A stretch of DNA of 64,000 nt from positions 21,653-85,652 of the forward strand of contig CAZOQJ010000001.1 in the NCBI GenBank assembly GCA_964581905.1. Reading direction: 5' to 3'. This document shows, piece by piece, positions 1 through 64,000 of the stretch; position 1 is the first letter of the stretch, and each line of letters begins with the position of its first letter. Under the pieces are notes generated by a model that was given only the letters and a program-made list of their open reading frames with translations, made no database searches and was not told the origin of the DNA. The translations under genes were made by a program, and so were the position numbers. The stretch is from an uncultured Pirellulales bacterium. GTDB taxonomy: Bacteria > Planctomycetota > Phycisphaerae > Sedimentisphaerales > Anaerobacaceae.

Positions 1-137
1 ATTATTGATGTAGCTATGGGTTAGGAAATGGTTCGACCCCCGCAGCTTTCTGCGAAAGCAGAAGCGGTGGAGCGAAGTCGAAGGATTGATGGTTGGATTT
101 GTATTTTATAAGCCCAAATTCACGGGAGAAATGAATT

Positions 138-926
138 ATGTTTAGAGCTTTTTCTACTTCAGCTACGGGTATGGATGCCCAGCAAAAGATGGTCAACGTA
201 ACAGCCAATAACATCGCCAACATCAATACGACTGGTTTTAAGCGTGGCCGACTTGATTTCCAGGACCTGGTTTATACGATGGTCAGAGAAGCCGGCACAG
301 AAGTATCCTCCGGTATAAAATCTCCGGTAGGTCTGGAAATAGGTAGTGGTGTCAGGGCTGCATCTACAGTAAAAGTTTTTAGTCCCGGCGAGCTTGACAG
401 TACCGGACGAAAACTGGATATAGCAATCAATGGGGACGGCTTTATTCAGGTTAGCATGCCGGATGGCAGCATAAAATATACCCGGGATGGTGCTTTACAA
501 GTAAACGCTAATGGTCAAATAGTTACTCTGGGCGGTTACAACGTAGAGCCTGCCATTAGTGTCCCAGTGGATGCTGTATCCGTCGATATTGAAAAAGATG
601 GAGGTGTCAATGTTACCACGTCTACGGGGACTCAATCGGTTGTAGGTACTATTCAATTGGCTCGCTTTCCTAACCCGTCGGGTCTCTCCAGCGAGGGAGA
701 TAATCTTTATGCACAGACCGAAGCAAGCGGTACGCCCACAACAGGCACACCGGGGGAAAGCGGCTTTGGGGCTATACAGGCGGGGTTTTTGGAAAAATCC
801 AATGTTCAAATGATAACCGAACTTGTAAATCTCATAACTGCACAGCGAGCGTACGAAGTGAACTCTCGTGCAATAAGAGCTGCTGACGAGATGCTGAGAC
901 AGGCAATCCAAATGGCAAGATTCTAA
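138..926 (+). CDS. flgG: flagellar basal-body distal rod protein FlgG
   Basis: 262-aa ORF. N-terminal rod-family motif VTANNIANINTTGFK and C-terminal LEKSNV..LITAQRAYEVNSRAI. GGGAGA RBS just upstream. Confidence 0.93.
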   Translation: MFRAFSTSATGMDAQQKMVNVTANNIANINTTGFKRGRLDFQDLVYTMVREAGTEVSSGIKSPVGLEIGSGVRAASTVKVFSPGELDSTGRKLDIAINGDGFIQVSMPDGSIKYTRDGALQVNANGQIVTLGGYNVEPAISVPVDAVSVDIEKDGGVNVTTSTGTQSVVGTIQLARFPNPSGLSSEGDNLYAQTEASGTPTTGTPGESGFGAIQAGFLEKSNVQMITELVNLITAQRAYEVNSRAIRAADEMLRQAIQMARF

Positions 927-940
927 AATAAGAGGCCACT

Positions 941-1924
941 ATGAATATTAAGACAATGGGCATTATTGTAATTACCTGTTTATGGACTTGGCCATCCCTA
1001 ACGGGACAGGCGTCCGAGGGGAAAGATTCTGTTCTACAGATTTACTTGCCGAGAGAGGTTACAATCAACAGTGATACTCCAGAACTTGGCCAGGTGGGTA
1101 TTGTCCGGGGTGAAGAATCTTTAGCAGCTAAGGCGGGCAAGATTACCTTAGGGCGAATTTCATTACCGGGCCAGAAAATCACACTTGACAGGCACGCAGT
1201 ACTTAGCAGATTGGCCTGCAATGGAATCCCTTTATCAAAAGTCATATTAACCGGTGCTGAAAGGGTAGCGGTTATGCGAGAGCATCAGGTTATCAAAGGG
1301 AGCAGATTTGTTGAGACGGCTTTGAGTTTTGTGAAAAAAAATCCGCCTGATGATTCGGTTTGCGGATTTAGCCTGGTAGGTACACCTGAAGATTTGGTCC
1401 TGCCTGGGCTAAGTCAGGATATCAATTTGGCGCCTTGCTTTGGCAAAGGCGGTGACAAAAACCTGGTTAAAGTTCGGGTAGCTGTTTTTTCCGGTGATGA
1501 AGAAGTAGGGATGTGTGAAGTAATCTTCCGTTTGAAATACACCAGCCGCAGAGCTGTAACGGTAGTTGATATTCCACGAGGTGCAGTTATTAACACTGAG
1601 AACGTGAAGGTGGAGGAGACTACATCGAACTATATAGAGCCTGATAATTGGACAGTTCCTTACGGCCTTATTACGAAGCGTCGGTTGCGCTCTAATACTG
1701 TGATTCGCTCGGAGATGGTAGGGTATCCTGAGCCGCCGGTTGTGCTTAAACGCAACCAGAATGTTGTCATTAAAATTGATACGTTGGGGCTTCTTGTTAC
1801 GGCTAACGGCAAGGCCGTCCAGGATGGTAGAGTTGGTGAATGTGTAAGAGTGCGGAATGTGGACTCACAGCGAATAATTATGGCTAAAGTTAATGAAGAT
1901 GGAACAGTGGAACCTGTTTTTTAA
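941..1924 (+). CDS. flgA: flagellar P-ring assembly chaperone FlgA
   Basis: 327-aa ORF with a signal-peptide-like N-terminus. C-terminal SAF-type segment GECVRVRNVDSQRIIMAKVNEDGTVEP is typical of FlgA. Position between flgG and flgH fits. Confidence 0.8.
   Translation: MNIKTMGIIVITCLWTWPSLTGQASEGKDSVLQIYLPREVTINSDTPELGQVGIVRGEESLAAKAGKITLGRISLPGQKITLDRHAVLSRLACNGIPLSKVILTGAERVAVMREHQVIKGSRFVETALSFVKKNPPDDSVCGFSLVGTPEDLVLPGLSQDINLAPCFGKGGDKNLVKVRVAVFSGDEEVGMCEVIFRLKYTSRRAVTVVDIPRGAVINTENVKVEETTSNYIEPDNWTVPYGLITKRRLRSNTVIRSEMVGYPEPPVVLKRNQNVVIKIDTLGLLVTANGKAVQDGRVGECVRVRNVDSQRIIMAKVNEDGTVEPVF
979..1007 (+). repeat. 29-nt repeat TTTATGGACTTGGCCATCCCTRACGGGAC (copy A, inside the flgA signal-peptide codons)
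   Basis: 28/29 identity, same orientation, with 35232..35260. Shorter related copies at 31554..31573 (+), 40391..40404 (inverted) and 47878..47893 (degenerate). Confidence 0.85.
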
Positions 1925-1937
1925 AGAAGGACAGACA

Positions 1938-2567
1938 ATGAGTAATAAAATAATTTCAATATTGGCTCTAACACTTTTTTTACTTTGCTCAGCCGGGCGT
2001 TTACAAGCAAGCTCTATCTGGGCCAGGCGTGGCGCGAATATGAGGCAGTTGTATGCCGACGATGTGGCACGCCAGATAGGTGATATTCTGACCGTCGAAA
2101 TCTCCGAAGCCAGCAAGGTGGATAACAAGGCAACAAGAGACATGAAAAAGGAGACCAGCCGTTCAACCGCCTTTGATGGGGAGTTGGGGATTACAACGCC
2201 GAACCATAATATTTTGCCGAGAATACCCGGCTTTACCATGTCCGCCGAATCCAGTAACGAGTTAAAAGGTAAAGCCGATTACAAAGATGAACGCAGCTTC
2301 GTCGATTGTGTCACCGTGGTCGTTGAGGATATCCTGCCGAACGGCAATCTTGTTGTTATAGGAAGCCGCAGCCGTAATATTGCCGGTGACAGACAAATCA
2401 TTGAAGTGAGCGGCATAGTCAGGCCAAGTGATATTGCATTTGATAATACAGTAAAAAGTGAGCAGGTCGCAAACTTCTGTATTGTCACGAAGCTTGGAGG
2501 TGTTTCAGAACCTTATAACAGGCCAGGGTGGCTGGGGAAAGTATTTGATATTATTTGGCCGTTTTAG
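1938..2567 (+). CDS. flgH: flagellar L-ring lipoprotein FlgH
   Basis: The internal ATG at 1938 follows the flgA stop and an AAGGA RBS. It gives a lipoprotein-like leader MSNKIISILALTLFLLCSAG. The FlgH core DDVARQIGDILTVEISE and IIEVSGIVRPSDI is present. Confidence 0.9.
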   Translation: MSNKIISILALTLFLLCSAGRLQASSIWARRGANMRQLYADDVARQIGDILTVEISEASKVDNKATRDMKKETSRSTAFDGELGITTPNHNILPRIPGFTMSAESSNELKGKADYKDERSFVDCVTVVVEDILPNGNLVVIGSRSRNIAGDRQIIEVSGIVRPSDIAFDNTVKSEQVANFCIVTKLGGVSEPYNRPGWLGKVFDIIWPF

Positions 2568-2617
2568 AGTTAGCCGTATTGGAAGCAATAAGCAATTATT
2601 TTTGAGAGTGTAATGGT

Positions 2618-3724
2618 ATGAAATTTCGTTTAGTAATTATATTTTTAGTCCTGCTGAGCACAGTTGAAGTGGGACAATGTGAGCGGATAAAGGATATTGT
2701 GGGTATTCAGGGTGTTCGGAGCAACCCACTTAGCGGCATCGGACTGGTTATAGGATTGGCCGGCACCGGTGACAGCACTTTGCCGTCGCAACAAATGCTG
2801 ACGAATATCCTGAGAGATTCAGGGTTGGTACTTTCTCCTGATGACTTGACCGGCGGCAATATCGCCATCGTTATGGTAACTGCGGAGTTAGGCCCTTTTG
2901 CTCGGGAGGGTTCGCGTATTGATGTTGACGTTTCTTCCATAGGAGATGCCAAAAGCCTCCAGGGTGGAATGCTCCTGTCTACACCGCTAAAAGGGCTTGA
3001 TGGACAGATTTATGCAGTGGCCCACGGCGGAGTTTTCATTGGTGGATGGTCCGCATCAGGTAATCAGGCCTCCATTACGAAGAACCATCAGACGGTTGGT
3101 CGAATACCCGATGGGGCCATTGTTGAAAAATCAGAACTTGCCACTTTTGTTGAATATGCTGCTGGTCAGAGATTTGTGACGCTTAATCTCAGAAACAACG
3201 ATTTTTCAACCGCTGAGCGTATCAGCAAGGCCATAAACCAAAATCATCCGAATAGTGCGGTAGTTGTTGATGCCGGCACTATCAATGTTAAAGTTCCTAA
3301 TCAAATTAACCAGACAGGTATCGTAGGTTTTATCGTAGATATTACACAACTCGAAGTAACTGTTGATGTCCCTGCGGTGGTGGTTATTAACGAACGCACA
3401 GGCACCATTGTAGTTGGAGAGAATGTCGGTATATCTACAGTGGCGATTTCCCAGGGCAGCCTGGTCGTAAAAATCAGAGAAACTGCAAGAGTTTCTCAGC
3501 CGACCGCACCTTTCTCAGATGCAGGCCAAACAGTAACAGTGCCGGAAACCGAGATGGGAATTGAAGAGAAAGATGGTTATCTGGTTCCAGTGCTAAAAGT
3601 AGTAACTGTTTCAGAGTTAGCTAAGGCACTCAATGCCATAGGAGCGACACCGCGAGACCTTATAGCAATATTCAATGCCTTGAAAAAAGCCGGGGCCCTT
3701 CAGGCCAGGCTGGAAATAATGTAA
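2618..3724 (+). CDS. flgI: flagellar P-ring protein FlgI
   Basis: 368-aa ORF with a signal peptide. FlgI motifs include RIKDIVGIQGVRSNPLSGIGLVIGLAGTGD and C-terminal LNAIGATPRDLIAIFNALKKAGALQARLEIM. Confidence 0.95.
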   Translation: MKFRLVIIFLVLLSTVEVGQCERIKDIVGIQGVRSNPLSGIGLVIGLAGTGDSTLPSQQMLTNILRDSGLVLSPDDLTGGNIAIVMVTAELGPFAREGSRIDVDVSSIGDAKSLQGGMLLSTPLKGLDGQIYAVAHGGVFIGGWSASGNQASITKNHQTVGRIPDGAIVEKSELATFVEYAAGQRFVTLNLRNNDFSTAERISKAINQNHPNSAVVVDAGTINVKVPNQINQTGIVGFIVDITQLEVTVDVPAVVVINERTGTIVVGENVGISTVAISQGSLVVKIRETARVSQPTAPFSDAGQTVTVPETEMGIEEKDGYLVPVLKVVTVSELAKALNAIGATPRDLIAIFNALKKAGALQARLEIM

Positions 3725-3734
3725 GGCCGATTTT

Positions 3735-4079
3735 ATGGACAGCGCCCAATCGATATTAACTGAAATCGTACCACCGACGGTACAGATGGGGCATTTAAAT
3801 AAATTCGACGCTGTCCGGGAAGGGAAAAAGGAGCAGTCTGCCAAAGATTTTGAATCAGTATTTATATATAAGCTGTTGGAAGAAATGAAAAATACTATCG
3901 GTGATTGGGGCCTGGAAAAAGATGAAGCTTCCAGGCAAGTTCAGGGAATATTTTGGTTATACCTGGCTCGTGATATTGCTGACAACGGCGGCTTTGGTCT
4001 GTGGAAGGATGTATATCAGCTTATGACCGACTCAGACAAAAAAAGTGCAGTGGCAGAGTTATTAGAAGAGAGTAAATGA
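3735..4079 (+). CDS. flgJ: FlgJ-like rod-binding protein (rod-binding domain only, no muramidase domain)
   Basis: 114 aa. Rod_binding-type motif FESVFIYKLLEEMKNT ... GGFGLWKDVYQ. Sits between flgI and flgK. Confidence 0.75.
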   Translation: MDSAQSILTEIVPPTVQMGHLNKFDAVREGKKEQSAKDFESVFIYKLLEEMKNTIGDWGLEKDEASRQVQGIFWLYLARDIADNGGFGLWKDVYQLMTDSDKKSAVAELLEESK

Positions 4080-4660
4080 AAACAACGGCGATTGAAATAG
4101 AAGACAGAGTTGACCCCGTTAGAGACCCACGATTAGAAGACTCAGGTTTTCAAGAAAAAATCTCTAACGGGGTTGAGGAGTTGTTAGCTGTTCTTGACGG
4201 AGATATCCAGCACATACAGGAAAGTCTGTCAAGGTTGAACGAACTGCGCAGCCTGGTTGTCAAGCATGATAATACGACTTTGGGCAAACTGCTTGAGAGC
4301 ATCCAAACTGAGTCAGACAGTTACAAATACAATGAATTAAAACGGCAGTCGGTACGAAGAGAATTAGCAACAGCTTTTGGCTGCGGTCTTGAGCAAATGA
4401 CTTTGTCGATGCTCGAAGCTGAACTGACTGGAGAGAAGAAAGCTCAAGTAGCCGAGAAAAAGGCGATGCTAAGATTGTTGACAGACCAGCTTAAGAAGGA
4501 ACATCTAAGCACGTCGCTGCTTTTATCAGATTGTGTCAGATTTAACAATGTGCTTTTAAAGAGTATTTTCGAGCTCTGCAAGACAGACACAATCACATAC
4601 GATTCCAATGGGTTTACCAAACGTCAGGCTGATAGTGGATTTGTAAATTTGCGGTTTTAA
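4076..4660 (+). CDS. FlgN-like export chaperone candidate (helical protein)
   Basis: 194-aa helical, Leu/Glu-rich ORF. Its start overlaps the flgJ stop (ATGA) and it lies directly upstream of flgK-flgL, the usual FlgN clients. The call rests on position and composition only. Confidence 0.4.
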   Translation: MKTTAIEIEDRVDPVRDPRLEDSGFQEKISNGVEELLAVLDGDIQHIQESLSRLNELRSLVVKHDNTTLGKLLESIQTESDSYKYNELKRQSVRRELATAFGCGLEQMTLSMLEAELTGEKKAQVAEKKAMLRLLTDQLKKEHLSTSLLLSDCVRFNNVLLKSIFELCKTDTITYDSNGFTKRQADSGFVNLRF

Positions 4661-4673
4661 ACGGATTTAAGAA

Positions 4674-6668
4674 ATGTCGAATTACTCCATAGGCATAAGC
4701 GGCCTCGATGCAGCTCAAAAAGCCATTGACATAATTGGCAACAATATTGCCAATGCGGCTACGGAAGGTTACCACCGTCAGAAAATAGAACTAAGTCCTG
4801 CTTACTCATCGCAGGAAGGTTCGATTTTGCTTGGAGGAGGTGTTGACATCGCCAGTGTTACCAGAATAATTGATGCTCTCTTAGGGCGGGAGATACTCCG
4901 ACAGCAGTCCTCATTGGGACAGGTTTCACAGGAACTTACCAGCCTGCAGACAATTGAGAATGTATTTGGAGAGCTTTCAGCAGAAGATAAGGGTCTGAAT
5001 GCGGCAATGGATAAGTTTTTCAGTGCGTTGCAGGACCTAAGCGTTTATCCCGCTGAAATCATTTGGCAAAATCAGGCTGTGAGTGATGCGCAGGCAATGA
5101 CCAGTCAGTTTAGGACATTAGGAGAATTTCTGGGCAATTTAGAGACACAAATTAGATTAGATGCTGAAAACACTATTGAGTCTGTCAATGTGCTTACAAA
5201 CCAAATCGCTGAACTCAACGAAAACATACAAAGAGTGGAGATAGGTGGGGGACAGGCCAACAGCCTGCGAGACCAAAGAGACCGCTGCATATCGAAATTG
5301 TCTGAGCTGGTTGGCCTCCAAACTCAAAACAGAGAATTTGGCGTAGTTGATGTAATCGTCGCGGGAATACAGGTGGTGGCGAACGATTCTGTTGTCGAAC
5401 TGGAGGTGGGTACGGATGAAAATACCAGTTTAGGTCTTTCAATTGTTGGTGCATCTAATTATTCAACCGATGTTCAAGGCGGGAAGCTTGGGGCATTGCT
5501 GTCGTTGGAAAATGAGATAGTTCTTGATATTCGTGATAAGCTGGACTCTTTGGCAGGGGCGATAGTCAATCAGATAAATCAACTCCATGTTCAGGGATTG
5601 GGTTCGGCGGGTTCTTTTACCGAGTTGACCGGCTGGACGATGACAAGTGAAGATTTGGCGGATTTTGTTCCTGCTGTAACCGATGGTGAGCTATATATAA
5701 GAATTACCAACACCAGCACCGGAGCGATAACCAGAGAACAAATCACTATTGACGCCGATGCAGGGGGAGATTCTCTAACCACGGTAGCTGCGAAAATTAA
5801 TGCAATTTCGGGCTCACCACTTACTGCTTCCGTGAATTCTTCGAATCAGCTGACTATCACAGCCAACACGGACTATAAATTTGATTTTTTGCCTGCAGTA
5901 CTGCCGGAACCTGAAGCTGCTGATATTAGTTTTAGCGGGTCGTCAGACCCGACGGTAAGTGTATCAGGTATTTACACGGGCAGCTCAAACGACACTTTAA
6001 CGTTCACGGTCACTGGTACTGCGGACAACGATATTGGAAATGGCGATATCAGTCTCCTGGTAACTGACGGTGTGGGAGATACGATTGCTACTCTCAATAT
6101 TGGTTTGGACTATGCATCTGGTGATAGGATTAAGGTTGGTAATACCGGTATCTGGGTATCTCTTGGTATGGGTGATTTGGCTATTGACGATTATTTCGAA
6201 GTAGATGTTTTTGCCGATTCAGATACTTCCGGGTTGTTGTCAGCAACTGGACTGAACTGTTTTTTTTCCGGCACCAGTGCCAATGATATATCAGTTTGTT
6301 CGGATATAGTTACTACACCTGCGAGGATAGCGACGTGCCTGGGTGCAGATACGACCGACAACACCAACGTTATGCGGATGGCGGATGTAAAAGAAACGGC
6401 TGTGAGCACTCTGGACTCTTCGACTTGTGGAGATTTTTATCGCCGATTGGTTACCAGCATTGGTCAACAACTCTCAGTCAGGCAGATGCGTCAGGACAAC
6501 ATTGAGGTTATGATGCTAAGCCTCACGAATCAACAAAACGATATAAGTGGTGTTGACATCAATGAAGAAGCGACCCAGCTGTTGGTGTTCGAGCAGATGT
6601 TTCAGGCAATGGCGAGGTATGTGAATACGGTTAAAGAATCGAATGACACCATTATACAGCTAATATAA
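4674..6668 (+). CDS. flgK: flagellar hook-associated protein 1 FlgK
   Basis: 664 aa. N-terminus GISGLDAAQKAIDIIGNNIANAATEGYHRQ and C-terminus GVDINEEATQLLVFEQMFQAMARYVNTV are typical of FlgK. Confidence 0.9.
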   Translation: MSNYSIGISGLDAAQKAIDIIGNNIANAATEGYHRQKIELSPAYSSQEGSILLGGGVDIASVTRIIDALLGREILRQQSSLGQVSQELTSLQTIENVFGELSAEDKGLNAAMDKFFSALQDLSVYPAEIIWQNQAVSDAQAMTSQFRTLGEFLGNLETQIRLDAENTIESVNVLTNQIAELNENIQRVEIGGGQANSLRDQRDRCISKLSELVGLQTQNREFGVVDVIVAGIQVVANDSVVELEVGTDENTSLGLSIVGASNYSTDVQGGKLGALLSLENEIVLDIRDKLDSLAGAIVNQINQLHVQGLGSAGSFTELTGWTMTSEDLADFVPAVTDGELYIRITNTSTGAITREQITIDADAGGDSLTTVAAKINAISGSPLTASVNSSNQLTITANTDYKFDFLPAVLPEPEAADISFSGSSDPTVSVSGIYTGSSNDTLTFTVTGTADNDIGNGDISLLVTDGVGDTIATLNIGLDYASGDRIKVGNTGIWVSLGMGDLAIDDYFEVDVFADSDTSGLLSATGLNCFFSGTSANDISVCSDIVTTPARIATCLGADTTDNTNVMRMADVKETAVSTLDSSTCGDFYRRLVTSIGQQLSVRQMRQDNIEVMMLSLTNQQNDISGVDINEEATQLLVFEQMFQAMARYVNTVKESNDTIIQLI

Positions 6669-6696
6669 TTATCTGAGTTTATATCAAAGGTTTAAA

Positions 6697-7887
6697 ATGG
6701 GTGGAACGCTGTTAAACATTTACAGTAATGTCGGTTTTGCCTTGAACCTGCAAGCTGAAATGATGGCTCGACTTCAGGAGCAAGTATCTACCGGCTCACG
6801 GATAAATCGGGCTTCTGACGACCCCTCTGCAGCCTATCGAGTTTTAGGATTAAACTCTGAGAAGAGACTGCTGGAGAATTATGTGGACAATATGCTACAA
6901 GTCAGTAGCACACTGGAGATTTCATACAACATTATTGAGGAGATTACATCAGCTATTTCTAAAGAAAAAGTACATCTGACACAAATTGTCAGCAGTACCT
7001 ATTCAGATCAAGGGAGAAACCAGCTTGCTGAAGAAATGAATGATGTGTTGGAGCAGGTGCTTGTATTAGCTAACACCAGACACATGAACCAATATCTTTT
7101 TGGAGGGAGCAACACGGGCTCTGCACCATATGTTGCTCAGCGCAGCAATGGAGAAATTAGCAGCGTAACTTACGAGGGGGACTTTGATGGTCGGCATGTA
7201 GAAGTGGCCCCCGGCATGGAATCCAATATTTATTCTGTGGGTGATAGCATCTTTCGCCTTGACAGTCGTGGTACCCCTATCTTTTTTGGCGATACGGGTG
7301 CGGCAGCCGGCGTAGCGACATCAAGCGTTCGGGGATACGTCTGGCTGACGGTAACTTATAATGAATCAAGCGGTCAATATGAACTTTCTATCGATGGGGG
7401 GGCCAGTACTGTAGCTGTGGCGGGAGATACCTCCAACCTGGCTGTGACAGATTCTCAAACCGGACGAGTTTTGTATGTTGATGGCTCAAATATAACCACC
7501 ACTGGCACCAGTGTGGTTTGTGTGCCGGGGACTTATGATATATTCAATACCCTTATTAGCCTTCGGGATATATTGAGAAATGAAAGCGGTTTTTCCAACG
7601 CTATGATTGAGCAGTTAGTAAATAATTCAATAAGTACATTGAGTGAGTTAGAAGACCGTCTTGTGGAAAAATCCGTTTCTACAGCTTCGAAAGTCGGGTT
7701 TCTGGAGAGCCTTAAGGATACTCTTAGTAATATAAAGTTTAGCGCAGAAGATGAGGCTACAACTCTGCAGCAAGCCGATATTAGCCAAGTTGCCTTAGAT
7801 ATTTCCCGCAGCGAGGTCCTGTACCAAATGTCATTAGCAGTGGCTGGCAAGCTTATGTCTTTGTCACTTCTGGATTTTATTGGATAG
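6697..7887 (+). CDS. flgL: flagellar hook-associated protein 3 FlgL
   Basis: 396 aa. Flagellin-like N-terminus STGSRINRASDDPSAAYRVL and C-terminal helical region. Follows flgK. Confidence 0.85.
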   Translation: MGGTLLNIYSNVGFALNLQAEMMARLQEQVSTGSRINRASDDPSAAYRVLGLNSEKRLLENYVDNMLQVSSTLEISYNIIEEITSAISKEKVHLTQIVSSTYSDQGRNQLAEEMNDVLEQVLVLANTRHMNQYLFGGSNTGSAPYVAQRSNGEISSVTYEGDFDGRHVEVAPGMESNIYSVGDSIFRLDSRGTPIFFGDTGAAAGVATSSVRGYVWLTVTYNESSGQYELSIDGGASTVAVAGDTSNLAVTDSQTGRVLYVDGSNITTTGTSVVCVPGTYDIFNTLISLRDILRNESGFSNAMIEQLVNNSISTLSELEDRLVEKSVSTASKVGFLESLKDTLSNIKFSAEDEATTLQQADISQVALDISRSEVLYQMSLAVAGKLMSLSLLDFIG

Positions 7888-7890
7888 TTA

Positions 7891-7915
7891 CCCCGCCCCT
7901 GCTGCAGGGGCGGGG
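7891..7915 (+). terminator. GC-rich perfect hairpin after flgL (terminator-like)
   Basis: CCCCGCCCCTG-CTG-CAGGGGCGGGG has an 11-bp perfect stem and starts 4 nt after the flgL stop. No clean T-run follows, so intrinsic-terminator function is uncertain. Confidence 0.45.
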
Positions 7916-7989
7916 CACAAATGTTTGATATTTATACAGATTTTATATGGGAAACTACAAAATCGCGGATAAATGTCGGCTGGAGTCGA

Positions 7990-8004
7990 TGGTATAGAAT
8001 TTGC
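7990..8004 (+). promoter_or_regulatory. weak sigma-54-type -24/-12 candidate upstream of the GT island
   Basis: TGGTAT-N5-TTGC has correct GG/GC spacing but two mismatches in the -24 hexamer. About 115 nt upstream of the 8119 start. Confidence 0.3.
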
Positions 8005-8031
8005 TCAATAATGTAATGGTTATGCTATGAC

Positions 8032-8063
8032 CGTCTCGTCGGGGCCGAGCCCGCCGTAGCCCG
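8032..8063 (+). repeat. GC-rich intergenic repeat, family GTCTCG..GCCGTAGCC (copy 1)
   Basis: CGTCTCGTCGGGGCCGAGCCCGCCGTAGCCCG resembles 40311..40349 (same orientation) and 41211..41243 (inverted). Confidence 0.6.
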
Positions 8064-8118
8064 ATTGGCTGTGAGCTTATTAAAGAAATGCTGTGACGGA
8101 AACAAGGAGTAAAAACAG

Positions 8119-9573
8119 ATGATAATGGAGACAAACTCGAATAATTATGAGATAGGTTTGGAATTAGCTGAGGCGGGCAAACACACTGAGGCCCTTGCTT
8201 GTATACAAAAACACCTTCGAACAGCACCTGAAGATGCCCAGGCGTTGAATGATGCGGGGGCAGTTCTTCATTGTCTCGGCCGGTCGGATGAAGCCATCGA
8301 GCATCTTACCAAAGCAAGAAACCTAAGGCCCCATTCAACTGAGATATTGTGGAATCTGTCCGAGACCTACATGGCTGTCGGTAAAGTAAAAGAGGCAACA
8401 ATTCTTTTTGATGATATGCAACGGTTGGGAATATTAAATGCGGATGTACTTAACAGGGCTGCCACAATTTTTTTGAATCGAAACGATAAAGCCAACGCTA
8501 TAGAAATGCTGCTCCGCTCCCAGAAGATATGGTCTGAACAGGAAATCCTTAAGCCGGCACTCGAAGTAATTCGTTTGAAAAGGCCGAGGATAGCCTTCTT
8601 CTGTGGTGGCGACGGGATGACATTTCTTGACAAAATCATCGAGTTTACAAAACGGCGTTTCAATGTACGTGTCTTCGAGGGCCAGACGGAGGATGAACTA
8701 TACGAGCTTATGGTGTGGAGTGATATATCGTGGTTTGAGTGGTGCACTAATCTTGCAGTAGCCGCGTCGAAAAGGCCGAAAATCTGCAAGAACATTATTA
8801 GGCTGCATCGCTACGAAGCTTATGAGCAATGGCCGCAAGAGGTTAACTGGAATAATATCGACACTCTTATAACTGTCGGAAACGACATTACCAAACAAAC
8901 GCTTCTGGGTAAAGTTCCGGACCTTGAAAGTTATACCTCGTTGGTTGCCGTTCCCAATGGGATTGACCTTGGCAAGTTCAAACTGATTGACCGCCGGCAG
9001 GGTAAGAACATCGCCTTTCTGGCTAATTTGAGGATGGTAAAGAATCCCGCCCTTGTATTACAGTGCATGCAAAAGCTCCACTACATCGACCCTGGATACC
9101 ACCTGTTTTTCGCCGGCAGATTTCAAGACCAGGCGCTTGAACAATATTTAAGGCATATGGTTTGTGCTCTTGGGCTTGATGATGTGGTGTTCTTTGATGG
9201 ATGGCAGGAAGACGTAAACTCCTGGTTACAGGACAAACACTATATAGTTTCAACGTCCATTTGTGAAGGACACCCCGTTGGATTGTTAGAGGGTATAGCA
9301 TGCGGCCTGAAGCCGGTTATACACAATTTCACGGGGGCCAAAGATATTTTCCCATCGGAATTCCTGTTTAACATTTCTGAAGAATTCTGTGAGCAAATTC
9401 TTTCCGATAAATACGAGCCCCAAAAGTATCGCAAATTTGTTGAAGAAAAATATTCTCTAAAAAGCCAGTTGAGCAGAATAAACGAGATATTCATCCAATT
9501 CGAAGCTCAGATAGATGGCGAATCATCTTTGGATGCAACCGCTCCGATATTCGAGAGCAATGCTGTGGTGTAA
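8119..9573 (+). CDS. TPR-repeat protein fused to a GT-B (GT1/GT4-like) glycosyltransferase
   Basis: 484 aa with an AAGGAG RBS. N-terminal TPR-like repeats (ALNDAGAVLHCLGRSDEAIEHLTKA). C-terminal GT-B motif STSICEGHPVGLLEGIACGLKPVIHNF. Confidence 0.8.
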   Translation: MIMETNSNNYEIGLELAEAGKHTEALACIQKHLRTAPEDAQALNDAGAVLHCLGRSDEAIEHLTKARNLRPHSTEILWNLSETYMAVGKVKEATILFDDMQRLGILNADVLNRAATIFLNRNDKANAIEMLLRSQKIWSEQEILKPALEVIRLKRPRIAFFCGGDGMTFLDKIIEFTKRRFNVRVFEGQTEDELYELMVWSDISWFEWCTNLAVAASKRPKICKNIIRLHRYEAYEQWPQEVNWNNIDTLITVGNDITKQTLLGKVPDLESYTSLVAVPNGIDLGKFKLIDRRQGKNIAFLANLRMVKNPALVLQCMQKLHYIDPGYHLFFAGRFQDQALEQYLRHMVCALGLDDVVFFDGWQEDVNSWLQDKHYIVSTSICEGHPVGLLEGIACGLKPVIHNFTGAKDIFPSEFLFNISEEFCEQILSDKYEPQKYRKFVEEKYSLKSQLSRINEIFIQFEAQIDGESSLDATAPIFESNAVV

Positions 9574-9605
9574 TATTTGGTCAATAAAAGAGGATTACCA
9601 GTTTT

Positions 9606-11204
9606 ATGATGGAAAAAGACCACAAAAAAAAGGCCGAACCGCTGGTCAGTGTCTTATTGCCGACTTACAACCGGCGGAGCGTTTTGCCTACGGCACTTTC
9701 CAGTGTTGTACGGCAGAACTACAGTAATCTTGAAATTTTCGTAATCAGAGACGGCGGAGAAGATGTAAGCGATATTATCAACTCATTTAATGACCCGAGG
9801 ATTGCTTTTATTGACAGGTCGGAAAATCGAGGCAAGGCCTTCTCACTGAACCAGGCCCTGTTACAAGCAAATGGCAAATACATCGCCTATCTTGATGATG
9901 ACGATTTATATTACCCCCATCATATAGGAACGTTGGTAAATGCCTTGGAGGATGGAAGCAACTGTCAGGTTGCATACAGTGATTTGCACAGGACGTACTG
10001 CCGGATTGGTCCTGATGGCGAGCGAGAGGTTTTAAGCAAGATTCTCGACATCAGCCGGGACTTCGACCGCTTTTTTACGCTTTGTTTCAACCATACGCTG
10101 CATGTAAGTTTGATGCACACCAGAGAGATACTCGAAAAAACCGGCACCTTTAATGAAAAGCTAAATATCCTGATTGACTGGGATTTAACCCGGAGGTTGT
10201 CATTCTTTACCGATTTCCACCATGTCCACGAAATCACTGGAGAATTTTACCACCCTGTTGGGGACTCTGACAGAATTTCAGCTCGGTATCACAAAGAGCA
10301 GGATGAATACGTAAAGAATTTTCTGGCGATACGAACCACCAGACCTCCTAAACCATGGCCGAAAATTAAGGATATGTCCATTATTCTTACAATGGATGGG
10401 CTGAACGAACAAGTGCAGGATACCCTTGTTTCTATCTGGCGACACACCTTCTATCCCTATCAGGTTTATCTGCCGCTGAGGCAGTCCGAATTTGGCAAGC
10501 TCGATATGGAGATACCAAACGTGGTCACTGTTCCGGTGGAGTCTCGGGCGTCAAAGGAGCAAAGCATAGACGCGGCTCTGACCGAATGCGATGGTGATGT
10601 TATTGCCATAGTACCGGCGGCATTTCCAATAAGAAATTTATGGGTGGAGGATTCGCTCTATGCTCTGGTCAATAGCTCCGTGAGCAAAGAGGCCTTTGAA
10701 CTGGAGGATTCAACATACAAACTCTGGGCTGTTATATTAAACAGAGAGGACTTGGATTATGCTCGAAAAAACTTTCCGCACCTGCCCCTTTGTCAGTCTC
10801 TAAAAGCTGCCGGCATTATAATAAGGCGTGTGCTTGCCGAGGAGATTCCGTTTCAGTATGACCAGTTACTTGAGCAGGCCAGAGCCGCAGAAAAAGACGG
10901 GAACTGGTTAAAAGCAGCACAGACATTTGGATATATTGCCGAACATTATCAAAACAAATTGTGGATAAGGACACAGGCCGTGAGGGCTTTTTTCAAGGCC
11001 GGCCTTCATACCCAGGCCGCTCAGCTTGTCCACCAGGTCAATCAACAACGGCCGACGGTGGATACCCTCTTGTTAGAGGCAAGGCTCAATCGGCGAAAAG
11101 ATTGTAAATCAGCAATCGAAATACTCGAAAAGGCGGAACAAATGCTCGAGTTCCCATTTAATCAGGTGTTGCAAAACGACCCTGTATTTAAGGAAAAGAT
11201 TTGA
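9606..11204 (+). CDS. family-2 (GT-A) glycosyltransferase with C-terminal helical/TPR-like extension
   Basis: 532 aa. GT2 signature VSVLLPTYNRRSVLPTALSSVVRQNYSNLEIFVIRDGGEDVS and YLDDDD. Confidence 0.85.
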   Translation: MMEKDHKKKAEPLVSVLLPTYNRRSVLPTALSSVVRQNYSNLEIFVIRDGGEDVSDIINSFNDPRIAFIDRSENRGKAFSLNQALLQANGKYIAYLDDDDLYYPHHIGTLVNALEDGSNCQVAYSDLHRTYCRIGPDGEREVLSKILDISRDFDRFFTLCFNHTLHVSLMHTREILEKTGTFNEKLNILIDWDLTRRLSFFTDFHHVHEITGEFYHPVGDSDRISARYHKEQDEYVKNFLAIRTTRPPKPWPKIKDMSIILTMDGLNEQVQDTLVSIWRHTFYPYQVYLPLRQSEFGKLDMEIPNVVTVPVESRASKEQSIDAALTECDGDVIAIVPAAFPIRNLWVEDSLYALVNSSVSKEAFELEDSTYKLWAVILNREDLDYARKNFPHLPLCQSLKAAGIIIRRVLAEEIPFQYDQLLEQARAAEKDGNWLKAAQTFGYIAEHYQNKLWIRTQAVRAFFKAGLHTQAAQLVHQVNQQRPTVDTLLLEARLNRRKDCKSAIEILEKAEQMLEFPFNQVLQNDPVFKEKI

Positions 11205-11205
11205 T

Positions 11206-11832
11206 ATGGATATTACACAAAACAATACAGACCAGCAGAAAAATACGACCCAGCGTTACGAGGTATTACAAGAACTCGGTGACTGTAATACCTCTGTTGG
11301 TAATTATGAAGAGGCTCAGCGGTGTTATGAAAAGGCAGCGTCGGTGAGTCCTGATGAGCCGGGGCCTTACGTGGGGCTGGGAGTAATTGCACTGCAAAAA
11401 AATCTTCTGGATGATGCGAGAATAGCTTTTAGGGTCGCTTGTCGGCTGGACCCCGATTGCTCTAAGGCATATGCTGGTCTGGCAATGGTCGCGCAGCAAA
11501 ATGGCGACCACAGATCGGCCTTTGACATGTACTTAAAGTCTCTGGAGCTGGACACAGACAATCTGACCGCTCTTTTGGGACTGTTTCAAACCTCCTGCCG
11601 GATGGGTTCATTTGTCCAGGTCACTTACTATCTTGAAGCATACCTGGATATACACCCGGGCGATATTTCCGTCATGTTCACTTTGGCGGCTCTTTATATG
11701 AAAGATAACCGCTTTGAGCAGTCCAAAAAAATTCTCTTGGATATTTTAGCTTTAGTTCCTTCCAATAAAGACGCAATCAATCTTCTCGAAGAGGTGGAAC
11801 ATAAATTAGCTCAAAGAGAAAGTACAGGGTAA
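11206..11832 (+). CDS. TPR-repeat protein
   Basis: 208 aa made of several 34-aa TPR-like units (GNYEEAQRCYEKAASVSPDEPGPYVGLG, SKAYAGLAMVAQQNGDHRSAFDMYLKSLELD). Confidence 0.8.
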   Translation: MDITQNNTDQQKNTTQRYEVLQELGDCNTSVGNYEEAQRCYEKAASVSPDEPGPYVGLGVIALQKNLLDDARIAFRVACRLDPDCSKAYAGLAMVAQQNGDHRSAFDMYLKSLELDTDNLTALLGLFQTSCRMGSFVQVTYYLEAYLDIHPGDISVMFTLAALYMKDNRFEQSKKILLDILALVPSNKDAINLLEEVEHKLAQRESTG

Positions 11833-12141
11833 ATGAGCATTAAAAAAAAACTTTTGTTGGATAAGCTGCAGAATATTTTACAAAGGCAAATAGAGCTGGC
11901 CCGGCAAGGTAATATCGGCGAGGTCGAAGCTTTGGTTGAACAAGCCGGATTCCTCGTGGAAAGGATTTCTGATTTAGAGATTTTAGAACTGCCTGAATAT
12001 AAAAATTACCGGGAAAAATTACAGAGATTGTACAAAGAGTTGTGCCTGATACTTGCTGAACGGAAAACCGGTATTGCTGAAGAGCTAAGCCGGATTCGTA
12101 AAGGCAGAAGGACCGTACAGACCTATCACAGTAGTATTTGA
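11833..12141 (+). CDS. small coiled-coil protein, function unknown
   Basis: 102-aa helical ORF whose start abuts the previous stop (TAAATG). No motif I can name. Could be a chaperone-like protein. Confidence 0.45.
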   Translation: MSIKKKLLLDKLQNILQRQIELARQGNIGEVEALVEQAGFLVERISDLEILELPEYKNYREKLQRLYKELCLILAERKTGIAEELSRIRKGRRTVQTYHSSI

Positions 12142-12221
12142 TTATGAGTTAATCGTTTTAAGGGATGACTAAGAACGTAGAAAAATATTTACCAGATGAG
12201 GAGGACAATTAAAGGGCTGTT

Positions 12222-13430
12222 GTGAAAAAAAATGCAGAACAGAAAATCGAAAAGTTACAGGTTGCACATTTGTCCGGGGTAAGCACGGTTGAATGCGACC
12301 AGCAGGGCAAAGATATTTGTGTCACCGATAATTGCGCCGATTCGGTTGCAATTGGTGTTGAAACACAGGCCGATAGACAGCAAAGGGCAGAGCAGCATAG
12401 AGAATGGAACCCGAGTAAACGGTGGAATCCATTTAACAGTTATAAGCTTCTGTCGCACATTGAAAGATGGAAGAGGATTAAACGCGGCAAGGCCATTCCT
12501 CCACCGGTTCTTGTCACTATCGACCCCACCAATGCTTGTAATTTAAATTGTGTTTGGTGTAATGCTGAATTTGTCAGGGAAAAGCGTAAAAACGCGTTAT
12601 CAAAAAAAGCATTGTTTGAAATTGCCGACTTCATGCCCAAGTGGGGTCAGGGCCAGAGTTGTTGGCAACCAGGTGTAAAGGCAGTTTGTATCGCAGGGGG
12701 AGGAGAACCACTATTACATCCGGCAATCAGCGAGTTTATCGACAGGGTTAATGCAAATGGTATTGAGACGGGCGTCGTTACTAACGGTACTATGATAAAC
12801 AGATTTGTTGATTCTTTGTCTCAAGCAGTATGGGTCGGCGTATCCGTTGATGCGGCAACGAGCGATACCTTTAATAAACTAAAAGGCCTGCCCACTAATA
12901 GCAACGTATTTGACCATATTATTGATAACATTGCGATTCTGGTTGATTACTCCAGAATGCATAACAATAAGTTGGGATGGAAACATCCTGCATATGGGGT
13001 GAGTTACAAGTATCTGCTTTATAAGGACAATATTGGCGAGATTTACGAAGCCACAAAGCTGGCCAAGGAAATAGGCTGTAAAAATATTCATTTTCGGCCG
13101 GCCGGGACTACTTGGGATAAGTTAGGGACGGAAAAGGAGATTGCTTTCAGCAGGGATGAAGTGAAGCTTTTCAATGAACAGATAGTCGAGGCGATGAAAT
13201 TGGATGATGAGAGCTTTGGTGTATATGGTGTTACGCATAAGTTTAATAACCAGTTTGAGCGTGCAAACTATTTTAGCAAGTGCCACGCAATTTTTATGAC
13301 AGCGGTTGTAGAACCGCCGGTTGGGAAGAATCCGCACGAAGATTCCTTTGTTGTTGGATTGTGCTGTGACAGGCGCGGAGACCCGAAACTGGAACTTGCG
13401 CAGAACATTATCGATGTAAACGAAATATAA
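12222..13430 (+). CDS. radical SAM enzyme, possibly interrupted by an in-frame stop (see findings)
   Basis: 402 aa with a GTG start. CxxxCxxC cluster motif TNACNLNCVWCNAEF and the GGGEPLLHP motif. Confidence 0.85.
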   Translation: MKKNAEQKIEKLQVAHLSGVSTVECDQQGKDICVTDNCADSVAIGVETQADRQQRAEQHREWNPSKRWNPFNSYKLLSHIERWKRIKRGKAIPPPVLVTIDPTNACNLNCVWCNAEFVREKRKNALSKKALFEIADFMPKWGQGQSCWQPGVKAVCIAGGGEPLLHPAISEFIDRVNANGIETGVVTNGTMINRFVDSLSQAVWVGVSVDAATSDTFNKLKGLPTNSNVFDHIIDNIAILVDYSRMHNNKLGWKHPAYGVSYKYLLYKDNIGEIYEATKLAKEIGCKNIHFRPAGTTWDKLGTEKEIAFSRDEVKLFNEQIVEAMKLDDESFGVYGVTHKFNNQFERANYFSKCHAIFMTAVVEPPVGKNPHEDSFVVGLCCDRRGDPKLELAQNIIDVNEI

Positions 13431-13624
13431 AAGCTGTGGGGCAGTGAAGGGCATTGGAAGATTCACGATGCAATTGCAGTGGATACGGAATGCCCCCGAT
13501 GCACGTATCAGTCGCATAATGAGATTTATGAACAGGTAATCTTGCTGGATAGTATGACATATAAGTTTATTTGATGGTAAGTATAAAAAACAGGGAAAGA
13601 CAATTTGTACGTTAGGGGTGAAGA

Positions 13625-14044
13625 GTGAAACTATCTGTAGTGGGTTTAGGTAAATTGGGATTATGCACTGCGGCTTATTTTGCGTCCAAAGGGCACAAGG
13701 TCATTGGGGTTGAGAAAAATGAGTGTTTGGTCAGGCAGTTGCAGCAAGGAAGCTGCCCTATCAGGGAAACAGGGTTGGTTGAGCTTTTAGGCATGTCGTG
13801 GGCTAACTTTGAGGTGACGACTGATTTGATGGATGCTGTGTCGCGTTCGGATATTACGCTAATTATTGTACCGACGCCAAGCCGACCGGATGGAAAGTTT
13901 TCCAACGAGTATGTTGAGAATGTACTGTGTGGTATAGGGCAGGTGCTGGGGTCCAAGGCTGATTTTCATGTGGTCGATGTTGTTTCGACTGTTATGCCCG
14001 GATCATGCGAAGGTGTTTTCAGGCCTTTAGTAGAGAAAGGCTAA
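13625..14044 (+). pseudogene. N-terminal fragment of a UDP-glucose/GDP-mannose 6-dehydrogenase-family gene
   Basis: Only 139 aa. Rossmann N-terminus MKLSVVGLGKLGLCTAAYFASKGHKVIGVEKN and STVMPGS. The ORF stops where full-length family members (roughly 390-440 aa) continue. Confidence 0.7.
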
Positions 14045-14049
14045 GGATT

Positions 14050-15183
14050 ATGCAGGCATTTCTGTTGGATGATTTTGAGGTTGAGATTGACCTCAGAGCA
14101 GCCGAAATAGGCGGCTGCTGGGAGGGCGAGCTTCGTGACGGGATACCTATCGCGTGGGGGATGGATGAGTTGCGGTTTTTCTACGAAAGGACATTGGAAT
14201 ACAAATCGCCGGTGATTCTTGATGTAGGTGCAAATACCGGTGCATTTTCTATGCTTGCTGTGATGAATCCAGCTATGAGAAGTTATGCATTTGAGCCTGC
14301 GCCTGTTACTTTCGAGGTTTTAAACAAAAATATATCTCTGAATGGTCTTCAAGACAGGGTTAAGACATTCCAAGTTGCTTTGGCTGACAAGAATGGCACG
14401 GCTTCCTTGAAGCATCCGAAATCAGGGATAGCATCCGGTCTGGCATGTATAGGAAAACCATTACGATTTGATGAGTGGATTGAATTCGAAGTTCCTGTCA
14501 GCACGGTCGATGACGTTGTTGGAGAGCAGGGAATAGACAGAGTAGACTTGATAAAAATTGATACTGAAGGCTGTGAGCTGCTGGTCTTAAAAGGCGCCCA
14601 GGAGTTAATAAGGAAGTGTCACCCTGGCATTCTTTGTGGGTGTCACGAAGTCAATACTAAACAGTTCGGATATCATCCAAGCGAGATAGTCAAGCTGCTT
14701 ACCTCATGGGGGTATAAGCATGCAAAGGTCAGCGTTGAAGATATGTATTTCTATATGCCAAAGCAGGCGCACATTGTAAAACCAACTTTTGGTACGAAAA
14801 ATACGGAAACGGCAGCACAGAGCAAATCAGAGTTATCTGGCGTGCGTAACTGCTCTGAGATGGTCTCTCGTAACCTACCAGCTGGAGTGCAGGAATCTGG
14901 CGTAAGTAAAGGGAGTCATCTTGCTGACAAAATGCAAGAATGGATTGAAAGACTCGCATCATTCCAAAATCGTCTTTATTACCGTGACCAGACTCCTCAA
15001 TCACTCAATGCATTAGTTGAGCTTGTACACCAATACAATCCCACTAAAATTGTGGAGTTAGGAAGGCTCTCGGGCCTTTCGCTGCGAGCATGGCTTTCAG
15101 CTAAAAGCGATGCGGAAATCATTGCTATTGATCGTTCATTCGCGGCACTCCATCGAAGTCAGCAGTATCTTCCTGCTAAGTAG
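14050..15183 (+). CDS. FkbM-family methyltransferase with an appended fragment of a second class-I methyltransferase
   Basis: The ATG at 14050 follows an AAGGA RBS. FkbM motifs ILDVGANTGAFS and LIKIDTEGCELLVLKG are present. The last ~90 aa (NPTKIVELGRLSGLSLRAWL..) look like the start of another SAM-MTase, cut off by the stop. Confidence 0.8.
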   Translation: MQAFLLDDFEVEIDLRAAEIGGCWEGELRDGIPIAWGMDELRFFYERTLEYKSPVILDVGANTGAFSMLAVMNPAMRSYAFEPAPVTFEVLNKNISLNGLQDRVKTFQVALADKNGTASLKHPKSGIASGLACIGKPLRFDEWIEFEVPVSTVDDVVGEQGIDRVDLIKIDTEGCELLVLKGAQELIRKCHPGILCGCHEVNTKQFGYHPSEIVKLLTSWGYKHAKVSVEDMYFYMPKQAHIVKPTFGTKNTETAAQSKSELSGVRNCSEMVSRNLPAGVQESGVSKGSHLADKMQEWIERLASFQNRLYYRDQTPQSLNALVELVHQYNPTKIVELGRLSGLSLRAWLSAKSDAEIIAIDRSFAALHRSQQYLPAK

Positions 15184-15193
15184 GACAAGAGTA

Positions 15194-18100
15194 ATGCTTA
15201 CAGTAATCAGAAAGAAAAAGTATGACAAAATAAATTTTGTTTATAGAGACGAGAAAAGCGTCCATTCTCCCTATATGTATTTCAGAGGCCTCAAAACCGC
15301 TTTAGAGAGAAATGGTTTGCTGTATTATGCCTATGATGTATACGGTAATAAGGCTTTGGATACACAGGCACTCTTAAAATATCCGATTTTATGTATCACC
15401 GGCTCTCATGAGCCGATATTTAATATTGTAAAGATTATCAATAATCAGCAATTTGTTGCGGAAATCAATCCTGAATCTTTACACACAAGGCAGGGAAACC
15501 TGGACAATGCATATTATGATACTGTTAAAGAGAGATTGGATTATTTTGATATATACTTTACCCCCGCAGAAGTTGATTTAGATAGTTATTGGGGTAAGCC
15601 GTCTTATTGGCTGCCGTCATGGGCACATACCGAAATATTAGACGATATATCCGTCCCTGTCTGTGATAAGCTTGGCTTTATTGGGCTGAGGCGCGAAAGA
15701 AGTGATTTTCTTTCGCAGGACAAAAACAAAATCATTTTGGCTGAAAATACAATTCCAAAGAATGATTCTTTAGAAAATGTGGTTGAACTATGCAAATTGA
15801 TAAACAAGTTTAAGATTTTACTGAACCCAGTCAGTGCCAGAGTGATGGCGATGACGGGTAAAACATATGAATATATGGCCTGCAAAAGGATGTGCTTATG
15901 TTATCTGAATGAATCATGGATGTTTAAAACGAAACTGTTCTTTGAAGACAACAGGGATATAGTTTTCTTTGAGACGTTTGAAGAGATGGAGGATAAATAT
16001 AAATATTATATAAATAACGAAAAGCAGTTAAATGAGATATCCTTGGCCGGTTATGAGCATGTACGGCGTTTTCATAACGCTGATTTGAGAGCCAAGCGTC
16101 TGGCAGAAATCGTACTTCATCATGCCAATGGAGGAAAATTCAATCCAGAATATAATGATGTTGAGTCGTTTATAAGTGGGAAAAAGTCAAGACTATCGCC
16201 TGCACTTTCTCAGGCAGATAATAACAAACTAAAAGATTTGACTCCTTTTATGAACGAATATGAAATTAAATCGGTGCTTTGCTGCTTCAATTTATTTAAA
16301 AATTCCGTTAAGGTTCTTGAATGGGGAAGTGGAGACAGCACTGTTTATTTTCCTTCAAAGCTTCTATCGGCAAGTACCTGGGATTCGGTTGAACATAATC
16401 CTGAATGGGCTGCTCGAACTCGGGCGTTGATTGAGGGATACGACAATCCAAATATTCGTGTCCATTTCGTTGGTTGTAACAAGGGGTATCAAGAAGGTAT
16501 CGACGATGGAGATTTCGACACTTTTCGGGATTATATTCTTTTCCCTACGGAGTTGGGCAAAAGATTCCAGATAATTCTCGTCGACGGCCGCGCACGCGCC
16601 GAGTGTATGCAAATTGGTTGGATGCTTCTTGAAGACAAAGGTGTGATGGTCCTCCACGATGCGCAGCGATTCGAATATAACCGCGGCGTACCACCAGATT
16701 GCTTTTACTTGAGAATGACAAATCCTCTCGTCCAAAATGGAGGTCCAATATCAGTTCTTTTTATGAGCAAATCGGCGGATCTGCTCATTAAACTTGCCGC
16801 TACCCTTCGCCGGCAACTGCCAAGGTATATTGAACTGGATGGTCGTTTTGATACATCGCTTTGTACCGCCCAAGAAAGTGCCATCACAGCTCGAGACTTT
16901 CTTGTGCAGGGGGTAGACAAGCTACGGTCAGGAAACAGCGAACAAGCTTTGAGTTATCTCAAACAGGCAAAAAATCTCTGCTCCAACATGCCTGATGTTC
17001 ACTTTGCAATCGCCACGGCGTATGCACAGCTTGGAGATTTACATTCGGCCAGGAAAGCGTGCCAGATAGAACTATCGCTACGTCCGGAAAATGACGGTGC
17101 GAAAAGATTGCTTGGTAAAATCGAGAGAATGGTAAATGTGGTTGAGCCAACATGCAGTAAGCAGTCTGTATCTGAAAGCTTAGAGGATAGCTTCTCAGGA
17201 GATACTACCGTTCAGACTATCGAAGGCCCGGTTTTGCAGAGAAATTCTAATGATAATAATATTAAAATAAGCATAATACTAACGGTCTATCAGAAAGAAT
17301 TTCAAATTGCACAAATTATCAAAGGTATTATTAACAACACTACATCACCTTTCCAGTTGGTTATTGTTTATGATGGATGTACTGATAGGTCAGAACAAGT
17401 CGTTAATCAAACATTGTTGCAAAATAAAGGATTAATGCAGGAGCTTAAAGTAGTTTGTACACCCGATGTTTGCGAATTAATGGCTAATAATACGGGTATG
17501 AAAACTGCCGATGGTGAGTATTGGATTCTTGTGCGGGATGACATGTTAATAACTGAAAAGGGCTGGGAGAAAAGAATCATTCATCCTATGGAGGTATGGA
17601 ACGATGTTTTTTCCGTAAGCGCTAGAAACGCTCATAGCTTTATATGTTCTGCTCCTCCTGAGAAAAAAGTGAGCTATACTTGCACAGAGTTAGCTCAAAG
17701 GGCTGTTTTTAAAATCCGGGATGCAGTCAATCGTGGCCCTTTAGCTCTGAGGGCAAGTACAATGAAAGAATTGAACTATTTTGATGAAGCATACTTTCCA
17801 GATTATTTCGATGATATGGATTTATGTACAAGAGCTTACAGGAAACTAAACAAGGTCAGTGGTGTTTATCATATAGATTGGCAGAATCTAAGGGGCACGG
17901 TAGGGTCTAATACTAACCATGTATTAACCACAACAGGTGATATGCATAAAGACGTTATCAGGAGAAACAGGTATCTTTTCTGGTACCGTTATCATGATTA
18001 TTACAATGGCCGAAACCATGATGAGGACCGAATCCTTGTTTTTGGACCGGCTCGGTCTGCGATTGTCTCTGCGGCTAAAAGCATCGAAGCTATAGATTTG

Positions 18101-18751
18101 TACCGGATAGGTTCCGACTATGGAGGTTGGGCAGTTGATTTGGACCTTGTTTCGGATGGAAGTGTTGTCATCTCTGCAGGTGTTGGTGAGGATATATCTT
18201 TTGATATGGGGCTGATTGCTTTGAAGAAGTGTAGCGTAATCAGCATAGACCCAACTGAAAAAGCCAGAAAATATATCGAAGATAATAAACACCCCAACAT
18301 TAGCTTCATTCAGAAGGCATTATGTGCTCAGAGTGGTTCACAGATAAAAATGTACAAAAACACAAATCCGGAATTCGTTTCTGATTCGATACTGCCTTCT
18401 CACGACAATGTTTCAGATGCAGGTTCTTATACAGTAGGAACAATTAATATCCCTGATATTCTAAGTCAGTGTCCGGATGTTTCTATTTTGAAGATGGACA
18501 TCGAAGGTGCAGAGTACGAGGTCATTAGCTCTCTTGATAGGTTGGATATACCTCAGGTGTGCATAGAATTTCACCATTTTTGCTCAGATTTCACTGAGGA
18601 TGACACAAAGAAATGCATAGAGCGTATGAAAAGACTGGGATATGTTGCAGCCTATGATACTAATCCGCAAAAACCGTTCACCGAATTTACTTTTATACAC
18701 AAAAAGTGTGTAAGCAATAAGAGTCCTGTGGAAATGAATGTGGGAACATAA
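15194..18751 (+). CDS. five-module chimeric glycan-modifying protein: CgeB-like GT / class-I MTase-like / TPR / GT2 / FkbM MTase
   Basis: About 1,185 aa from the ATG at 15194, which is 10 nt after the previous stop. Modules: CgeB/DUF3880-like GT (TGKTYEYMACKRMCLCY..FETFEEMEDK), VLEWGSGDSTVYF, TPR (ALSYLKQAKNLCSNMPDVHFAIATAYAQLGD), GT2 (ISIILTVYQKE..LVIVYDGCTDRS), FkbM (ILKMDIEGAEYEVI). Confidence 0.85.
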   Translation: MLTVIRKKKYDKINFVYRDEKSVHSPYMYFRGLKTALERNGLLYYAYDVYGNKALDTQALLKYPILCITGSHEPIFNIVKIINNQQFVAEINPESLHTRQGNLDNAYYDTVKERLDYFDIYFTPAEVDLDSYWGKPSYWLPSWAHTEILDDISVPVCDKLGFIGLRRERSDFLSQDKNKIILAENTIPKNDSLENVVELCKLINKFKILLNPVSARVMAMTGKTYEYMACKRMCLCYLNESWMFKTKLFFEDNRDIVFFETFEEMEDKYKYYINNEKQLNEISLAGYEHVRRFHNADLRAKRLAEIVLHHANGGKFNPEYNDVESFISGKKSRLSPALSQADNNKLKDLTPFMNEYEIKSVLCCFNLFKNSVKVLEWGSGDSTVYFPSKLLSASTWDSVEHNPEWAARTRALIEGYDNPNIRVHFVGCNKGYQEGIDDGDFDTFRDYILFPTELGKRFQIILVDGRARAECMQIGWMLLEDKGVMVLHDAQRFEYNRGVPPDCFYLRMTNPLVQNGGPISVLFMSKSADLLIKLAATLRRQLPRYIELDGRFDTSLCTAQESAITARDFLVQGVDKLRSGNSEQALSYLKQAKNLCSNMPDVHFAIATAYAQLGDLHSARKACQIELSLRPENDGAKRLLGKIERMVNVVEPTCSKQSVSESLEDSFSGDTTVQTIEGPVLQRNSNDNNIKISIILTVYQKEFQIAQIIKGIINNTTSPFQLVIVYDGCTDRSEQVVNQTLLQNKGLMQELKVVCTPDVCELMANNTGMKTADGEYWILVRDDMLITEKGWEKRIIHPMEVWNDVFSVSARNAHSFICSAPPEKKVSYTCTELAQRAVFKIRDAVNRGPLALRASTMKELNYFDEAYFPDYFDDMDLCTRAYRKLNKVSGVYHIDWQNLRGTVGSNTNHVLTTTGDMHKDVIRRNRYLFWYRYHDYYNGRNHDEDRILVFGPARSAIVSAAKSIEAIDLYRIGSDYGGWAVDLDLVSDGSVVISAGVGEDISFDMGLIALKKCSVISIDPTEKARKYIEDNKHPNISFIQKALCAQSGSQIKMYKNTNPEFVSDSILPSHDNVSDAGSYTVGTINIPDILSQCPDVSILKMDIEGAEYEVISSLDRLDIPQVCIEFHHFCSDFTEDDTKKCIERMKRLGYVAAYDTNPQKPFTEFTFIHKKCVSNKSPVEMNVGT

Positions 18752-18802
18752 TAATTAATTGTATTAATTAGCGTTAGATATATTGATACATAGGTAATAA
18801 TT

Positions 18803-21800
18803 TTGAGAGACATCCCTGTCATTTTGATATGCTACAACCGGCCTTGGCACACTGCTCAGGTGCTCAAAGCTTTGCTGGAACACGGTATTCAGAACCTTTA
18901 TATCTTTTCAGATGCACCCAAAAGCTCAAGGGATGTTGAGGGTGTTTTAAAAACTCGCGAGCTCTTTAAGGCCATCCGATGGACTAAGCCGAAGATTATA
19001 GAACGCAATGAAAATTATGGTCTTGCGCGTAGTATTGTCAGCGCCGTAAATCATGTATTTGAGGGACATGATAGGTTAGTTCTGCTTGAAGATGATTGTG
19101 TGCCCCGAAAGCACTTTTTCGATTTTATGAAAGAGTGTCTTGAGCGATACGAGAACCATGACAGGGTTTTTGGTATTAACGGCTATACAGTCCCTATCGC
19201 TGAGGATTTGTTGTCGGATTATCCCTTTGATATATATTTTTATCCACGAATAGGCAGTTGGGGCTGGGCTACATGGAAGAGTGCCTGGATGCATTATGAG
19301 CCTGATTTAAGGAAAGTCTGCGAACAGATTAAAGTCAATGATATCGATATTAATCAAGGTGGAACTGATATCCCCCAAAACGTACAAAAGCTGATAAATG
19401 GTGAAATTAAGGATGTTTGGACTTTAAATTGGGTTTTATCAGTTTACTTAAATAAAGGCTATTACATATATCCTACATTTTCACAAATTCGCAATATTGG
19501 ATTTGACGGGACAGGGTTACACTGTGGTGAAACTCATAAGTTTGATAATTTCTGTGTTGATTATAAGCCTAGGAGATTTCCCGATGATATTATCATAAAT
19601 GAAGGTTTGATTAACAACTACAATGATTATTTTGGCAACCCAAACAAAAAGCCCGAAGTTGTTTCGAGGCAAACGATTCAACACAACTTTATAGCTGAAC
19701 CTCACGGCACAAAGCATAATTGCAGCACTGCGAATGCCGGCAAATTATCAATTGTTCATATCAACACCCACGACCAGGCAGGTGGTGCTGCCAAGGTTGC
19801 CTGGCGTCTGGCTGAGGCCCAGCGTAACGCCGGGTGCGATTCAATTATGCTTGTGGGAGAAAAAAGGAGTGATTCAAAATACTCTTTTGCCTTTCCTGTC
19901 GAGGCCGATAGGTCTCTACGCATCCAATGTAGACAGCAAGGCCAACTTTATTATGAATTTCAGGGAAGTCACAAGTTAGTGAATAATCAACATGTTCTCT
20001 CCGCCGATATTTTGCATCTACATAATTTGCACGGTGACTTTTTTAATCCTTCTTCTCTTTCATCCCTATCGCATCTAAAGCCAACAGTATGGACTCTGCA
20101 TGACCAGCAGCCAACTACAGGACACTGCGCATATTCATTAGATTGCCAGAGGTGGGAAGATGGTTGCGGCCAGTGCCCTATGTTGTCGCTTTATCCTGAT
20201 ATACTGATTGATACAAGCGCTCAGCTCTATCGCGACAAAAAATTGATTTATGATAATTCATATCTCAACATAGTCGTACCTTCACAATGGTTGAAAGACA
20301 ATGTCCAGCGAAGTATTTTGCGTAACCACCCGGTGGAGCTGATTTACAATGGTATTGATACGAATATTTTCAGACCTTACAACAAAATAGAGGCGAGGAA
20401 AAAACTTGGTATACCGACGGATGTTTTGGTAATCGGTGCTGTCGCCCATGGTGGCGCACTGGAAAACCCCTGGAAAGGAGGAAATTATACCAGGGCGGTA
20501 TTTGATGCTTTACAAACTAAGTTGCCGGACCATATTTTCGTCAATATCGGAGGCAATTCTAAACTCGATAGTTCCAGGATTATCAGTATACCTCATATTA
20601 ATGATGAGAGCGAGCTTGCTCAAGCTTATTCTATGCTTGATATATTCTTATACACTCCCGCGGCAGATAATTGTCCACTTGTTGTCCTTGAAGCATTATC
20701 CTGCGGTATTCCTATTGTGACTTTTGACACCGGTGGTGTACCAGAGTTGGTTCGCAATGGTTTAGATGGTTATGTATCTCCTTATAAGGATGTGCACGGA
20801 CTTGTGCAGGCATTGGAGAAATTGGCTGCTCAAACCCAGTTGCGAGCCGAATTCAGCCGGAATGCCCGTCAGGAAGCAATCGCGAAGTTCGACCATAAGA
20901 AAATTGCCCAGCAATACCAAGAACTGTACGAACGTTGTTTACAGCAGCGCAAAAGCGAAGCCAGAAAGGTAAAATTATTACCATTAGCCGCAGTGCCAAA
21001 AGTTATTCTAAATAGGGCATTTATCAAAGCGGAGAGTACAAAAAAAGTATTAGACTATGATGCTGAAAAAAAGCGGGAGGCTAAATGCCACGATAATTTC
21101 AAAGTATCCAGAGACAATGAGTTAGTCATCGCCACGAGTATATCCCCCAAAAATCTTGCCAAACAGGTAAAGGCAGTGGAAAGTTGGGTAAAGCTTGGAT
21201 TTGACGTCGTTTCAATAAATTGTGCCGAAGAAATCCAAAAGCTGCAGGGGGCATTTCCTGACGTTAAGTTTATCCAGGCAAAGCGGGATGCAAGAGAAAT
21301 GTTTGGCAAACCTTTTATATATTTTGACGATTTTTTGGAATATTTTCTACGGACCGACTCTGAGATTTGTGGGATTGTAAACTCGGATATCTTACTGATT
21401 GGAGATAAAGGTATCGTTTCTTTTATTAAAGAAGAAGCAGCCGATTCGCTTGTCTACGGACCAAGGATAAATGTTGATTCCTTAGAGCGGTTAGATGGTA
21501 AATTTTTCAATGAGGGATTTGACTTCTTTTTTTTCCCAAAAATTTTTGGTTCATTCTTCCAGAAATCCTGTTTTTGTGTAGGAATGCCCTGGTGGGATTA
21601 CTGGATGCCGTTGATTCTGATATTAGAAGGTATATCGGTGAAAAAACTTACTTCTCCATTTGCATATCATATTAAACACTCTTTCAGATGGAACGGAGAC
21701 CAAGGTAAGCTTTTAATAAATAAATGTTTTGAATATTTGCAGCCCAAGCTTAACGACAATTTCAACTCAAATCCTGATACTAATCAGTGGGCCTTTTTAG

Positions 21801-24800
21801 CTCGGATGCTCAAGGATTATCACGACCGTGATGTCAGAGAAAATAACAGGACAGAAAAAGATAGAATATCACCTGACGTTTTTTATTATTGTATTTTTGA
21901 CTTTTTAAAAATAAAGTCATCCGAGATTAGCTATGCCGGTAGCGAGCCGACAACGTCGCAAATTGACCAATCAAAAAAGAAAAAAGATATTTTTATCCAT
22001 AAAGATGCCTTGAAAGCACAGAATGCAGATTATCTGCACGCTGACTATGATGTCAGCATCGTAATTTGCACCAAGGATAGGGCCGAGCTGCTTGACCAGA
22101 TGTTTGCCAGCTTGGAAGAAGCAGCCAAATGCGTAGCTTACGAGGTAATTGTAATTGAAGGGGGTTCTACTGATAACACGCTTGATGTATTGCGCAAATA
22201 CAAAGTTACAAAAGTCTACAGCGAGTCGGAATGGCTTGGGCCAGGCAGACATTCCTGGCCACAGCTATATAACTTCGGTTTCTCAAAAGCTACTGGCAAA
22301 TGGGCAATGTATGCCAGCGATGATATTATCTTCAGCAAAGAAGCTATCTCGTGGGCCTTCCGAACGCTGAGCAGTCAAAGTGACAAAGTGGCGGGCGGTA
22401 TTTTCTTTTACAAAAATATTTATTGCTTCGAATCCGCACGGGAATGGGCCAGCTACGGAATCGATTTTACTCATGGCCAGAAGCTTTTGATGAACTATGG
22501 CTTGATTAGATTGGACTATTTCCACGAAGTTGGTGGGTTAGAAGAAGTTTATCAGTTTTATTGTGCTGACAGTGATTTATGCTACAAACTATACGAAAGA
22601 GGCAAGCAACTAATTCCTTTGCCGGCAAGTTTTATCGCACACAACAATGTGCTTGATGCCCAGAAGAAAGTAAATTACTCCACCAGCGGCAGAGATATCG
22701 AATTACTACGGCGGCGATGGAAGCATTTTGTTCCTATGGAAATTCCAGAGCCGAGACGTTTGGTCTGGCAGGAGGACCTTTTCGAGGCACTTAATTTGAT
22801 GAGTAATTTGGGAAAAGTTAATTATGGCATCGGGAGTTTTTGGCACGGCCTTGCGTATTTTCAACAGGAACTGTTCGAAAAGGCAAAGTCAAAATTTATT
22901 CAGGCTATTGAGTCGCACTGCGAACACTGGCTGGTTCACTGGCTTTTGGCCAAAGCGGCATATCAGTGTGGAGATAAAGCTCTGGCTGAAAAGATGGTTC
23001 TGCAGGTACTAAAGCAGGCACCGACTTTTGGCCCGGCAAAGGATTTTTTGAATCAACTGAGTGCCGAGGTAGGAGAAAGTGCCGAGCTGGTACAATGTCA
23101 GACAAAAAGCGAGAACCGATTATCACCTATAGAGATGAACACGAGAAAAGACATGGTTGGCCTTATATTCAGTAAAGACCGCGCTATGCAACTGCAAGCG
23201 GCTCTCGAATCCTTCTTTTTGCATTGTACCGATAGTGAGCAGATAAAATTATTTGTCCTGTACCAGGTTTCAAATCATTTACACCAGCGCCAATATAATA
23301 ACCTGAAAAAAGACTTTGGTAATATAACATTCATTAAAGAAACCAACTTTAAACAGCAGCTTTGCACTATTGTGGAAGGCTCTGAATATGTGTTATTTCT
23401 GGTTGATGATAATCTGTTTGTGAAAGATTTTTCTCTCGCCGATGTTGTCAAAAGTCTGCAGGGGAACAAGGACGCAATTGGTTTTTCGCTAAGGTTGGGC
23501 AAGAACACAGATTATTGTTACTCTCATGACAGCAAACAGAATTTACCTGTATTCCAGGGGATAGATAATGGGATATTGAAATATAACTGGACAGCCGGTG
23601 AGTATGATTTTGGTTATCCATTGGAGCTATCAAGTTCATTATACAGGACCAGCGACATTCTGATACTGCTGGATAAACTGGAATTCACCCATCCGAACAT
23701 CCTCGAAGATATGATGGCAGCTAATTCTCAGCTATATGCACAAACCAAAGACTTCCTGCTTTGTTATGAGAATTCTGTTGCATTCTGTAATCCGATAAAC
23801 AAAGTTCAGTCGGTTTGGAACAACCGCTCATGTACCGACGATAGATACTCAGCCGAAAGATTAGCTGAAATGTTTGAAGATGGAGTAAGAATAGATGTAG
23901 AAAAGTTCTCAGGTTTTGTCCCCAATTCTTGTCATCAGGAAGTACAAGTATATTTCAAGACAGAGGAAAGAGGACAGAAGGCGGCAGATAGAAGATGGAG
24001 CCCCGAGCGTGAGGTATCCCCGCCCAAATTCTCCATCGTCATGGCCAATTACAATAAGGAAAAATATATTGCCGAGGCCATAGAATCTGTGTTGAATCAA
24101 ACATTCACGGACTGGGAACTAATCATCATTGATGACTGTTCGACGGATGATTCTCTGAATGTAATCCAAAGATATCTTGATGATACTCGTATAAAACTAA
24201 TTCAGCACAAGAAAAATCGTGGTAAAACGGCTGCATTAAAGGCAGGTATCGCCAATGTGCGGTCAGAGTATTTTGGTATCTTGGACAGCGATGATTGCCT
24301 CCTGCCAAATGCGGTGGAAACTATGTATGCATATCATGAAAAGTTTCCCGATTGTGGGCTTGTATACTCGCAATTTGCGTATTGTCATCAGGACCTTACG
24401 CGAAGGTGCGTTGGCTTCTGTGATAAGATACCAGCAGGTAAGACAGCCCTTGATTTAAATGTCGTCAGTCATTTTCAAACCTTTAAGCTGTGTGATTACC
24501 TGAAGACCTCAGGTTACGATGAGAATATCTTATATGCCGAAGACATTGATATCGTCTACAAAGTGGAGGAAGTGACCAGCCTAAAATTTATGGATGAGTG
24601 TCTTTATCTGTACAGAGAGCTGCCTACCTCGATTTGTCATTCCAAGGATAAAATTAATGTTGCAATAATGTCGAGAGTAAAAGCGAGAATAAACGCTCTA
24701 AAAAGAAGATGCGATGTTTTAGCTGAGTCAGGCAATAAAAATTTTGAGGATTTATTTGCTCAGGCTGTTAAACAAGCGAGAACAATTCATAAAGATGTTG

Positions 24801-25891
24801 AGCAGTATTTTGTAATATTGGCAAAGCTATATGAAAATAATCTGTTATCGCCGGATTTGAACCTTCCTGTCGATATTGAAAGACGGGATGTTGAGGAAAG
24901 ATTATTATGGCTTGCAGCCAATGTAGACATAAAATTCGACAAGCTGTTTGAATTGCTTGCAGGTCAGGGAGAAACGGAAAAACAACCGCTGGTTACCGTA
25001 TATATAGTAGCGTATAATGCAGAAAAGTTTATCGCTCAGGCCATCGATTCCGTTTTATCGCAAGTCTATAAGAATTTCGAATTGTTGATTGTTGATGACG
25101 GTAGTACCGACAAAACTAAAGAGCTGGTGGCTTCTTACTCGGATGACAGGATTCACTATATTTATAAGGAGCATAAAAATTATGCTTCGGGGGTGAACAG
25201 AGTGATAGCTGAGGCAAAGGGTAAATACATTATGGTTGTCGATTCAGACGACTTTATTGCTCCCGACTACATTGAGAAAATAGTGGCTTTTGCTGAAAAG
25301 CACCCGCAGATAGATTACTTTTATCCTGCCCAGCTTACTCTTGTGAATGAATCCGGTGACCCGACAGGCCAGCAGTGGAGCTATATGGATTTTTCGGATA
25401 ACAGTGTTCTTCCGTCATTCCTGTTTAAAAATGGCTATGGACCGATTCCGAATCCGGGCAGTCTGAAAAGGAAGACTTTGTTTGACAAGGTCGGATTGTA
25501 TGATGAGGTTGATACTGTCGAGGACTTTGTATTTTTGTGCAAAAATGCCCTGAAGATAAATTTCAAAAGAGTTGATGAGCATTCGACTTATTTCTACAGA
25601 AGGCATCGGCAAAGCAATTCCCTAAAGTTTGAGGCAAGAAATCGGATTATGGCTGATGTGCTCAACGAGATGGTCTCGATTTATCCGGCTGAAGTGTTAT
25701 ATCCACAAGTCGTGGATATAAGTGACGCCGGTTTGAAAGAGCAGCAATACTATAAATATGTAGTGGAGACTTTTTGCAGGCATGCTAACGGCCCAATGGT
25801 CCAATTCGGGCAGTATTTTCAAAAGTATGCGGTTTATTATAAGTCGAAGCTGTTGAGAATTACCGGGCCAAAACAGTTGGTTCCAAAATGA
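18803..25891 (+). CDS. giant (2,362 aa) poly-glycosyltransferase with at least 7 GT-type modules plus TPR
   Basis: Single uninterrupted ORF. The TTG start is the only in-frame start after upstream stops, so its exact position is uncertain. Module motifs: GT-A with LLEDDCVP; GT-B/GT4 LSIVHINTHDQAGGAAKVA..EALSCGIPIVTFDTGGVPELV; three classic GT2 heads (VSIVICTKDRAELL, FSIVMANYNKEKYIAEAIESVLNQTFTDWELIIIDDCSTDDS, VTVYIVAYNAEKFIAQAIDSVLSQVYKNFELLIVDDGSTDKT); two further GT-A-like segments. Confidence 0.85.
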   Translation: MRDIPVILICYNRPWHTAQVLKALLEHGIQNLYIFSDAPKSSRDVEGVLKTRELFKAIRWTKPKIIERNENYGLARSIVSAVNHVFEGHDRLVLLEDDCVPRKHFFDFMKECLERYENHDRVFGINGYTVPIAEDLLSDYPFDIYFYPRIGSWGWATWKSAWMHYEPDLRKVCEQIKVNDIDINQGGTDIPQNVQKLINGEIKDVWTLNWVLSVYLNKGYYIYPTFSQIRNIGFDGTGLHCGETHKFDNFCVDYKPRRFPDDIIINEGLINNYNDYFGNPNKKPEVVSRQTIQHNFIAEPHGTKHNCSTANAGKLSIVHINTHDQAGGAAKVAWRLAEAQRNAGCDSIMLVGEKRSDSKYSFAFPVEADRSLRIQCRQQGQLYYEFQGSHKLVNNQHVLSADILHLHNLHGDFFNPSSLSSLSHLKPTVWTLHDQQPTTGHCAYSLDCQRWEDGCGQCPMLSLYPDILIDTSAQLYRDKKLIYDNSYLNIVVPSQWLKDNVQRSILRNHPVELIYNGIDTNIFRPYNKIEARKKLGIPTDVLVIGAVAHGGALENPWKGGNYTRAVFDALQTKLPDHIFVNIGGNSKLDSSRIISIPHINDESELAQAYSMLDIFLYTPAADNCPLVVLEALSCGIPIVTFDTGGVPELVRNGLDGYVSPYKDVHGLVQALEKLAAQTQLRAEFSRNARQEAIAKFDHKKIAQQYQELYERCLQQRKSEARKVKLLPLAAVPKVILNRAFIKAESTKKVLDYDAEKKREAKCHDNFKVSRDNELVIATSISPKNLAKQVKAVESWVKLGFDVVSINCAEEIQKLQGAFPDVKFIQAKRDAREMFGKPFIYFDDFLEYFLRTDSEICGIVNSDILLIGDKGIVSFIKEEAADSLVYGPRINVDSLERLDGKFFNEGFDFFFFPKIFGSFFQKSCFCVGMPWWDYWMPLILILEGISVKKLTSPFAYHIKHSFRWNGDQGKLLINKCFEYLQPKLNDNFNSNPDTNQWAFLARMLKDYHDRDVRENNRTEKDRISPDVFYYCIFDFLKIKSSEISYAGSEPTTSQIDQSKKKKDIFIHKDALKAQNADYLHADYDVSIVICTKDRAELLDQMFASLEEAAKCVAYEVIVIEGGSTDNTLDVLRKYKVTKVYSESEWLGPGRHSWPQLYNFGFSKATGKWAMYASDDIIFSKEAISWAFRTLSSQSDKVAGGIFFYKNIYCFESAREWASYGIDFTHGQKLLMNYGLIRLDYFHEVGGLEEVYQFYCADSDLCYKLYERGKQLIPLPASFIAHNNVLDAQKKVNYSTSGRDIELLRRRWKHFVPMEIPEPRRLVWQEDLFEALNLMSNLGKVNYGIGSFWHGLAYFQQELFEKAKSKFIQAIESHCEHWLVHWLLAKAAYQCGDKALAEKMVLQVLKQAPTFGPAKDFLNQLSAEVGESAELVQCQTKSENRLSPIEMNTRKDMVGLIFSKDRAMQLQAALESFFLHCTDSEQIKLFVLYQVSNHLHQRQYNNLKKDFGNITFIKETNFKQQLCTIVEGSEYVLFLVDDNLFVKDFSLADVVKSLQGNKDAIGFSLRLGKNTDYCYSHDSKQNLPVFQGIDNGILKYNWTAGEYDFGYPLELSSSLYRTSDILILLDKLEFTHPNILEDMMAANSQLYAQTKDFLLCYENSVAFCNPINKVQSVWNNRSCTDDRYSAERLAEMFEDGVRIDVEKFSGFVPNSCHQEVQVYFKTEERGQKAADRRWSPEREVSPPKFSIVMANYNKEKYIAEAIESVLNQTFTDWELIIIDDCSTDDSLNVIQRYLDDTRIKLIQHKKNRGKTAALKAGIANVRSEYFGILDSDDCLLPNAVETMYAYHEKFPDCGLVYSQFAYCHQDLTRRCVGFCDKIPAGKTALDLNVVSHFQTFKLCDYLKTSGYDENILYAEDIDIVYKVEEVTSLKFMDECLYLYRELPTSICHSKDKINVAIMSRVKARINALKRRCDVLAESGNKNFEDLFAQAVKQARTIHKDVEQYFVILAKLYENNLLSPDLNLPVDIERRDVEERLLWLAANVDIKFDKLFELLAGQGETEKQPLVTVYIVAYNAEKFIAQAIDSVLSQVYKNFELLIVDDGSTDKTKELVASYSDDRIHYIYKEHKNYASGVNRVIAEAKGKYIMVVDSDDFIAPDYIEKIVAFAEKHPQIDYFYPAQLTLVNESGDPTGQQWSYMDFSDNSVLPSFLFKNGYGPIPNPGSLKRKTLFDKVGLYDEVDTVEDFVFLCKNALKINFKRVDEHSTYFYRRHRQSNSLKFEARNRIMADVLNEMVSIYPAEVLYPQVVDISDAGLKEQQYYKYVVETFCRHANGPMVQFGQYFQKYAVYYKSKLLRITGPKQLVPK

Positions 25892-25923
25892 AAAAATGCG
25901 CTAAGTGAAAAGATAATATGTAG

Positions 25924-25950
25924 TTAAGTAAATGGATTTTTATACGATAA
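25924..25950 (+). promoter_or_regulatory. sigma-28 (FliA)-type promoter candidate for fliD
   Basis: TTAAGT-N15-CGATAA has the same spacing as the enterobacterial consensus TAAAGTTT-N11-GCCGATAA. About 80 nt upstream of fliD. The same motif and spacing recur upstream of flagellin. Confidence 0.55.
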
Positions 25951-26029
25951 TAATCTTTAGGACGAGACACTTGTAGTAGGCATAGGGAGGCCGCAGAAGC
26001 TCGGGATTTAAAAAGAAAGGTGGACAAAA

Positions 26030-28402
26030 ATGTCGACTATACGTCTTCCAGGCCTGCAGACAGGCATTGATACAAATGCGCTTATTGAACAATTGATGGC
26101 TATTGAACGCCGTACGCTCAACGTCTGGGAAAACCGCAAAGCGGTTTGGCAGGAGAGACAGGAAGCCCTTAGCACCTTGGAATCCAAGTTGCGGAATCTG
26201 CGAACCTCCGTTCGAGCACTTTCAGATGCCGATGAGCTCCGCGCCTTTAATGTCTCTACAAGTGACGAGGAAATAATAACGGCTGAAGCGACAAATAATG
26301 CCTTTGAAGGAAATCACACAGTTGTAATCAACCAGTTGGCCAATGCTGAGCGATGGGTTCATAGGACCGGCCATAAATATGCCGAAGACTATGTTGGAAC
26401 TGGCACTTTTGTCTATTCGTATAATTATAAAGAAACAAGTATAACAACCACTGCAACTACGACGCTACAGGATCTGGTCGGTCTAATTAATAACGATGCA
26501 AATAATCCCGGTGTTACTGCCGGTCTCTTACACTATGACGATGCCTACCATCTGGTTCTTAATGGTGAGGATGCAGGCACAGATTATCAAATTCACGTCA
26601 ATACAGGCAGTACCGAGGTCTGGAAAAGTGGCTCGGCCTTTACTTATGATAATGACAACGCTTTGTTGAGCACAAAAATTAAAGACCTCGACCAGTTCAG
26701 CGGGACTCTCAGCGACTCAGATGAATATGAAGAATATATTGAAATAAAAAATTGTACAGACCATTTTGGTGTTTCAACAGCTCAGGTGGACTTTTATGTT
26801 AATGAAAATACAACACTTGGCCATCTTATTTCAGAGATTAACGATGCTTTTGATGGAAGGGCAAAAGCAGTTTTCGAAAATGGCAAGATTGTTTTAACAG
26901 ATAGTGTCGGTGGCGAAAGCAGTCTTTGGATCGAATTAGGGTGGAATGACGATGGCGGGGGCACATTGCTGGACGGGCTTGCTATGAGTGTTACAACCGA
27001 GGGCAACGCAACAGAAGCGAGTCTGTCCGGTTACACAGCATCGGCCTTTACTAAAAGCCAGACCGCCCAGGATTCAAAAATCAAGGTCGATGGTTTTCCC
27101 GATACGTCAGCGACTTCGGAAGTTCAAACGGTATCATTGAGCGGTGGTCCCGACGGCGGCTCATTTACACTCACTTACCGAGGTGAAACAACATCAGATA
27201 TTGCTTACAATGCAACTGCCGAAGAAATTAAGACCGCACTTGAGCTACTCTCAACCGTCAATTCAGGTGATATAACGGTTTCTGGCTCTATCGATGATGG
27301 TACAACTTTTACATTTGCGAATTCATTAGGTAACGTTGACCTGCTTATGATTAACTCTTCACTAACAAACGGGGGAAGTCCGTTAACAGCCAGTATTTCT
27401 GAAACAACGCCGGGTAGTGACAGTTACATCAGCAGAAGCTCTAATACGGTTGACGATGTGATTAGCGGTGTCACGCTGCATCTGCACGATACTACCAGTG
27501 CCAATGGCGAAGATATAACTCTTACCAGAGATGTACAATCGGTCAAAGATAAACTTGATGCAATGGTCATCGCCTACAATGCTGCTATCAGCCATATTAA
27601 AGAAACGACCGGCTATAATGAGATTACACAGGTCGGCGGTATCTTGATGGGGGATTATGTTGTTTCGACCATCCAATACCAGTTCCGTGGACCGCTTATC
27701 GAGCAGGCAGCCGGTTTTTTAGAGGATGTCGATTCGTTCTTGACCCCCCTCAACATCGGCCTTGAATTCGACAAGGACGGCATACTAAGTCTGGACACAA
27801 ACGATTTTGATGAAGCAATAGCCGAAGATTATAGGGGTGTTCTTGCTTTAATAGGCGCCGACAAGACAGGCAGCAGCACCAGCGATACCATCGAGTTCTA
27901 CAGTGCCAGTACAAATTATACAACAGGGGGTGAATATAACGTACAGGTGACAGTAAGCGGTGGGGTCATCACAAGTTCCCAAATAAAACTTTCAACCGAA
28001 TCGACATATCGTGATATGACAATTAGCAGTAATATTATTACCGGCAATAGCAGCTTTGACGATAACGGCGACCCAGTGTATGCTGAGGACGGTCTTCAGC
28101 TAAGCGTCGACTTGACTACGGATGGCGATTATACCGCTACGGTTTACGTCAAGCAGGGTTTTGCAGGTAAAATAGAGGATAAAATCGATAGAATGCTAAA
28201 GGCAACCGTAGGTTCTATCATAGTTGACCAGGACCATGTCGAAGACCAGATAGAACTGCTCCAGGACAAAATTGAGGATGAAGAATACCGTCTTGAGCAA
28301 AGAGAGAAAAGATTGGTACTTCGCTTTGCCCGCCTCGAAAAAGCATTGACCTTAATACAAAACCAGATGGCCGCTGCAAGCATAATAGCTATATCGTCAT
28401 AA
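26030..28402 (+). CDS. fliD: flagellar filament cap protein FliD (enlarged, 790 aa)
   Basis: N-terminus TGIDTNALIEQLMAIERRTLN and C-terminal coiled coil LEQREKRLVLRFARLEKALTLIQNQ are typical of FliD. It has a long central Thr/Ser/Gly-rich insertion. Confidence 0.9.
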   Translation: MSTIRLPGLQTGIDTNALIEQLMAIERRTLNVWENRKAVWQERQEALSTLESKLRNLRTSVRALSDADELRAFNVSTSDEEIITAEATNNAFEGNHTVVINQLANAERWVHRTGHKYAEDYVGTGTFVYSYNYKETSITTTATTTLQDLVGLINNDANNPGVTAGLLHYDDAYHLVLNGEDAGTDYQIHVNTGSTEVWKSGSAFTYDNDNALLSTKIKDLDQFSGTLSDSDEYEEYIEIKNCTDHFGVSTAQVDFYVNENTTLGHLISEINDAFDGRAKAVFENGKIVLTDSVGGESSLWIELGWNDDGGGTLLDGLAMSVTTEGNATEASLSGYTASAFTKSQTAQDSKIKVDGFPDTSATSEVQTVSLSGGPDGGSFTLTYRGETTSDIAYNATAEEIKTALELLSTVNSGDITVSGSIDDGTTFTFANSLGNVDLLMINSSLTNGGSPLTASISETTPGSDSYISRSSNTVDDVISGVTLHLHDTTSANGEDITLTRDVQSVKDKLDAMVIAYNAAISHIKETTGYNEITQVGGILMGDYVVSTIQYQFRGPLIEQAAGFLEDVDSFLTPLNIGLEFDKDGILSLDTNDFDEAIAEDYRGVLALIGADKTGSSTSDTIEFYSASTNYTTGGEYNVQVTVSGGVITSSQIKLSTESTYRDMTISSNIITGNSSFDDNGDPVYAEDGLQLSVDLTTDGDYTATVYVKQGFAGKIEDKIDRMLKATVGSIIVDQDHVEDQIELLQDKIEDEEYRLEQREKRLVLRFARLEKALTLIQNQMAAASIIAISS

Positions 28403-28419
28403 ATCTTTCATCAAGCTTT

Positions 28420-29487
28420 TTATGCTTTCCTGTGCCGCAGGCGATAAACAAGAGCCAGAACTTCTGCTACCGCTACATACAGGGTTTCTGGTATAGCGGC
28501 GTCAAGCTTTACTGTTGAATATATGGTTCTGGCCAATTCAGGTTTTCTTACAATCGGCACACCGTAAGCCCGTGCGATTTCTTTTATCTTTTCCGCCAGG
28601 TGGTCCGCACCTTTAGCCACCATAGTGGGGGCTTCCATTGTCTTGGCATCGTAACGCAGGGCAACGGCTACATGTGTTGGATTGACAAGTACTACGTTGG
28701 CTTTAGGAACCTCCTGCAACATACGCTTGGCGGCCATCGCAAATTGGATTCTTCGGATGCGACTTTTAACTTCCGGAGAACCTTCTGTCTGCTTGCGCTC
28801 TTCTTTTACATCCTGCTTTGTCATCTTTAGGTCCTGGATATACTTCCATTTCTGGTAAATAGTATCTGTGGCGCCTATAACCAGAAGAGCGATGCAAATG
28901 CGTATGCACAGACCCAATATCATCTTTGCAATGAGTGCGAGCATCCCCAAAGACCAGGCCCACCGTAGAGTGGCAAGTACCTCGAGTTTATCCTTGAGGT
29001 AGAACCAGACGATGAGCGCAACAAAGAGAAGCTTTGCGATGGAGACCAGTAGTTTTACCGCAGAGCGTCCGTTTACTAACTTGCCGAATCCTGCGACTGG
29101 ATTTAATAAGTCGAATTTCGGAGACAAGGCTCCAGGGGAGAAATTTAAACCACCGACAATAATACCCCCGGCAACAGCGCCTACAAATAGAGCCGCAAAA
29201 ATAGGGCACAGAACGAGAACAAAATCAACAATTTTCCTGTTCATAAAGTTGATAAAACTGCCTGTATCAGTAAAAGGCTGGATTTGGCCGGACATCCCTT
29301 CCCTCATTAGTCCGGTGAACCATTGCATTAAAGATGGCGCCGAAAAGGCTATCGCTGCTACCAAAACAAGAATCGAGATAAAGGACATCAGTTCCGCACT
29401 CTGAGGTACTTGTCCTTTTTCTTTGGCCTTGGCCAATCTTCTTGGTGTTGGCTGCTCTGTCCTTTCGGCTGCTGGTTTCTCTGCCAT
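28420..29487 (-). CDS. flhB: flagellar export apparatus protein FlhB
   Basis: 355 aa. N-terminus AERTEQPTPRRLAKAKEKGQVPQS and the autocleavage motif VLVNPTHVAVAL. Confidence 0.95.
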   Translation of the reverse strand: MAEKPAAERTEQPTPRRLAKAKEKGQVPQSAELMSFISILVLVAAIAFSAPSLMQWFTGLMREGMSGQIQPFTDTGSFINFMNRKIVDFVLVLCPIFAALFVGAVAGGIIVGGLNFSPGALSPKFDLLNPVAGFGKLVNGRSAVKLLVSIAKLLFVALIVWFYLKDKLEVLATLRWAWSLGMLALIAKMILGLCIRICIALLVIGATDTIYQKWKYIQDLKMTKQDVKEERKQTEGSPEVKSRIRRIQFAMAAKRMLQEVPKANVVLVNPTHVAVALRYDAKTMEAPTMVAKGADHLAEKIKEIARAYGVPIVRKPELARTIYSTVKLDAAIPETLYVAVAEVLALVYRLRHRKA

Positions 29488-29582
29488 TTTAGTAGTGCCT
29501 AAAACGAGCCAAAGTGAATTAAAGTGAAAAAGTAATCCATAACTTTAGGCACTTTAGACACTTCAAACTTTAGCTCACTGCC

Positions 29583-30335
29583 TTATAAGGGAAGCAATTT
29601 GCCCATCCAGTCGGCAAATTCAGTCACAAATTCGCTAATAAATGGAAGAAATATCCCCACCATTAACAATCCCAAACCTACTTGTAGTGGTAAACTGATA
29701 AATAAAATGTTCATTTCTGGTGCGATACGCGCCAGCACCGCTAAAACAACCATTAACAGCAGAAGCGCTGCTAACATTGGCCCGGCCAATCTTAAACCGG
29801 CAATTAACAGAGTTGAACCGGCTTTAATTATGCCGCTGGCCAGGATTGCTATGCTTGGTATGGTACCCGCTGGAAATACTTCGAAGCTTCGCGAGATAAC
29901 TAATAGAAACAAATGGTGACCGTTGGCGCTAAGAAACAAAAGTATAAATATCATCTCTATAAGCTCACAAAGTGGTCCACCCATTTCGCCCGTTGTGGGG
30001 TCCAGAATACTGGCTATTGTCAAACCCATCTGCTGTTCGATAATCTGACCGCAGAGTTTGACCGTGGTAAATACAAGAGAGACGATTAACCCCAAAGCTA
30101 AACCGTAAATGGCTTCATTGCTTATCAATAGTATTGCCTCTAACATGCGAACACCATCGGGACTAACACCGGGAGGTTTTATCATGGAGAAAAAAATCGT
30201 TATTAGGAAAGTCATGGTGACTTTGACTCTCAGCGGTATGGTATTCCAGCTAAAGACAGGTGCTACCATAAAAAATGCTGAAATTCTTGTCAGCATCATC
30301 ACAAAACCGAGGAGCTTTTCGGTCACCAATTCCAT
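29583..30335 (-). CDS. fliR: flagellar export apparatus protein FliR
   Basis: 250-aa polytopic membrane protein located between fliQ and flhB. FliR-like sequence throughout. Confidence 0.88.
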   Translation of the reverse strand: MELVTEKLLGFVMMLTRISAFFMVAPVFSWNTIPLRVKVTMTFLITIFFSMIKPPGVSPDGVRMLEAILLISNEAIYGLALGLIVSLVFTTVKLCGQIIEQQMGLTIASILDPTTGEMGGPLCELIEMIFILLFLSANGHHLFLLVISRSFEVFPAGTIPSIAILASGIIKAGSTLLIAGLRLAGPMLAALLLLMVVLAVLARIAPEMNILFISLPLQVGLGLLMVGIFLPFISEFVTEFADWMGKLLPL

Positions 30336-30338
30336 AAA

Positions 30339-30608
30339 TCAGCGCCCAATATTCTGGATATGACTGAAAATTTCGTTAGCAAATCTAAGTAGAACCTCCA
30401 TCATCCAGTTTCCGAAAAGCAGTGTGACCGCCCCCACAGCCAGAAGCTTGGGCACTATCGTTAAGGTCATATCGCGTATTGAAGTAACCGCCTGAAACAG
30501 TGTCACAATTATTCCAACTGTCATACACGTCAGCAGAATTGGAGCGGCCAAAAACAAAGCTGTCTCAAGAGTATGTCTGCCAAGATAAAGTATGAAACTG
30601 CTGTCCAT
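30339..30608 (-). CDS. fliQ: flagellar export apparatus protein FliQ
   Basis: 89 aa with two TM helices. FQAVTSIRDMTLTIVPKLLAV is typical of FliQ. Confidence 0.93.
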   Translation of the reverse strand: MDSSFILYLGRHTLETALFLAAPILLTCMTVGIIVTLFQAVTSIRDMTLTIVPKLLAVGAVTLLFGNWMMEVLLRFANEIFSHIQNIGR

Positions 30609-30635
30609 CTGACAGGTTCCTGAAAAAGTAAGTGC

Positions 30636-31508
30636 TCATTTAAAGCTCAGACTAAGACTCTTTGCCAATAATCCCCATCCGTCGACGAGAATGAATAATA
30701 TCAGCTTGAAAGGCAGAGAAATCATCACAGGTGGAAGCATCATCATGCCCGCACTGAGCAAGACACTTGCAATAACCATATCCACCAGCAAAAACGGTAT
30801 GAACAAAAGGCAGCCTATCTCGAATGCCGTTCGAAATTCACTAATAATGAATGCAGGAACTACTACATGCATACCGATATCCATCGGGGTCGAAGGCGGT
30901 TCTATCTTGGCCATATGTACAAAAACAGCCAAATCAGATTCTCGGGTTTGCCGAAGCATAAACTCCTTGATACAGTCGCTGGCTCTGGTGCTGGCCGTTT
31001 GAAAATCTATCTCGTCCGCAAGGTAAGGCTGGACGCTGATTTCATTGATTTTGTAAAATGTAGGCGACATCGTATATAGGGTCAGGAACAATGCTAAACC
31101 TACAATAGCTATGGTAGGCGGTATTGTTTGTGTAGTTAAAGCCCGGCGAACAAAGGATAAAACAATAACTATTCGAGTGAACGATGTCATCATTACCAAA
31201 AGGCTCGGCAGGATTGCCAGCCCGGTAAAGATGATTACAAGTTTGATGGGAGTTGACCAATCTCTGCCCTTGGTCTCCGGTGTCGTTGCTTTATCTATAA
31301 GCGTCATCAAATCGCCAATACTCGGAATAGATTTGACCTGAGTTTTTGTTGTAGTGGTATCGTTAGGCAGAGCGGGTAACCCTATTTGTCCAGGGTTTTT
31401 TTCAGCCTGTCCACTCGTCAAAGCGTAGCTTGCCGTGGCCTGGAAAGATATGCCAGTTGGCAACACAATAACGAATGCTAAAAAAAGTAATTTAATATTG
31501 CCGGTCAT
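30636..31508 (-). CDS. fliP: flagellar export apparatus protein FliP
   Basis: 290 aa with a signal-like N-terminus. FliP core LLVMMTSFTRIVIVLSFVRRALTTQTIPP and FKLILFILVDGW. Confidence 0.95.
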   Translation of the reverse strand: MTGNIKLLFLAFVIVLPTGISFQATASYALTSGQAEKNPGQIGLPALPNDTTTTKTQVKSIPSIGDLMTLIDKATTPETKGRDWSTPIKLVIIFTGLAILPSLLVMMTSFTRIVIVLSFVRRALTTQTIPPTIAIVGLALFLTLYTMSPTFYKINEISVQPYLADEIDFQTASTRASDCIKEFMLRQTRESDLAVFVHMAKIEPPSTPMDIGMHVVVPAFIISEFRTAFEIGCLLFIPFLLVDMVIASVLLSAGMMMLPPVMISLPFKLILFILVDGWGLLAKSLSLSFK

Positions 31509-32022
31509 TTATATTGTTTGTCTCTTTCGGGGATAAATTTGTTTCGGCCTGGGCTTGGCCATCCCTTACGGGAAAAGTATCCGTTACATCAGCCAATTTG
31601 GTAATGCTCTCATTAGTGCTGCCTATCAGAAGTCGACGATTGCCTATTTTAATCAGATGTACCGCTTTACGCGGCCCAAGGTGGACTGTCTCGAAAACCT
31701 GAATCTTTTTGCCGGAAAGGTTGGTAATTCTTGGCACAAACTTTTTCGAAATATAAATCGCTGCTGTTCCCAGAACAACAACGAGTAAAACTGCAAGCAT
31801 CATTTTGTAGAACAGTTCCCGCGTGCTAATATCACCACCTGTTCCCGCCCAAAAATTTGGGTCATTTGTAAACAAAGAAGAAGCAGATTTATCAGATGGC
31901 GACTTGATTGACCCATCCACAGCAGATTGAGCGCAGCATGCTGAAATTATACTGCCGCTGAGCCAGACGACTATCAGAAGCACAATAATCCTTTTATTAT
32001 GTGTTATCATGCCAATACACAC
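31492..32022 (-). CDS. fliO: FliO/FliZ-type flagellar export protein
   Basis: 176 aa with a single TM helix followed by VHLGPRKAVHLIKIGNRRLLIGSTNESITKLADV (FliO-like). Overlaps the fliP start. Confidence 0.65.
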   Translation of the reverse strand: MCIGMITHNKRIIVLLIVVWLSGSIISACCAQSAVDGSIKSPSDKSASSLFTNDPNFWAGTGGDISTRELFYKMMLAVLLVVVLGTAAIYISKKFVPRITNLSGKKIQVFETVHLGPRKAVHLIKIGNRRLLIGSTNESITKLADVTDTFPVRDGQAQAETNLSPKETNNINDRQY

Positions 32023-32052
32023 GCATATAATCCTTATCTGCTATATGGATGA

Positions 32053-32067
32053 GCAAATAGCGTGCCG
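32053..32067 (-). promoter_or_regulatory. sigma-54 -24/-12 promoter candidate for fliOPQR-flhB
   Basis: The minus strand reads CGGCAC-GCTAT-TTGC. GG and GC have canonical spacing, with 1 mismatch to TGGCAC-N5-TTGC. About 30 nt upstream of the fliO start. Confidence 0.55.
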
Positions 32068-32215
32068 AAACCGCAGAATAGGTGTTAATGTGCTACGAAG
32101 GACGTTTTTTACGCTGAGTTGACTAAATATGGCGGTAAATCGCCAAAAATGTCAACAATTGTGAACAGTTCCAAGACATCGGCGGAAGTGTTTGTGAGCT
32201 TGCAAATGCTATTTT

Positions 32216-32296
32216 GCCCCCGCCTGCCCCCGCGTCTCCCGACGCAAGGCGGGGCGGCGGGCAAGAAGCTGCGGGGGCTGCTACGAAGCACGAGTC
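32216..32296 (+). repeat. GC-rich nested-hairpin element ending in GCTGCGGGGGCT(GCT)ACGAAGCACGAGTC (copy 1)
   Basis: Its last ~30 nt are near-identical to 57461..57486 apart from a 3-nt indel. It contains palindromes GCGTC-TCCC-GACGC and GCCCCCGC..GCGGGGGC. It abuts the motB' stop codon. Confidence 0.8.
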
Positions 32297-33051
32297 TAAT
32301 CATTTGCCCGAAGTACAGCAATCAAGATTTGCGACTGCTCGGAAACCGGGCTGTCTTCGCCCACCCACTGGCCTCCTGGACCAGCTCCCCACGAGTAAAC
32401 AGGCCATTGGAGCACCGTTGGCAAAATACTACGCAAAAAGTCCGAAACTGCCTGGGCCCGTCTGGCTGACAGTATCCACTGTTCTTGCTCACCTTTTGCA
32501 TCTCTGGCCAGACCAAGTACATAAAGCTTGACCCCCACTCTTGTCTTCGACAAGAAGACGTGGGGGTCGTTCGCCTGTAAATCCAGAGAGAACCGCGTTA
32601 AAAACTTCTTGGCTGGCTCATTCAAGTTTGCTCCGCCAGCCGCAAAACCAATATCGGCAACTGAAAAGTTTGTCTGTTTTGCGACAATCTGCGAAGGCAT
32701 GGTTGTCATAGACCGGCTGACTTCCTTAAAAAGGCGACGGACATTTTCTTCTTTTGCATCTATACTTCTGACTCCTAACAGTTCGTCGGGGCTGCTTATG
32801 AAATATTTCACCTTACACTCGCCGAGGTCAAAAGCCACTTTTTGGCCGAAAAGCATTCCAAGTCCAAGGTCCCGTATCGATTCTAAAAAAGAATCCCGAC
32901 CTATATTGAAAAGCTCCGGGTCCTGCACCTGAGCTAAAGTCAGCAGCATCACAAAGAATGTCAGCAGAAGCGTCACCATATCCGAAAAGGTAACGATATA
33001 TGCAGGCACTTTAGAGCCTTTTTCCTCAGCTGTCAACCGCCGGCGCATCAC
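32296..33051 (-). CDS. motB: MotB-family stator protein, second tandem paralog (OmpA-like C-terminus)
   Basis: 251 aa. Plug/TM motif AYIVTFSDMVTLLLTFFVMLL with the conserved Asp. C-terminal peptidoglycan-binding-like ILSARRAQAVSDFL. Confidence 0.8.
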   Translation of the reverse strand: MMRRRLTAEEKGSKVPAYIVTFSDMVTLLLTFFVMLLTLAQVQDPELFNIGRDSFLESIRDLGLGMLFGQKVAFDLGECKVKYFISSPDELLGVRSIDAKEENVRRLFKEVSRSMTTMPSQIVAKQTNFSVADIGFAAGGANLNEPAKKFLTRFSLDLQANDPHVFLSKTRVGVKLYVLGLARDAKGEQEQWILSARRAQAVSDFLRSILPTVLQWPVYSWGAGPGGQWVGEDSPVSEQSQILIAVLRAND

Positions 33052-33743
33052 TGGTAAATACTCCGTTCCAGTAAAACAACTTCAAGCATACGTTCGGTTT
33101 TTGCCCCTGGATAGGCCTGTTCAATGCTTTTTAGGTTTTCTTGAAGAGAACTTCCTGTGATGCTGAATCGTTCTTTGTCGAGGCCTTGTTTTGTCGTAAG
33201 ATACTCCATCACGGCCCAAGCCCGTCGCAGGCCAGAATACTCATCAATCCTTTCATCATCCTGGCCGTTTTCGCTGATAACTATACGGTTTGGTACTTCT
33301 TTTAGAAATGATGCCATAGCAGAAAGGGTTTTTCGGCCCTGAAGCGAAATAATTGTCCCCCCGCCCCAAAAGACATTGTCTGACGAAATTAAAAATACCT
33401 TCCGGTCATGAAAAGAAACGGGCTCTGTGTCTTTTTTTAGGTGGTCTTCAGCACCTTTTTCCAACGTGGGTTTTTCACTTCCTTTGTCAATCTCCTGTAT
33501 ATGTTCGATTTCTTCCGCAGCCAAAAATGAATCTGTATCTCTCCTGGTTTTCACGCCGACCGAGGGCAAAGAGCCGGTGAAAACCACCTTCAATTTCCGA
33601 AAAGTTTTATTGCTGAAAGATGAGAAACTCAAAAGCAGCACAAAAAACGTTAGCAGCAGTGTCATACAATCGCTGAATGTGACCATCCATTCGGGTGCAC
33701 CTAGGGCCTGGTCAGGCTCTGACTGTTTTCTTTCTCGCCGCAT
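33048..33743 (-). CDS. motB: MotB-family stator protein, first tandem paralog
   Basis: 231 aa. PEWMVTFSDCMTLLLTFFVLLLSF with the conserved Asp. Divergent OmpA-like C-terminus (SGLRRAWAVMEYL). Its start overlaps the motA stop. Confidence 0.8.
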   Translation of the reverse strand: MRRERKQSEPDQALGAPEWMVTFSDCMTLLLTFFVLLLSFSSFSNKTFRKLKVVFTGSLPSVGVKTRRDTDSFLAAEEIEHIQEIDKGSEKPTLEKGAEDHLKKDTEPVSFHDRKVFLISSDNVFWGGGTIISLQGRKTLSAMASFLKEVPNRIVISENGQDDERIDEYSGLRRAWAVMEYLTTKQGLDKERFSITGSSLQENLKSIEQAYPGAKTERMLEVVLLERSIYQ

Positions 33744-34513
33744 TAAATAGTCGCCTTTACTTCTTCACGTTTGCTCTGGGAAACAAACGCCTGCATCTTT
33801 TCTCGAACAGCCGTTGGGTTATCACCTCGCGCAACGGCACAGATGCCTTCTGTAATCATTTCCATCGCGGTCGTCTCGGCCTTGGAATAAATACCCAATT
33901 TGCCTGCCAGCGGGATAAAAATCAGGTTGGCGGAAAAGGCACCATAAAAAGTGGTAAGCAAAGCCACTGCCATCCCTGCACCGATTTGGTCTGGCGAATC
34001 GAGGTTTCTGAGCATCTGGATTAGACCGATAAGCGTGCCTATCATCCCAAAAGCAGGGGCTGCTGCTCCCATAAACTCCAGAATCTTTTTACCAGTTGAA
34101 TGCCGGTCCTGAAGGTATTGAATCTCTAAAGACATAAGGTCCCGAATATCTTCGGATTCTTGCCCATCAACGAGCATCTGTAGGCCCTTAACGAGAAACA
34201 AATCGTTTACCTTGTGAATCTCCTGCTCCAGGGCCAGTGCCCCGTCTCGCCTGTTGATGGCAGCGTAGTTAACCATTTTCTGAATCAGTTGAGACTGCGG
34301 CGGTATTTTTGTGACTATGGTTTTCTTGACTACCGAGAATATGCCTAAAAACTGTGGCAGCGAGAAATGTATGAGCGTAGCACATAGCATCCCTCCTATC
34401 GTTATTGCCAGCGATGGGATATGAAGAAACATCCCGGCACCCCCACCGGCAATAATGGCGCCAGTAATAACTATAAAACCCAAAAGTACTCCGAATATTG
34501 TCGCAATATCCAT
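33743..34513 (-). CDS. motA: flagellar stator protein MotA
   Basis: 256 aa with four TM segments. MotA/TolQ/ExbB motifs AAPAFGMIGTLIGLIQML and ALLTTFYGAFSANLIFIPLAGK. Confidence 0.92.
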   Translation of the reverse strand: MDIATIFGVLLGFIVITGAIIAGGGAGMFLHIPSLAITIGGMLCATLIHFSLPQFLGIFSVVKKTIVTKIPPQSQLIQKMVNYAAINRRDGALALEQEIHKVNDLFLVKGLQMLVDGQESEDIRDLMSLEIQYLQDRHSTGKKILEFMGAAAPAFGMIGTLIGLIQMLRNLDSPDQIGAGMAVALLTTFYGAFSANLIFIPLAGKLGIYSKAETTAMEMITEGICAVARGDNPTAVREKMQAFVSQSKREEVKATI

Positions 34514-34517
34514 ATGT

Positions 34518-35213
34518 TCACTTTCTCTGGACTATTTCTTTTAATCTCTTGCAAAAATATGCTGCAAGCTTGGGCTCAGAAGTAGCCAGCTGTGCTAATA
34601 ATTTGGCCCTGGTCCTGTCGGTCATGTAGTATAAAATCTTCACGGCGTCATCGGCATTGTCATTTTGTGTCTGGCTCATATTCGTCAATATTCTGCCGGC
34701 CGCTTCGGTATCCATCTTGTCATAAGCCGCTGCTATTGACATCAGGTTGTTTGTTTCTTCCTGTGCAATTTCCACTTTACTCTTTAGCAGCTTATCCCGT
34801 TCTTCCTTGAGACTGGCAACGGTAGAGGCAAGTTCAATTCGCAGATTATCAAGCTGCTCGATGTCCTTTTTTAACGTATTCTGAACCATCTGTAATCTCT
34901 GCTCGCGGAGTTTAAGCTCTTCCAGCTTATTGCCATATTCTTGAATCTTCTCCCGCACCTCGTAAACAAGGCTTTTGAGCTGTTTTTCCGTCATAGCTTT
35001 TTTCATTTTGCTGTCGATTACGCTGTCAGCACCAGCTGTGGTTATTTGTGGCTGTGGCAATTCTGGGACGGGTTCCTCCGCGGCAGGTGTTGCATGAGGC
35101 ACTTCGGTACTTGGGCCCTTGGTGGATGGTTTAGTGAGCCAGGCAAACGCAAACATCCCCACAAAGCTTATCAGTCCAGCTATCGCTGCTATTATTATTA
35201 GTTTTTTATTCAC
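34518..35213 (-). CDS. MotE/YlxF-like flagellar protein (N-terminal TM, coiled coil, MgtE_N-like C-terminus)
   Basis: 231 aa with a GTG start preceded by AGGAG. Its position after fliJ matches Bacillus ylxF. C-terminal AAAYDKMDTEAAGRILTNM..AVKILYYMTDRTRAKLLAQL. Confidence 0.55.
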   Translation of the reverse strand: MNKKLIIIAAIAGLISFVGMFAFAWLTKPSTKGPSTEVPHATPAAEEPVPELPQPQITTAGADSVIDSKMKKAMTEKQLKSLVYEVREKIQEYGNKLEELKLREQRLQMVQNTLKKDIEQLDNLRIELASTVASLKEERDKLLKSKVEIAQEETNNLMSIAAAYDKMDTEAAGRILTNMSQTQNDNADDAVKILYYMTDRTRAKLLAQLATSEPKLAAYFCKRLKEIVQRK

Positions 35214-35231
35214 GTTTGTTTCTCCTGTCCT

Positions 35232-35260
35232 TTTATGGACTTGGCCATCCCTGACGGGAC
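35232..35260 (+). repeat. 29-nt repeat TTTATGGACTTGGCCATCCCTRACGGGAC (copy B, fliJ / motE-like spacer)
   Basis: 28/29 identical to 979..1007. Confidence 0.85.
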
Positions 35261-35285
35261 TGCTATCACGGTTTTAATTATCGAA

Positions 35286-35729
35286 TTAGTTTAGTTTTCG
35301 AGCAAAACTGACAGTAGCTCTTTCATCTAATTCTTTCTGCTCGAGTTTTTCCTGTTCCTTTATAAATCTTGCTTTTGCTTGAGCCCGTAATTTTTCCAGA
35401 CCTTCCTTGAACCTTCTGGCCTTTAAAACCTCAGCAATTTTTTGTTTCTGGGCTGATTCAAGTTTGCTCAGCTTTTCTTTGAGTTCTTTTATAACCTCAT
35501 CATTTGTTACCGAACATCTCAAAAAAAACTCTTGTTTACTTAGTCGTTTCTTGGGATGTTGTCCCGTTAAATCATCGATTATATTATCCAGTATTCTCTT
35601 CTGCGTTAGCAGTTTACTTCGTGTCTGGGCAATTTTTTCGGTTAGCTTAACTAACTCTACTTTCTTTACTTGTTCTTCCTTTGTCTTTATGTCGAGAACT
35701 CGCTGCAGTCGCCATACAAATCGCTTCAT
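35286..35729 (-). CDS. fliJ: flagellar export chaperone/stalk protein FliJ
   Basis: 147-aa coiled-coil protein. N-terminus FVWRLQRVLDIKTKEE is typical of FliJ. Follows fliI with an overlapping start. Confidence 0.78.
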   Translation of the reverse strand: MKRFVWRLQRVLDIKTKEEQVKKVELVKLTEKIAQTRSKLLTQKRILDNIIDDLTGQHPKKRLSKQEFFLRCSVTNDEVIKELKEKLSKLESAQKQKIAEVLKARRFKEGLEKLRAQAKARFIKEQEKLEQKELDERATVSFARKLN

Positions 35730-37156
35730 TTAGCTCTGTTTCCGATTCTTTCAGCATTGACATTCAAAAGTTCATCCCACGAGCGAGTAATCGTGGTCAT
35801 TTGCCTGACGGTTTCATCGAAATCCGTTCTTTCTCGAATAGGCTGTATAAGAAAATTGCTTATTCTGTCGATTAAAGCAATTGCTCCATCAATACGGCGA
35901 TTGCTGCCCGGCGAGAACGCGCCAATATTTATCAAGTCTTCAGCATCAATGTAGGTAGCACATATCTCCTTAAATTTCTGGGCCGCCAACCTGTGCTCTT
36001 CACTCACCACCGCAGGCATTAACCTGCTTATGCTTGCCAAGATGTCCACAGCAGGAAAATGGCCCCTCTCAGCCAGCTTTCTTGACAAGACTATATGTCC
36101 ATCCAATAAGCTTCTGGCACTATCGGCCACGGGGTCGGTCAAATCATCATTTTCAACGAGCACCGTCAAAATCCCTGTAATGCTGCCGTTTTCGGCGCAT
36201 CCTAAACGCTCTATAAGTCTGGGCATCAGCGAAAAGACGCTTGGACAGTAACCTTTTGTTGCCGGCGGCTCACCGGCAGCAAGTCCGATTTCGCGTTGGG
36301 CCTGTGCGAAGCGAGTTAGCGAATCCATCATGAACAAAACATTTTTAGCTTTGTCTCTGAAATATTCAGCAATTGTTACCGCTACAAATGCAGCCTTGAC
36401 TCTCTGAATCGGGGGCGAATCCGAAGCAGCAACCACAACCACACTGTGAGCCAGACCATCAGGGCCAAGGTCTTCTTCGAGAAATTCTCGAACCTCCCGG
36501 CCACGTTCACCTATCAATGCTACGATATTGACGTCTGCACCACTTGAATTGGCGATATCGCCGAGAAGTAAACTTTTACCTACACCGCTTCCCGAAAAAA
36601 TGCCTATTCGCTGGCCTTTTCCGCAGGTTAGTACGCTATCTATTGACCTGATTCCTAAGGACATATGCTCAGTTATTCTTTCTCTGCTTAATGCCGGAGG
36701 GCTGCTGGCATCTAATGCTTTTTTATCAACCCCCATCAATGGTCCTTTGCCATCGATTGGCTCTCCCAACCCATTTAATACTCTACCAAGCACATTCTCG
36801 CTTAAAGTAATATAACGCGGAGTGGTTCGAGTGGTTACCGTATCGCCCGGTGCTATACCCTCTATATGCTCTAACGGAAGCAGAATAAGCCGGTCACCTT
36901 GGAAGCCTACCACCTCCGCTAATACACGCCGACCGTCACGAATATTAATGCCGCAAAGTTCACCTATACCCACTTTTGGACCGTTGGATTCAACCGTCAA
37001 ACCCGATACTCGAATCACTGAACCGTGGTAATCTAACAAGTTAACGGCATGCAACGCTGAGTGAAATTTATCAAAATCAATCAAATTGTTATCAGTGCCC
37101 GCAAACACGTCTTGGTTGGTTTGAAGTTTTTGCCCTTTAATTTCGCTTGTAGCCAT
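35726..37156 (-). CDS. fliI: flagellum-specific ATPase FliI
   Basis: 476 aa. Walker A GIFSGSGVGKSLLLG and Walker B VLFMMDSLTRFAQAQREI. Similar to the F1/T3SS ATPase family throughout. Confidence 0.96.
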   Translation of the reverse strand: MATSEIKGQKLQTNQDVFAGTDNNLIDFDKFHSALHAVNLLDYHGSVIRVSGLTVESNGPKVGIGELCGINIRDGRRVLAEVVGFQGDRLILLPLEHIEGIAPGDTVTTRTTPRYITLSENVLGRVLNGLGEPIDGKGPLMGVDKKALDASSPPALSRERITEHMSLGIRSIDSVLTCGKGQRIGIFSGSGVGKSLLLGDIANSSGADVNIVALIGERGREVREFLEEDLGPDGLAHSVVVVAASDSPPIQRVKAAFVAVTIAEYFRDKAKNVLFMMDSLTRFAQAQREIGLAAGEPPATKGYCPSVFSLMPRLIERLGCAENGSITGILTVLVENDDLTDPVADSARSLLDGHIVLSRKLAERGHFPAVDILASISRLMPAVVSEEHRLAAQKFKEICATYIDAEDLINIGAFSPGSNRRIDGAIALIDRISNFLIQPIRERTDFDETVRQMTTITRSWDELLNVNAERIGNRAK

Positions 37157-37159
37157 AAA

Positions 37160-37741
37160 TCATTCCGCCTTTTTGAGCGCTTTACCAATTTGCTCAAGGT
37201 GTTCGTCAATCAGTAATTCAATTATTCCTTTTGGGCTCTCGAGCACACATTCTGCCCGTCCAATGCTTTGGTCCGCAACAAATTTGATACCAGCCAAGGT
37301 TTCACTGCCGTCATTCTGCTGGGCTTGCTGGCAGGCTGTCAGGTCATGTGGATTCAAACGTACGACTAAATCCTGATGCGTAGGGGCGTTCTTAAGTGCC
37401 TCTCTGACGATTGTTTCAATTTCATAGTCGCCGTCTTTGGCTTTCTGCATTAATATCTTTCTGGCAATTTCCACCGAAAGTCTGGCAATTTCTTCTTTGT
37501 GGCTGGCAAATATCTCATCGTAAACCTGGTTAAGTTTGGAAGTCAGGCCTTGAAGTGTCTGGCAAACCTCGCTATACAAGCTTTTCTGAGCTTTCAAATC
37601 CTCTATCAACTTAATTTGCTCAGGTTTCGCTGATGGATTCATTGCACCCGTAATGGACGATTCGACATCACCGGGGTAATCATTTAAGATTCTTACCGAC
37701 TTAATCGGTTTAGCAAGATTGACCGCAAATGTACCGGCCAT
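37160..37741 (-). CDS. fliH: flagellar assembly protein FliH
   Basis: 193 aa between fliG and fliI. Coiled-coil middle and a FliH/YscL-like C-terminal domain (VRLNPHDL..AECVLESPKGIIE). Confidence 0.75.
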   Translation of the reverse strand: MAGTFAVNLAKPIKSVRILNDYPGDVESSITGAMNPSAKPEQIKLIEDLKAQKSLYSEVCQTLQGLTSKLNQVYDEIFASHKEEIARLSVEIARKILMQKAKDGDYEIETIVREALKNAPTHQDLVVRLNPHDLTACQQAQQNDGSETLAGIKFVADQSIGRAECVLESPKGIIELLIDEHLEQIGKALKKAE

Positions 37742-37745
37742 TGTA

Positions 37746-38780
37746 TTATTCTTCTATAAAGTTGAGTTCACCTTTTTCATTCATTTCGCGCAAAGTCTTA
37801 ACAATCTCTTCTTTGGCTTGTTCAATATCATCTTTCTTGGGTGTTGACATAAGTGATGTTTCTTCGTCTATTGTAGCTGCTGCACGTTCGGAGATGTTAG
37901 ACCTGATTTTTTGGATGATTGCTTTATCGGCTTTGATCAATGCTAGCGCCAATTGTTTGGAGTCGATTCCTCGCAGGGCTTCTTGCATAGACCTGTCAGC
38001 AACTTGTGGAATATCTTCCCAGAGTATCATCAGATTAGCCACTTGCTTGCCAGCTTCGTCATCTTTTTCGTGTATTGCACTGAGCAAACCATCTCGAAGT
38101 TCCTTGCCCAGATTTCGTAAAATAACGGCCAATTTTCTTAGAGACTGTCCCTTTCGAGCTTGGACAGCACCGCCGGTCCCTGCTGTAAGAGCCTCGAGAT
38201 GTTTGCAAATCATCTCTGCTATTCGTGCCTTTGCTTCGACGGTCACAGTATCGGAATCGGTCATTCTACCGGCAGCACTACGCCGGGAATCTTCATTTAA
38301 AAGGCCAAGAACCTCCGCGCTCTTCTTGGCCGGTAATTCTGATAAAACCACCGCAGCTGCCTGGGGGTGCTCATTTTCTAAAACTGATGCCAAATCCTGC
38401 GAATCCACTGAGCGAATGGGTATAAAGGGGTCCCGTTTCTGCAGTGAATTTTCAATCTCAGTTTTTATTTGCTCTGCCTTTTCATGACCTACCGTGCTTT
38501 TTAGCATCTCGTCCAGGAAGCTCTTAAGATGAAATCCTTCCTTAACTTGTAGTAAATCACAGAACTGACGGGCAATTTCAGCGTTTCGTTTGGTGTCCCT
38601 CAAACCCGCTGCGTCCAGATACGCTAATTCCACTGCTAATTCCTGAACCACTTTAGCATCCACACCTTTGAGTAATTCAGCAGCAGTTGCAGCATCGAGG
38701 TTCATTAACAGCATCGCAGCTTTTTGTTTACCACTCAATACCACTTGTTTAGCTCCCTTTTTCCTCAAGCCAGCTTGCAA
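37746..38780 (-). CDS. fliG: flagellar motor switch protein FliG
   Basis: 344 aa. LSGKQKAAMLLMNLDAATAAELLK N-terminus and C-terminal torque-helix region RAAATIDEETSLM. Confidence 0.92.
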   Translation of the reverse strand: MQAGLRKKGAKQVVLSGKQKAAMLLMNLDAATAAELLKGVDAKVVQELAVELAYLDAAGLRDTKRNAEIARQFCDLLQVKEGFHLKSFLDEMLKSTVGHEKAEQIKTEIENSLQKRDPFIPIRSVDSQDLASVLENEHPQAAAVVLSELPAKKSAEVLGLLNEDSRRSAAGRMTDSDTVTVEAKARIAEMICKHLEALTAGTGGAVQARKGQSLRKLAVILRNLGKELRDGLLSAIHEKDDEAGKQVANLMILWEDIPQVADRSMQEALRGIDSKQLALALIKADKAIIQKIRSNISERAAATIDEETSLMSTPKKDDIEQAKEEIVKTLREMNEKGELNFIEE

Positions 38781-40287
38781 ATAACTTTTTGGCCTGCTCG
38801 GGGTTACTTCGCAGGGTGTTGGCTATTTGTCTACGCAGCATTAATGACTCAGAATCCTCAGCCCCGGCAGGCAGAAGACCGGCGGTTTGACCAAAAGCTG
38901 CAGGCAGCCCCTCTGCTGGGGCCGTCTCAGCCGCCTTTTTCTTCGCTTTGCCGAACATTTTAAGCACAACAAGTGCACAAATTGCCATAATCCCCAAAGA
39001 ACTATGCCGGGCAATCGCTATAAAATCCAGTCCACCAGATTCCTCCTGGCCAATTAACGATTCCACCGGACGATTGAATCTGGTATCAACCACTTTAAGG
39101 TCTTTGTCTTTTAATTTGGGTCCAAGTGCTTTTTTAATAATTTCTTCCACATCAGATATCGTCATTATCGGTCCAGCTGCGGCTTCGCTTCCTGCCTGTT
39201 CTGTTTCACCTTCACCTGTTTCAATTTTCTTCGGTGCAGACAAGTCAACGAAGGCTGCTACTGTTAGAGATTTTATCTCGCCCGGCAGTTCGACTGTTTG
39301 CTGAACAGTTTTAGGGACCGCGTATTCAGTAACGATTGTTTCACCTTTTTTCATGCTCCCTGGTACAGCCGCTTCGCTTTCAGCGGACGCCTTGCCTCCT
39401 TTGGTCTCAGATTCAGTTTTAATCTCTTCTTTTCTGGGTACCTTTTTGCCTTCGTCGTAGATTTCCTTGGCAGTATTACTGCTGGTCATATCAATCTCGG
39501 CACTAACCTCTACCTTTGCCCGCCCCGGGCCTAAGACAGCGGTGAGCATGCCTTCGACCTTGTTAGCTAAATTCTGCTCCACCCTTTCACGGTAGTCAGC
39601 GACGGTTCCTGCTCCACCAGCCATAATTTGGTCCGATTCGCCGGAAAGAAGATGTCCCTGGCTGTCAACTACGGTTACATTTTCAGAAATGAGTCCTTCG
39701 ACACTGCCTGCCACTAAATGCGTAATCGCTGCTATGTTTAAAACGCTCGCTCTGTAACCGGGTTTTAGCTGAAGAACTACAGAGGCACTTGTCTGCGAAC
39801 TTCCGGATGTGAAAACCGATTGCTCAGTACTGACTATATGAACCCGCGCATGACTTACACCATCGAGCATTTGTATGCTTTTTGCAAGTTCATCCTGAAG
39901 GGCTCGTTTCAAATTAACGTTCTGTACAAACGGGCTGACTCCGATTTTCTCATTATCAAATAAACCGTAGCCTTTCTGACCATCTTTAGGCAGGCCTTCT
40001 TTTGCCATATCCAGGCGAAGCTGTGCTATATTTTTTTTCGGAGCATAGATGGTTGTCCCACCATTCGCTAATTTGTAAACTACCCCTTTCTCACTAATCT
40101 TCTCTGTAATCTTAGCGGCTTCTTCACGCTCAAGATTCGAGTAAAGCAGCCCCATATCCGGCCTGCGAGCCCAATGGATAAGCAATGCAACGGCGATAAT
40201 GAACGTCAGGCTTATCGCTATCAGCAAAGCTCGTTGAACCAGGCTCACATTTCGCCATATTGCACTTAATTTCTGGAAAAAGTTCAT
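38749..40287 (-). CDS. fliF: flagellar MS-ring protein FliF
   Basis: The start is taken at the ATG at 40287 (MNFFQKLSAIWRNVSLVQRALLIA). Upstream codons of the longer ORF run through a GC-rich repeat. FliF core KLANGGTTIYAPKKNIAQLRLDMAKEGLPKDG. Confidence 0.9.
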   Translation of the reverse strand: MNFFQKLSAIWRNVSLVQRALLIAISLTFIIAVALLIHWARRPDMGLLYSNLEREEAAKITEKISEKGVVYKLANGGTTIYAPKKNIAQLRLDMAKEGLPKDGQKGYGLFDNEKIGVSPFVQNVNLKRALQDELAKSIQMLDGVSHARVHIVSTEQSVFTSGSSQTSASVVLQLKPGYRASVLNIAAITHLVAGSVEGLISENVTVVDSQGHLLSGESDQIMAGGAGTVADYRERVEQNLANKVEGMLTAVLGPGRAKVEVSAEIDMTSSNTAKEIYDEGKKVPRKEEIKTESETKGGKASAESEAAVPGSMKKGETIVTEYAVPKTVQQTVELPGEIKSLTVAAFVDLSAPKKIETGEGETEQAGSEAAAGPIMTISDVEEIIKKALGPKLKDKDLKVVDTRFNRPVESLIGQEESGGLDFIAIARHSSLGIMAICALVVLKMFGKAKKKAAETAPAEGLPAAFGQTAGLLPAGAEDSESLMLRRQIANTLRSNPEQAKKLFASWLEEKGS

Positions 40288-40310
40288 TAAACCCTTTCGT
40301 TTTTTGCTAC

Positions 40311-40349
40311 CGAGACACTCGTCTCGGCGAAGGCACGAGCCGTAGCCGG
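40311..40349 (+). repeat. GC-rich intergenic repeat, family GTCTCGGCGAAGGC..GCCGTAGCCGG (copy 2)
   Basis: CGAGACACTCGTCTCGGCGAAGGCACGAGCCGTAGCCGG contains the palindrome CGAGAC-ACTC-GTCTCG. Its inverted partner is at 41211..41243. Confidence 0.75.
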
Positions 40350-40452
40350 ACAAAGGCACTATTTTTTAAACTTTTATCCGCCAGACGTACTCCCGTAAGG
40401 GATGCCTTACGGCAGGCGGATTAAATTTCTTTGTGCCTTCGTGGCTAATCCG

Positions 40453-40776
40453 TTACAGAGGCATCTTCAGTGTCTCTTTGTAGGCTTCTATTAATTTGTT
40501 CCTGATACCGACAAGAAGTTTGAAACTTATATCCGCTTTAGCCATAGCTGAAACCACCGAGTTGACATCCTCATTTTTGCCGGCCAGCAATTCCGTTATA
40601 GACGTATTTGAGGATTGTTGAATATCGTCAACTTTGGACAAATATTTCTCCACGGCCTTAACGGTGTCAGTAAAGTCTGATTTCTTGGCATCAGTATTGT
40701 TTGGTTTGCTTATTCCAGCGAAACTGTTATTGGCATTAGGCTGCATTGATGTTATATTAGGATTAAAGTTAATCAT
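40453..40776 (-). CDS. fliE: flagellar hook-basal body protein FliE
   Basis: The ATG at 40776 is preceded by an AGAGG RBS and does not overlap flgC. C-terminus AMAKADISFKLLVGIRNKLIEAYKETLKMPL is typical of FliE. Confidence 0.88.
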   Translation of the reverse strand: MINFNPNITSMQPNANNSFAGISKPNNTDAKKSDFTDTVKAVEKYLSKVDDIQQSSNTSITELLAGKNEDVNSVVSAMAKADISFKLLVGIRNKLIEAYKETLKMPL

Positions 40777-40789
40777 TTTGTTTGACCTC

Positions 40790-41194
40790 TTACTTAAGCA
40801 GTTCAAGCGTGGTTTCTACCATCCGCTGGTAACGTTTCAAGACAGCTGTATTAGCCTGATACAATCGTGTTGCAATATTTAAATTTATCATCTCGAGGGG
40901 CAGGTTTACATTGGGCATCATCACATATCCCTGTTCGTCTGCATCGGGATGGCCAGGTTTCAAAACCCGCTGAAAATCACTCATATCAGCTGCTATTTCC
41001 TCCAGGTTGACACCGCCGATACCTTCTCCATCTGTTTTAAACACGGCCTCGAGTCTGCGGTAGGGCTCACCCTTGCCGTTATCCGTTGTTTGGGCGTTGG
41101 CCACATTTGACGAGATTACACTTATATTCTTCTCCTGTGCTCGAAGCCCCGAGATTGCTATATCTATAGGGCCAAAGGTATTGTTAATTTCCAT
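40790..41194 (-). CDS. flgC: flagellar basal-body rod protein FlgC
   Basis: 134 aa. ISGLRAQEKNISVISSNVANAQTT and C-terminal MINLNIATRLYQANTAVLKRYQRM. Confidence 0.95.
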   Translation of the reverse strand: MEINNTFGPIDIAISGLRAQEKNISVISSNVANAQTTDNGKGEPYRRLEAVFKTDGEGIGGVNLEEIAADMSDFQRVLKPGHPDADEQGYVMMPNVNLPLEMINLNIATRLYQANTAVLKRYQRMVETTLELLK

Positions 41195-41210
41195 CTGAAT
41201 CTATCACTTT

Positions 41211-41243
41211 CCGGCTACGGCCCGGCCTTCGCCGAGACGAGTC
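41211..41243 (+). repeat. GC-rich intergenic repeat (copy 3, inverted relative to copy 2)
   Basis: CCGGCTACGGCCCGGCCTTCGCCGAGACGAGTC is the near reverse complement of 40317..40349. Lies in the flgB-flgC spacer. Confidence 0.75.
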
Positions 41244-41286
41244 CAAGCTAATCGATATTCTCACGGCTTTTTCGTGTTATCAACTG

Positions 41287-41658
41287 TCACCGTATGTTCA
41301 TTGCCAGTTCCATTTGTTTGTATTTCTTATAAAGCAGCCGGACATATGTCTTGTGGCGAAGAGTATTTTTCACCATCTCGCCCACTTCGGCTTCAAGATT
41401 AACGTCATTGCCGTTTGATTTTACGGGTGTTTGTTTAGGCCGATAAACCAGTGATTTAATATCGCTGAGGTCAACTGCTCCAGGTGATTCCAGCGCCTTG
41501 GCAAGCAGTTCTTCGAACTTGACATCAATCCTGCGATATCCCGGCGTCTTAAGATTGGCGACATTATTGGCGATCGTTTTTTGGCGAAGGCTCTCAGCTT
41601 TTATCCCCGCTTCCAGAAAGTCTACTATATTGTTTGTCTGGGACATATTCGGCTCCAT
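41287..41658 (-). CDS. flgB: flagellar basal-body rod protein FlgB
   Basis: 123 aa. An alternative ATG lies 12 nt downstream. LRQKTIANNVANLKTPGYRR and C-terminal MVKNTLRHKTYVRLL. Confidence 0.9.
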   Translation of the reverse strand: MEPNMSQTNNIVDFLEAGIKAESLRQKTIANNVANLKTPGYRRIDVKFEELLAKALESPGAVDLSDIKSLVYRPKQTPVKSNGNDVNLEAEVGEMVKNTLRHKTYVRLLYKKYKQMELAMNIR

Positions 41659-41798
41659 ATTTGGCGGAGCAAAACAGTTTCACGTCCCCAAGCCGTCTGT
41701 CGACTGGCGGGGCCCGTCTTGTGATACAACTTCATCACCCATTCGTCAGTGCAGAGCCTGCCGGAGCACGGCAGTCCTATCTTCTCTTTAAGAAAAGA

Positions 41799-41814
41799 GC
41801 AATTATCGTGCCAA
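41799..41814 (-). promoter_or_regulatory. sigma-54 -24/-12 promoter for flgB-led operon
   Basis: The minus strand reads TTGGCAC-GATAA-TTGC, a perfect match to TGGCAC-N5-TTGC. About 140 nt upstream of the flgB start. Confidence 0.7.
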
Positions 41815-42245
41815 ATATTCAAAGCCAGGCTTTTTCAATCTATTAACCGGCTATTTTGCTCAAAAAACGCCACTAACACAAACAACTACCAGTAGCACAG
41901 GGCTGCGGCGGCCTTCACACCGATGAATCGGTGTTAGGTTTCTATACATAGCGGCGCTTTTGTACACCCATAGGTTTGCCCCCGCTGATTCGATTTTGCG
42001 AAGCAAAACGGTGGGGGCAAAACTGCGGGGACATCTTCCTTTTTCCAACGGTTGCTCCAGCTTTACCCAGTCTGCCCTGAACAATGTCGAAGGGACCAAC
42101 CCGGAAAATCTTTCCTGAAATGCAGGAATATTCCGCCGTAATTACAGCCAACGGTAAAATTTTTTAATCAATCGTTTTTATTTAGTGTTTATAACTGCTT
42201 TGTTGACAAAGCCTTACGGCTTATAAGGCCGCCGTCTCCTGATTC

Positions 42246-42260
42246 TGGCACAGCAATTGC
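42246..42260 (+). promoter_or_regulatory. sigma-54 -24/-12 promoter for fliK
   Basis: TGGCAC-AGCAA-TTGC is a perfect consensus match. It is divergent from the flgB promoter, ~430 bp away. Confidence 0.7.
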
Positions 42261-42276
42261 GAAAAGCAAATGTTAT

Positions 42277-43863
42277 ATGAATGTCGGTCTACCAACTATA
42301 GTTTTAGAGGTCTTAGCGCATCAGCAGGCGATAGGTGTATCTCCGTCGAGGCGCGCAGAAACCAAAAGTGCTAAATTTGCTCCTGTGTTAGCAAAAAACG
42401 CTGCTGATAAAAGTCCGGAAACAACGGCCGATAACAATCTATCTAATAGCCCAAAAAAACCTATCAATAGTCAAATAGAGAAGTTTTGCAAGGCATATGG
42501 CAAGGGTATAAAGGCCGTAGCGGGGCGGAGTGCTTCCCAAAATACAGAAACCAAAAAGCCGTCTGTTACAAAGAAAATGATTCTTGAGTCGAAGGATAGC
42601 CCTGAGCTTGCCCAGACGCTTGCGGGATTTGAGGCTTCCAAACCGTCTTCCAGCACCAAGTGTTCTTCTAAACAAACTGAAAACAAGCCTGTTCTGACTG
42701 TTGACTCCAGGAACCAAAATGCAGGCAAAACCGTTCTAACCCCGGTCTTTGCAAGGCCGCTTATTGCCAACGACCTCGTCGGAAAAGGCAAAAACTGTGA
42801 TGAGACGTCAACATCAAGTAAAACAGTTGTGTCCCAAAAATACCTCACCAATCAGGTAATCGCAAAAAAAGCAACAGCCGAAATGCTTACTGACGGTAGC
42901 AAAACAGCCGTGGATAATGAAATGTCAACCATGGCGGACAAACCGGCTGTCTCTGGCAATCAAAAAACACCTGTGAATGCCGGCTTATTCGCAAATCAAA
43001 ACAAAACCCTTGACGAGTTTGGTTTGGGCAAATCTGCCACTCTTGTCAAGACACCGACTGGTGATAAAGCCGATATCGGCCAACAGGCCGTCTCAGGCAT
43101 ACCGGAACTTACAGAATCATCGCGAAGCAATGACAAAGGTCACGTCACCGGCAGTATTCTGAATGATTTCCTTCTCAAAAAGTTAAATTCCGAACAGATT
43201 ATATCCATTAACAAAACAAAAGGCGACGGTAGTTCATCTACAGGCAACAGTAACTTTGAGGATAACTCTCCCAAGACTTTCAAACAGATATTCTCTGCCA
43301 ACGGTGCTCAATACTCTGGTACAGAGCAATCCTCGGCCAATGCTTCAGCTTCAAAGATGGCGAATACTGCTTCACCGAGCGATGTATCCACAAGCGTTGG
43401 CAAACAAATCCAGGAATCCATCCATAGTTCTTTGAAGCAGGGCGAACAGCAGGTTACTATTCGTCTTAACCCTCCGGAGCTTGGAAAGGTTTCTATAAAA
43501 TTGCATGAGCAGGACGGACAAATTATCGGATTGCTGGAAGTCAGCAGAGCACAAACCAGAGCCGAAATACAGCAGGCATTACCCCAGATGATCCAAAATC
43601 TTGTAGAGAGCGGGGTTCAAGTAAAACGGCTTGAGGTTCTGCTGACAAACCAACAAGAGCAGCAGAGTTTCAAGGACCCCTCGTTAGCCGCTGGTGCGGA
43701 CGGCTGGTCCGGACAGGGACAAGCTGGGGCGAATTCCGATTCGCAGGGCAACAATCCCGGTTGGGTCGAGACTAATGAATGGTTGACTAATGACCAGAGT
43801 TACACCAGCTTCATCGAGCCGGGAGTACAAGTTACTGATGACTTTATAAACATACTGGTATAA
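42277..43863 (+). CDS. fliK: flagellar hook-length control protein FliK-like
   Basis: 528 aa. The N-terminal two-thirds is low-complexity and Ser/Thr/Lys/Pro-rich. C-terminal Flg_hook-type domain VTIRLNPPELGKVSIKLHEQDGQIIGLLEVSRAQTRAEIQQALPQM. The start is uncertain because the annotated ATG lies only ~5 nt from the predicted sigma-54 transcription start. Confidence 0.75.
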   Translation: MNVGLPTIVLEVLAHQQAIGVSPSRRAETKSAKFAPVLAKNAADKSPETTADNNLSNSPKKPINSQIEKFCKAYGKGIKAVAGRSASQNTETKKPSVTKKMILESKDSPELAQTLAGFEASKPSSSTKCSSKQTENKPVLTVDSRNQNAGKTVLTPVFARPLIANDLVGKGKNCDETSTSSKTVVSQKYLTNQVIAKKATAEMLTDGSKTAVDNEMSTMADKPAVSGNQKTPVNAGLFANQNKTLDEFGLGKSATLVKTPTGDKADIGQQAVSGIPELTESSRSNDKGHVTGSILNDFLLKKLNSEQIISINKTKGDGSSSTGNSNFEDNSPKTFKQIFSANGAQYSGTEQSSANASASKMANTASPSDVSTSVGKQIQESIHSSLKQGEQQVTIRLNPPELGKVSIKLHEQDGQIIGLLEVSRAQTRAEIQQALPQMIQNLVESGVQVKRLEVLLTNQQEQQSFKDPSLAAGADGWSGQGQAGANSDSQGNNPGWVETNEWLTNDQSYTSFIEPGVQVTDDFINILV

Positions 43864-43883
43864 GGGGTTTCGCTCACATGTAA

Positions 43884-45509
43884 ATGGATAGTAGTGCAGA
43901 AACAATAAAAATCGCTGACCAATACTACACGGACGGAGATGTTCAGCAGGCTGAGCAGTTGTACCAGTTGATTCTGCAAAACCAGCCGGACAATGCATCT
44001 GCATTTCACATGTTGGGTGTAATAGCACATCAGAGGGGAGACAACCATTTAGCCGTCGATTTGCTCAGCAAAGCTGTCGCGAGCAATTCTCAAGAGGCAA
44101 AGTATTACAACAATCTTGGAGTTGCTCTTAAAGCGTTTGGCAGATTTGAAGAAGCCATGCAGGCCTACGAGAAAGCACTGCTGTTGAAACCGGATTACGC
44201 AGATGCCTGCTATAATATGGGTAATGCACTGGCTTCGCTGGGTCACTATGCTGCCGCAGTTGAGCAATACAGGCAGGGCCTGTTATTCAAACCAGATGAT
44301 GCTTACATATACTATAATATTGGTGTCGCTATGCAGGAGCTTGGTAGCCACGCCGAAGCGGTTGAGAATTTCGAGCAGGCAATTCGTATGGGATACAATT
44401 CGACAGAAGTTTACAGAGCAATAGCTGCTTCCCGCCAGGCACAGGGTCGATACGACGATGCCATTAACACCTTAAGGCAGGCTTTACGCCTCAAGCCGGA
44501 TTGTGCCTTCACCCATACTGATTTGGGTATGTTGCTATTGTTGGAGGGCGATTTCTTACAGGGCTGGAGAGAGTACCACTGGCGATTAGACGACTGTGAA
44601 TGGTCTAAGCATTTCTCTGACGCACTTCGCTGGGGTGGTTCAAATTTTGCGGGTAAAAGACTTCTTGTATGCTGTGAACAGGGCCAGGGTGATAATATCC
44701 ATTTTGTGCGATACCTGCCTATGGTCAAAGCGCGAGGTGGAACGGTTATTTTTGCAATATATAATGAGCTTTATAGCCTGCTAAAGGATTTCCCCGGTGT
44801 TGATGAGGCCGTAAATCTATCCGATGAAAACTGTAGTCCTGTATTCGATTTTTATACACCGATAATGGATTTGGCGGGTATATTCGGCACAACTTTAGAT
44901 ACTATTCCGAATCAGGTACCTTATATATCTGCAGGCCCGCACAAGGTTGAGTACTGGCGAAAAAGACTGTCCGGGCCGGATTTCAAGGTCGGTATTGTCT
45001 GGTCAAGCTCACCTGGACGTGGAGGAAAACACCTGCGAGATTGCAATCTGATTGATTTTTCTGTTATTTCAAAAGTTAAAGGCGTAAAATTATACTCTTT
45101 ACAAAAGGGTTCAGCATCTGAACAAATAGAACAATCGGCTGGGGAAATCCCTCTGGAAAATCTTGGGGCACAATTCAAAGACTTCTCCGACACCGCAGCG
45201 GCGATGGAAAATCTGGACTTGATTATTTCTGTGGATACATCTGTGCTTCATTTAGCGGGGGCGATGGGCAAGCCGACCTGGGCACTTCAAGGCTTTGTGC
45301 CGGACTGGAGGTGGATGCTGAACAGGGATGACAGTCCCTGGTATCCTACTATGAGGCTCTTCAGACAGCAGGAACTGGGGAATTGGGATGATGCATTTCG
45401 TCGTTTGACAGAGCAGCTCCAAATGCTTGTTCACCCCCGCGTCTTCCTGTCGGAAAACAGGAGCGGGGGCGGACTGGTTGCTGAACACGTTGGTACCCAC
45501 GAAAGCTAA
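43884..45509 (+). CDS. TPR-repeat protein fused to a GT9/GT41-like GT-B domain (FlmG-like architecture)
   Basis: 541 aa with at least 5 TPR units at the N-terminus. C-terminal motifs CEQGQGDNIHFVRYLPMVKARGG and ISVDTSVLHLAGAMGKPTWAL..SPWYPTMRLFRQ are characteristic of the TPR-heptosyltransferase-like family. Confidence 0.75.
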   Translation: MDSSAETIKIADQYYTDGDVQQAEQLYQLILQNQPDNASAFHMLGVIAHQRGDNHLAVDLLSKAVASNSQEAKYYNNLGVALKAFGRFEEAMQAYEKALLLKPDYADACYNMGNALASLGHYAAAVEQYRQGLLFKPDDAYIYYNIGVAMQELGSHAEAVENFEQAIRMGYNSTEVYRAIAASRQAQGRYDDAINTLRQALRLKPDCAFTHTDLGMLLLLEGDFLQGWREYHWRLDDCEWSKHFSDALRWGGSNFAGKRLLVCCEQGQGDNIHFVRYLPMVKARGGTVIFAIYNELYSLLKDFPGVDEAVNLSDENCSPVFDFYTPIMDLAGIFGTTLDTIPNQVPYISAGPHKVEYWRKRLSGPDFKVGIVWSSSPGRGGKHLRDCNLIDFSVISKVKGVKLYSLQKGSASEQIEQSAGEIPLENLGAQFKDFSDTAAAMENLDLIISVDTSVLHLAGAMGKPTWALQGFVPDWRWMLNRDDSPWYPTMRLFRQQELGNWDDAFRRLTEQLQMLVHPRVFLSENRSGGGLVAEHVGTHES

Positions 45510-46516
45510 TTTGCTGGATTGGCCGGTTCAACCACTCTGCTTTTACTTTTCTGACGGGCCGTTTCTATTGATTGCAGGAAGCTGGTTTTGAACCTTTCTT
45601 TGCAGAATTGCTCACGAACTGTCTTTTGCCCTTCACGCCCCATCCTGATTGCTAAATTTTTATCTTCCAGCAGCATCTGTGCGTGTTTACGCAGTTCATT
45701 CGGTTCATCACTGAGAAATCCGCTTACTCCATGTTTGATTGGTGAGCTTGGATGCTTGTTGCCCAGGACGGGCATACCCGCGGCCATTGCTTCTATTGTG
45801 GCCATGTTGTATCCGTCTTCGAGCGTTGAGTCGGCTGTGTGGATATAAAAACGATGAGACTGCATTATCTCTTTTAAATCATCCCAGTTTTTAGCAGCTG
45901 ATACGCCCGGCATATCCGGATTATGCCCAACGAGCTTTATTGGCAGACCCTTGAATGCCTTTTCGTGAAAGGCCCATAGTAAAATCTTTTTTCGGCTGCT
46001 AATAAAATTGCAAATACGAAGGCCGCAGGCCTTATCACCTGAAAAGTTCGGATAATCATTAGGGTCGGCCCAGAATGGTATTATATCTTCCGTAAAGCCC
46101 CAGGATTTACCCTTGAGTTCAGAGACGGCTACTACATGGCCACCGATGAGCGAGAGATACTCATGCAGCATTTGTTTCATTTGGACCGGTTCAATATTGG
46201 ATTTTTCTTCGAGTCTTCTGCCCTCGATTGTAGAGTGAATAACCAGAAGCCGTGGTTCTGTGCGATTTTTAACGTCAAGCAAATCGGCTATGTTGTGAGT
46301 TATTATGCAGTAATAAGATTCATCGGACTGCAGGGCCTGCGGCAAGGTTATTATACGGCTATCAGGGGGGATTGGCCGCATCTGCCGGTCCCATGTCGTT
46401 TTGTACTGGCCCTTAAGCCCTACGATTATATCAAGTTTATATCCCAATACGCCAAGTTGGTAAACCCATGCCTCGTGGCAATTAAATACAAGCAGCGTTT
46501 TTTTATGCGTAGGCAT
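45506..46516 (-). CDS. GT-B (GT1/GT4-family) glycosyltransferase
   Basis: 336 aa. EDGYNMATIEAMAAGMPVLGNKHPSSPIKHGVSGFL matches the GT4 E-x7-E region. Confidence 0.85.
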   Translation of the reverse strand: MPTHKKTLLVFNCHEAWVYQLGVLGYKLDIIVGLKGQYKTTWDRQMRPIPPDSRIITLPQALQSDESYYCIITHNIADLLDVKNRTEPRLLVIHSTIEGRRLEEKSNIEPVQMKQMLHEYLSLIGGHVVAVSELKGKSWGFTEDIIPFWADPNDYPNFSGDKACGLRICNFISSRKKILLWAFHEKAFKGLPIKLVGHNPDMPGVSAAKNWDDLKEIMQSHRFYIHTADSTLEDGYNMATIEAMAAGMPVLGNKHPSSPIKHGVSGFLSDEPNELRKHAQMLLEDKNLAIRMGREGQKTVREQFCKERFKTSFLQSIETARQKSKSRVVEPANPAN

Positions 46517-46568
46517 GTTGTTCTTTCACGTGCTTCGAGTTTTTACTTGCTTAGAGCACATTGCATAA

Positions 46569-47789
46569 TCACAAATGTACTAACCGCTCGGATTTACTCA
46601 GCAGGTCATCAAAGCCCTTGGATTTTAAAAATGCTTGTCTATTAACAATAATATACTTCCCACCTCTGCAAACTGCTATATTAATTCCGCTGTCCTTAAG
46701 CCGCTGCATTGCCTCTAAAATCTCCTGCCAGCCAGTTGGCCTGTGGACAAAAACTACGTACTTACCTTGTGCCTGTCTCGCTATATCAATACAGGACTGG
46801 TCGAAGTTGAGCTTTCCTATAACTACTATGATTTTAAGAGATTCTTTCAGAGACTCTAAGTGGGTCGGCTCAATATGTTCGAAACGCTCTTTGGTCAAAA
46901 GCAGCTCATAATCTGCCGGCAGATGTTGTGTAGTAAAAGGCTGAAGATATAAATTCACTATTGGAGAGTCCGGTTCGCAAAGGAAAAAAATCGAGCATTT
47001 TTTACCTGGCTTGTCCATCGGCTCTATAAATTCGGGCGGCAGCGTCTGATAGTCAAGACCAGCGGCTCCAGTTAGAGGTTCTTCGCCATAAAAATGGATA
47101 AAATCCCTGCGTATTGTCTGTGCCTTGCTTTGGTGTGGTATGAAAGCCATATCCCCTGCATAATGAATGAAGTAAGCATCGTATCGTTTATTCTGCACAT
47201 CGGGGACCCCACGGTCCATTCTGTTCCAGTGGCAGGACATGCTCTCGAACTTAATACCTTTTGTGAAGACCATATAGTTCATGCTCGTCTGCTCGGGGAA
47301 TTTACGCATTTGTGGTGTTTCGGGCAGGTCCTTGATGCCTTTGGTAAAGTCTTTGAAGTTTTTGCTGATAATTACCACACCCGAATTGAAATACTTATAC
47401 ATGCCCCTTTCATTTTTGGGCCAGTCTATCCCTTCCTTTATTCCGTTAACGATAGGGTCTCTGTTCATCATTTCGTCAGGGAAGTTTTCGTCGAAGGCGT
47501 ACAAAGTATCCATATCAGGATAACATTCGAATATATTTGGCGCATTCGGTGTTATCAGGATGTCCCTGTCCAGGAGCAAGATACGGTCATAACCTATATT
47601 AAAGAGTCTGAAGCACTGATGCTTTTCAAAGGGTGGGTAAAGAAAACGAATAGCAGGCTGTTCACAAACGAAGTAACTGGCGTTGTACTTCCTGGCATAG
47701 AATTGAGCACTTAACATCGCAGGAAGATAATCTAAGTCATCCCCGATATTGACCGTGAATATAGCAGTCTTTGTTTTCATAAAGCTCAT
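46569..47789 (-). CDS. GT8-like (GT-A, DxD) glycosyltransferase with C-terminal extension
   Basis: 406 aa. ILLLDRDILITPN (DxD) and YFNSGVVIISKNF resemble glycogenin/LPS GT8 motifs. Confidence 0.6.
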   Translation of the reverse strand: MSFMKTKTAIFTVNIGDDLDYLPAMLSAQFYARKYNASYFVCEQPAIRFLYPPFEKHQCFRLFNIGYDRILLLDRDILITPNAPNIFECYPDMDTLYAFDENFPDEMMNRDPIVNGIKEGIDWPKNERGMYKYFNSGVVIISKNFKDFTKGIKDLPETPQMRKFPEQTSMNYMVFTKGIKFESMSCHWNRMDRGVPDVQNKRYDAYFIHYAGDMAFIPHQSKAQTIRRDFIHFYGEEPLTGAAGLDYQTLPPEFIEPMDKPGKKCSIFFLCEPDSPIVNLYLQPFTTQHLPADYELLLTKERFEHIEPTHLESLKESLKIIVVIGKLNFDQSCIDIARQAQGKYVVFVHRPTGWQEILEAMQRLKDSGINIAVCRGGKYIIVNRQAFLKSKGFDDLLSKSERLVHL

Positions 47790-48028
47790 ATTATCGGCTC
47801 ACAAACTTATCTGGTAAAGCAAAAATCAAAAAACAATCAAATCAGAAACCCGGCTGTTCTTTTGCCGGTTGGGTTAACATCCCTTGCCGGAAGTAAATTC
47901 TGCGGAAAATCGGCTGATTTTATATTTTTTTTGCGGGTTGTTTTCCTTCGGCACGCAATTATCAGTATCAACAAAGCCATCTTTATAAGCCGGGCTATTT
48001 TGCCTCTATCTTCAGTAAAAGAAAGCTC

Positions 48029-48055
48029 TTAAGTTTTTCTTTTCTTCATCGAAAA
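48029..48055 (+). promoter_or_regulatory. sigma-28 (FliA)-type promoter candidate for flagellin
   Basis: TTAAGT-N15-CGAAAA has the same hexamer and the same 15-nt spacing as the fliD candidate at 25924..25950. About 105 nt upstream of the flagellin ATG. Confidence 0.55.
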
Positions 48056-48161
48056 TTTATTTTGAAGGGACTTTTCGAGTGATGTGGCCACGGTGTGTAA
48101 AATTGATAATTGGATTTTAACGGCCAAAAAAATGAACGTTTGTTTTTTAAGGAGTTGAGTT

Positions 48162-48977
48162 ATGTTAGCAATTAAAAACAATTTAATGTCAGTAAATGCT
48201 GCTCGACAGTTGTCGAAAAACTATGAAGCATTAGCCAAGTCTGTCGAAAGGCTGTCCTCCGGTCTGCGAATCAACAGTGCCAAGGACGACGCAGCCGGCC
48301 TGGCTGTCCGTGAGTTAATGCGGGCGGACATCGCCGTTCTTACGCAGGGTGCACGTAATGCACGGGACGGTATTAGTATGCTACAAACTATGGAAGGTGC
48401 TATGGCAGTCATAGATGACGCTCTGGTACGTATGCAGTCACTGGCTGAACAAGCTGCGACTGGTTCGTATTCGTCTGCACAGCGAGGCATTATGCATCAG
48501 GAGTTTGACGAGATGCGGCTTGAGATAGACCGTGTCGCCGCTGCCACAAAGTTCAATGGAATCGCCATGCTCAACAACACAAGCACCAGGTCAATACACT
48601 TTGGTGAGTTAAGCACGGATAAGATTGACATCACCGGCAGCGATATGACCAGTGCTTCAGGCGGCCTTGCCCTTACAGGCCTGACCATTGCTAATACGAC
48701 CAGTGCCAAGGGTGCCTTGGCGACCTTGGAGACCGCAATCGGCACTAAGGACTCTGCTCGTGCCAAGTTCGGTTACAAGATGAACCGTCTGGAGAGCACT
48801 GTAAGCGTTATCAGCATTCAGGCTGAGAATCTCCTGGCAGCTGAGTCGCGTGTCTCTGATGTCGATGTGGCTACCGAGATGGCAGATATGACCAAGAACC
48901 AGGTGTTGGCACAGGCTGGTATCGCGATGCTGTCTCAGGCCAATGCAATCCCGCAGATGGCACTGAACTTACTGTAA
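48162..48977 (+). CDS. fliC: flagellin (short, 271 aa, no large variable domain)
   Basis: AAGGAG RBS. N-terminus RLSSGLRINSAKDDAAGLAVRELMRADI and C-terminus MTKNQVLAQAGIAMLSQANAIPQMALNLL. The central part is Ser/Thr-rich. Confidence 0.96.
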   Translation: MLAIKNNLMSVNAARQLSKNYEALAKSVERLSSGLRINSAKDDAAGLAVRELMRADIAVLTQGARNARDGISMLQTMEGAMAVIDDALVRMQSLAEQAATGSYSSAQRGIMHQEFDEMRLEIDRVAAATKFNGIAMLNNTSTRSIHFGELSTDKIDITGSDMTSASGGLALTGLTIANTTSAKGALATLETAIGTKDSARAKFGYKMNRLESTVSVISIQAENLLAAESRVSDVDVATEMADMTKNQVLAQAGIAMLSQANAIPQMALNLL

Positions 48978-49027
48978 CGGAAAACAACTTGGTTTTATAG
49001 TCCGACCAGTTTTCTCCGACAATAGTT

Positions 49028-49065
49028 GGGGGGATGATCGTTGCACAGACAACGGTCATCTCCCC
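49028..49065 (+). terminator. imperfect hairpin downstream of flagellin (terminator-like)
   Basis: GGGGGGATGATCGTTG-CACAGA-CAACGGTCATCTCCCC lies ~50 nt after the flagellin stop. The stem has a few mismatches and the T-tract is weak. Confidence 0.4.
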
Positions 49066-49168
49066 ATAGTTTAAAACAACATATAAAGAGTTATAAAGCA
49101 TCGGTTTGGAAACGGCCTTAAAATCTTACTGTCGGAACTTCAGGGGGAAAGTATTAAGGAGTAATACA

Positions 49169-49528
49169 ATGGACCAGGTTTCTGTATACAAGGAAACGTC
49201 AGTTTCGACACAAAACAAAGGCCGGCTCGTCGTTATGCTGTACGATGGCGCGATTAAATTTATGAGGTTGGCAATCAAGGCGTTAGAAGCGGGCGACAAC
49301 GAAGCAAAGAGCCGGTATATAAACAAAGCCCTCGATGTTATCAATGAACTCAATGCAGTATTAAATACCCACGAAGGCGGTGAAATAGCTGCTAACCTTC
49401 GCAAACTTTACCTGTTTATGAGCAATCGTCTCGCCGAGGCCGATATAAAACGCGACCCCCAAAGGATTCGGGATGTCATTTCTTTAATGGAAGAGCTTAA
49501 CCAGGGCTGGAAAGCTATTACAAGCTAA
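49169..49528 (+). CDS. fliS: flagellin-specific chaperone FliS
   Basis: The ATG at 49169 is preceded by AAGGAG. GRLVVMLYDGAIKFMRLA and LRKLYLFMSNRLAEADIKRD are typical of FliS. Confidence 0.9.
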   Translation: MDQVSVYKETSVSTQNKGRLVVMLYDGAIKFMRLAIKALEAGDNEAKSRYINKALDVINELNAVLNTHEGGEIAANLRKLYLFMSNRLAEADIKRDPQRIRDVISLMEELNQGWKAITS

Positions 49529-49941
49529 GAGTTGTCAAAGCTGATAAACCGTCGCTCGCCGCCGCATGAGCAGGCAAAGAGCTGTGAAATCTTTTCAATT
49601 GAGGCTGGCAGAATACTTCTTCCAGTGAACTTGGAATTTCTAACAAAATGAGACACATCAGCAGGGAGGTTTATTGTTATCCACCTACCCCACGCATTTT
49701 GGGACAGTTGCTTAAGGTTTGCGGAAACTGATTCTAAGTGTCCATCTCCTGAGGACGTTAGAGTGGTATAATTCAGCGCCCTTTGGGGTTTGAATCCTGA
49801 TGCTGGGCTATTCGTAACTCTAAATAGGACAGTATAAGGATAGTTGGAAACACAGAGTGAAGGAATTGATTGGCGAAAAAGTGGCTCAAGCAGAGAAAAT
49901 GTGTTATCATAGGATGGAGAAGAGCAGAACCTATTTTAAGA

Positions 49942-50475
49942 TTACATTGCCTTACCTGGTTTGAGGGCTGATATTTGTATCACCGTATCAAGCAAGTTCG
50001 GATTAGTTGTGCTCTTTCTTGTGTAAAAACTTTTTATCCACAGAAAGTGCTCTGAAGATTTGGTTTTGAGAAGAAACTCAATAAGCTGCTTAAGTGTTAG
50101 ATTTTCCAATTTGGTTTCGACACTGACCTCGCAGTGGTTTGAGTCCAGTTGCAATATCTCTTGTTTCATCGTTGCGACTTTTCCTACAAAACCCAGCTCC
50201 GTGGTTATTGACTCTAAAAACGTGAGAACTTCGAATTCTCCTTCCTCCGAGGCAACTTTTCTTTCTATATCATCCAACTTGGCTCGCAAGGCAAGATACT
50301 GTGTGCTCTTTGCTCGAAGCTCGTCAAGCTCTCGTTGTTTTTCAGGGATTACTCGATTGAGCGTCTCTATACGCTCGATAGCAGGCCTGATGCTAAACAC
50401 AAACAGCACCCAGACTGCTGTAAAGACCAGCAGGCCAACAGTCAACCAACGCTCTCTATGTGTCAACCGTATCAT
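49942..50475 (-). CDS. gspM: T2SS assembly-platform protein GspM-like (PilO-like)
   Basis: 177 aa with one N-terminal TM helix, then a coiled coil. Last gene of the gsp block. Confidence 0.6.
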   Translation of the reverse strand: MIRLTHRERWLTVGLLVFTAVWVLFVFSIRPAIERIETLNRVIPEKQRELDELRAKSTQYLALRAKLDDIERKVASEEGEFEVLTFLESITTELGFVGKVATMKQEILQLDSNHCEVSVETKLENLTLKQLIEFLLKTKSSEHFLWIKSFYTRKSTTNPNLLDTVIQISALKPGKAM

Positions 50476-50477
50476 TT

Positions 50478-51941
50478 TTACTCCAGCGTCGTTAATGATA
50501 TTAAAATAGTAAAATGAACCAGCTCGCCGTCATGTTCCCTTCGAATATCCTGGACATCCGCAGTTGAAAATTGTGGTGCATCCTGCAATAGTCGTTGCCA
50601 CTTATACAAGGGTTCAAACGACCGAGAAACCCCTGTCAATCGGACAGAATTGGTAGTTATCAGCATGCTGTCAACATTAATATTTAGCCCTGAAGGGAGA
50701 CTTTTAGTAATCGCATACAGGATTTCAGCTGGCCCAACGGCAGAAGGGCCGAACATCGCATGATTTTTTTGCGAGGATTGCAATTTCTGCTCTAACTGGG
50801 CAAGCGGGTTTACAATATTTTTTTCTTCCGGCAGTGTTTGTTGAAAAATTTCTTTGATTTCGTTTTTTATATGTGTGTATCTCGTTTCTAAATGTGACAA
50901 TCGTATAAATAGTCCAACAAGTGATATAACGGCAATCGCAGCCACAAGTGTTGCGCATATTGTTAAATCCTTTTTCAAGTCCAATGTGGGCTTTACGTCA
51001 GCGTTATCATCCTTAAGAAAATTTACACCCAGAGTTTCCTCAGGTGCCAATGCCCTCAAAGCAAGACCTTCAGCAACACATATTGAGGCATCGCTGTTGC
51101 TATCTGGTGAGCTTTCTACTCTGGCATAAGGGTTGACAGTGATTGCCTGACAGTGCAGATTTTCCTCAACAAGCGTTTCGAAACCGTCATAGGCATGGTT
51201 TCCACTTGCCAGATAAATTCTGGTATCCTCCTCGATTTCGCACCCGAACACTTTTTGCCAGGTAATTTTTGCTTCATTTGACAGCGTTTCCGCAACGCAT
51301 TTTTGAGCTAAACCAGTATCGTTATCGGATGGACTATCGATTATAATATTTCTAACGATTAAAATATTATTGTCCTGAGTAATTGCCAAAGCGAGATAAC
51401 GTTTATCTACATACGCAATAATGGCTTTGCCGGCCGTTATTTCGGGATGATTAACCGTAACCGTCGAATGGATTGCAAAAATTACAGCATCCACAAAAGC
51501 AGGATTCATCCTCGTACCAGCTAATGTATTTAGTCTTTCGTGCAGCGATTCCCTCGCAACCGCTGCAGTGAGAGCAAAATACTCCCCGCCCGGCAGCTGG
51601 TGGTGCGAGCATATCTGGGCAACAATTTCATTCGGTTGTATTGGGAAATTGTGCTCTAATGCGGACTCGGTAAGTTCATGGACTTGTTCTGCATCGGCAG
51701 AACAAGCTGCCAGATTTCGAAAGAAAACAGTATTATGTGGCATTGATATTGCCACTTCCGCACGCCGGTCAAACCCATGCCGGCTGGCTAACGACTTGAG
51801 TATACCCGGCATAGAGTCTGAGCTTCTGCGGGTTGGTGTGCTGAGGGCTTTTTCAATGCGGAACTGTCCATCTGTGCGCGAGACCTGCACCGCACGCAAA
51901 CCGGAAGAACCAAAATCTATACCAATACTTCGCTTAATCAT
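50478..51941 (-). CDS. gspL: T2SS assembly-platform protein GspL-like (PilM-type actin-like domain + TM + PilN-like)
   Basis: 487 aa. N-terminus SIGIDFGSSGLRAVQV (actin-like fold), a mid-protein TM helix ICATLVAAIAVISLVGLFI, and a periplasmic C-terminus. Confidence 0.7.
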   Translation of the reverse strand: MIKRSIGIDFGSSGLRAVQVSRTDGQFRIEKALSTPTRRSSDSMPGILKSLASRHGFDRRAEVAISMPHNTVFFRNLAACSADAEQVHELTESALEHNFPIQPNEIVAQICSHHQLPGGEYFALTAAVARESLHERLNTLAGTRMNPAFVDAVIFAIHSTVTVNHPEITAGKAIIAYVDKRYLALAITQDNNILIVRNIIIDSPSDNDTGLAQKCVAETLSNEAKITWQKVFGCEIEEDTRIYLASGNHAYDGFETLVEENLHCQAITVNPYARVESSPDSNSDASICVAEGLALRALAPEETLGVNFLKDDNADVKPTLDLKKDLTICATLVAAIAVISLVGLFIRLSHLETRYTHIKNEIKEIFQQTLPEEKNIVNPLAQLEQKLQSSQKNHAMFGPSAVGPAEILYAITKSLPSGLNINVDSMLITTNSVRLTGVSRSFEPLYKWQRLLQDAPQFSTADVQDIRREHDGELVHFTILISLTTLE

Positions 51942-51955
51942 TGTTTTTTCGGTTT

Positions 51956-52975
51956 TTATCTAATGGATGCCACAGTTGTAAATCCTTGTAGCTCTTTGTA
52001 TAAAATCACCTCAACGGTTTTCGTTTTCACATTTTTTTTGAGTGTCGCAGATATTTCACGGCTGAGGCAGTCAAAATTTCCCCGTGCTGTGACATGATAG
52101 TATCTATCTTTAGGGCTGACAGTAGCTGTATTTTTAATCGTGTAGTAAACGCTGTCTGTCATTCCGGGAATATCTCGCAGTTCCGTGATGCTGTCAAAGG
52201 GTTTAATTCTTCGCCGGTCAATGATTAGCTGTGCCAATATAGGGTCCATTTTTTCTGACAAACTCTCAATCACTCGCTTCGAAGCACAATTAATGTTGAT
52301 TTCTCCATCGCCGTGGACTGTTACATAATCACGCATGCTGTCAAAAGCATCTGGTGTTACCGCTTTGACCAGCAGGAGTTCTTCAACCGTATCAAGCGGG
52401 GCGTTTTTGCATCTGTATGGGTGGGCTAACCCTGCATAGTAGCCTGACTCTGCTCCTGAATTTTCGTGTTTTATAAAGGGCAGATATGTAACCTCATCAT
52501 CGCTATCGGTCCAATCGATGATTGAGCAGACCAGGCCATAGCCAATATGAGAATGTCCGGCACGCTCCTTATTAATCAGGTCGATTAGCCGAAGTAACTG
52601 TTCTATTCTGTTTCGATTCAATTTGCCGTTCTTATCTTTTAATAGATTCACGTTCAATTTGCCGCTTTCTTCGGCAATAGTTACAGAGCAGTTTCCATCA
52701 CCGACATCGAAGATATTTTCCCCTGTAAATAGATTCGGTACCATCTTGTTTGTATGGAAGTTGTTGACATCCCTGGCAGCAGCGATTGCAATATTCAGTC
52801 CTGCCCTTGCGCAATTTAGTGCCTGCAAGGATTTTCGAAAATCGTCTGCCGTGCGGAGGCTGGTACGGGATTTATAGTTGAAAGCAAGCAGCAGTCCTCC
52901 CAGCATAATGACCATACACAGGACAACTACGACTATAAATCCTCTTTGCTCTGCTTTTACCCGTTTCAGTCTCAT
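51956..52975 (-). CDS. gspK: T2SS minor pseudopilin GspK
   Basis: 339 aa. RGFIVVVVLCMVIMLGGLLLAF leader and ALNCARAGLNIAIAAA. Size and gene order fit GspK. Confidence 0.8.
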   Translation of the reverse strand: MRLKRVKAEQRGFIVVVVLCMVIMLGGLLLAFNYKSRTSLRTADDFRKSLQALNCARAGLNIAIAAARDVNNFHTNKMVPNLFTGENIFDVGDGNCSVTIAEESGKLNVNLLKDKNGKLNRNRIEQLLRLIDLINKERAGHSHIGYGLVCSIIDWTDSDDEVTYLPFIKHENSGAESGYYAGLAHPYRCKNAPLDTVEELLLVKAVTPDAFDSMRDYVTVHGDGEININCASKRVIESLSEKMDPILAQLIIDRRRIKPFDSITELRDIPGMTDSVYYTIKNTATVSPKDRYYHVTARGNFDCLSREISATLKKNVKTKTVEVILYKELQGFTTVASIR

Positions 52976-53697
52976 GGCTTGTTAACCGATACTAATATCT
53001 CTGTTCGAGCCTCTTTACCTTGATTCATTTGGCAGCATACGTATGCGACAGTGCTGCAGTGACATTGTCGGTAATTTTCATCCTCACAGTTGATTCCAAT
53101 TTTTACAGCAAACGGCAGTTTCATCTTGTCTTTAAAATCCCACTTGTTTAGCCATTGCTGTCCGTCAAAAAATGACAATTCAATGCACTCGATGTTTCTT
53201 GCAATCTGTCGCCAGTTTCTTTTTTTCGCAACATTCTCAGATGCGCCGATAAATCTTTCCTGGCTTAAAAAGAGTGTGCCTTTTCTTTTATCAAATTTAT
53301 AAATGACCTCGAATAACCCATCTGTTGCCCCCCGGCCTCCTGAAACCCTGCTCGTAGTTACCAGATGCAAAATTTCCCCGGTTGGTTCGTCAGGGTTGCC
53401 CTTAAAATAATGACTGACTTCATTTTTTTGTGTTTTATTTCCCATCTGAGAAATTGATGTCACCTGGTATGTCTGTTTCTCGTCCGTTCCGGGATACGAG
53501 CAGCGTATTTGTCGGGCCATCTGCTCCAGCACGTTCCGGCCCTGTTGATAGAGTGTCATTTTGGCCTTGCATATTTGTGTTGATTTCGACGTTGCAAAAT
53601 AGCTCCCGTACACCATAGAGACAATAGTAACGATTATCGTCATTGCTACGAGAATTTCGAGTAGTGTAAATCCATCTTTTTTAGACTTACTATTCAT
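52972..53697 (-). CDS. gspJ: T2SS minor pseudopilin GspJ-like
   Basis: 241 aa. Prepilin motif KKDGFTLLEILVAMTIIVTIV and C-terminal KLPFAVKIGI. Confidence 0.65.
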   Translation of the reverse strand: MNSKSKKDGFTLLEILVAMTIIVTIVSMVYGSYFATSKSTQICKAKMTLYQQGRNVLEQMARQIRCSYPGTDEKQTYQVTSISQMGNKTQKNEVSHYFKGNPDEPTGEILHLVTTSRVSGGRGATDGLFEVIYKFDKRKGTLFLSQERFIGASENVAKKRNWRQIARNIECIELSFFDGQQWLNKWDFKDKMKLPFAVKIGINCEDENYRQCHCSTVAYVCCQMNQGKEARTEILVSVNKP

Positions 53698-54154
53698 TTA
53701 ATTTCCTGTCGGCAACGTAAGTTGACATTTGCAGGTGCTTATTGCCCGTGCCCTGTTTCCAGTTTACATCAACAAGTACGCTTCGCAATCCGGCAATATC
53801 TACCTGGCCTGATTGAGACAAGCCCACATTTGTAACCTGAGTTTGCCAGTTCAGTGTTAAGCCGTTACTTTCCACCGTGCCGGAGTTACTTTCTAATTTT
53901 GGGTAGCCAGCAGCCAGGAGCTCTGCAATTTTCTCGTTTGCCAGGAGAACAGCCTGAGAGGTTATTTCTGCTGTCTCGAACATTCTAATGCTGATAAGAT
54001 GCAGCCTGAGCAGCGCCAGCATAGAAATTGAGACGATTGTAAGGGCTATGATAACCTCTATAAAAGTAAAGGCTTTCGTTCGCACAGCCGGTCCTGCCGG
54101 GCGTTTATCTTTACCTGTTGTGTTATCCTTGCTCATCGAGATTCCAGCTTTCAA
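53690..54154 (-). CDS. gspI: T2SS minor pseudopilin GspI-like
   Basis: 154 aa. Prepilin-like KAFTFIEVIIALTIVSISMLALL with Ala rather than Gly at -1. AVLLANEKIAEL is GspI-like. Confidence 0.6.
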   Translation of the reverse strand: MKAGISMSKDNTTGKDKRPAGPAVRTKAFTFIEVIIALTIVSISMLALLRLHLISIRMFETAEITSQAVLLANEKIAELLAAGYPKLESNSGTVESNGLTLNWQTQVTNVGLSQSGQVDIAGLRSVLVDVNWKQGTGNKHLQMSTYVADRKLNE

Positions 54155-54641
54155 TATCAGCGTTGTCCTCTATGCCGCCATCCTCGCCATCTTTGCCATA
54201 GGATTCTAGGTCATAATCTTTGCTCTGAACCCCTGGGCAGATGTAGATATATTTGTTGCCCCATGAGTCTGAGGGCGCTTTATCGAGATAGCCGTCTTTG
54301 TTATATCCCTTTATGCCTGGGTCACGGACAAGAGCTTCAAGCCCCTCGGAAGTAGTTGGAAAACGGCTTGTGTCGGTCTTAAATAAGGCCAATGCAGATT
54401 CGATATTGCGTATATCAATTTTGGCTTTCATCCTCCGGGCCTGCTCGGGCCTGCCTAATATCCTCGGCATAATTATGGTAGCCAAAATACCCAAAATCAC
54501 TACTACAATCATGAGCTCAATTAAGGTAAACCCCATCGATAGTCGATTACCGATTGCCGATTGCCGGTTGATGGCGGTGAATCGAAAATTCCCTGTGTTG
54601 TGTGATTGTTGCTTGTTTTTTCTCATCTTACAGAGCTCCAT
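54123..54641 (-). CDS. gspG: T2SS major pseudopilin GspG with unusually long leader
   Basis: GFTLIELMIVVVILGILATIIMPR and DSWGNKYIYICPG..YDLESYGKDGEDGG are canonical GspG. The start ATG overlaps the gspF stop (TAATG), giving a 37-aa pre-sequence. Confidence 0.9.
   Translation of the reverse strand: MELCKMRKNKQQSHNTGNFRFTAINRQSAIGNRLSMGFTLIELMIVVVILGILATIIMPRILGRPEQARRMKAKIDIRNIESALALFKTDTSRFPTTSEGLEALVRDPGIKGYNKDGYLDKAPSDSWGNKYIYICPGVQSKDYDLESYGKDGEDGGIEDNADIESWNLDEQG
54544..54571 (-). repeat. 7-bp tandem repeat (GCAATCG-like x4) inside the gspG leader codons
   Basis: The plus strand reads CGATTAC CGATTGC CGATTGC CGGTTGA. Two units are perfect and two are degenerate. Confidence 0.8.
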
Positions 54642-55828
54642 TAAAGAATCTGATTTATTTCAAATATAGGCAGTAAAATTGCAAGCACTATAAAGCCTAC
54701 AACGGCACCCATAACAACAAGTATCGCAGGCTCAAGTAGTGAGGTCAGCATTTTAGCTGTGCTCTCGACCTCACCCTCGTACATGTCTGCAATATTTATA
54801 AGACCATCCTCTACGTTTCCACTGACTTGAGCTGTAGCAATAACGTGAAACACAATGGGTGGAAACAACCCTGTTTTCCTTATTGCATTGGCGATAGCAT
54901 CACCCTTGCTAATGCTGTCTTTCACAGCGGTCAGGGCACCTGCAAGGAAGCTGTTTTTAATCACCCCTTTTGCAATCTCCAGTGCCCTAAGTATCGGAAT
55001 ACCGCTTGCAAGGAGTATTCCCAATGTTCTTGTCAGACGTACTATCTCCAGTTTAAGAAAAAGGTTACCAAAGAGGGGCAGCTTTAGTTTGAAGCTATCC
55101 GCAATCAATCTTCCATCTTTGGTTCTTAGCCATGCTCCAATTCCAAGGCAGGCCGTAAAAAGCACAACGGCAATTAACATAAAGTAAGTTTTTATAAGAG
55201 CGCTCGTTGCGATAAGCAATCTCGTGGGCCAGGGAAGAGCTCGATTCATTTCAAGAAAAATCTGCGTTATGCTGGGCACTACGAAAGATAGAAGAAATAC
55301 CACAACTCCGGCTGCAACCACAGTCATCATCGCAGGATACGCTACAGCGGACTTAACCTTACTGGCGAGATGCACACGTTTCTCCAGCATTTCCGCCAGT
55401 CGCAGGAGTATTTCTTCAAGAGTTCCGCTTTCCTCACCTGCGGCCACCATATTTACAAACAAGCTCGAAAAGACGCCTTGGTGTTTCCTAAGCGCATCGG
55501 CCAGTGTGCTGCCGGCATTAACACGGTCAGCAACTTGCTGCATAATTTCTGCAAGTGGATGTTTCTGGGTTCCCAAACGCACTATTCTGCGTTTGGGAAC
55601 ATCTTGTAACTGCTCGACTATTGCAGAAAGAGCAGGTACAAGTGGTAATCCTGCTCGCAACAGTGTCGCCAACTGACGCGCCAGCATACAGATATCTTTT
55701 GTGCTGATTCTTCTGAAAATGTCCCTTTGGTGTGTGTTTACCTGTGTTTCTGTACGGTCATTATTCGCGACAGCTCGACGTGCCGTGACCAGCTTGTTAC
55801 TTAACAGGTTTTGTTCAGCTACCGACAC
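54641..55828 (-). CDS. gspF: T2SS inner-membrane platform protein GspF
   Basis: 395 aa. Duplicated GspF/PilC domain (LATLLRAGLPLVPAL.. and LGILLASGIPILRALE) with three TM segments. Confidence 0.92.
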   Translation of the reverse strand: MSVAEQNLLSNKLVTARRAVANNDRTETQVNTHQRDIFRRISTKDICMLARQLATLLRAGLPLVPALSAIVEQLQDVPKRRIVRLGTQKHPLAEIMQQVADRVNAGSTLADALRKHQGVFSSLFVNMVAAGEESGTLEEILLRLAEMLEKRVHLASKVKSAVAYPAMMTVVAAGVVVFLLSFVVPSITQIFLEMNRALPWPTRLLIATSALIKTYFMLIAVVLFTACLGIGAWLRTKDGRLIADSFKLKLPLFGNLFLKLEIVRLTRTLGILLASGIPILRALEIAKGVIKNSFLAGALTAVKDSISKGDAIANAIRKTGLFPPIVFHVIATAQVSGNVEDGLINIADMYEGEVESTAKMLTSLLEPAILVVMGAVVGFIVLAILLPIFEINQIL

Positions 55829-57410
55829 GTTCAGTTACTCCTATGCTTGCCTGGGCGCTATCCTGTGTGACCCTGCATACTTCTTCAAGAGTGGTGTCAC
55901 CGGCCAATACCTTACGTAACCCATCCTCTCGCAGGGTGCTCATGCCTTTTTCAACGGCAACTTCTTTTATAATGTGCGAAGCGCTTCGTTTTACTATTAG
56001 TTCCTTGATATCGTCATCAACGACCAGCAGTTCAAAGATTCCTGTCCTTCCCAGATATCCTGTTTCAAGACAGTTCTCGCAGCCACGTCCTTTATAGAAC
56101 TGTGTGCCCGGCGCCGATATTTTCTCAAATTCACTGCATAGAGAAATTACCTGCTTATCCGGGCTGTATGGTCTTTTGCATTGTGGACAGTTGATTCGCA
56201 GGAGCCGCTGGGCCATAACTGCGGCGACCGACGATGAAATCAGGTAAGGTTCAATACCCATATCAATCAGTCGTGTTACCGCTGAGGCTGAGTCGTTTGT
56301 GTGCAAGGTGCTTAAAACCAGGTGACCGGTAAGTGAAGCTTGAATGGCAATCTGGGCGGTTTCGGTATCACGAATTTCTCCTATCATAATCACATCGGGG
56401 TCCTGCCTGAGAATGTGTCGCAGACAATTGGCAAACGTAAGATTTATTTTCGGCTTTATCTGCATTTGCCCAACACCGGGCAATTGATATTCTATTGGGT
56501 CTTCAACTGTAAGGATGTTTCGTTCTTCGCGGTTAAGTTCGTTCATAGCTGCATAGAGGGTAGTTGTCTTGCCGCTTCCTGTAGGACCGGTGAGCAAAAT
56601 TATACCATGCGGCAATCTAATCAGGTTCTTGAAGTGATTAAGTATATTCGGACAAAATCCTATCTCATCCAGGCCCAGTTTGGAGTTGCTCTTATCCAGC
56701 AGTCTCAGCATTACTCGCTCGCCGCCCAATGTAGGAATGACGGAAACTCTAATATCCACGAGGTTCTGGCCTATTTTAATTCGGCTTTGGCCGTCTTGTG
56801 GTAATCTTCGTTCGGCAATATTAAGATTTGCCATAATTTTCAATCGTGAAATGAGTGCTGCAATCTGCTGCTTCGGCAAAGTCAATATATCGTGCAACAC
56901 TCCATCAACCCGGAAGCGTATTCGCATTTCATTTTCGTATGGTTCGATATGAATATCACTGGCCCGGCTGTGCACCGCCTGGAAGAAGATTTTATTGACT
57001 AATTTTATGATGGGGGCCTTATTGGCGATATTGAGCAGGTCTTCAGCCCGAGTTTGAATGGGACTTCCGTCAACATCATCGTCATTGGCTGATAAATCTT
57101 GCGCATCAATGTTTGCACCGTCACTTTCCATATTAGTGCTTTGATAGTAACAGCGGCTTATGGCCTGTTCTATTTCGGAGGCGGGGCAGACAACTCGGCT
57201 GCACGGCTGGGCTAAGATGCTCGAAATTGCGTCGTATGCTTCTATATTGAGCGGCTCTGCCAGGGCGATTGCAGTCTGTCCGTTTTCCAGTGTGATTGGA
57301 ATAGCACACTGCTTTTTAAGAAACTCAAGCGGCAGCTTCCTTACAAGCTGCGGGTTCAACTGCTCCGGCAGTATAGTGTCCAAATACTGATTTGTTGTTT
57401 GTTTTTCCAA
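55815..57410 (-). CDS. gspE: T2SS ATPase GspE
   Basis: 531 aa. Walker A LTGPTGSGKTTTLYA, Asp/His boxes, and tetracysteine CPQCKRP..GCENC. Confidence 0.96.
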   Translation of the reverse strand: MEKQTTNQYLDTILPEQLNPQLVRKLPLEFLKKQCAIPITLENGQTAIALAEPLNIEAYDAISSILAQPCSRVVCPASEIEQAISRCYYQSTNMESDGANIDAQDLSANDDDVDGSPIQTRAEDLLNIANKAPIIKLVNKIFFQAVHSRASDIHIEPYENEMRIRFRVDGVLHDILTLPKQQIAALISRLKIMANLNIAERRLPQDGQSRIKIGQNLVDIRVSVIPTLGGERVMLRLLDKSNSKLGLDEIGFCPNILNHFKNLIRLPHGIILLTGPTGSGKTTTLYAAMNELNREERNILTVEDPIEYQLPGVGQMQIKPKINLTFANCLRHILRQDPDVIMIGEIRDTETAQIAIQASLTGHLVLSTLHTNDSASAVTRLIDMGIEPYLISSSVAAVMAQRLLRINCPQCKRPYSPDKQVISLCSEFEKISAPGTQFYKGRGCENCLETGYLGRTGIFELLVVDDDIKELIVKRSASHIIKEVAVEKGMSTLREDGLRKVLAGDTTLEEVCRVTQDSAQASIGVTERVGS

Positions 57411-57434
57411 ATTCGGTACTCACCAATGCTACTC

Positions 57435-57486
57435 TGCCCCCCCGCTCTTGCCCCTTAGGGGCTGCGGGGGCTACGAAGCACGAGTC
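57435..57486 (+). repeat. GC-rich nested-hairpin element ending in GCTGCGGGGGCTACGAAGCACGAGTC (copy 2)
   Basis: Outer stem GCCCCC(CC)GC..GCGGGGGC and inner GCCCC-TTA-GGGGC. The 3' half is near-identical to 32267..32296. Lies in the gspD-gspE spacer. Confidence 0.8.
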
Positions 57487-57540
57487 GGCTTTCTTATCCA
57501 TAGGACGCCTTACGGCGCAACCGAAAAAGTTATCCGGTTC

Positions 57541-59601
57541 TTAGTTCTCCTTGATGTTTTTCTCAAGTTCTTGCAGTTCTGGTTTCATTTCATCTTTCTT
57601 CTTCTCGGTTATCTGGTCTAAATCCTCCTGGTTACTCAGGACATACGGCGTTATAAATATGAGCAGATTCGTTTTCTGCACTTCATCTTTATTGTGCTTG
57701 AACAGGTTGCCAAGTATGGGAATGTCACCGACAAAGGGTATTTTCTTTTCAACAGTAGTTTTGTCATCGCGAATTAGTCCACCGATGACGATAGTCGAGC
57801 CGGAATTCATGGAAACAACGGTCTGTGCCTGTCTTTTAGCCGTTGTCGGAGTATCGGAGGAAGCGGTGGTTTCAATAAGCTTTGTGAACTCGCTGTCAAT
57901 TTCGAGCCTGACCAGGCCGCCCTGACTGATATGCGGCACTATCTCCAGACTGATTCCAACGTCTTTGTATTCGTATGTTTTTATCACGGTTGGAGTAAGT
58001 AAGTCGGTTGTTTCGGTAATTCTTGACTCGGTAACAAATGGCCTGTTTTCACCCACGATTATGCTGGCCTTTTGATGATTTGAGGTCATGATATGTGGCG
58101 TTGAAAGAATATTAACGCCGGTCTGTTTCTCCAACGCCGTTATTATTGCGCCGATGTTCGTAGTTGTGCCGCTTTTCTTCCATGCGCCGACACTTAGTCC
58201 TTCGAGGTCTCCACTTGCGAAATCCACGCGCGGACCAAAATTTGTTGACGCAAAAAATCGAATACTACTTTCTACAGCGTCATCGAGCGTTGCCCAGTCG
58301 ATACCTATTTCTTTTAAGCCCTCCTCGCTGACCTCCATAATGAGCATTTCAACTAAAACCTGCTCACGAATTATATCGAGCTTTTCGACAATCTCCGAGA
58401 TTACCTCAAAGTCCTGAGCTGAAGCACTGATTATCAGTGCGTTTGTACCTTCATCGGCGGCAATCTGAACCCCCTGTGGGGCTTCGAGTGCACCGGAGAT
58501 TCCTAAGTTCATAACAGCTTTGGTGAGTGATTCAGCAGTTTCTTTGGCTGGTGCGTTCTTAAGGTACATTACGCGAACATTAGCAGCTCTGCTCGGACGT
58601 TGAATATCAAGCTGATTTGCTAATTTTTTGATTGTTTCGGTGTCCTGAGTGTTAGCAACAACAATAAGAGAATTTGTTCTTACATCAGGTAAAATTTGGA
58701 TACCTCTGTTAATCTGTGGCGCATCCCGGCTACGTGCCGTCCGTGAAGGAACAGACTTGCTTTTCAGCATTATGCTGGTTATCTGTTCACTGAGAACCTG
58801 TGCGGAAGCATATTCCAATCCAATTACGGCAACTTGCTCTTTTGAGCCTGTTACGTCAAGTTTCTGAATAATTTTGGCAACATGATGTATATTTGAAGAT
58901 GCATCTGTAATCAAAATCGAATTCGTTCGGGGGTAGGTTGCCATATATGAGCTTGTGGCTAAAAGCGGCTTAATAATCTGACTTACTTCTGTAACATCAG
59001 CATATTTCAACGGAATAATCTGAGTAACAATAGAATCACTTTCAGGGATTTCCGACGGTTTGCTGCCAATGCGAACCTGTAAATTACGCTTGGAAGCTTC
59101 TGCTCTTGGGACTATTTTCACAAGGTCTCTAGCTGGCACAGCTGCATAGCCTTTTACTTCCAGAATCGATTCCAAAACCTTATAAATTTCACCAAGACGT
59201 ATCTTTGTAGGCGACATAACCGTAACAGTGCCGCGGACACTATCATCTACAATAAAATTAACCCCGGTTATATCTCCAATGGTCTTGAGCATAATCCGAA
59301 TATCAACCTGGTCGAAGTTTACAGATACAAGCTCATCAGCCATACCCGGATTGGTAAGTGCAGGCAGATTTACCCCCGCGTCTTGCTGTCGCAAGACAGC
59401 AGCGGGGGTATCAGAGCTCAATTGCTCTGCGACGTTGGTGGAGCTGTCCGCAAAGCTTATACAAAATATACAAATAAGACAGAAAAGACTTTTCGGCCTA
59501 CGGCGGGCTCCTCCCAGATGAGTTAACGGCTGTGATTTTCGCCTGTTTATATTTAAGTTCTTTAGGGGCATTGGTTTTACCTGCTCACCTGAAGTTCTCA
59601 T
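57541..59601 (-). CDS. gspD: T2SS outer-membrane secretin GspD
   Basis: 686 aa. N0-N3 domains and secretin core (TPHIMTSNHQKASIIVGENRPF, IVIGGLIRDD..KIPFVGDIPILGNLFK). The exact start is uncertain. Confidence 0.92.
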   Translation of the reverse strand: MRTSGEQVKPMPLKNLNINRRKSQPLTHLGGARRRPKSLFCLICIFCISFADSSTNVAEQLSSDTPAAVLRQQDAGVNLPALTNPGMADELVSVNFDQVDIRIMLKTIGDITGVNFIVDDSVRGTVTVMSPTKIRLGEIYKVLESILEVKGYAAVPARDLVKIVPRAEASKRNLQVRIGSKPSEIPESDSIVTQIIPLKYADVTEVSQIIKPLLATSSYMATYPRTNSILITDASSNIHHVAKIIQKLDVTGSKEQVAVIGLEYASAQVLSEQITSIMLKSKSVPSRTARSRDAPQINRGIQILPDVRTNSLIVVANTQDTETIKKLANQLDIQRPSRAANVRVMYLKNAPAKETAESLTKAVMNLGISGALEAPQGVQIAADEGTNALIISASAQDFEVISEIVEKLDIIREQVLVEMLIMEVSEEGLKEIGIDWATLDDAVESSIRFFASTNFGPRVDFASGDLEGLSVGAWKKSGTTTNIGAIITALEKQTGVNILSTPHIMTSNHQKASIIVGENRPFVTESRITETTDLLTPTVIKTYEYKDVGISLEIVPHISQGGLVRLEIDSEFTKLIETTASSDTPTTAKRQAQTVVSMNSGSTIVIGGLIRDDKTTVEKKIPFVGDIPILGNLFKHNKDEVQKTNLLIFITPYVLSNQEDLDQITEKKKDEMKPELQELEKNIKEN

Positions 59602-59613
59602 GCTGCTAACAAT

Positions 59614-60528
59614 TTACTGCAAAGAAAATGAGAATCTTTTAGTTTCATTACCACGCAACAGTTCTAAATTCATAGTTGCCTGTGACCTTGCCTTCTTGAA
59701 AATCTGGTAAGCTTTCTGCTTACTTGTTAATCGGTGGCCATTAACCATACGAATAACATCACCGTTTCTTAAGCCGATATGTTTCGCCGCTGGTATGTTT
59801 TCCAGGCCTGTTATTCTAAGTCCTTCTACTCGGTTGTCCGCGAAGCAAAGCTCGATGAGCGCCTTCTTCAGTATTGCCTCTACATATCCTATCCTGGTTT
59901 GAATTTTGACAGGGTCTTGCTCCTGTGGCGAATTGGTTTTCACCCCTGAGGGGCTATTATTGCTCGTCTGGCATGAAGATGCCCGGGCATTATTATCATC
60001 GTTGCTGCTGTACTTTCCATTGTTGAGACCTAATATTTTTCTTTCTCCGTTATGTACCAGAGTTACTGTATCTGTGTCTATGCCTTCAATGCGAGAGTTT
60101 CTGACCGTTTGGCCTATCTTGTAGAGGTCAAGCTCACTGGTTTTAAGGTCTTTTATGACAGCCCTCGAAACTGGTGGGCTGCCGGATATGGTGCCGAATA
60201 ATGCCAGCCCCAATTCCTCGGAAGCTGACTGCCAAGAGCCGGTAGGATTACTCATTGATGACCGTTTGCCTGTGTTCGTTTGGTCTGAAGTGCCGAATGG
60301 ATTTCTTTCTATGATATCAGCATAATCTTCCTGCGACAAAACAGGTGCTTCGATAGTTTTTCTTACACAGGCTTTGTCCCCACCCAATGCTGAGGCTGGG
60401 ACCAGGCCCTTTTTAATGCGCTCAGGCAACAGCACTTTTCCGGCAATTACATAACCCAACGCCAAGACAAGCACTAACTTGCTTATAGACAGAACCTTAT
60501 GAATATACAATATGTTATCTTTTTTCAT
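59614..60528 (-). CDS. gspC: T2SS protein GspC-like (TM + PDZ domain)
   Basis: 304 aa. N-terminal TM helix and C-terminal PDZ-like GLRITGLENIPAAKHIGLRNGDVIRMVNGHRL. Directly upstream of gspD. Confidence 0.65.
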   Translation of the reverse strand: MKKDNILYIHKVLSISKLVLVLALGYVIAGKVLLPERIKKGLVPASALGGDKACVRKTIEAPVLSQEDYADIIERNPFGTSDQTNTGKRSSMSNPTGSWQSASEELGLALFGTISGSPPVSRAVIKDLKTSELDLYKIGQTVRNSRIEGIDTDTVTLVHNGERKILGLNNGKYSSNDDNNARASSCQTSNNSPSGVKTNSPQEQDPVKIQTRIGYVEAILKKALIELCFADNRVEGLRITGLENIPAAKHIGLRNGDVIRMVNGHRLTSKQKAYQIFKKARSQATMNLELLRGNETKRFSFSLQ

Positions 60529-60705
60529 TTGAACACCCCTTCTCTGCCTTAAAATTTATCGTCCTGCTGTCAACCGTACTTAAGCCGAATCCTCCCTATC
60601 AGCTTTGTATATACGTTCACAGCAATATCGTGGTTGTGATGAGGCTATTTATGGGGCTAAGCAGGCACTTGCAGATGGACTCGCATAATAATTCGCTTCG
60701 TTACC

Positions 60706-61560
60706 TTAAGCGAGCACTATAGCTATCATGAAATAGCAGATGTTAGCAAGACCATGAAACAAGATTGGTGCGAGTAGCGATTTGGTGCGGATGAACAACC
60801 AGCCAAGAATCAAGCCAGGTAGAAACGTCCAGACCGATATTATCTGACCTTGGACTATTATGTGAGCGGCTGCAAAACAAGCGGCCGATAATAGTATGCT
60901 TATCCACATTCCGTCGCCATAGCGTCCCGTCGCCATAGCTATGGAGCGTCGGCGACTTTGGAGCGTCGGCGACTGCTGTAGCCGATATTGCTCTGATTCT
61001 ACCGTGCGTATTAACCTCAATATATTACCTTGCACATAACCCCTGAAAAATACTTCTTCAGCTACAGCAACGTACATAAACTGATAAAATATCCAGTAAG
61101 CCAGGTTTTGTCCCTCCGGCAGCACAGGACGCAGAGGCAAGTTTAATCCACAGGACCTTAGCAACGAACACCCAAAAAAGATTGCAGGAAAGACAAATAT
61201 ACAGGTCCAGCCAAGCACCGAAAGCGAATATCTAATCTGTTTGATGTTAAATCCTATCTTAGCAAACCTCCTTTTCTTAATTGCTGTTGGTATAATTGCC
61301 GCAGCAACCAGAGTACCTGGAGTTATAAACCAGCCAGCTCCGGAGAGAGAAGGGTTGCCGTTAAAGGCCGCGATTGCTAGAATTGCGGCAATCGTTACGA
61401 AGATGGTCTCTATGAGTAAAGATATATCGAGTTGCTTTAATCTGTTACTAAAAAGTTGTGCCGACCAGATGGTCGGCAGCAAATCGGTAATCTCAGAAAC
61501 CAATTTTGCGAAAAGATTGCAAAATGGTAGCTTACTTACATGACTGGGTAAATAGTCCAT
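60706..61560 (-). CDS. CPBP-family (CAAX/Abi-type) intramembrane protease
   Basis: The ATG at 61560 lies 2 nt after the upstream stop. Catalytic motifs VAEEVFFRGY (EExxxR), FAAAHII (FxxxH) and LFHGLANI (HxxxN/D). Polytopic membrane protein. Confidence 0.85.
   Translation of the reverse strand: MDYLPSHVSKLPFCNLFAKLVSEITDLLPTIWSAQLFSNRLKQLDISLLIETIFVTIAAILAIAAFNGNPSLSGAGWFITPGTLVAAAIIPTAIKKRRFAKIGFNIKQIRYSLSVLGWTCIFVFPAIFFGCSLLRSCGLNLPLRPVLPEGQNLAYWIFYQFMYVAVAEEVFFRGYVQGNILRLIRTVESEQYRLQQSPTLQSRRRSIAMATGRYGDGMWISILLSAACFAAAHIIVQGQIISVWTFLPGLILGWLFIRTKSLLAPILFHGLANICYFMIAIVLA
60911..60974 (-). repeat. two back-to-back DNA tandem duplications (13+3 nt x2, 15+2 nt x2) inside the CPBP gene
   Basis: CCGTCGCCATAGC gtc CCGTCGCCATAGC tat GGAGCGTCGGCGACT tt GGAGCGTCGGCGACT. 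The total of 66 nt keeps the frame. Confidence 0.85.
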
Positions 61561-61562
61561 TT

Positions 61563-64000
61563 TTAACATTCGCTTCTCGCTGTATTGCGTGCTTTCCGCT
61601 TTCGTGCATCTCGGCACGTAATTACTATCATCACCATAATATACCCCACGTATGGCAGTAAAAATTCGACAATGTTGCCCTGGCGGTTAGGAGACATTGC
61701 GCAACCTCCACCGCCGCCGCCACCTCCTCCGATGATATCACCAACAGAGCCGCCAACGATAAATTGTGTCAAGTGTGTAGTCTTGAAACGTAGAGCATGT
61801 AAGGTCGAAGATATCTCGATATTCTCAATGTCTGTTATCCCTTGCTGACTGAGTGTGCCGGTAAGCGGATTATACCAGTATGCTGAAGTTGGATTATCAG
61901 AGTTCGAAACCTCATATGGTATGGTGATTGTAACCGGCTGGTCGAAATTTATCCCGCTCGGCCCGAATTCGTATGGCAGACTGAAACACTCAAGCGAAAA
62001 CTCTGGTGGATTTTTTACCCTTGATATCGTAATCTTTATATCACATGCATAAGCCCCTGCTGGCACTATGATAGAAACATCGTTCACACCATCTATGTTA
62101 GCTGGCTCAGTACCGACTGTTTCGTCTAAAGAAGTAGAAGCATCCTTTGATGCTAATGCGTTAGATTCTATGAAAGTGCTTCCAGCATAATAAATATCTG
62201 TACTTGTGTTTCTACTATCAGCCCATACCATATACGGATGGCCGTATATGTCTGCTCCAATTGCCGGTTCACTTTGGTTCGCATTCGAGCCGTCGTCGCC
62301 TATGAGCGCATTTGTTTTACTGCTGGAACCTGCCTCAACAAAGTACAAATCTGTATCTGTATTGCGTTCATCCTGCCAACACGCGAAAACCTTTAAGTTA
62401 TTGCCTGTGCTGCCTGTAACAGTAACAGTTGGTTGCCGCTGGTCGGCGCTGGAGGTATCGTCTATAATAGAACTGCCTGTCAAAGGACTGGCTGGCAAGC
62501 CATTTGAAGATGCATAATATATGTCCCTATTGCCGGATGTATCATCAACCCACAGCAAATGCAAAATGGACCCAATAGCTTCAGTAGCAATTGCAGGACT
62601 TGATTGGTTATTTGCATTGCTTACTATCGCCACATTAGTCCAGGGGCCATTGTTTGAAGCCGCTCCATAAATGTCATTTGAGCCGCCTCTTGCATCTGTC
62701 CACACTACGTAAATCGTATTGTCAGAGTCTGCAACAACAGCTGGTTCGGTTTGGTCGGAGCTATCAGAGGTTATTCGTGAAATTGTTGTTACAAAATCGT
62801 TGCTCGATGAAGCTACATAGATATCCTGATTACCTGCTTGGTCATCCTGCCAGACAACGTATGCAGTCTTCGATACAGAGCTGTCAACAACTATAGCAGG
62901 ATTGACCTGATTGTCGTTAGAGTCGGTGATACTTTTTTCGGTAGCCCAGTTTATTCCGTCAGTAGACGTCGATATGTAGATATCCCAATTTTCCCTCCTG
63001 TTATCCTGCCATACCACGTAGAGCTTGTCATCAGCATCTACCGCAATAGCAGCGTTACACTGGTCAGTATTATTACTTGTTAGCTGAACGCTGCTGTCAA
63101 AGTTGTTTGCTCCCGCTGTAAGTTTGCCGATATATACATCTCGACTGCCCGTTTGACCTGCATGCCAGGCTACCCAAATGTCACCGCTGCTGTCTCGTAC
63201 CGTTGAAGGTGTATCACTTGAGTTATCTGAGCCTGAATTGACCTTCTTATTTTGGCCGAATGAACGCATCTCGGTCTGGAAGGAGTATGAATACTCACTC
63301 ATGACATTGCCTGCGATGTCTGTAGCGTTTACCGTAACAGCAACTGTCTGGTCGAAATCAAACATGTCATTCGCCTGATAGATGAACCTATAATCAGCTT
63401 TCGTGCCCACCCTGCGGCAATGGCCGTATTCACTGCTATAGTCGGCTGTATTACCTGTGTACACAGTATTGTTGTTGACTTTAATAGTTATCGAATTGGC
63501 ATCAACGCCTTTGCCGGAATCTACGATATGTAACGTTACTAAATTATTTATGGGCACTTGTATAGCATCAGCAGCCGGCGAACAGTTATTAACGCTCGGT
63601 GCAGACGTATCAGCGCTAACAGTTATTGTAATCGATTCAGAATCTTGGGCGTTGTCGTCGCTTGCAATGAAAGTAACTTCATAACTGCCTATTTGGCCGT
63701 CATTTGGAGTCCAGCTAAAGGTTTGGTTGGCAAACGTCGCTCCGCTGGGTAAACCTCCTGTTGAATACGTTATTGTATCGCTGTCAGGGTCGGTTGCGCT
63801 CACAGTGAAAGTTAAAGAATCGTCTGTGTAAACTGATTGGTTGCCAATTGTACTCAGTACAGGTGCTCGGTTAGTATTGCTTACTGTTATGGCAATCGTC
63901 TCAGAATCCTGGGCCTGACCATCGCTGGCAGTAAAGGTTACCTGGTGGTTTCCTGCCTGATTGTAACCGGGCGTCCATGTAAATGCCTGGCCGACAAATA
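61563..64000 (-). CDS. large secreted/surface protein (5' end outside the window): Ig/cadherin-like repeats + 7-bladed propeller-like repeats + Gly9-Cys/TM/basic C-terminal tail
   Basis: I translated the frame upstream of the tracked GTG and it stays open to position 64000, adding a second copy of the F.W.P...Q.G...VTF.ASDG.AQDSE.I.ITV repeat. There are seven repeats ending in DIY/DVY/DLY (e.g. YVVWQDNRRENWDIYISTSTDG). C-terminus GGGGGGGGGC-AMSPNRQGN-IVEFLLPYVGYIMVMIVIT-CRDARKRKARN. Confidence 0.8.
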   Translation of the reverse strand, partial: FVGQAFTWTPGYNQAGNHQVTFTASDGQAQDSETIAITVSNTNRAPVLSTIGNQSVYTDDSLTFTVSATDPDSDTITYSTGGLPSGATFANQTFSWTPNDGQIGSYEVTFIASDDNAQDSESITITVSADTSAPSVNNCSPAADAIQVPINNLVTLHIVDSGKGVDANSITIKVNNNTVYTGNTADYSSEYGHCRRVGTKADYRFIYQANDMFDFDQTVAVTVNATDIAGNVMSEYSYSFQTEMRSFGQNKKVNSGSDNSSDTPSTVRDSSGDIWVAWHAGQTGSRDVYIGKLTAGANNFDSSVQLTSNNTDQCNAAIAVDADDKLYVVWQDNRRENWDIYISTSTDGINWATEKSITDSNDNQVNPAIVVDSSVSKTAYVVWQDDQAGNQDIYVASSSNDFVTTISRITSDSSDQTEPAVVADSDNTIYVVWTDARGGSNDIYGAASNNGPWTNVAIVSNANNQSSPAIATEAIGSILHLLWVDDTSGNRDIYYASSNGLPASPLTGSSIIDDTSSADQRQPTVTVTGSTGNNLKVFACWQDERNTDTDLYFVEAGSSSKTNALIGDDGSNANQSEPAIGADIYGHPYMVWADSRNTSTDIYYAGSTFIESNALASKDASTSLDETVGTEPANIDGVNDVSIIVPAGAYACDIKITISRVKNPPEFSLECFSLPYEFGPSGINFDQPVTITIPYEVSNSDNPTSAYWYNPLTGTLSQQGITDIENIEISSTLHALRFKTTHLTQFIVGGSVGDIIGGGGGGGGGCAMSPNRQGNIVEFLLPYVGYIMVMIVITCRDARKRKARNTARSEC

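Follow-up and report, generated by a model that had tools for sequence, protein, structure and literature searches.

A 2,362-residue protein with seven predicted glycosyltransferase modules encoded next to the flagellar cap gene fliD

A single open reading frame directly upstream of fliD encodes a protein that is predicted to be a soluble cytoplasmic enzyme with seven glycosyltransferase modules and a short TPR segment. The seven modules are five GT-A modules of four sequence types, one GnT-I-like GT-A module and one GT-B module. Giants with multiple glycosyltransferase (GT) modules form a large, combinatorially shuffled class, and this protein is one member of it, not a unique case. From its gene neighbourhood, the giant probably belongs to a variable island for flagellar glycosylation in a Phycisphaerae-like planctomycete, which would build a complex glycan on a flagellar protein.

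Modules and integrity of the reading frame

The frame and its modules were located in the window, i.e., the whole stretch of 64,000 nucleotides that was analysed, as follows:

18803..25891 (+): multi-glycosyltransferase ORF, TTG start, 2,362 aa, module order M1-M2-M3-M4-M5-M6-M7-M8
18803..19672 (+): M1, GT-A module, GnT-I/GT13-like (aa 1-290; invariant E96-D97-D98 and H240)
19742..20947 (+): M2, GT-B fold, GT4-type (aa ~314-715; PF00534, PF13692, PF13439)
21125..21946 (+): M3, GT-A-fold module (aa ~775-1048; N860-S-D862 at the DxD position, after beta-4)
22046..22762 (+): M4, GT2 (aa ~1082-1320; PF00535, 2.9e-13; D1124, D1173-D1174, D1256/D1258)
22820..23062 (+): M5, short TPR of about two repeats and a capping helix (aa ~1340-1420)
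23150..23968 (+): M6, GT-A-fold module of a second family (aa ~1450-1722; invariant D1535-D1536-N after beta-4)
24023..24727 (+): M7, GT2 (aa ~1741-1975; PF00535, 4.1e-34)
24986..25702 (+): M8, GT2 (aa ~2062-2300; PF00535, 1.3e-33)

The uninterrupted frame of 2,362 codons described in an earlier sequence-only reading was confirmed, with zero internal stops between 18803 and 25891 on the forward strand. The eight module positions given there differ from ours by no more than some tens of bases; for M3 and M6 the positions stood, but the 3' ends reach further than had been marked. A protein identical to the ORF product is present in NCBI (P0001), encoded on a contig of 88.9 kb. The TTG start is supported by the agreement of the N-terminus with those of the homologues, which have the stretch M/L-R-D-I-P-V-I-L-x-Y-N-R-P in common with it. 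The peak 19-residue Kyte-Doolittle hydropathy of the protein was 1.61 and lay within the GT4 core, thus the protein is without a transmembrane segment and a membrane-embedded synthase was rejected. In comparison to the 79 % identical relative P0002, dN/dS was 0.11-0.30 in every module and stayed low and uniform over the module junctions and the linker. The acidic motifs of the modules are at least 90 % conserved among the homologues. Conserved motifs and low dN/dS together argue for all modules being functional.

An assembly chimera, or separate genes falsely joined to one long ORF, is extremely improbable. The source is a draft contig, and an assembler might in principle be misled by GT2 modules that recur. 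However, the similarity of M7 to M8 is distant (phmmer 1e-20), hence no near-identical copies were there to be merged, and the low dN/dS runs through the junctions and the linker. The same module order was found in P0002, P0004 and P0005, the last of which is collinear over M1-M7 and lies in the closed 5.84-Mb Phycisphaerales genome CP070678.1. The collinear homologues come from JGI, ENA and NCBI assemblies; on this independent evidence the chimera was rejected.

As a single sequence, M1 gave weak GT2 matches (E ~0.01) under the Pfam cut-off and no GNT-I match. The profile of 15 homologues matched POMGnT1 (5ggf, E 0.001) with the EDD in register, LLEDDC of M1 aligning with VLEEDL of this GT13 enzyme. 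Among the 15 modules homologous to M1, 11 matched PF00535 and six the GNT-I model PF03071 (best 2.3e-6), and the motif is at least 90 % conserved across 60 sequences. The proposal of an EDD-type GT-A for this module was thereby borne out. The GT-B/GT4 assignment of M2 held as well, both Rossmann halves scoring above the Pfam threshold: PF13439 in the N-half (1.5e-10; 41.8 bits, cut-off 28.5; aa 327-521) and PF00534 in the C-half (1.3e-19; 70.9 bits, cut-off 26.4; aa 596-690), with PF13692 (3.5e-16) also over its cut-off. A check for an intact E-x7-E had been suggested; in this GT4 module we found D622-x7-E630, conserved at both positions, which is a tolerated variant and not the canonical motif. 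M2 also has a conserved cluster of H441/C442/C448/C455/C458.

The three modules M4, M7 and M8 matched PF00535 above the gathering threshold (50.5, 118.4 and 116.7 bits, respectively; cut-off 23.3), in line with their previous naming as GT2. At least 90 % conserved are the DxD-type motif S-D1173-D1174 and the upstream D1124 in M4, and D2099, D2103 and D2147-S-D2149-D2150 in M8. M7 holds D1778, D1782, D1828-S-D1830-D1831 and E1913-D1914; its DxD-type motif and upstream Asp are conserved to the same degree. A conserved helical linker follows M7 and extends to aa ~2061 (dN/dS 0.11). Comparison of the module profiles with hhalign gave links among M4, M7 and M8 only (98 % probability for M4 with M8, 99.9 % for M7 with M8, but 22 % for M1 with M8), and M3 and M6 were unrelated to every other module profile. 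Matches in NCBIfam were limited to sub-threshold equivalogs (TuaG, WcaA, PgaC and others) and therefore give no specific function. M5 scored below the cut-off as a single sequence (TPR_16, E 9.5e-4; 25.2 bits, cut-off 32.7). TPR_2 was matched by 12 of the 13 segments homologous to M5, and the M5 profile matched consensus TPR proteins (7e-25) and the TPRs of human OGT (1.4e-8), results that bear out the TPR assignment. In the homologues, M5 usually accompanies M4.

GT-A folds of M3 and M6

M3 and M6 had no sequence match in Pfam, NCBIfam or PDB. Single-sequence searches of the PDB sequences with M1, M3 and M6 returned matches at chance level only, as did the profiles of M3 and M6 against PDB and Pfam. 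Because sequence and profile searches of M3 and M6 did not rise above chance, evidence from the fold was needed. The AlphaFold model of M3 (pLDDT 86.4, pTM 0.85) had TarP, WrtF and RmlT as top Foldseek matches (E 1.6e-7, probability 1.0, TM ~0.5). For the model of M6 (pLDDT 91.5, pTM 0.91) these were GnT-I (1foa, 5.3e-9), TarP and SpsA (probability 1.0, TM 0.50-0.55). The models thus bear out the former description of both modules as GT-A-like of unknown family, and by their predicted structures M3 and M6 are GT-A-fold glycosyltransferase modules. D1535-D1536-N of M6 directly follows strand 85-90 of its model. In M3, the invariant N860-S-D862 follows strand 91-95, the Asn being invariant in 14 homologues. 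Of the two modules, M6 thus has an acidic motif at the DxD position, while M3 has the variant N-x-D. Activity and metal dependence of M3 are uncertain because Asn replaces the first Asp of the DxD.

Some modules, M3 and perhaps M1 or M6, might be scaffolds, lectin-like binders or regulators within an enzyme that still acts on a flagellar acceptor, and the glycan would then be much smaller than seven sugars. We consider this improbable. The Asn in M3 would fit, as would the lack of sequence relationship of M3 and M6 to characterised glycosyltransferases and the nucleotidyltransferases in the M3 Foldseek list (RmlA, GDP-mannose pyrophosphorylase), these at a lower TM of 0.30-0.38. However, D842-D843, D862, H956 and H959 of M3 are conserved, D1535-D1536 and many polar residues of M6 are at least 90 % conserved, and the dN/dS values against P0002 (0.15 for M3, 0.21 for M6) are in the range of the bona fide GT2 modules. 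Moreover, both families occur as stand-alone proteins in glycan clusters, more enzyme-like than scaffold-like. The M3 family has 335 homologues, mostly stand-alone 'hypothetical' proteins of 240-350 aa, and the M6 family 4,398 cluster representatives at E<=1e-3. A catalytic role of M3 and M6 is the preferred reading. Both families are large and are missed by the domain libraries, thus many genomes would carry unannotated glycosyltransferases; the M3-like and M6-like GT-A families may also be without a CAZy family.

The flagellar island and the homologues

The following features of the window surround the ORF or bear on its role:

6697-7887: flgL
8119-9573 (+): TPR and GT-B protein of FlmG-like architecture
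9606-11204 (+): GT2
11206-11832 (+): TPR protein
11833-12141 (+): FliT-like ORF, 102 aa
12222-13430 (+): radical SAM protein
13625-14044 (+): truncated sugar-nucleotide dehydrogenase fragment
14005-15183 (+): FkbM methyltransferase
15110..18751 (+): upstream partner ORF, 1,213 aa, with GT-B-like, TPR, GT2 and FkbM methyltransferase modules
26030..28402 (+): fliD, filament cap (FliD_N 7e-24, FliD_C 1.6e-34), 139-nt gap after the ORF
43884-45509: second TPR-GT of FlmG-like architecture
48162..48977 (+): flagellin, 271 aa, D0/D1 only (Flagellin_N 6e-35, Flagellin_C 7e-24)

The ORF had been placed between flgL and fliD. Both genes do flank it, but seven other genes separate flgL from the ORF. The island has a G+C content of 0.40-0.43, against 0.45-0.46 in the flanks. 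Within the 271-aa flagellin, which is most probably the acceptor, the central segment aa 151-180 contains 11 Ser/Thr in 30 residues. Between 7.8 and 27 kb, predicted promoters (of types other than sigma-28 and sigma-54) and terminators were as numerous as expected from shuffled sequence. A Maf/nonulosonate-type system was rejected, since neither PF01973 nor NeuB/PseI nor a CMP-sugar synthetase was present among the window ORFs scanned. Nucleotide-sugar biosynthesis genes that would point to the donor were likewise absent from the window.

In independent assemblies (loci L001, L002, L084 and L087), fliD is directly preceded by homologues of 79, 58, 45 and ~47 % identity, and flhB-fliRQPO-motAB stand behind fliD at these loci. 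The module 1 search added three fliD-adjacent loci in Pirellulales and Phycisphaerae (L006, L008, L011), and at a locus with another arrangement of genes, a 1,958-aa relative precedes flagellin-fliS-fliD by 8 kb. The flagellar setting thus extends beyond this locus, fliD adjacency recurring in independent assemblies. The left arm of the island (TPR-GT, GT2, TPR, FliT-like) is kept in L002, L084 and L087. At the position of the partner ORF, the relatives carry a differently composed multidomain protein of 913-1,734 aa.

We found at least 130 homologues in the protein database, with their modules shuffled across several phyla. Among the best 120, 63 have a length of at least 2,000 aa and 15 of at least 3,000 aa, with a maximum of 3,938 aa; the fusion, which had been called rare, is not. 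Giants are common in metagenomes of Planctomycetota, Desulfobacterota, Ignavibacteria, Fibrobacteres and Bacteroidota. Possible signs of module swapping are an extra GT2 module in P0002, a three-fold higher dS of the M3-M5 block and the occurrence of M3 in tandem in P0011 and P0012. In the literature we found no published characterisation of these giants, no report on planctomycete flagellin glycosylation and no giant or multidomain glycosyltransferase described in flagellar loci.

It is rather unlikely that the giant makes a non-flagellar glycan, a surface or capsule-like polysaccharide or a modification of another secreted or surface protein, and that the site merely tolerates variable islands. 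The module families are generic: relatives of M1 are stand-alone enzymes of ~300 aa in Flavobacterium, Sphingobacterium, Saccharibacteria and Methanolobus, an M3 relative of Geobacter argillaceus adjoins a Wzt ABC-transporter gene, and members of the families are also found in clusters for O-antigen-type or other glycans, and in Bacteroidota that have no flagella. The G+C content below that of the flanks is expected of an acquired cassette. No flagellar neighbours were found within 10 kb of the giants P0078 and P0103, and tblastn with the flagellar proteins of the window had no match near the giants of Geotalea, Desulfobacteraceae, Ignavibacteria, Bacteroidetes and Fibrobacteres, a weak negative because several giant ORFs themselves fill the 10-kb flank. 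In view of the distant giants without visible flagellar neighbours and of the other glycan settings of the module families, the class is not flagellum-specific. For this locus, however, fliD adjacency is kept down to 45 % identity in Phycisphaerae and Pirellulales, and genes for a FliT-like chaperone and FlmG-like TPR-GT proteins are interleaved in the region. Furthermore, no initiating phosphoglycosyltransferase, Wzx/Wzy flippase and polymerase, Wzm/Wzt exporter or oligosaccharyltransferase was present among the Pfam-scanned ORFs of at least 150 aa in the window. The conserved adjacency to fliD and an island free of lipid-carrier, flippase and ABC-export genes make a flagellar glycan well supported by context.

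Proposed glycan assembly and known systems

For a flagellar glycan, the following route is the most probable one. The acceptor, most probably the 271-aa flagellin with its Ser/Thr-rich central loop at aa ~139-190, would be glycosylated in the cytoplasm ahead of export via the flagellar type III system. A FlmG-like TPR-GT protein (8119-9573 and/or 43884-45509) may add the first sugar. The modules of the giant and of its 1,213-aa neighbour would then extend it to a hetero-oligosaccharide, each module contributing one sugar derived from a nucleotide sugar. FkbM methyltransferases, and perhaps also the radical SAM enzyme, might decorate or cap the chain, while the internal TPR (M5) could help to bind a partner or to keep the substrate protein in place. 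The acceptor, the sequence in which the modules act, the addition of one sugar by each module and any part in motility are inferences. Nothing in this analysis shows an 'assembly line', the term of the sequence-only reading, if it is taken to mean modules at work in a fixed, collinear order.

In Caulobacter crescentus, the N-terminal TPR of FlmG binds short flagellins (~273 aa), which its GT-B domain glycosylates in the cytoplasm; FlmG, at 596 aa, has a single GT domain and adds one pseudaminic acid (PMC7591256). The giant resembles FlmG as a cytoplasmic soluble enzyme with a TPR and GT design, in a flagellar gene setting with short flagellins. It differs by its seven GT modules and its short internal TPR, and by a window without nonulosonic-acid synthesis genes or Maf (PF01973). 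The FlmG layout, TPR at the N-terminus and GT-B at the C-terminus, is that of the ORF at 8119-9573 and not of the giant, a likeness in domain layout. Flagellin glycans of a-type strains of P. aeruginosa reach up to 11 sugars by sequential extension (PMC3958885), and the Aeromonas flagellar glycan is a heptasaccharide with methyl groups. With Pseudomonas and Aeromonas the locus would share a polymorphic island by flagellar genes and a glycan that one transfer starts and successive steps lengthen; there, many separate single-function proteins are involved (14 genes in PAK), in contrast to the two giant polypeptides here.

Klebsiella O7 ORF6 and WbdA/WbbB-type enzymes likewise unite multiple GT modules in a protein that is soluble or peripheral, with methyltransferase modules that terminate chains and a variable distribution of catalytic modules over single- and multi-module proteins (PMC11231755). 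These enzymes, however, have two to three GT modules and undecaprenyl-diphosphate acceptors (PMC11231755), and they need Wzm/Wzt and a coiled-coil ruler, none of which is in this window with its flagellar context. In Chlorovirus PBCV-1, A111/114R has three GT functions, and A064R joins two GTs to a methyltransferase (PMC7826918, PMC9614988). In architecture these are alike as soluble multidomain proteins with fused methyltransferase activity, which assemble their oligosaccharide in the cytoplasm straight onto a structural protein, but they are viral, N-linked and have at most three modules. WsaE of the Geobacillus stearothermophilus S-layer system joins a methyltransferase and two rhamnosyltransferase (GT2) domains in one polypeptide for a protein-linked glycan (PMC2943079). 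In that case a lipid-linked intermediate is exported and then moved to the S-layer protein, and three modules stand against eight (PMC2943079).

More speculatively, and with low confidence, the giants could represent a widespread, unrecognised class in which module set and order specify a protein-linked glycan, in the manner of NRPS/PKS, with module swapping leading to diversity of the flagellar surface as antigen or phage receptor.

Flagellin glycosylation is known mainly from pathogens, where separate enzymes often attach a single nonulosonic acid. The locus, compact and amenable to genetics, would offer a way to study what sets the sugar sequence of a glycan linked to a protein, and would let one ask if module fusion imposes order or processivity. 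Such fusions are common in metagenomes, not rare as supposed, yet unstudied. As the shuffling of modules among close relatives suggests, environmental bacteria may have in it a simple means to diversify their surface glycans.

The giant reading frame and its modules

Positions 18803-25891 on the plus strand form a single open frame of 2,362 aa without interruption, with a TTG start preceded a few bases upstream by AGG. The N-terminus, (M/L)RDIPVILxCYNRP, agrees with those of many homologues, thus the TTG start is credible, and the uninterrupted frame claimed in the sequence-only reading was borne out. NCBI also lists an identical protein (P0001), encoded on a contig of 88.9 kb. Peak 19-residue hydropathy was 1.61, located within the GT4 core, from which a soluble protein is predicted. 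An artefact is exceedingly improbable: the module order is common to the homologues P0002 (JGI), P0004 (ENA) and P0005, the last from the closed 5.84-Mb Phycisphaerales genome CP070678.1, and these collinear proteins ruled out misassembly as the origin of the giant frame. Pfam searches with the whole protein and with segments gave four clear calls:

aa ~327-706, M2: GT-B/GT4 (Glyco_transf_4 41.8 bits, Glycos_transf_1 70.9 bits, both above cut-off)
aa ~1085-1215, M4: GT2 (50.5 bits, cut-off 23.3)
aa ~1744-1856, M7: GT2 (118.4 bits, cut-off 23.3)
aa ~2062-2170, M8: GT2 (116.7 bits, cut-off 23.3)

M4, M7 and M8 are mutually related (hhalign of homologue-built profiles, 95-99.9% probability). M5 (aa ~1340-1420) scored under the Pfam threshold for TPR as a single sequence; TPR_2 was matched by 12 of 13 homologous segments, and the homologue profile matched consensus TPR proteins (7e-25) and the TPR region of human O-GlcNAc transferase (1.4e-8). 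M5 is a short TPR, some two repeats long. M1 (aa 1-290) alone had just sub-threshold GT2 matches (Pfam, E ~0.01). A profile of 15 homologous modules matched human POMGnT1 (GT13) at E 0.001, with LLEDDC of M1 opposite VLEEDL; PF00535 was present in 11 of these modules and PF03071 (GNT-I) in six (best 2.3e-6), and E96-D97-D98 is invariant among homologues. The earlier assignment of M1 to the GT-A enzymes with an EDD-type motif was therefore right. M3 and M6 had no sequence match in Pfam, NCBIfam or PDB, singly or as profile. Both were modelled by AlphaFold2 from alignments of homologous modules and compared with the PDB by Foldseek. The M3 model (pLDDT 86.4, pTM 0.85) matched best the GT-A enzymes TarP, fucosyltransferase WrtF and RmlT (E 1.6e-7 to 1e-6, probability 1.0, TM ~0.5), followed lower in the list by nucleotidyltransferases of the same superfold (TM 0.30-0.38). 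For M6 (pLDDT 91.5, pTM 0.91) rabbit GnT-I (1foa, 5.3e-9), TarP and SpsA were the best matches, at probability 1.0. According to the models both modules adopt GT-A folds, as the sequence-only reading had proposed for its two uncharacterised modules. All seven glycosyltransferase-type modules thus found support, M3 and M6 at fold level only and M1 as a possible member of GT13.

The expected acidic residues are at least 90% conserved among homologues in all modules. In M6 an invariant D1535-D1536-N immediately follows the fourth strand, the canonical DxD position. The catalytic motifs were intact with two deviations: M2 has D622-x7-E630 in place of E-x7-E, and M3 carries an invariant N860-S-D862 at the DxD position, with D842-D843, H956 and H959 also conserved. 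M3 would have a non-canonical chemistry. A codon-by-codon comparison with the closest relative, P0002 (79% identity overall), yielded dN/dS ratios of 0.11-0.30 for each module, the M7-M8 linker and the C-terminal tail; no module appears to be a decaying remnant. A flagellar role in which several modules, notably M3 with its N-x-D and perhaps M1 or M6, are non-catalytic is quite improbable beside the conserved residues and these ratios. The N-terminal half of M2 also holds an H-C-x5-C-x6-C-x2-C cluster (H441, C442, C448, C455, C458; aa 441-458, window ~20123-20179), conserved at least 90% among 60 homologues and probably a structural zinc site, unusual for GT4 enzymes.

Homologues and module shuffling

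Homologues at E <= 1e-10 numbered at least 130 in the protein database. Among the best 120, 63 have at least 2,000 aa and 15 at least 3,000 aa, the longest 3,938 aa. The initial observation was confirmed in nearly every detail; the supposed rarity of such fusions was refuted by these numbers. Mapping of the eight modules revealed a combinatorial architecture: the M1-M2 pair and the M2-M4-M5 block recur, the other modules are variously inserted, duplicated, lost or re-ordered, and fusions to methyltransferase, radical SAM, long TPR or asparagine-synthase-like domains are frequent. M3 is duplicated in tandem in P0011 and P0012, M8 is missing from P0004 and P0005, and M6-M7 precede M1-M2 in P0017 and P0018. 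P0002 has an additional GT2 module between M2 and M3, and dS against P0002 was 0.77-0.93 in M3-M5 (21125-23062) versus 0.21-0.38 elsewhere (M1-M2, M6-M8), a mosaic that suggests recombination within the gene.

A genome scan with M1 found relatives at more than 510 loci. Copies at least 46% identical lie within ORFs of ~1,000-4,200 aa in Desulfobacteraceae, Geotalea, Pirellulales, Phycisphaerae, Bacteroidetes, Ignavibacteria and Fibrobacteres. Those at most 40% identical are mainly stand-alone enzymes of ~300 aa, a minority roughly 520-730 aa; the stand-alone copies are found across numerous phyla, archaea and Bacteroidota without flagella among them. The M3 family comprised 335 matches, mainly "hypothetical proteins" of 240-350 aa, some with fused TPRs, and the M6 family 4,398 cluster representatives at E <= 1e-3 (86 of the best 150 with at least 1,000 aa). 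Both are large unannotated families. M3 relatives that stand alone were met in three settings: an island of Clostridium that also encodes Maf proteins, a cluster containing OGT-like GT41 enzymes, and an O-antigen-type cluster of Geobacter. In the Clostridium locus (Clostridium sp. BSD9I1, FYAM01000023.1, 8001-9530) the M3 relative is fused to a C2185-like N-domain and neighboured by two Maf/MptE-like proteins, a CMP-sugar synthetase-like gene and several GT2s. It resembles a Maf-type (flagellin) glycosylation island of Gram-positive bacteria, and the M3 family would be present in this type of island also.

The island between flgL and fliD

The giant ORF lies, as claimed, between flgL and fliD, in an 18-kb island with every gene on the plus strand. 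Preceding genes are flgG, flgA, flgH, flgI, flgN, flgK and flgL, in that order; flhB, fliR, fliP, fliO, motB, motA, fliI, fliG and fliF lie beyond fliD on the opposite strand.

6697-7887: flgL
8119-9573, plus: TPR and GT-B
9606-11204, plus: GT2
11206-11832, plus: TPR
11833-12141, plus: FliT-like helical ORF, 102 aa
12222-13430, plus: radical SAM
13625-14044, plus: sugar-nucleotide dehydrogenase fragment, 139 aa (PF03721, 2e-29)
14005-15183, plus: FkbM methyltransferase
15110-18751, plus: 1,213-aa fusion of GT-B-like, TPR, GT2 and FkbM
26030-28402: fliD
43884-47789: small glyco-cluster between fliK and the flagellin gene
48162-48977: flagellin, the only one in the window, 271 aa, D0/D1 only

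The 102-aa ORF had no family match of its own; ORFs at the same position in the loci of the homologues P0046 and P0002 match PF05400 (FliT), and a flagellar export chaperone amid glycosyltransferases is likely. The dehydrogenase fragment matches solely the N-terminal NAD-binding domain of UDP-glucose/GDP-mannose dehydrogenases, and its stop lies past the FkbM start at 14005; it looks like a gene remnant truncated by island rearrangement. The listed ATG of the 1,213-aa fusion overlaps the FkbM ORF by 74 nt, leaving its true start uncertain. Its equivalents in related genomes vary in size and domains (913, 1,252 or 1,734 aa) or are fused into the giant. G+C is 0.40-0.43 in the variable part (14000-26000) versus 0.45-0.46 in the flanking flagellar genes, as would fit a cassette that is exchangeable or was acquired. 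Downstream of flagellin, and unrelated to the giant, a complete-looking type II secretion set (49942-60528, minus strand) comprises GspC, D, E, F, pseudopilins I/J/K, an L/M-like pair and PilM/N-like domains.

P0005 (58% identity) and P0008 (45%) are encoded directly upstream of fliD, followed by flhB-fliRQPO-motAB, and P0046 (~47% over shared modules) has the same setting. The next ORF after P0002, at the fliD position, is incomplete at the contig end and without Pfam record. The left arm (TPR-GT, GT2, TPR, FliT-like) is common to the P0008, P0046 and P0002 loci, preceded by flgK-flgL in the former two. The genes separating FliT from the giant differ in every genome compared, so the island consists of a conserved and a variable arm. 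P0046 (2,917 aa, 10001-18754 of its locus) contains radical SAM/SPASM and FkbM domains that are separate genes in the window, which shows gene fusion and fission inside the island. By tblastn, fliD stands beside three further giants of Pirellulales and Phycisphaerae (L006, L008, L011); in a differently arranged locus, 8 kb separate a 1,958-aa relative from flagellin-fliS-fliD downstream of it. The conserved synteny supports a putative flagellar link of the giant ORF, and that it makes a non-flagellar glycan is unlikely. More distant giants (P0078, P0103 and those of Geotalea, Ignavibacteria and Fibrobacteres) lacked flagellar genes nearby, as far as their flanking sequence extends.

A proposed cytoplasmic route of flagellin glycosylation

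In Caulobacter, the TPR domain of FlmG binds short flagellins and its GT-B domain glycosylates them in the cytoplasm (PMC7591256). Flagellin glycans of P. aeruginosa reach up to 11 sugars by sequential extension from the first sugar, and Aeromonas carries a methylated heptasaccharide (PMC3958885). The window ORFs that were scanned included no phosphoglycosyltransferase, flippase, polymerase, ABC exporter or oligosaccharyltransferase, and neither a Maf protein nor a nonulosonate gene. From the analogy to FlmG and P. aeruginosa, the predicted solubility, this absence of lipid-carrier machinery and the fliD/FliT synteny we infer, with somewhat better than even confidence, that sugars are added one after another in the cytoplasm to a substrate of flagellar export, flagellin being the most probable one. 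One TPR-GT protein would start the chain and modules of both giant proteins (2,362 and 1,213 aa) would extend it; its decoration or capping would fall to the FkbM methyltransferases. In residues 151-180 of the flagellin, 11 of 30 are Ser or Thr. Just upstream of its gene, the small glyco-cluster encodes a 541-aa protein (plus strand) whose long TPR domain is joined to a weakly GT9-like C-terminus, a second TPR-GT and another candidate flagellin-binding initiating enzyme, besides a 335-aa GT4-like protein and a 406-aa protein without family match (both minus strand).

No account of such giants or of planctomycete flagellin glycosylation was found among open-access papers and bioRxiv, a scope that does not prove absence. 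Known multi-module glycosyltransferases have two to three catalytic modules: WbdA/WbbB-type and Klebsiella O7 ORF6 enzymes (PMC11231755), WsaE (PMC2943079), and PBCV-1 A064R and A111/114R (PMC7826918, PMC9614988). Their acceptors are mostly lipid-linked, for the viral enzymes the capsid protein. Known flagellin glycosylation islands employ separate enzymes, whereas here the transferases are fused in giants. The locus would combine the two, a multi-module transferase and a flagellin glycosylation island, at a larger scale.

Follow-up and report, generated by a model that had tools for sequence, protein, structure and literature searches.

The window analyzed here, a 64,000-nucleotide stretch of DNA from an uncultured Pirellulales bacterium, carries on its minus strand the 3' part of a gene for a large cargo protein, followed by the gene for a CPBP-family intramembrane protease and by a block of type II secretion system (T2SS) genes (Table 1). 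A preliminary description made from the DNA letters had listed the same elements, and all of them were confirmed in strand and position. The cargo ORF runs off the end of the window, with visible codons at 61566-63998 and the stop codon at 61565-61563; in an identical contig (L008), the full-length protein comprises 1619 aa. From the N terminus, the protein consists of a Sec-type signal peptide, a variable N-terminal region, Ig-like repeats (He_PIG and Big_9 in Pfam), a beta-propeller (repeats in NCBIfam), a MAIN-type domain, and a Gly-Cys tail. The N terminus in L008 was signal-like (MANTMDTSKPACGGGHEPSRQFVLMFFSLLAIGANLPSKGFA followed by AN), and by a crude rule, signal-like N termini were also found in 38 of 52 related full-length ORFs. 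The predicted Sec-type signal peptide supports export of the cargo.

Two in-frame ATG codons are available to the protease gene. The ATG at 61560, from which the preliminary description had started the gene, lies 2 nt past the cargo stop codon, and the reading frame ends at 60706. The alternative ATG at 61569 (MLKMDY...) produces a 7-nt overlap with the last two cargo codons. Most of the 27 protease-adjacent relatives with a cargo ending in Cys share the resulting ATGTTAA junction, and the second ATG is missing in L013, L058, and L088. The codon at 61569 is probably the true start, and an identical 287-aa gene call exists (P0001). The first gene of the T2SS block, gspC, starts at 60528, 177 nt downstream of the protease gene, and the gsp genes are separated by overlaps or short gaps. 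The block unites gspC, gspD, gspE, gspF, and gspG with minor pseudopilin genes and gspL/gspM. Since gspH, gspN, and the prepilin peptidase gene gspO are absent from it, the term "complete" applied earlier to the run from gspC to gspM was slightly generous. The GspC in the window scored 34 bits against the Synergistota-type GspC model (cut-off 200).

Table 1. Features of the cargo-protease-T2SS locus, in order along the minus strand
Feature	Coordinates	Strand	Basis or remark
Cargo gene, 3' part	61563..64000	-	811 codons visible plus stop
GAIN_B/ZU5-like beta-sandwich (MAIN-type), last globular cargo domain	61746..62165	-	AF2 model, Foldseek
His-Leu-Thr, candidate autoproteolysis motif HX(S/T)	61767..61775	-	Turn between last two MAIN strands
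Nine-glycine run, flexible linker and signature	61704..61730	-	Sequence; predicted disordered
Tail Cys, presumed lipidation site	61701..61703	-	Invariant in relatives
Nine-residue polar spacer AMSPNRQGN	61674..61700	-	Family consensus S-[MIV]-S-x3-[QE]-G-x
Membrane helix IVEFLLPYVGYIMVMIVITC, roughly 20 residues	61614..61673	-	Near-invariant Glu, invariant Pro-Tyr
Basic cluster RDARKRKARNTAR, predicted cytoplasmic	61575..61613	-	Asp invariant
Mrt-like CPBP (Rce1-family) glutamic intramembrane protease	60706..61569	-	287 aa; or 284 aa from ATG 61560
Protease motif 1, EEVFFR (EExxxR)	61042..61059	-	Invariant in 55 homologs
Lineage-specific loop insertion, protease motifs 1-2	60911..60972	-	Tandem duplications: 17 nt x2; 13 nt x2 spaced 16 nt
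Protease motif 2, FAAAH (FxxxH)	60862..60876	-	Invariant in 55 homologs
Protease motif 3, HGLAN (HxxxN)	60742..60756	-	Invariant in 55 homologs
gspC (T2SSC and PDZ domains)	59614..60528	-	NF041515 GspC_delta 96.9 bits (cut-off 150), best; Pfam T2SSC, PDZ
gspD, secretin	57541..59601	-	TIGR02517 487 bits, above cut-off 351
gspE, ATPase	55815..57410	-	TIGR02533 660.5 bits, above cut-off 630
gspF, platform protein	54641..55828	-	TIGR02120 363 bits (cut-off 424); Pfam T2SSF twice
gspG, major pseudopilin	54123..54641	-	TIGR01710 141 bits, above cut-off 89
Minor pseudopilin block gspI-gspJ-gspK	51956..54154	-
gspI, minor pseudopilin	53690-54154	-	39.4 bits (cut-off 44.35)
gspJ, minor pseudopilin	52972-53697	-	Weak match
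gspK, minor pseudopilin	51956-52975	-	116.8 bits (cut-off 130)
gspL-gspM block	49942..51941	-
gspL	50478-51941	-	PilM_2, GspL_C, and PilN; below cut-off
gspM	49942-50475	-	Weak match

The cargo ends in ...THLTQFIVGGSVGDII-GGGGGGGGG-C-AMSPNRQGN-IVEFLLPYVGYIMVMIVITC-RDARKRKARNTARSEC followed by the stop codon, and the predicted helix covers residues 165-197 of the 200-residue query modeled with AF2. The tail Cys was invariant in 41 distinct tails and in 59 homologs, as were Pro-Tyr and Asp across relatives, and in most relatives a poly-Gly run of 5 to 14 or more residues precedes the Cys. By analogy with MYXO-CTERM and MrtX (PMC11980579), from which the role of the Cys is also deduced, cleavage is presumed to occur just after this residue. 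The polar spacer between Cys and helix, 9-12 residues long in the family, counts against a sorting cassette of the known kind. None of the named CTERM models matched the tail in the window, in agreement with the preliminary description. JDVT-CTERM was the sole model to give any signal among the relatives, far below significance, with weak sub-threshold matches in 29 of the 41 tails (best E 0.015; none for the tail in the window). No other sorting class rose above noise among these 41 tails, and MYXO-CTERM (TIGR03901) matched two of them at E 0.23 or worse.

A tail profile search of 1.84 billion representatives retrieved 198 tail-bearing protein clusters, in which the tail was located at the extreme C terminus only. 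Among the best 150 of the 198, every listed match of at least 400 aa was homologous to the cargo of the window in its body, and the same was true for 78 of 80 tail-bearing genome loci. The tail, as judged from sequence, is restricted to one homologous protein family and is not a general tag on unrelated proteins. One to five tail genes were found per genome, several of the paralogs being located away from any protease. The restriction to one family makes the system more like the dedicated JDVT-CTERM/MrtJ pair than the housekeeping MYXO-CTERM/MrtX system.

Next to the tail, the last globular domain of the cargo was modeled with AF2 at a pLDDT of 84.7 over the 200-residue query and above 90 within the domain itself. 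Foldseek against the PDB returned ankyrin ZU5 (E 3e-5, target TM 0.56-0.62), UNC5b, and the GAIN domains of BAI3, CELSR1, and BAI2, each with a probability of 1.00. Ankyrin-2 ZU5 was also found by a PDB sequence search with the cargo domain (E 0.0035), and many cargo homologs carry a precomputed PF00791 match. MAIN/GAIN domains cleave themselves between X and S/T of an HX(S/T) motif, as examined with purified domain and an S/T-to-Ala control (bioRxiv 10.64898/2026.05.12.724683), and cleavage at HF/S is known in ZU5 (PMC3210808). In the model, the His-Leu-Thr of the cargo lies between strands 122-131 and 134-139. The His was invariant among cargo homologs, and 213 of 224 distinct tail-bearing sequences contained H-[FL]-[TS] (HFT 178, HFS 18, HLT 17). 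MAIN domains typically sit ahead of a surface anchor (bioRxiv 10.64898/2026.05.12.724683), and the cargo displays the predicted fold, the motif position, and the order of signal peptide, ectodomains, MAIN domain, and anchor that define the class. These predictions indicate that the final domain is a MAIN/GAIN-like candidate autoproteolytic domain.

The MAIN-domain surface proteins of Brogan and Rudner (bioRxiv 10.64898/2026.05.12.724683) resemble the cargo in their large size, signal peptide, adhesion or enzymatic domains, GAIN_B-like beta-sandwich with HX(S/T) in the last beta-turn, and anchor. They occur mainly in Bacillota and are anchored for the most part by LPXTG-sortase signals, cell-wall-binding domains, or S-layer homology domains. 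In the diderm planctomycete described here, by contrast, the domain goes with a Cys tail, a CPBP protease, and a T2SS. Neither Planctomycetes nor CTERM tails turned up when the text of that paper was searched.

The protease belongs to the CPBP family (PF02517, 63 bits; cut-off 22.4). Its three motifs were intact, as noted earlier, and E168, E169, R173, F229, H233, H269, and N273 were invariant in 55 homologs. Among NCBIfam models, the protease of the window scored 74.6 bits with MrtP, 69.4 with Mrt_core, 66.7 with MrtS, 61.1 with MrtC, and 44.6 with MrtJ. Each of the 15 subfamily members examined had Mrt models as its top matches (MrtP up to E 1e-28, Mrt_core up to 3e-25), and other CPBP families scored far lower (22-47 bits). 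These matches support the proposed kinship with myxosortases, though no family member reached a curated Mrt cut-off; for Mrt_core (NF040914), with a cut-off of 100 bits, scores were 69-84 bits. The value of 69 bits in the window is lowered by the loop insertion, insertion-free relatives scoring 78-84 bits. The structure prediction for the protease was of poor quality.

We next consider the conservation of the arrangement. Dozens of independent contigs, with protein identities of 35-100%, carry cargo, protease, and T2SS genes in this arrangement, a recurrence that is not attributable to chance. All source genomes were from Planctomycetota and had been assembled from metagenomes or single cells. 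With the protease as anchor, 41 of 57 loci had a tail-bearing cargo gene immediately upstream of it, and 39 of 47 had gspC immediately downstream. With the tail as anchor, 80 true tails were found in GTDB species genomes; an adjacent protease was present in 43 of 67 cases, and gspC then came next in 30 of 37. These counts support the co-occurrence of tail and CPBP protease that the preliminary description had proposed to test. Several observations count against a sorting cassette: roughly one in three tail-bearing genes lacks an adjoining protease, roughly one in five cargo-protease pairs lacks an adjoining T2SS, in L140 the cargo is followed directly by gspC without a protease, and no lipid transferase gene is present in the block. 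A subclade of seven loci (L060, L063, L066, L068, L070, L075, and L080) retains protease and T2SS without cargo. In L066 and L080, a decayed tail remnant lies directly ahead of the protease (0 of 2000 shuffles reached the observed score), suggesting that the cargo was lost secondarily. In 19 of 28 loci, an EpsI-like gene lies upstream of the cargo in divergent orientation; it scored 37.5 bits with TIGR02914 (cut-off 42.8) and resembles the C-terminal domain of XrtD. Polysaccharide genes were also observed upstream of the cargo in related loci.

Compared with known sorting systems, the cassette shares with JDVT-CTERM/MrtJ (Haft, bioRxiv 10.1101/2023.06.07.544157) a tripartite Cys tail with a conserved Pro within the helix, a dedicated cargo encoded beside a CPBP-family protease, and few clients per genome. 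In the cassette tail, Gly(n)-Cys...Glu-x3-Pro-Tyr, the Pro lies 16 residues past the Cys, whereas JDVT-CTERM has Asp-Pro 9 residues past it. MrtJ assignment takes at least 75 bits with NF033192 together with JDVT-CTERM (NF033191) on the client, and the cassette proteases scored 44.6-63 bits. The hosts are Planctomycetota rather than Pseudomonadota, all clients are homologs of one another, and a T2SS operon is fused to the locus.

MYXO-CTERM with MrtX, MrtC, and MrtP (PMC11980579; Haft preprint) likewise pairs an Rce1-family glutamic protease with tails made up of a Cys signature, a membrane helix, and a basic cluster, and in the cassette, too, the protease co-occurs with clients bearing a tripartite tail with an invariant Cys. 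Cleavage of MYXO-CTERM by MrtX, which was demonstrated by co-expression in E. coli, depends on the Cys, and the product reaches the surface through the T2SS (PMC11980579), a T2SS dependence whose counterpart in the cassette is suggested by gene linkage. The protease core matches Mrt_core, MrtP, and MrtC best, and GspC matches the delta/myxobacterial-type model best. By contrast, MrtX has a housekeeping role, serves dozens of unrelated clients, and is linked neither to them nor to T2SS genes, and MYXO-CTERM often contains GCGC and a helix without charged or Pro residues, whereas the cassette tail has a single signature Cys and a helix with conserved Glu and Pro-Tyr. Synerg-CTERM/MrtS (Haft preprint) shares a Gly/Ser-rich signature ending abruptly in one invariant Cys, an invariant helix Pro, and a correlation of the protease with a T2SS cassette, which in the Synerg-CTERM system is divergent and co-distributed. 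Synerg-CTERM has no spacer between Cys and helix, unlike the cassette tail, its tie to the T2SS comes from phylogenetic profiles and not from operon fusion, and MrtS scores were 63-70 bits (cut-off 130). GlyGly-CTERM with rhombosortase (PMC6219818, PMC3237569) has in common a Gly-rich signature, helix, and basic cluster, and its intramembrane cleavage followed by T2SS-dependent surface localization may have a parallel here. However, its protease is a rhomboid serine protease and its tail has no invariant Cys; the cassette encodes no rhombosortase.

Taken together, the locus is probably a dedicated surface-display cassette of the kind formed by a Cys tail, a myxosortase-family protease, and a T2SS, a reading drawn from sequence features and from analogy. 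The best Mrt matches, the tripartite tail, and the conserved linkage make the earlier suggestion of a new member of this class a fair one. In such a pathway, the cargo would cross the inner membrane via Sec by means of its signal peptide and would then remain anchored there through its C-terminal helix, the basic cluster facing the cytoplasm, as its predicted topology suggests. The invariant Cys, on a poly-Gly linker ~10 residues ahead of the helix, would be modified, probably by lipidation. By analogy with MrtX, the translationally coupled protease would recognize the helix (Glu...Leu-Pro-Tyr) and remove it distal to the Cys. Gene linkage and the precedents of MYXO-CTERM and GlyGly-CTERM suggest that the T2SS encoded downstream would carry the folded, lipid-anchored cargo to the surface. 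Because the last cargo domain is MAIN/GAIN-like, the ectodomain (beta-helix, Ig repeats, and propeller) would probably be held non-covalently on the anchor and could be shed.

Alternatively, the tail may be a permanent membrane anchor that keeps the cargo on the periplasmic side of the inner membrane, with the CPBP protein co-transcribed for unrelated reasons and serving another role such as envelope housekeeping or immunity. The case for cleavage comes from analogy, the protease scores below all Mrt cut-offs, and many tail-bearing paralogs have no protease neighbor. We nevertheless regard such an anchor as unlikely: it would need neither an invariant Cys nor a poly-Gly run, the start/stop codon overlap recurs across many divergent relatives, the nearest characterized relatives of the protease are sorting proteases, and the adjoining T2SS and MAIN domain favor surface display. 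The conserved H-[FL]-[TS] motif and the predicted fold would also suit self-cleavage of the MAIN domain with secretion or shedding of the ectodomain through the T2SS, the protease merely clearing a stub of last strand, Gly linker, Cys, and helix, with no lipid anchor formed. Cleaved MAIN fragments are described as parting under force. However, they normally remain associated, a genuine anchor typically follows the domain, the Mrt precedent is one of anchoring, and the invariant Cys and Gly run would be left without a role. We consider such a clean-up function quite improbable.

The protease could instead act on a T2SS component or on other clients, with the cargo being the main T2SS substrate but not a protease substrate. 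This would fit the seven loci with protease and T2SS but without cargo; two of them, however, retain the tail remnant, cargo-protease pairs exist without an adjoining T2SS, and the clients could be orphan cargo paralogs encoded at other genomic sites. We therefore consider it very unlikely. Processing of the tail by an exosortase-type system tied to the EpsI-like and polysaccharide genes is scarcely credible. It would account for the divergent EpsI-like gene and its likeness to XrtD, but the tail lacks a PEP motif and is matched by no exosortase-linked CTERM model, and no exosortase gene was seen within 10 kb.

The surface-display cassette is less unprecedented than the preliminary description held, because adjacent cargo and protease genes as well as co-occurrence of Mrt proteases with the T2SS have already been described (Haft, bioRxiv 10.1101/2023.06.07.544157); its widely conserved linkage stands. 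We tentatively suggest, from sequence and analogy, a more specific possibility, which we hold with some doubt: a self-contained and co-inherited display module of Planctomycetota whose single operon combines a force-releasable MAIN adhesin or enzyme, its own Mrt-like protease for the hitherto unnamed Gly(n)-Cys...Glu-x3-Pro-Tyr tail, and a T2SS serving a single cargo family. Equally tentatively, divergent versions of the cassette may occur together with orphan paralogous cargos within single genomes. If this is true, it would be the first case of a sorting protease and a T2SS genetically fused into one unit, and the first tie of GAIN-like autoproteolysis to Cys-tail sorting in a diderm bacterium.

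The minus-strand open reading frames (ORFs) of the window were re-read, and the coordinates given in the preliminary description were all correct. The cargo gene enters from beyond the end of the window, stops at 61565-61563, and encodes the tripartite C-terminal tail claimed for it. He_PIG/Big_9 Ig-like repeats (Pfam) and beta-propeller repeats (NCBIfam) were found in the cargo, and none of the other ORFs in the 64-kb window carries the tail. The gene that follows encodes the expected CPBP/Rce1-like protease, with a PF02517 match of 63 bits (Pfam) and intact EExxxR, FxxxH, and HxxxN motifs. A complete type II secretion system (T2SS) had been proposed 177 nt further on; gspC, D, E, F, G, I, J, K, L, and M are tightly packed there, but gspH, gspN, and gspO are absent from the block. 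GspD, GspE, and GspG scored above the NCBIfam curated cut-offs, and the remaining components were divergent yet recognizable. The 177 nt that separate the protease gene from gspC contained no site in a promoter and terminator scan.

The protease had been thought to start 2 nt after the cargo stop codon. An ATG is present at that position, but another in-frame ATG at 61569 (MLKMDY...) overlaps the last two cargo codons. The A-ATG-T-TAA junction was found again in most of 27 protease-adjacent relatives with a Cys-ending cargo. Three of the related loci (L013, L058, and L088) lack the downstream ATG, so that their protease must start at the overlapping one. Because the start/stop overlap recurs in relatives, the cargo and protease genes are almost certainly translationally coupled. 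The overlap also accounts for the many tails with a ...KC or ...EC terminus; a function for the final cargo Cys (...SEC-stop) was considered and rejected, this residue being a by-product of the overlapping ATGTTAA.

Positions of features in the window and in related loci
Feature	Locus	Position	Strand	Description
Lineage-specific loop insertion between protease motifs 1 and 2	Window	60911-60972	minus	Two short tandem duplications: 17 nt x2; 13 nt x2, 16 nt apart
Cargo/protease overlap ATGTTAA	Window	61563-61569	minus	Protease start ATG over cargo Cys and stop codons
Cargo tail, final 70 residues	Window		minus	THLTQFIVGGSVGDII-G9-C-AMSPNRQGN-IVEFLLPYVGYIMVMIVITC-RDARKRKARNTARSEC; ORF translation
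Last globular cargo domain, GAIN_B/ZU5-like (MAIN-type) beta-sandwich	Window	61746-62165	minus	Structure model and Foldseek
H-[FL]-[TS] motif	Window	61767-61775	minus	Last beta-turn, ~25 residues before tail Cys
Flagellar genes and neighbouring giant glycosyltransferase/methyltransferase genes	Window	15110-28402, 42277-43863, 48162-48977		FliD, FliK-like, flagellin; proteins of 1,213 and 2,362 aa
Decayed tail remnant	L066	5787-6050		...CLMRNNLALPYPGQMVIITTLRLLVTQNRKGLNITRYK
Decayed tail remnant	L080	510-890		...CLMRNNLALPYPGQMVIITTLRLLVTQNRKGLNITRYK
gspC directly after tail-bearing cargo	L140	5648-6594		MAG MohnsGC08_bin191
EpsI-like gene	L005	3179-3916	minus	Divergently upstream of cargo

The protease had been suggested to belong with the CPBP-type sorting enzymes. 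When it was scored against 18,950 NCBIfam models, the myxosortase-family models were the best, but all scores fell below the curated cut-offs. For the window protease and 14 relatives, the best matches were MrtP, Mrt_core, MrtC, MrtS, MrtJ, MrtZ, and MrtX, and other CPBP families scored far lower than the Mrt models. The Mrt_core score was 69 bits for the window protease and 78-84 bits for relatives without the loop insertion (cut-off, 100), and MrtJ scores were 45-63 bits for the window protease and relatives (cut-off, 75). The two duplications in this loop jointly preserve the reading frame, and close relatives bear differing insertions at the same position. The subfamily contains 927 proteins at E <=0.001, the best 120 of which are at least 51% identical; those members that bear a name at all go under "CAAX/CPBP family" or "lysostaphin resistance A-like" and nothing more specific. 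Judged by sequence, the protease would work like an Mrt enzyme, with no named family capturing it. A sequence search of the PDB with the protease profile gave no match. The AF2 model of the protease was poor (pLDDT 63, pTM 0.37), and its Foldseek likeness to ABC transporters (E >0.4) was dismissed as meaningless.

The tail had been described as matching no named CTERM class, and the window tail indeed matched no CTERM model at E up to 10. Beside protease homologs, 51 distinct tails were collected, and the 41 that were aligned gave the consensus G(n)-C-S-[MIV]-S-x3-[QE]-G-x-I-V-E-F-L-L-P-Y-I-G-L-x-V-V-M-x-I-L-K-x-R-D-x-R-x-R-K, in which Cys, Pro-Tyr, and Asp are invariant. When these 41 tails were compared with the CTERM models, 29 showed a sub-threshold resemblance to JDVT-CTERM (best E 0.015); the only other hits were two very weak MYXO-CTERM matches. 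The proposal that further proteins share the tail was examined by searching 1.84 billion representative proteins exhaustively with its profile; this gave 198 clusters, with the match always at the extreme C-terminus. Among the best 150 of the 198, every match of at least 400 aa was homologous to the window cargo beyond the tail as well, beginning at the Ig repeats. The tail is therefore confined to a single protein family, whose N-terminal region varies and whose conserved C-terminal module comprises Ig repeats, propeller, last domain, and tail; the candidacy of the tail as a general sorting tag was rejected on the same grounds. When the tail profile was run in a word-indexed protein search, the matches were limited to 12 short gene fragments of the cargo family, which are uninformative on long proteins. 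At least five tail genes were found in one genome (MohnsGC08_bin89), with the protease beside two and none beside three, and eight further assembled genomes have two or three.

Conservation of the cassette was scanned in two independent directions, from the protease in metagenome contigs and from the tail in 185,579 species genomes. For the latter, a hand-designed degenerate DNA pattern was picked after its recall had been measured on known loci; ~17 of its 97 matches, located in GC-rich genomes (Streptomyces, for example), were due to chance and were removed by translation, leaving 80 true tails. In the protease-anchored scan, a tail-bearing cargo lies directly upstream in 41 of the 57 loci with upstream sequence, and gspC directly downstream in 39 of the 47 with downstream sequence. 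In the tail-anchored scan, 67 of the 80 true tails had enough flank, and the protease adjoins 43 of them; where the flank of these protease-adjacent loci extended far enough (37 loci), gspC came next in 30. The genomes of the 80 true tails are labelled Planctomycetota, Phycisphaerae/Phycisphaerales, Sedimentisphaerales, or "Pirellulales," with one exception, L175 (CAYGBE010000174.1), labelled "uncultured archaeon." Since its cargo-protease pair is typically planctomycete, this label is probably wrong. Very similar sequences bear both "Pirellulales" and Sedimentisphaerales/Phycisphaerae labels in many cases.

Departures from the standard arrangement were also observed. One subclade has kept the protease and T2SS without the cargo. 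In two such loci, L066 and L080, a decayed tail remnant lies just upstream of the protease, and its score was reached by 0 of 2,000 shuffles, which indicates that the cargo gene was secondarily lost in loci of this type. A few cargo-protease pairs have no neighbouring T2SS, and in locus L140 no protease gene lies between the cargo and gspC. A second, far more divergent version of the cassette was found on five genome contigs (L100, L102, L104, L169, and L177), with the tail C-[AD]-[IM]-S...GNVIE-[FY]-[LM]-LPY. Its protease is ~42%, its GspD ~52% (seen in 4/5 loci), and its GspE ~60% (2/5 loci) identical to those of the window, and other tail-bearing paralogs accompany it in four of the five assembled genomes. 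An argument from co-variation of tail and protease subtypes was dropped, because several genomes combine one detected cassette with orphan tails that belong to different subtypes, and the remaining cases are confounded by common descent.

Of the 28 loci whose sequence reaches far enough, 19 have a divergently oriented EpsI-like (exosortase-associated) gene upstream of the cargo; in the window, this position is past the 64000 end. Polysaccharide flippase and methyltransferase genes follow it in both neighbourhoods examined (L003; L005/L006), as does a deacetylase gene in L005/L006, and no exosortase gene appeared within 10 kb. Elsewhere in the window, flagellar genes stand beside two giant multi-domain glycosyltransferase/methyltransferase proteins of 1,213 and 2,362 aa, and together they are possibly a flagellin-glycosylation island.

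The 140-residue stretch of the cargo that precedes the Gly run was modelled confidently (pLDDT >90), and in the same predicted model the Gly-Cys segment is disordered and the membrane segment forms a long helix. Foldseek matched the last domain to the ankyrin and UNC5b ZU5 domains and to adhesion-GPCR GAIN domains, each with a probability of 1.00, and sequence searches agreed weakly with this assignment. An invariant His, followed by Phe/Leu and then Thr/Ser, occupies the turn between its last two strands; H-[FL]-[TS] was found in 213 of 224 sequences (HFT, 178; HFS, 18; HLT, 17). HX(S/T) is the autoproteolysis motif of GAIN and the newly described microbial MAIN domains, which cut between X and S/T with the fragments remaining bound non-covalently, and which as a rule separate large ectodomains from a surface anchor (bioRxiv 10.64898/2026.05.12.724683); PIDD-type ZU5 domains behave likewise (PMC3210808). 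The H-[FL]-[TS] motif is of this HX(S/T) form and a probable self-cleavage site. A Sec-type signal peptide is present at the N-terminus of the full-length cargo, available from a related locus of identical sequence (L008), and of most relatives. With signal peptide, ectodomains, MAIN-type domain, and then tail, the predicted layout is that of a canonical MAIN protein, which independently argues for reading the tail as a surface anchor.

Taking as a template the MrtX pathway, which has experimental support (PMC11980579), we propose that the cargo would be exported by Sec and retained by its C-terminal helix, the tail Cys would be modified, the coupled CPBP protease would remove the helix, the T2SS would carry the protein to the cell surface, and the MAIN domain would cleave itself, so that the ectodomain could be shed. 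We consider this whole sequence of events somewhat probable; sequence features, fold, conservation, and linkage are what the analysis shows, and we infer all the biochemical steps. The tail may instead be a plain membrane anchor to which the protease is unrelated, which we regard as unlikely. A role of the protease in clearing the membrane stub after MAIN cleavage appears less likely again, and a protease role directed at the T2SS itself slightly less so than that. The conserved EpsI-like gene upstream in 19/28 related loci would favour processing of the tail by an exosortase-type system, but the tail sequence contradicts it, and we judge such processing very improbable.

The proposed Mrt-type system is of a kind already known, with Cys-containing tripartite tails, Mrt-family proteases, and T2SS dependence. 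Haft described a one-client JDVT-CTERM/MrtJ pairing and a many-client MYXO-CTERM/MrtX system, and both client-protease adjacency (JDVT) and T2SS co-distribution (Synerg) were known (bioRxiv 10.1101/2023.06.07.544157). The planctomycete system lies between the first two, because it has one cargo family but several paralogs. Apparently new are the Planctomycetota protease subfamily and its tail signature, both missed by NCBIfam release 20; the physical joining of the protease gene to the T2SS operon; and the confinement of the tail to a single MAIN-domain protein family. A full-text search found no literature linking Planctomycetes to CPBP proteases or such tails beyond general sorting-system papers, and Planctomycetes are mentioned neither by Haft (bioRxiv 10.1101/2023.06.07.544157) nor in the MAIN preprint (bioRxiv 10.64898/2026.05.12.724683).

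If this reading is true, the recently established myxosortase enzyme class extends to Planctomycetota, with a tail signature invisible to current models; at present, annotation offers no more than "CAAX/CPBP family protease" and "hypothetical protein" for such proteins. Coupling of protease and T2SS has so far been supported by Myxococcus experiments and Synergistota phylogenetic profiles, and the operon fusion would be natural genetic evidence that the two are functionally coupled. The short tail and compact gene pair are suited to the heterologous Escherichia coli cleavage assay used for MrtX. As we read the cargo, a GAIN-like autoproteolytic (MAIN) domain would stand ahead of a lipid-type anchor in a diderm, and this layout suggests how sediment planctomycetes may expose adhesins or polysaccharide-active enzymes of very large size on their surface and release them.

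Follow-up and report, generated by a model that had tools for sequence, protein, structure and literature searches.

A probable Cys-containing sorting tail paired with a myxosortase-like protease and a T2SS operon in Planctomycetota

Four types of Cys-containing C-terminal sorting signals are currently catalogued. Cleavage of such signals by CPBP proteases, the so-called myxosortases, was predicted in 2023, and one case was confirmed experimentally in 2025. In the MYXO-CTERM systems of Myxococcota and Bradymonadales (MrtX, MrtC and MrtP; TIGR03901, NF040914), MrtX cleaves its target in a Cys-dependent manner, and the cargo reaches the cell surface via T2SS (PMC11980579). Dedicated co-operonic pairs of MrtJ and JDVT-CTERM have been described (bioRxiv 10.1101/2023.06.07.544157), representing Pseudomonadota (NF033191, NF033192), and the Synerg-CTERM/MrtS systems of Synergistota (TIGR04564, NF040589, NF041616) involve a dedicated, divergent T2SS cassette. 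T2SS dependence is also a property of GlyGly-CTERM cargo. A literature search combining Phycisphaerae with CAAX or T2SS returned only myxosortase papers, and the papers searched contain no mention of Planctomycetes.

The window analyzed here, a stretch of DNA of 64,000 nucleotides, ends within a large ORF whose product closes with a Gly run, a Cys, a hydrophobic helix, and a basic cluster. This tail is probably a fifth, uncatalogued Cys-containing tripartite sorting signal, paired with an Mrt-like protease and a T2SS and serving largely one family of cargo proteins. The signal is unclassified, yet it is not a new class but a relative of the myxosortase systems, and it would extend the class of Cys-containing, CPBP-cleaved signals to another phylum, Planctomycetota (Phycisphaerae/Sedimentisphaerales). 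Because the June 2026 NCBIfam models miss both tail and protease, the proteins involved are named 'hypothetical', 'putative Ig domain-containing', or 'CAAX endopeptidase family'.

Architecture and conservation of the tail

The preliminary description read the end of the ORF as nine Gly codons of mixed type followed by Cys, AMSPNRQGN, a helix of about 19 residues, a basic cluster, and a stop, and translation of the minus strand reproduces this reading to the base (Table 1), the Gly codons being GGA GGA GGT GGC GGC GGC GGT GGA GGT. This is the only run of at least five Gly residues in the six-frame translation of the window, for which composition predicts about 3e-7 runs of nine. A similar tail was not found in other ORFs of the window. 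A slippage-prone DNA repeat was rejected as the origin of the run, as GGA, GGT, and GGC codons are mixed and no homopolymer is present, although its length does vary among homologs. A plus-strand ORF encoding nine Pro residues (61585..61848) was likewise rejected as a gene, being the antisense image of the Gly run.

Counted from the Cys, the predicted helix spans positions +10 to +27, and the basic cluster begins at +28. The helix, IVEFLLPYVGYIMVMIVIT, has a mean Kyte-Doolittle hydropathy of 2.12 over 19 residues. In the AF2 model of the C-terminal region, the Gly/Cys segment (residues 177-199) is disordered, with pLDDT <50, and a single long helix follows (residues 200-233).

Searching 1.84 billion representative proteins with a 47-position profile of the tail returned 184 matches at E <= 0.001, nearly all of them at the extreme C-terminus. 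The carriers are about 180 proteins of Planctomycetota (Phycisphaerae/Sedimentisphaerales). Given so few and mostly C-terminal matches, the tail is a non-chance feature.

In an alignment of 176 unique tails, Cys and P+16 are invariant (1.00 each), and the Gly-Cys element proposed earlier is retained among orthologs (G-1, 0.99; G-2, 0.96). Nine Gly residues, in contrast, do not define the signal, since the run ranges from 2 to 11 among homologs and only the two Gly beside the Cys are conserved. Nor does the linker vary freely: the distance from Cys to Pro is 16 in 90 of 109 homologs, and conserved positions occur within the spacer and on both sides of it. The signature C-[SA]-[LVMI]-S combines the Cys with S or A (1.00), an aliphatic residue (0.99), and S+3 (0.94). 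Within the spacer, G+8 is found in 79% of the tails, followed by S, N, or D at +9 and I, P, or V at +10. The helix carries E+12 (0.78), the invariant P+16 preceded by L, and Y+17 (0.94), and the basic end carries D+31 (0.95) and R+33 (0.70) within the consensus [KR]-x-R-D-x-R-x-R-K.

Table 1. Features of the locus in window coordinates, with the basis of each assignment.
Feature	Coordinates	Strand	Basis or remark
Cargo ORF, 3' part	61563..64000	-	811 codons + stop; 5' end beyond window edge
Beta-propeller-type repeat region	62200..63430 (approximate bounds)	-	Repeated W-x-D-x-R-x(4)-D-I-Y
ZU5-like beta-sandwich domain	61746..62153	-	Directly before tail; AF2 + Foldseek
H-L-T	61767..61775	-	Part of F-K-T-T-H-[F/L]-T block; candidate cis-autoproteolysis site
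Gly x9 run	61704..61730	-	Variable-length flexible stalk in homologs; conserved only at last two Gly
Cys	61701..61703	-	TGC codon; invariant
Signature C-A-M-S	61692..61703	-	Family consensus C-[SA]-[LVMI]-S
Linker AMSPNRQGN	61674..61700	-	Translation
Polar spacer PNRQGN	61674..61691	-	Fixed length across family
Predicted transmembrane helix IVEFLLPYVGYIMVMIVIT	61617..61673	-	Hydropathy; contains conserved E(+12)-F-L-L-P(+16)-Y(+17)
Basic cluster CRDARKRKARNTARSEC	61566..61616	-	Net charge +5; terminal Cys; predicted cytoplasmic
Stop codon TAA of cargo gene	61563..61565	-	
CPBP/Rce1-like glutamic intramembrane protease, 287 aa	60706..61569	-	Pfam PF02517; nearest Mrt families
GspC, PDZ domain	59614..60528	-	NCBIfam GspC_delta 96.9 bits, below cut-off; Pfam T2SSC, PDZ_2
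GspD secretin	57541..59601	-	TIGR02517, 487 bits vs cut-off 351
GspE ATPase	55815..57410	-	TIGR02533, 660 bits vs cut-off 630
GspF	54641..55828	-	TIGR02120, 363 bits, below cut-off 424
GspG, GspI-like, GspJ-like, GspK, GspL, GspM-like	49942..54641	-	NCBIfam best matches
GspG	54123-54641	-	141 bits vs cut-off 88.85
GspM-like	49942-50475	-	Pfam T2SSM, E 1.8e-5

The adjacent protease and the T2SS operon

The strongest evidence at the locus lies outside the segment covered by the preliminary description, in an overlapping myxosortase-like CPBP gene and in genes matching a complete T2SS operon. The ATG of the protease gene overlaps the stop codon of the cargo gene at the junction ATGTTAA, an arrangement that suggests translational coupling. 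By score and by motifs, the protease is a member of the CPBP/Rce1-like family PF02517 (62.8 bits against a cut-off of 22.4). Across 40 orthologs, the protease retains EExxxR, FxxxH, and HxxxN as its catalytic motifs, with no variation at E171, E172, R176, H272, or N276 and at least 90% conservation at F232 and H236.

Scores against the Mrt models descend from MrtP (74.6 bits; equivalog cut-off, 250) through Mrt_core (NF040914; 69.3 bits; domain cut-off, 100), MrtS (66.7; 130), MrtC (61.6; 195), MrtJ (44.7; 75), and MrtZ (38.8; 325) to MrtX (31.8; 180), so that the window protease falls below the curated cut-off of all seven models, the generic Mrt_core included. In all 40 orthologs, these seven models rank above every non-Mrt CPBP model. 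The best Mrt_core match among the orthologs has an E value of 3.1e-25, which is estimated to lie still below the cut-off. The AF2 model of the protease is poor (pLDDT 64.8; pTM 0.42), too poor for active-site geometry, and a Foldseek search with this low-quality model found no match at E <= 0.001. ABC transporters, which appeared as structural relatives at E > 0.6, were rejected as meaningless on such a model. A protease profile gave no matches to PDB sequences.

Judged by model matches, the genes downstream of the protease are a complete T2SS operon (GspC–M). GspD, GspE, and GspG pass equivalog cut-offs, whereas GspC, F, I, J, K, L, and M are best matches below cut-off. GspC also matches T2SS_C_SYNERG weakly.

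Linkage was surveyed in 80 species-representative genome loci, all from Planctomycetota. Of the 72 evaluable loci, 49 have a tail-bearing ORF that ends where the protease gene starts (51 when broken genes are counted), and about 30% of protease loci lack an adjacent tail-bearing gene. Among 3,358 ORFs of 100 aa or more in the surveyed loci, 49 carry the tail pattern, all of them directly before the protease except for a truncated ORF in one locus (L079) that lies about 1.3 kb upstream. A GspD gene lies no more than 2.5 kb beyond the protease in 58 of 67 loci. Classified by content, 36 loci have substrate, protease, and T2SS, 16 have protease and T2SS, six have substrate and protease, and one has neither.

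At least two tail-bearing targets occur in one genome. P0310 (locus L089) has an unrelated body of Ig repeats and its own signal peptide, yet bears the same tail, and the gene directly after it encodes a CPBP protein 44% identical to the window protease. At the level of sequence, the tail is portable between protein bodies, while the system serves, for the most part, a single cargo family.

Comparison with catalogued sorting signals

For the window tail, NCBIfam (June 2026) yields no match up to an E value of 10. Of 45 homolog tails searched against CTERM models, none of those compared with the cut-offs reached one. MYXO-CTERM (TIGR03901.2) matched nine of the 45 weakly, with a best score of 19.1 bits against a cut-off of 20. 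JDVT-CTERM (NF033191.4) matched 17 of the 45 weakly, with a best E value of 0.0016 and a sole bit score of 11.6 against a cut-off of 27. Synerg-CTERM (TIGR04564) matched none at E <= 10. The tripartite tail can thus still be regarded as unclassified, as first proposed together with the suggestion, likewise supported, that its Cys may be modified or mark a cleavage site. The accompanying claim that its signature stands outside the PEP, GlyGly, and MYXO types holds in the sense that no threshold was reached, but it under-rated the closeness to the MYXO, JDVT, and Synerg class.

The likeness to MYXO-CTERM includes the involvement of T2SS, the layout of an invariant Cys in a Gly-rich signature, a transmembrane helix, and an Arg-rich end, and the presence of a spacer, which is about 13 residues in the MYXO-CTERM of TraA and about 10 in window-type tails. 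The closest models of the window protease are MrtP and Mrt_core, followed by MrtS and MrtC. However, MYXO-CTERM often has two Cys residues (GCGC), whereas only one of the 176 tails has another Cys close to the invariant one, and MYXO helices are devoid of charged residues or Pro whereas this family keeps E+12 and P+16. The myxosortase is, moreover, a housekeeping enzyme that acts on dozens of targets encoded elsewhere in the genome, in contrast to the one or few, usually co-operonic, targets found here.

JDVT-CTERM is likewise a tripartite tail with a single invariant Cys, conserves an acidic residue and a Pro within the helix or where it begins, and belongs to a dedicated target gene adjoining its own CPBP protease, a resemblance of organization and not of membership. 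Its DP motif lies nine residues after the Cys, whereas in the present family E+12 and P+16 follow a polar spacer. It also comes from another phylum and another cargo family, whereas here the pair heads a T2SS operon, and both tail and enzyme score below the JDVT-CTERM and MrtJ cut-offs. Synerg-CTERM shares a cluster rich in Gly and Ser that stops abruptly at one invariant Cys, and MrtS is the third-best enzyme match. Unlike the present tail, it is shorter, lacks the spacer between Cys and helix, and belongs to another phylum, and the MrtS score is about half its cut-off. Synerg-, CGP-, and JDVT-type signals are all without a spacer, which is about 10 residues long in this family.

A more distant comparison is offered by CaaX processing. 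Rce1 and MmRce1 belong to the same superfamily (PF02517) and share the catalytic motifs of the window protease, and C-[SA]-[LVMI]-S reads like an internal CaaX box (Cys, small, aliphatic, X). However, CaaX forms the C-terminal four residues of proteins in the cytosol, whereas the tail motif lies 46 residues from the end, is predicted to be extracytoplasmic, and is followed by a transmembrane helix.

Proposed pathway, alternatives, and the ZU5-like domain of the cargo

Most likely, on sequence grounds, the adjacent protease clips the tail, and the downstream T2SS delivers the cargo to the cell surface. The large cargo would be exported by Sec through its N-terminal signal peptide, which is seen in orthologs. 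By hydropathy and the positive-inside rule, the C-terminal helix would then keep it in the inner membrane, and the basic cluster would face the cytoplasm. The invariant Cys, which ends the Gly stalk and lies some 10 residues from the helix on its outer side, would be modified, probably by a lipid, following the precedent of MYXO-CTERM and Rce1. As linkage and homology suggest, the Mrt-like CPBP protease would recognize the helix, with the conserved E-F-L-L-P-Y probably forming part of the recognized element, and cut just distal to the Cys in C|[SA]-[LVMI]-S. Finally, the operon structure and the T2SS dependence of MYXO- and GlyGly-CTERM point to the T2SS as the machinery that would move the folded cargo to the surface, where the modified Cys would anchor it.

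The presence of cargo, protease, and complete T2SS genes in one operon-like run offers direct genomic support for the order proposed for MYXO-CTERM, namely anchor, cut, and T2SS. Together they would make a compact three-part system that could be moved to a heterologous host, and the in-membrane E-F-L-L-P-Y and the CaaX-like C-[SA]-[LVMI]-S provide residues for probing substrate recognition by CPBP proteases.

Three other readings have to be weighed. The tail might be a plain, permanent membrane anchor that leaves the ectodomain in the periplasm, with the Gly run as a stalk and the CPBP protease doing other work, for instance maintaining the envelope or carrying out T2SS-related processing of a different substrate. 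Its hydropathy and charge would suit any type-I-like anchor, no curated sorting-signal model is passed, and 16 of 59 protease loci have a T2SS without an adjacent tail-bearing gene. However, such an anchor has no need of an invariant Cys, a Pro at a fixed distance of 16, C-[SA]-[LVMI]-S, E+12, Y+17, or D+31. The overlap of the two genes, the nearest families of the protease, which are all sorting proteases, and the way the protease tracks the tail and not the protein body (P0310) further argue against this reading, making it unlikely. Processing by another sorting enzyme, either an exosortase acting on a PEP-CTERM-like signal or a rhombosortase acting on a GlyGly-CTERM-like one, is highly improbable. 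An EpsI-family gene (PF11984) and EPS genes do lie divergently upstream of the cargo gene in three orthologous loci (L003-L005), G-G directly precedes the Cys, and GlyGly-CTERM cargo also uses T2SS. Yet the PEP motif is absent, the 45 homolog tails yield no match to PEP-CTERM or GlyGly-CTERM at E <= 10, and the GG of GlyGly-CTERM abuts the helix, whereas here the Cys and a spacer of about 10 residues intervene. The consistently adjacent gene encodes a CPBP protease. No exosortase, rhomboid, or Lgt-like gene was found in the subset of window ORFs scanned, and Pfam tables for those orthologous loci that were examined list no exosortase or rhomboid either.

Finally, the Cys might remain unlipidated, serving in a disulfide or thioester-type link to an envelope protein or polysaccharide or only in recognition by the protease, with the protein being released. 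EPS genes near the cargo in orthologous loci would fit such a link. Against it, Rce1 and MmRce1 act only on lipid-modified Cys, and G-1 and S/A+1 presumably resemble the flanks of a lipobox Cys. This alternative, which we consider improbable, gains some support from MYXO-CTERM itself, where lipidation is without chemical proof and part of the TraA and MXAN_4924 protein escapes into the medium (PMC11980579).

The cargo of the proposed cleavage and secretion pathway has 656 homologs. Full-length orthologs comprise about 1400-1900 aa (for example, L007:1046-5662) and are ordered as a Sec signal peptide, a beta-helix, Big_9/He_PIG/PKD Ig-like repeats, beta-propeller repeats, a ZU5-like domain, and the tail. 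The window cargo has Pfam matches to He_PIG and Big_9, and the NCBIfam beta-propeller repeat TIGR04275 matches four stretches (E 8e-15, below cut-off). According to its AF2 model (pLDDT >90 over residues ~40-175), the domain before the tail has a ZU5 fold. Its top Foldseek matches are the ZU5 domains of ankyrin and UNC5b (E 1.3e-4 to 4e-3; probability 1.00; TM 0.58-0.62), Pfam ZU5 (PF00791) matches weakly at 17.8 bits against a threshold of 21, and a profile search of PDB returned weak matches to ankyrin ZU5.

Within the C-terminal 235 aa, the most conserved block is F-K-T-T-H-[F/L]-T, in which F162, T164, and H166 are invariant and T165, F167, and T168 are at least 90% conserved. The homologs display HFT (83), HLT (8), or HFS (6), and H-[F/L]-[T/S] sits at the turn before the last strand of the ZU5-like domain. 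Autocleavage occurs at HF|S in PIDD and at HL|T in GPS. By analogy with these motifs, H-[F/L]-T may be an autocleavage site, and the ZU5-like fold combined with H-[F/L]-[T/S] recalls the autoproteolytic ZU5/GAIN-GPS domains of PIDD, UNC5CL, and adhesion GPCRs. In contrast, the best structural matches, ankyrin and UNC5b, are non-cleaving ZU5 domains.

The ZU5-like domain thereby raises a two-cut model of surface anchoring, in which a self-cut at H-[F/L]|T would precede the Mrt-like cut after the lipid-modified Cys. Such double processing, proposed by analogy, is tentative and rather doubtful. If it occurs, a lipopeptide of about 20-25 residues (T-x-F-x-x, Gly stalk, and Cys-lipid) would contribute the final beta-strand of the ZU5 fold and would retain the large ectodomain by non-covalent contacts. 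The result would parallel, in bacteria, the NTF/Stachel organization of adhesion GPCRs, and the ectodomain could then be shed from the outer membrane in response to force or a signal. Zhang et al. (2012, PMC3482391), who treat ZU5 domains of bacterial surface proteins, place the active site of the superfamily in a C-terminal CxH motif.

The tail and its conservation

The cargo gene, a minus-strand ORF that runs past the window edge and therefore exposes only its final 811 codons, ends in a tripartite tail (Table). The preliminary description of this tail as nine glycines and a Cys followed by a polar linker, a transmembrane (TM) helix and a basic cluster proved exact to the base in the minus-strand translation. 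Kyte-Doolittle hydropathy averages 2.12 across the 19 residues of the hydrophobic stretch, and the net charge is +5 in the segment after the helix versus +1 in the 15 residues before it. This hydropathy and charge asymmetry fit a topology in which the bulk of the protein would lie outside and its C-terminus in the cytoplasm. The Gly run is the sole run of at least five glycines in all six frames of the window, where composition predicts ~3×10⁻⁷ nine-Gly runs. A plus-strand ORF at 61585..61848 (87 aa, with nine consecutive prolines) was rejected as a gene, as it is the antisense image of this run.

Table. Features of the cargo gene, its tail and the surrounding region (window positions)
Feature	Position	Strand	Basis or content
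Cargo ORF	61563..>64000	-	crosses window edge
ZU5-like domain, directly before tail	61746..62153	-	AF2, Foldseek and weak Pfam ZU5
Gly x9 run	61704..61730	-	GGA GGA GGT GGC GGC GGC GGT GGA GGT (translation)
Cys	61701..61703	-	TGC
AMSPNRQGN, after Cys	61674..61700	-	translation
Hydrophobic stretch IVEFLLPYVGYIMVMIVIT	61617..61673	-	translation
Post-helix segment CRDARKRKARNTARSEC	61566..61616	-	translation
Cargo stop TAA	61563..61565	-	translation
CPBP/Rce1-like intramembrane protease	60706..61569	-	PF02517, 62.8 bits vs cut-off 22.4
T2SS operon, directly downstream of protease	60528 down to 49942	-	GspC, D, E, F, G, I-like, J-like, K, L, M-like
fliD	26030..28402		in region 12222..28402
Giant multi-domain glycosyltransferase protein, next to fliD	15110..18751		1213 aa
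Second giant multi-domain glycosyltransferase protein, next to fliD	18803..25891		2362 aa; three GT2 domains, GT1/GT4, TPR

Sequence analysis establishes that the tripartite anatomy is conserved. A search with the 811 visible residues returned 656 homologs, whose named sources are nearly all Planctomycetota, Phycisphaerae or Sedimentisphaerales MAGs. Two or more glycines followed by Cys (G{2,}C) occur inside the last 90 residues of 109 of the 121 sequences compared; in these 109, the Gly run abutting the Cys is 2 to 11 residues long, and the distance from the Cys to a 'P[YFC]' motif is 16 in 90. Frequencies across 176 unique tails, numbered from the Cys, are as follows: G at −2 (0.96) and −1 (0.99), C at 0 (1.00), S or A at +1 (0.78 and 0.22), L, V, M or I at +2 (0.99), S at +3 (0.94), G at +8 (0.79), E at +12 (0.78), P at +16 (1.00), Y at +17 (0.94), K or R at +28 (0.93), D at +31 (0.95) and R at +33 (0.70). 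The conserved signal is GG-C-[SA]-[LVMI]-S, a polar spacer of fixed length, E-F-L-L-P-Y where the helix begins, and then [KR]-x-R-D-x-R. Thus, the proposed Gly-Cys element holds as GG-C, whereas the count of nine glycines is incidental. When a 47-position profile of the tail only was run against 1.84 billion representative proteins, just 184 matched at E ≤ 0.001, of which 86 reached E ≤ 1e-10; nearly all matches finish within a few residues of the C-terminus. The tail in the window also ends in a terminal Cys (…SEC*, 61566..61568), and a further Cys directly follows its helix (ITCRD, 61614..61616). Terminal Cys residues (…SKC, …GKC, …SEC) occur in 26 of the 176 unique tails as a second, cytoplasmic-side Cys feature.

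Relation to known Cys-type sorting signals

Among tripartite C-terminal signals, four that share an invariant Cys have been described, MYXO-, JDVT-, Synerg- and CGP-CTERM, each paired with a cognate CPBP 'Mrt' (myxosortase) protease; Planctomycetes are unmentioned in that work (Haft, bioRxiv 10.1101/2023.06.07.544157). The tail in the window gave no NCBIfam match at E ≤ 10. Among 45 homolog tails, weak matches to JDVT-CTERM (17/45) and MYXO-CTERM (9/45) were found, and none of those scored against a curated cut-off reached it: the best tail scored 19.1 bits against the 20 of MYXO-CTERM, and the single JDVT-CTERM score obtained was 11.6 against 27. The tail is therefore indeed unclassified, as originally supposed. 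Each named family resembles it in one respect and departs from it in others. MYXO-CTERM, paired with MrtP, is the closest by HMM score, but it frequently carries GCGC where a single Cys is found here, and the E and P inside the helix set the present tail apart. JDVT-CTERM and MrtJ, a dedicated, co-operonic pair, are the closest in organisation, but JDVT-CTERM has DP at +9, whereas the P here stands at +16 after a spacer. Synerg-CTERM, with a Gly/Ser cluster ending in one Cys and a T2SS cassette, is the closest in signature; both it and CGP-CTERM lack the spacer of ~10 residues.

Cys-dependent cleavage of the MYXO-CTERM of TraA by MrtX was reported in 2025 in Myxococcus and E. coli, with a working model in which Sec exports the protein, its TM helix anchors it, an unknown enzyme lipidates the Cys, the tail is cut distal to the Cys and the T2SS then delivers the protein to the surface (mBio; PMC11980579). 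The present tail shares the layout and gene context of that one, but it reaches the cut-off of no curated model. Because the class layout and gene context are shared while the curated cut-offs are missed and the defining details differ, we place the tail among the Cys-type tripartite signals served by an Mrt protease and a T2SS, as a new entry outside all four named families. Rather than a new kind of biology, it is a family not yet catalogued whose genetic layout is unusually clean, and it would justify new models for both tail and protease.

The adjoining protease and secretion genes

The start codon of the CPBP protease gene overlaps the cargo stop codon (…GAATGTTAA…), and the protease is catalytically intact as judged by its EExxxR, FxxxH and HxxxN motifs, which are conserved across 40 orthologs. 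Its top NCBIfam matches are MrtP, Mrt_core, MrtS, MrtC, MrtJ and MrtZ, and MrtX matches too; across the 40 orthologs, all seven Mrt models rank above every non-Mrt CPBP model. None of them reaches its curated cut-off for this protease (e.g., Mrt_core, 69 bits vs 100). A ~27-residue insertion (SPTLQSRRRSIAMATGRYGDG…) lies between EExxxR and FxxxH in the protease of the window (residues ~193-219) and is found in a minority of orthologs only, e.g., P0122, P0125, P0140 and P0161. Exosortase, rhomboid and Lgt-like genes are absent from the window ORFs scanned.

The protease alignment yielded 80 loci from species-representative genomes, labelled nearly all as Planctomycetota, Phycisphaerae or Sedimentisphaerales. 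Where at least 600 nt upstream of the protease is available (72 loci), a tail-bearing ORF ends at the protease start in 49 (51 including two broken genes); where the downstream side spans at least 2.5 kb (67 loci), GspD lies within that distance on the same strand in 58. The 59 loci evaluable on both sides comprise 36 with cargo, protease and T2SS, 16 with protease and T2SS, six with cargo and protease and one with neither. The tail pattern occurs in 49 of 3,358 ORFs of at least 100 aa from these loci, always directly before the protease except in one truncated ORF ~1.3 kb upstream of it (L079). The conserved tail, the protease and their statistical linkage to each other and to the T2SS support the original interpretation as a sorting tail; with this gene context, which lay outside the view of the preliminary description, the unclassified signal becomes a fairly well-explained system. 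In one assembly (CAYNKI01; loci L018 and L035), the system is split: one protease copy accompanies a T2SS without cargo and a second lies beside the cargo. Some loci come from MAG records whose titles read 'Candidatus Aegiribacteria', 'uncultured archaeon' or, in many cases, 'uncultured Pirellulales' (L021, L036 and many others); these odd titles on Phycisphaerae-type loci probably reflect binning or labelling errors, not true taxonomic spread.

Cargo architecture and proposed processing

Full-length orthologs (e.g., L007:1046-5662, 1539 aa) open with Sec-type signal peptides such as '…SVSTSVASA|ATYY'; beyond these lie a right-handed β-helix, several Ig-like domains (Big_9/He_PIG/PKD) and a region of β-propeller repeats. 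Of the 75 long representatives matching the tail profile, 74 share this propeller together with the ZU5-like core, so the system is largely dedicated to one cargo family. Other bodies also carry the tail. P0310 (L089 6001..7990) combines an unrelated Ig-repeat body with a signal peptide of its own and the end '…GGILGC-AMS-PYGQGNVA-EFLLPY…KRKDARNR'. It is immediately followed by a CPBP protease of the same subfamily (44% identity to that of the window, E 2e-62), which indicates that the tail, not the body, travels with the protease. In that locus, a prepilin-type N-methyl-domain gene follows the protease where other loci have GspC/GspD. In P0347 and P0376, the tail follows Flg_new_2 (InlB B-type) repeats, on short contigs in which no protease is visible. 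P0376 (L088 1015..2325, 436 aa) combines these repeats and the same Cys tail with a TIR domain, odd on a protein with an extracytoplasmic-type sorting tail, and adjoins another TIR-domain gene (L088 252..665). The complete genome CP070675 (L031, L090) encodes one tail-bearing protein at its protease/T2SS locus, the only protease locus seen, and a second ~330 kb away with no adjoining protease, suggesting that one enzyme may serve more than one target.

We consider it likely that the tail is cut by the adjacent Mrt-like protease and that the cargo is displayed on the surface by the T2SS. The cargo would be held with its ectodomain outside and its C-terminus in the cytoplasm, and its tail Cys would be modified. 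The protease would recognise the tail via E-F-L-L-P-Y and cut just after the Cys, where C-[SA]-[LVMI]-S resembles an internal CaaX box; surface display would depend on the T2SS. That the modification is specifically lipidation is, by analogy, about an even call, and lipidation is unproven even for MYXO-CTERM (PMC11980579).

An AF2 model of the last 235 cargo residues, built from a 26-sequence alignment (mean pLDDT 79), has a confident β-sandwich (residues ~40–175), a disordered Gly run, Cys and spacer (177–199) and one long helix (200–233). Foldseek matched the β-sandwich best to ZU5 domains of ankyrins and UNC5b (E 1.3e-4 to 4e-3, TM about 0.6), with GAIN domains of adhesion GPCRs ranking next. 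This placement agrees with weak profile matches to ankyrin ZU5 sequences and with a weak Pfam ZU5 match (17.8 bits vs a cut-off of 21). The most conserved block of the modelled region is F-K-T-T-H-[F/L]-T, present in the window as T-H-L-T (H-L-T at 61767..61775) in the turn before the last β-strand. HF|S is the self-cleavage site of PIDD ZU5 domains and HL|T that of GAIN/GPS domains. Because the block resembles these sites, the ZU5-like domain might cut itself at H-[F/L]|T; together with the protease cut, this would yield an ectodomain clamped by non-covalent contacts to a short lipopeptide. Zhang et al. (2012; PMC3482391) place the ZU5, GPS and Nup98 autopeptidases in one superfamily and report that bacterial surface proteins contain ZU5 domains. 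The ZU5 domains that match best in structure are non-cleaving ones, and we regard this two-cut reading as unlikely.

In three orthologous loci, the cargo has a divergently oriented EpsI-family gene (PF11984, exosortase-associated) upstream of it (L003/L004 3179..3916; L005 3851..4591), accompanied by polysaccharide deacetylase, flippase and methyltransferase genes, which hints that the surface protein is connected with exopolysaccharide production. The corresponding region of the window's genome lies beyond the right edge of the window. The remainder of the window is given over to flagellar and glycosyltransferase genes. Here 12222..28402, where FkbM methyltransferases and a radical SAM gene also occur, probably represents an island for flagellin glycosylation inside the flagellar cluster.
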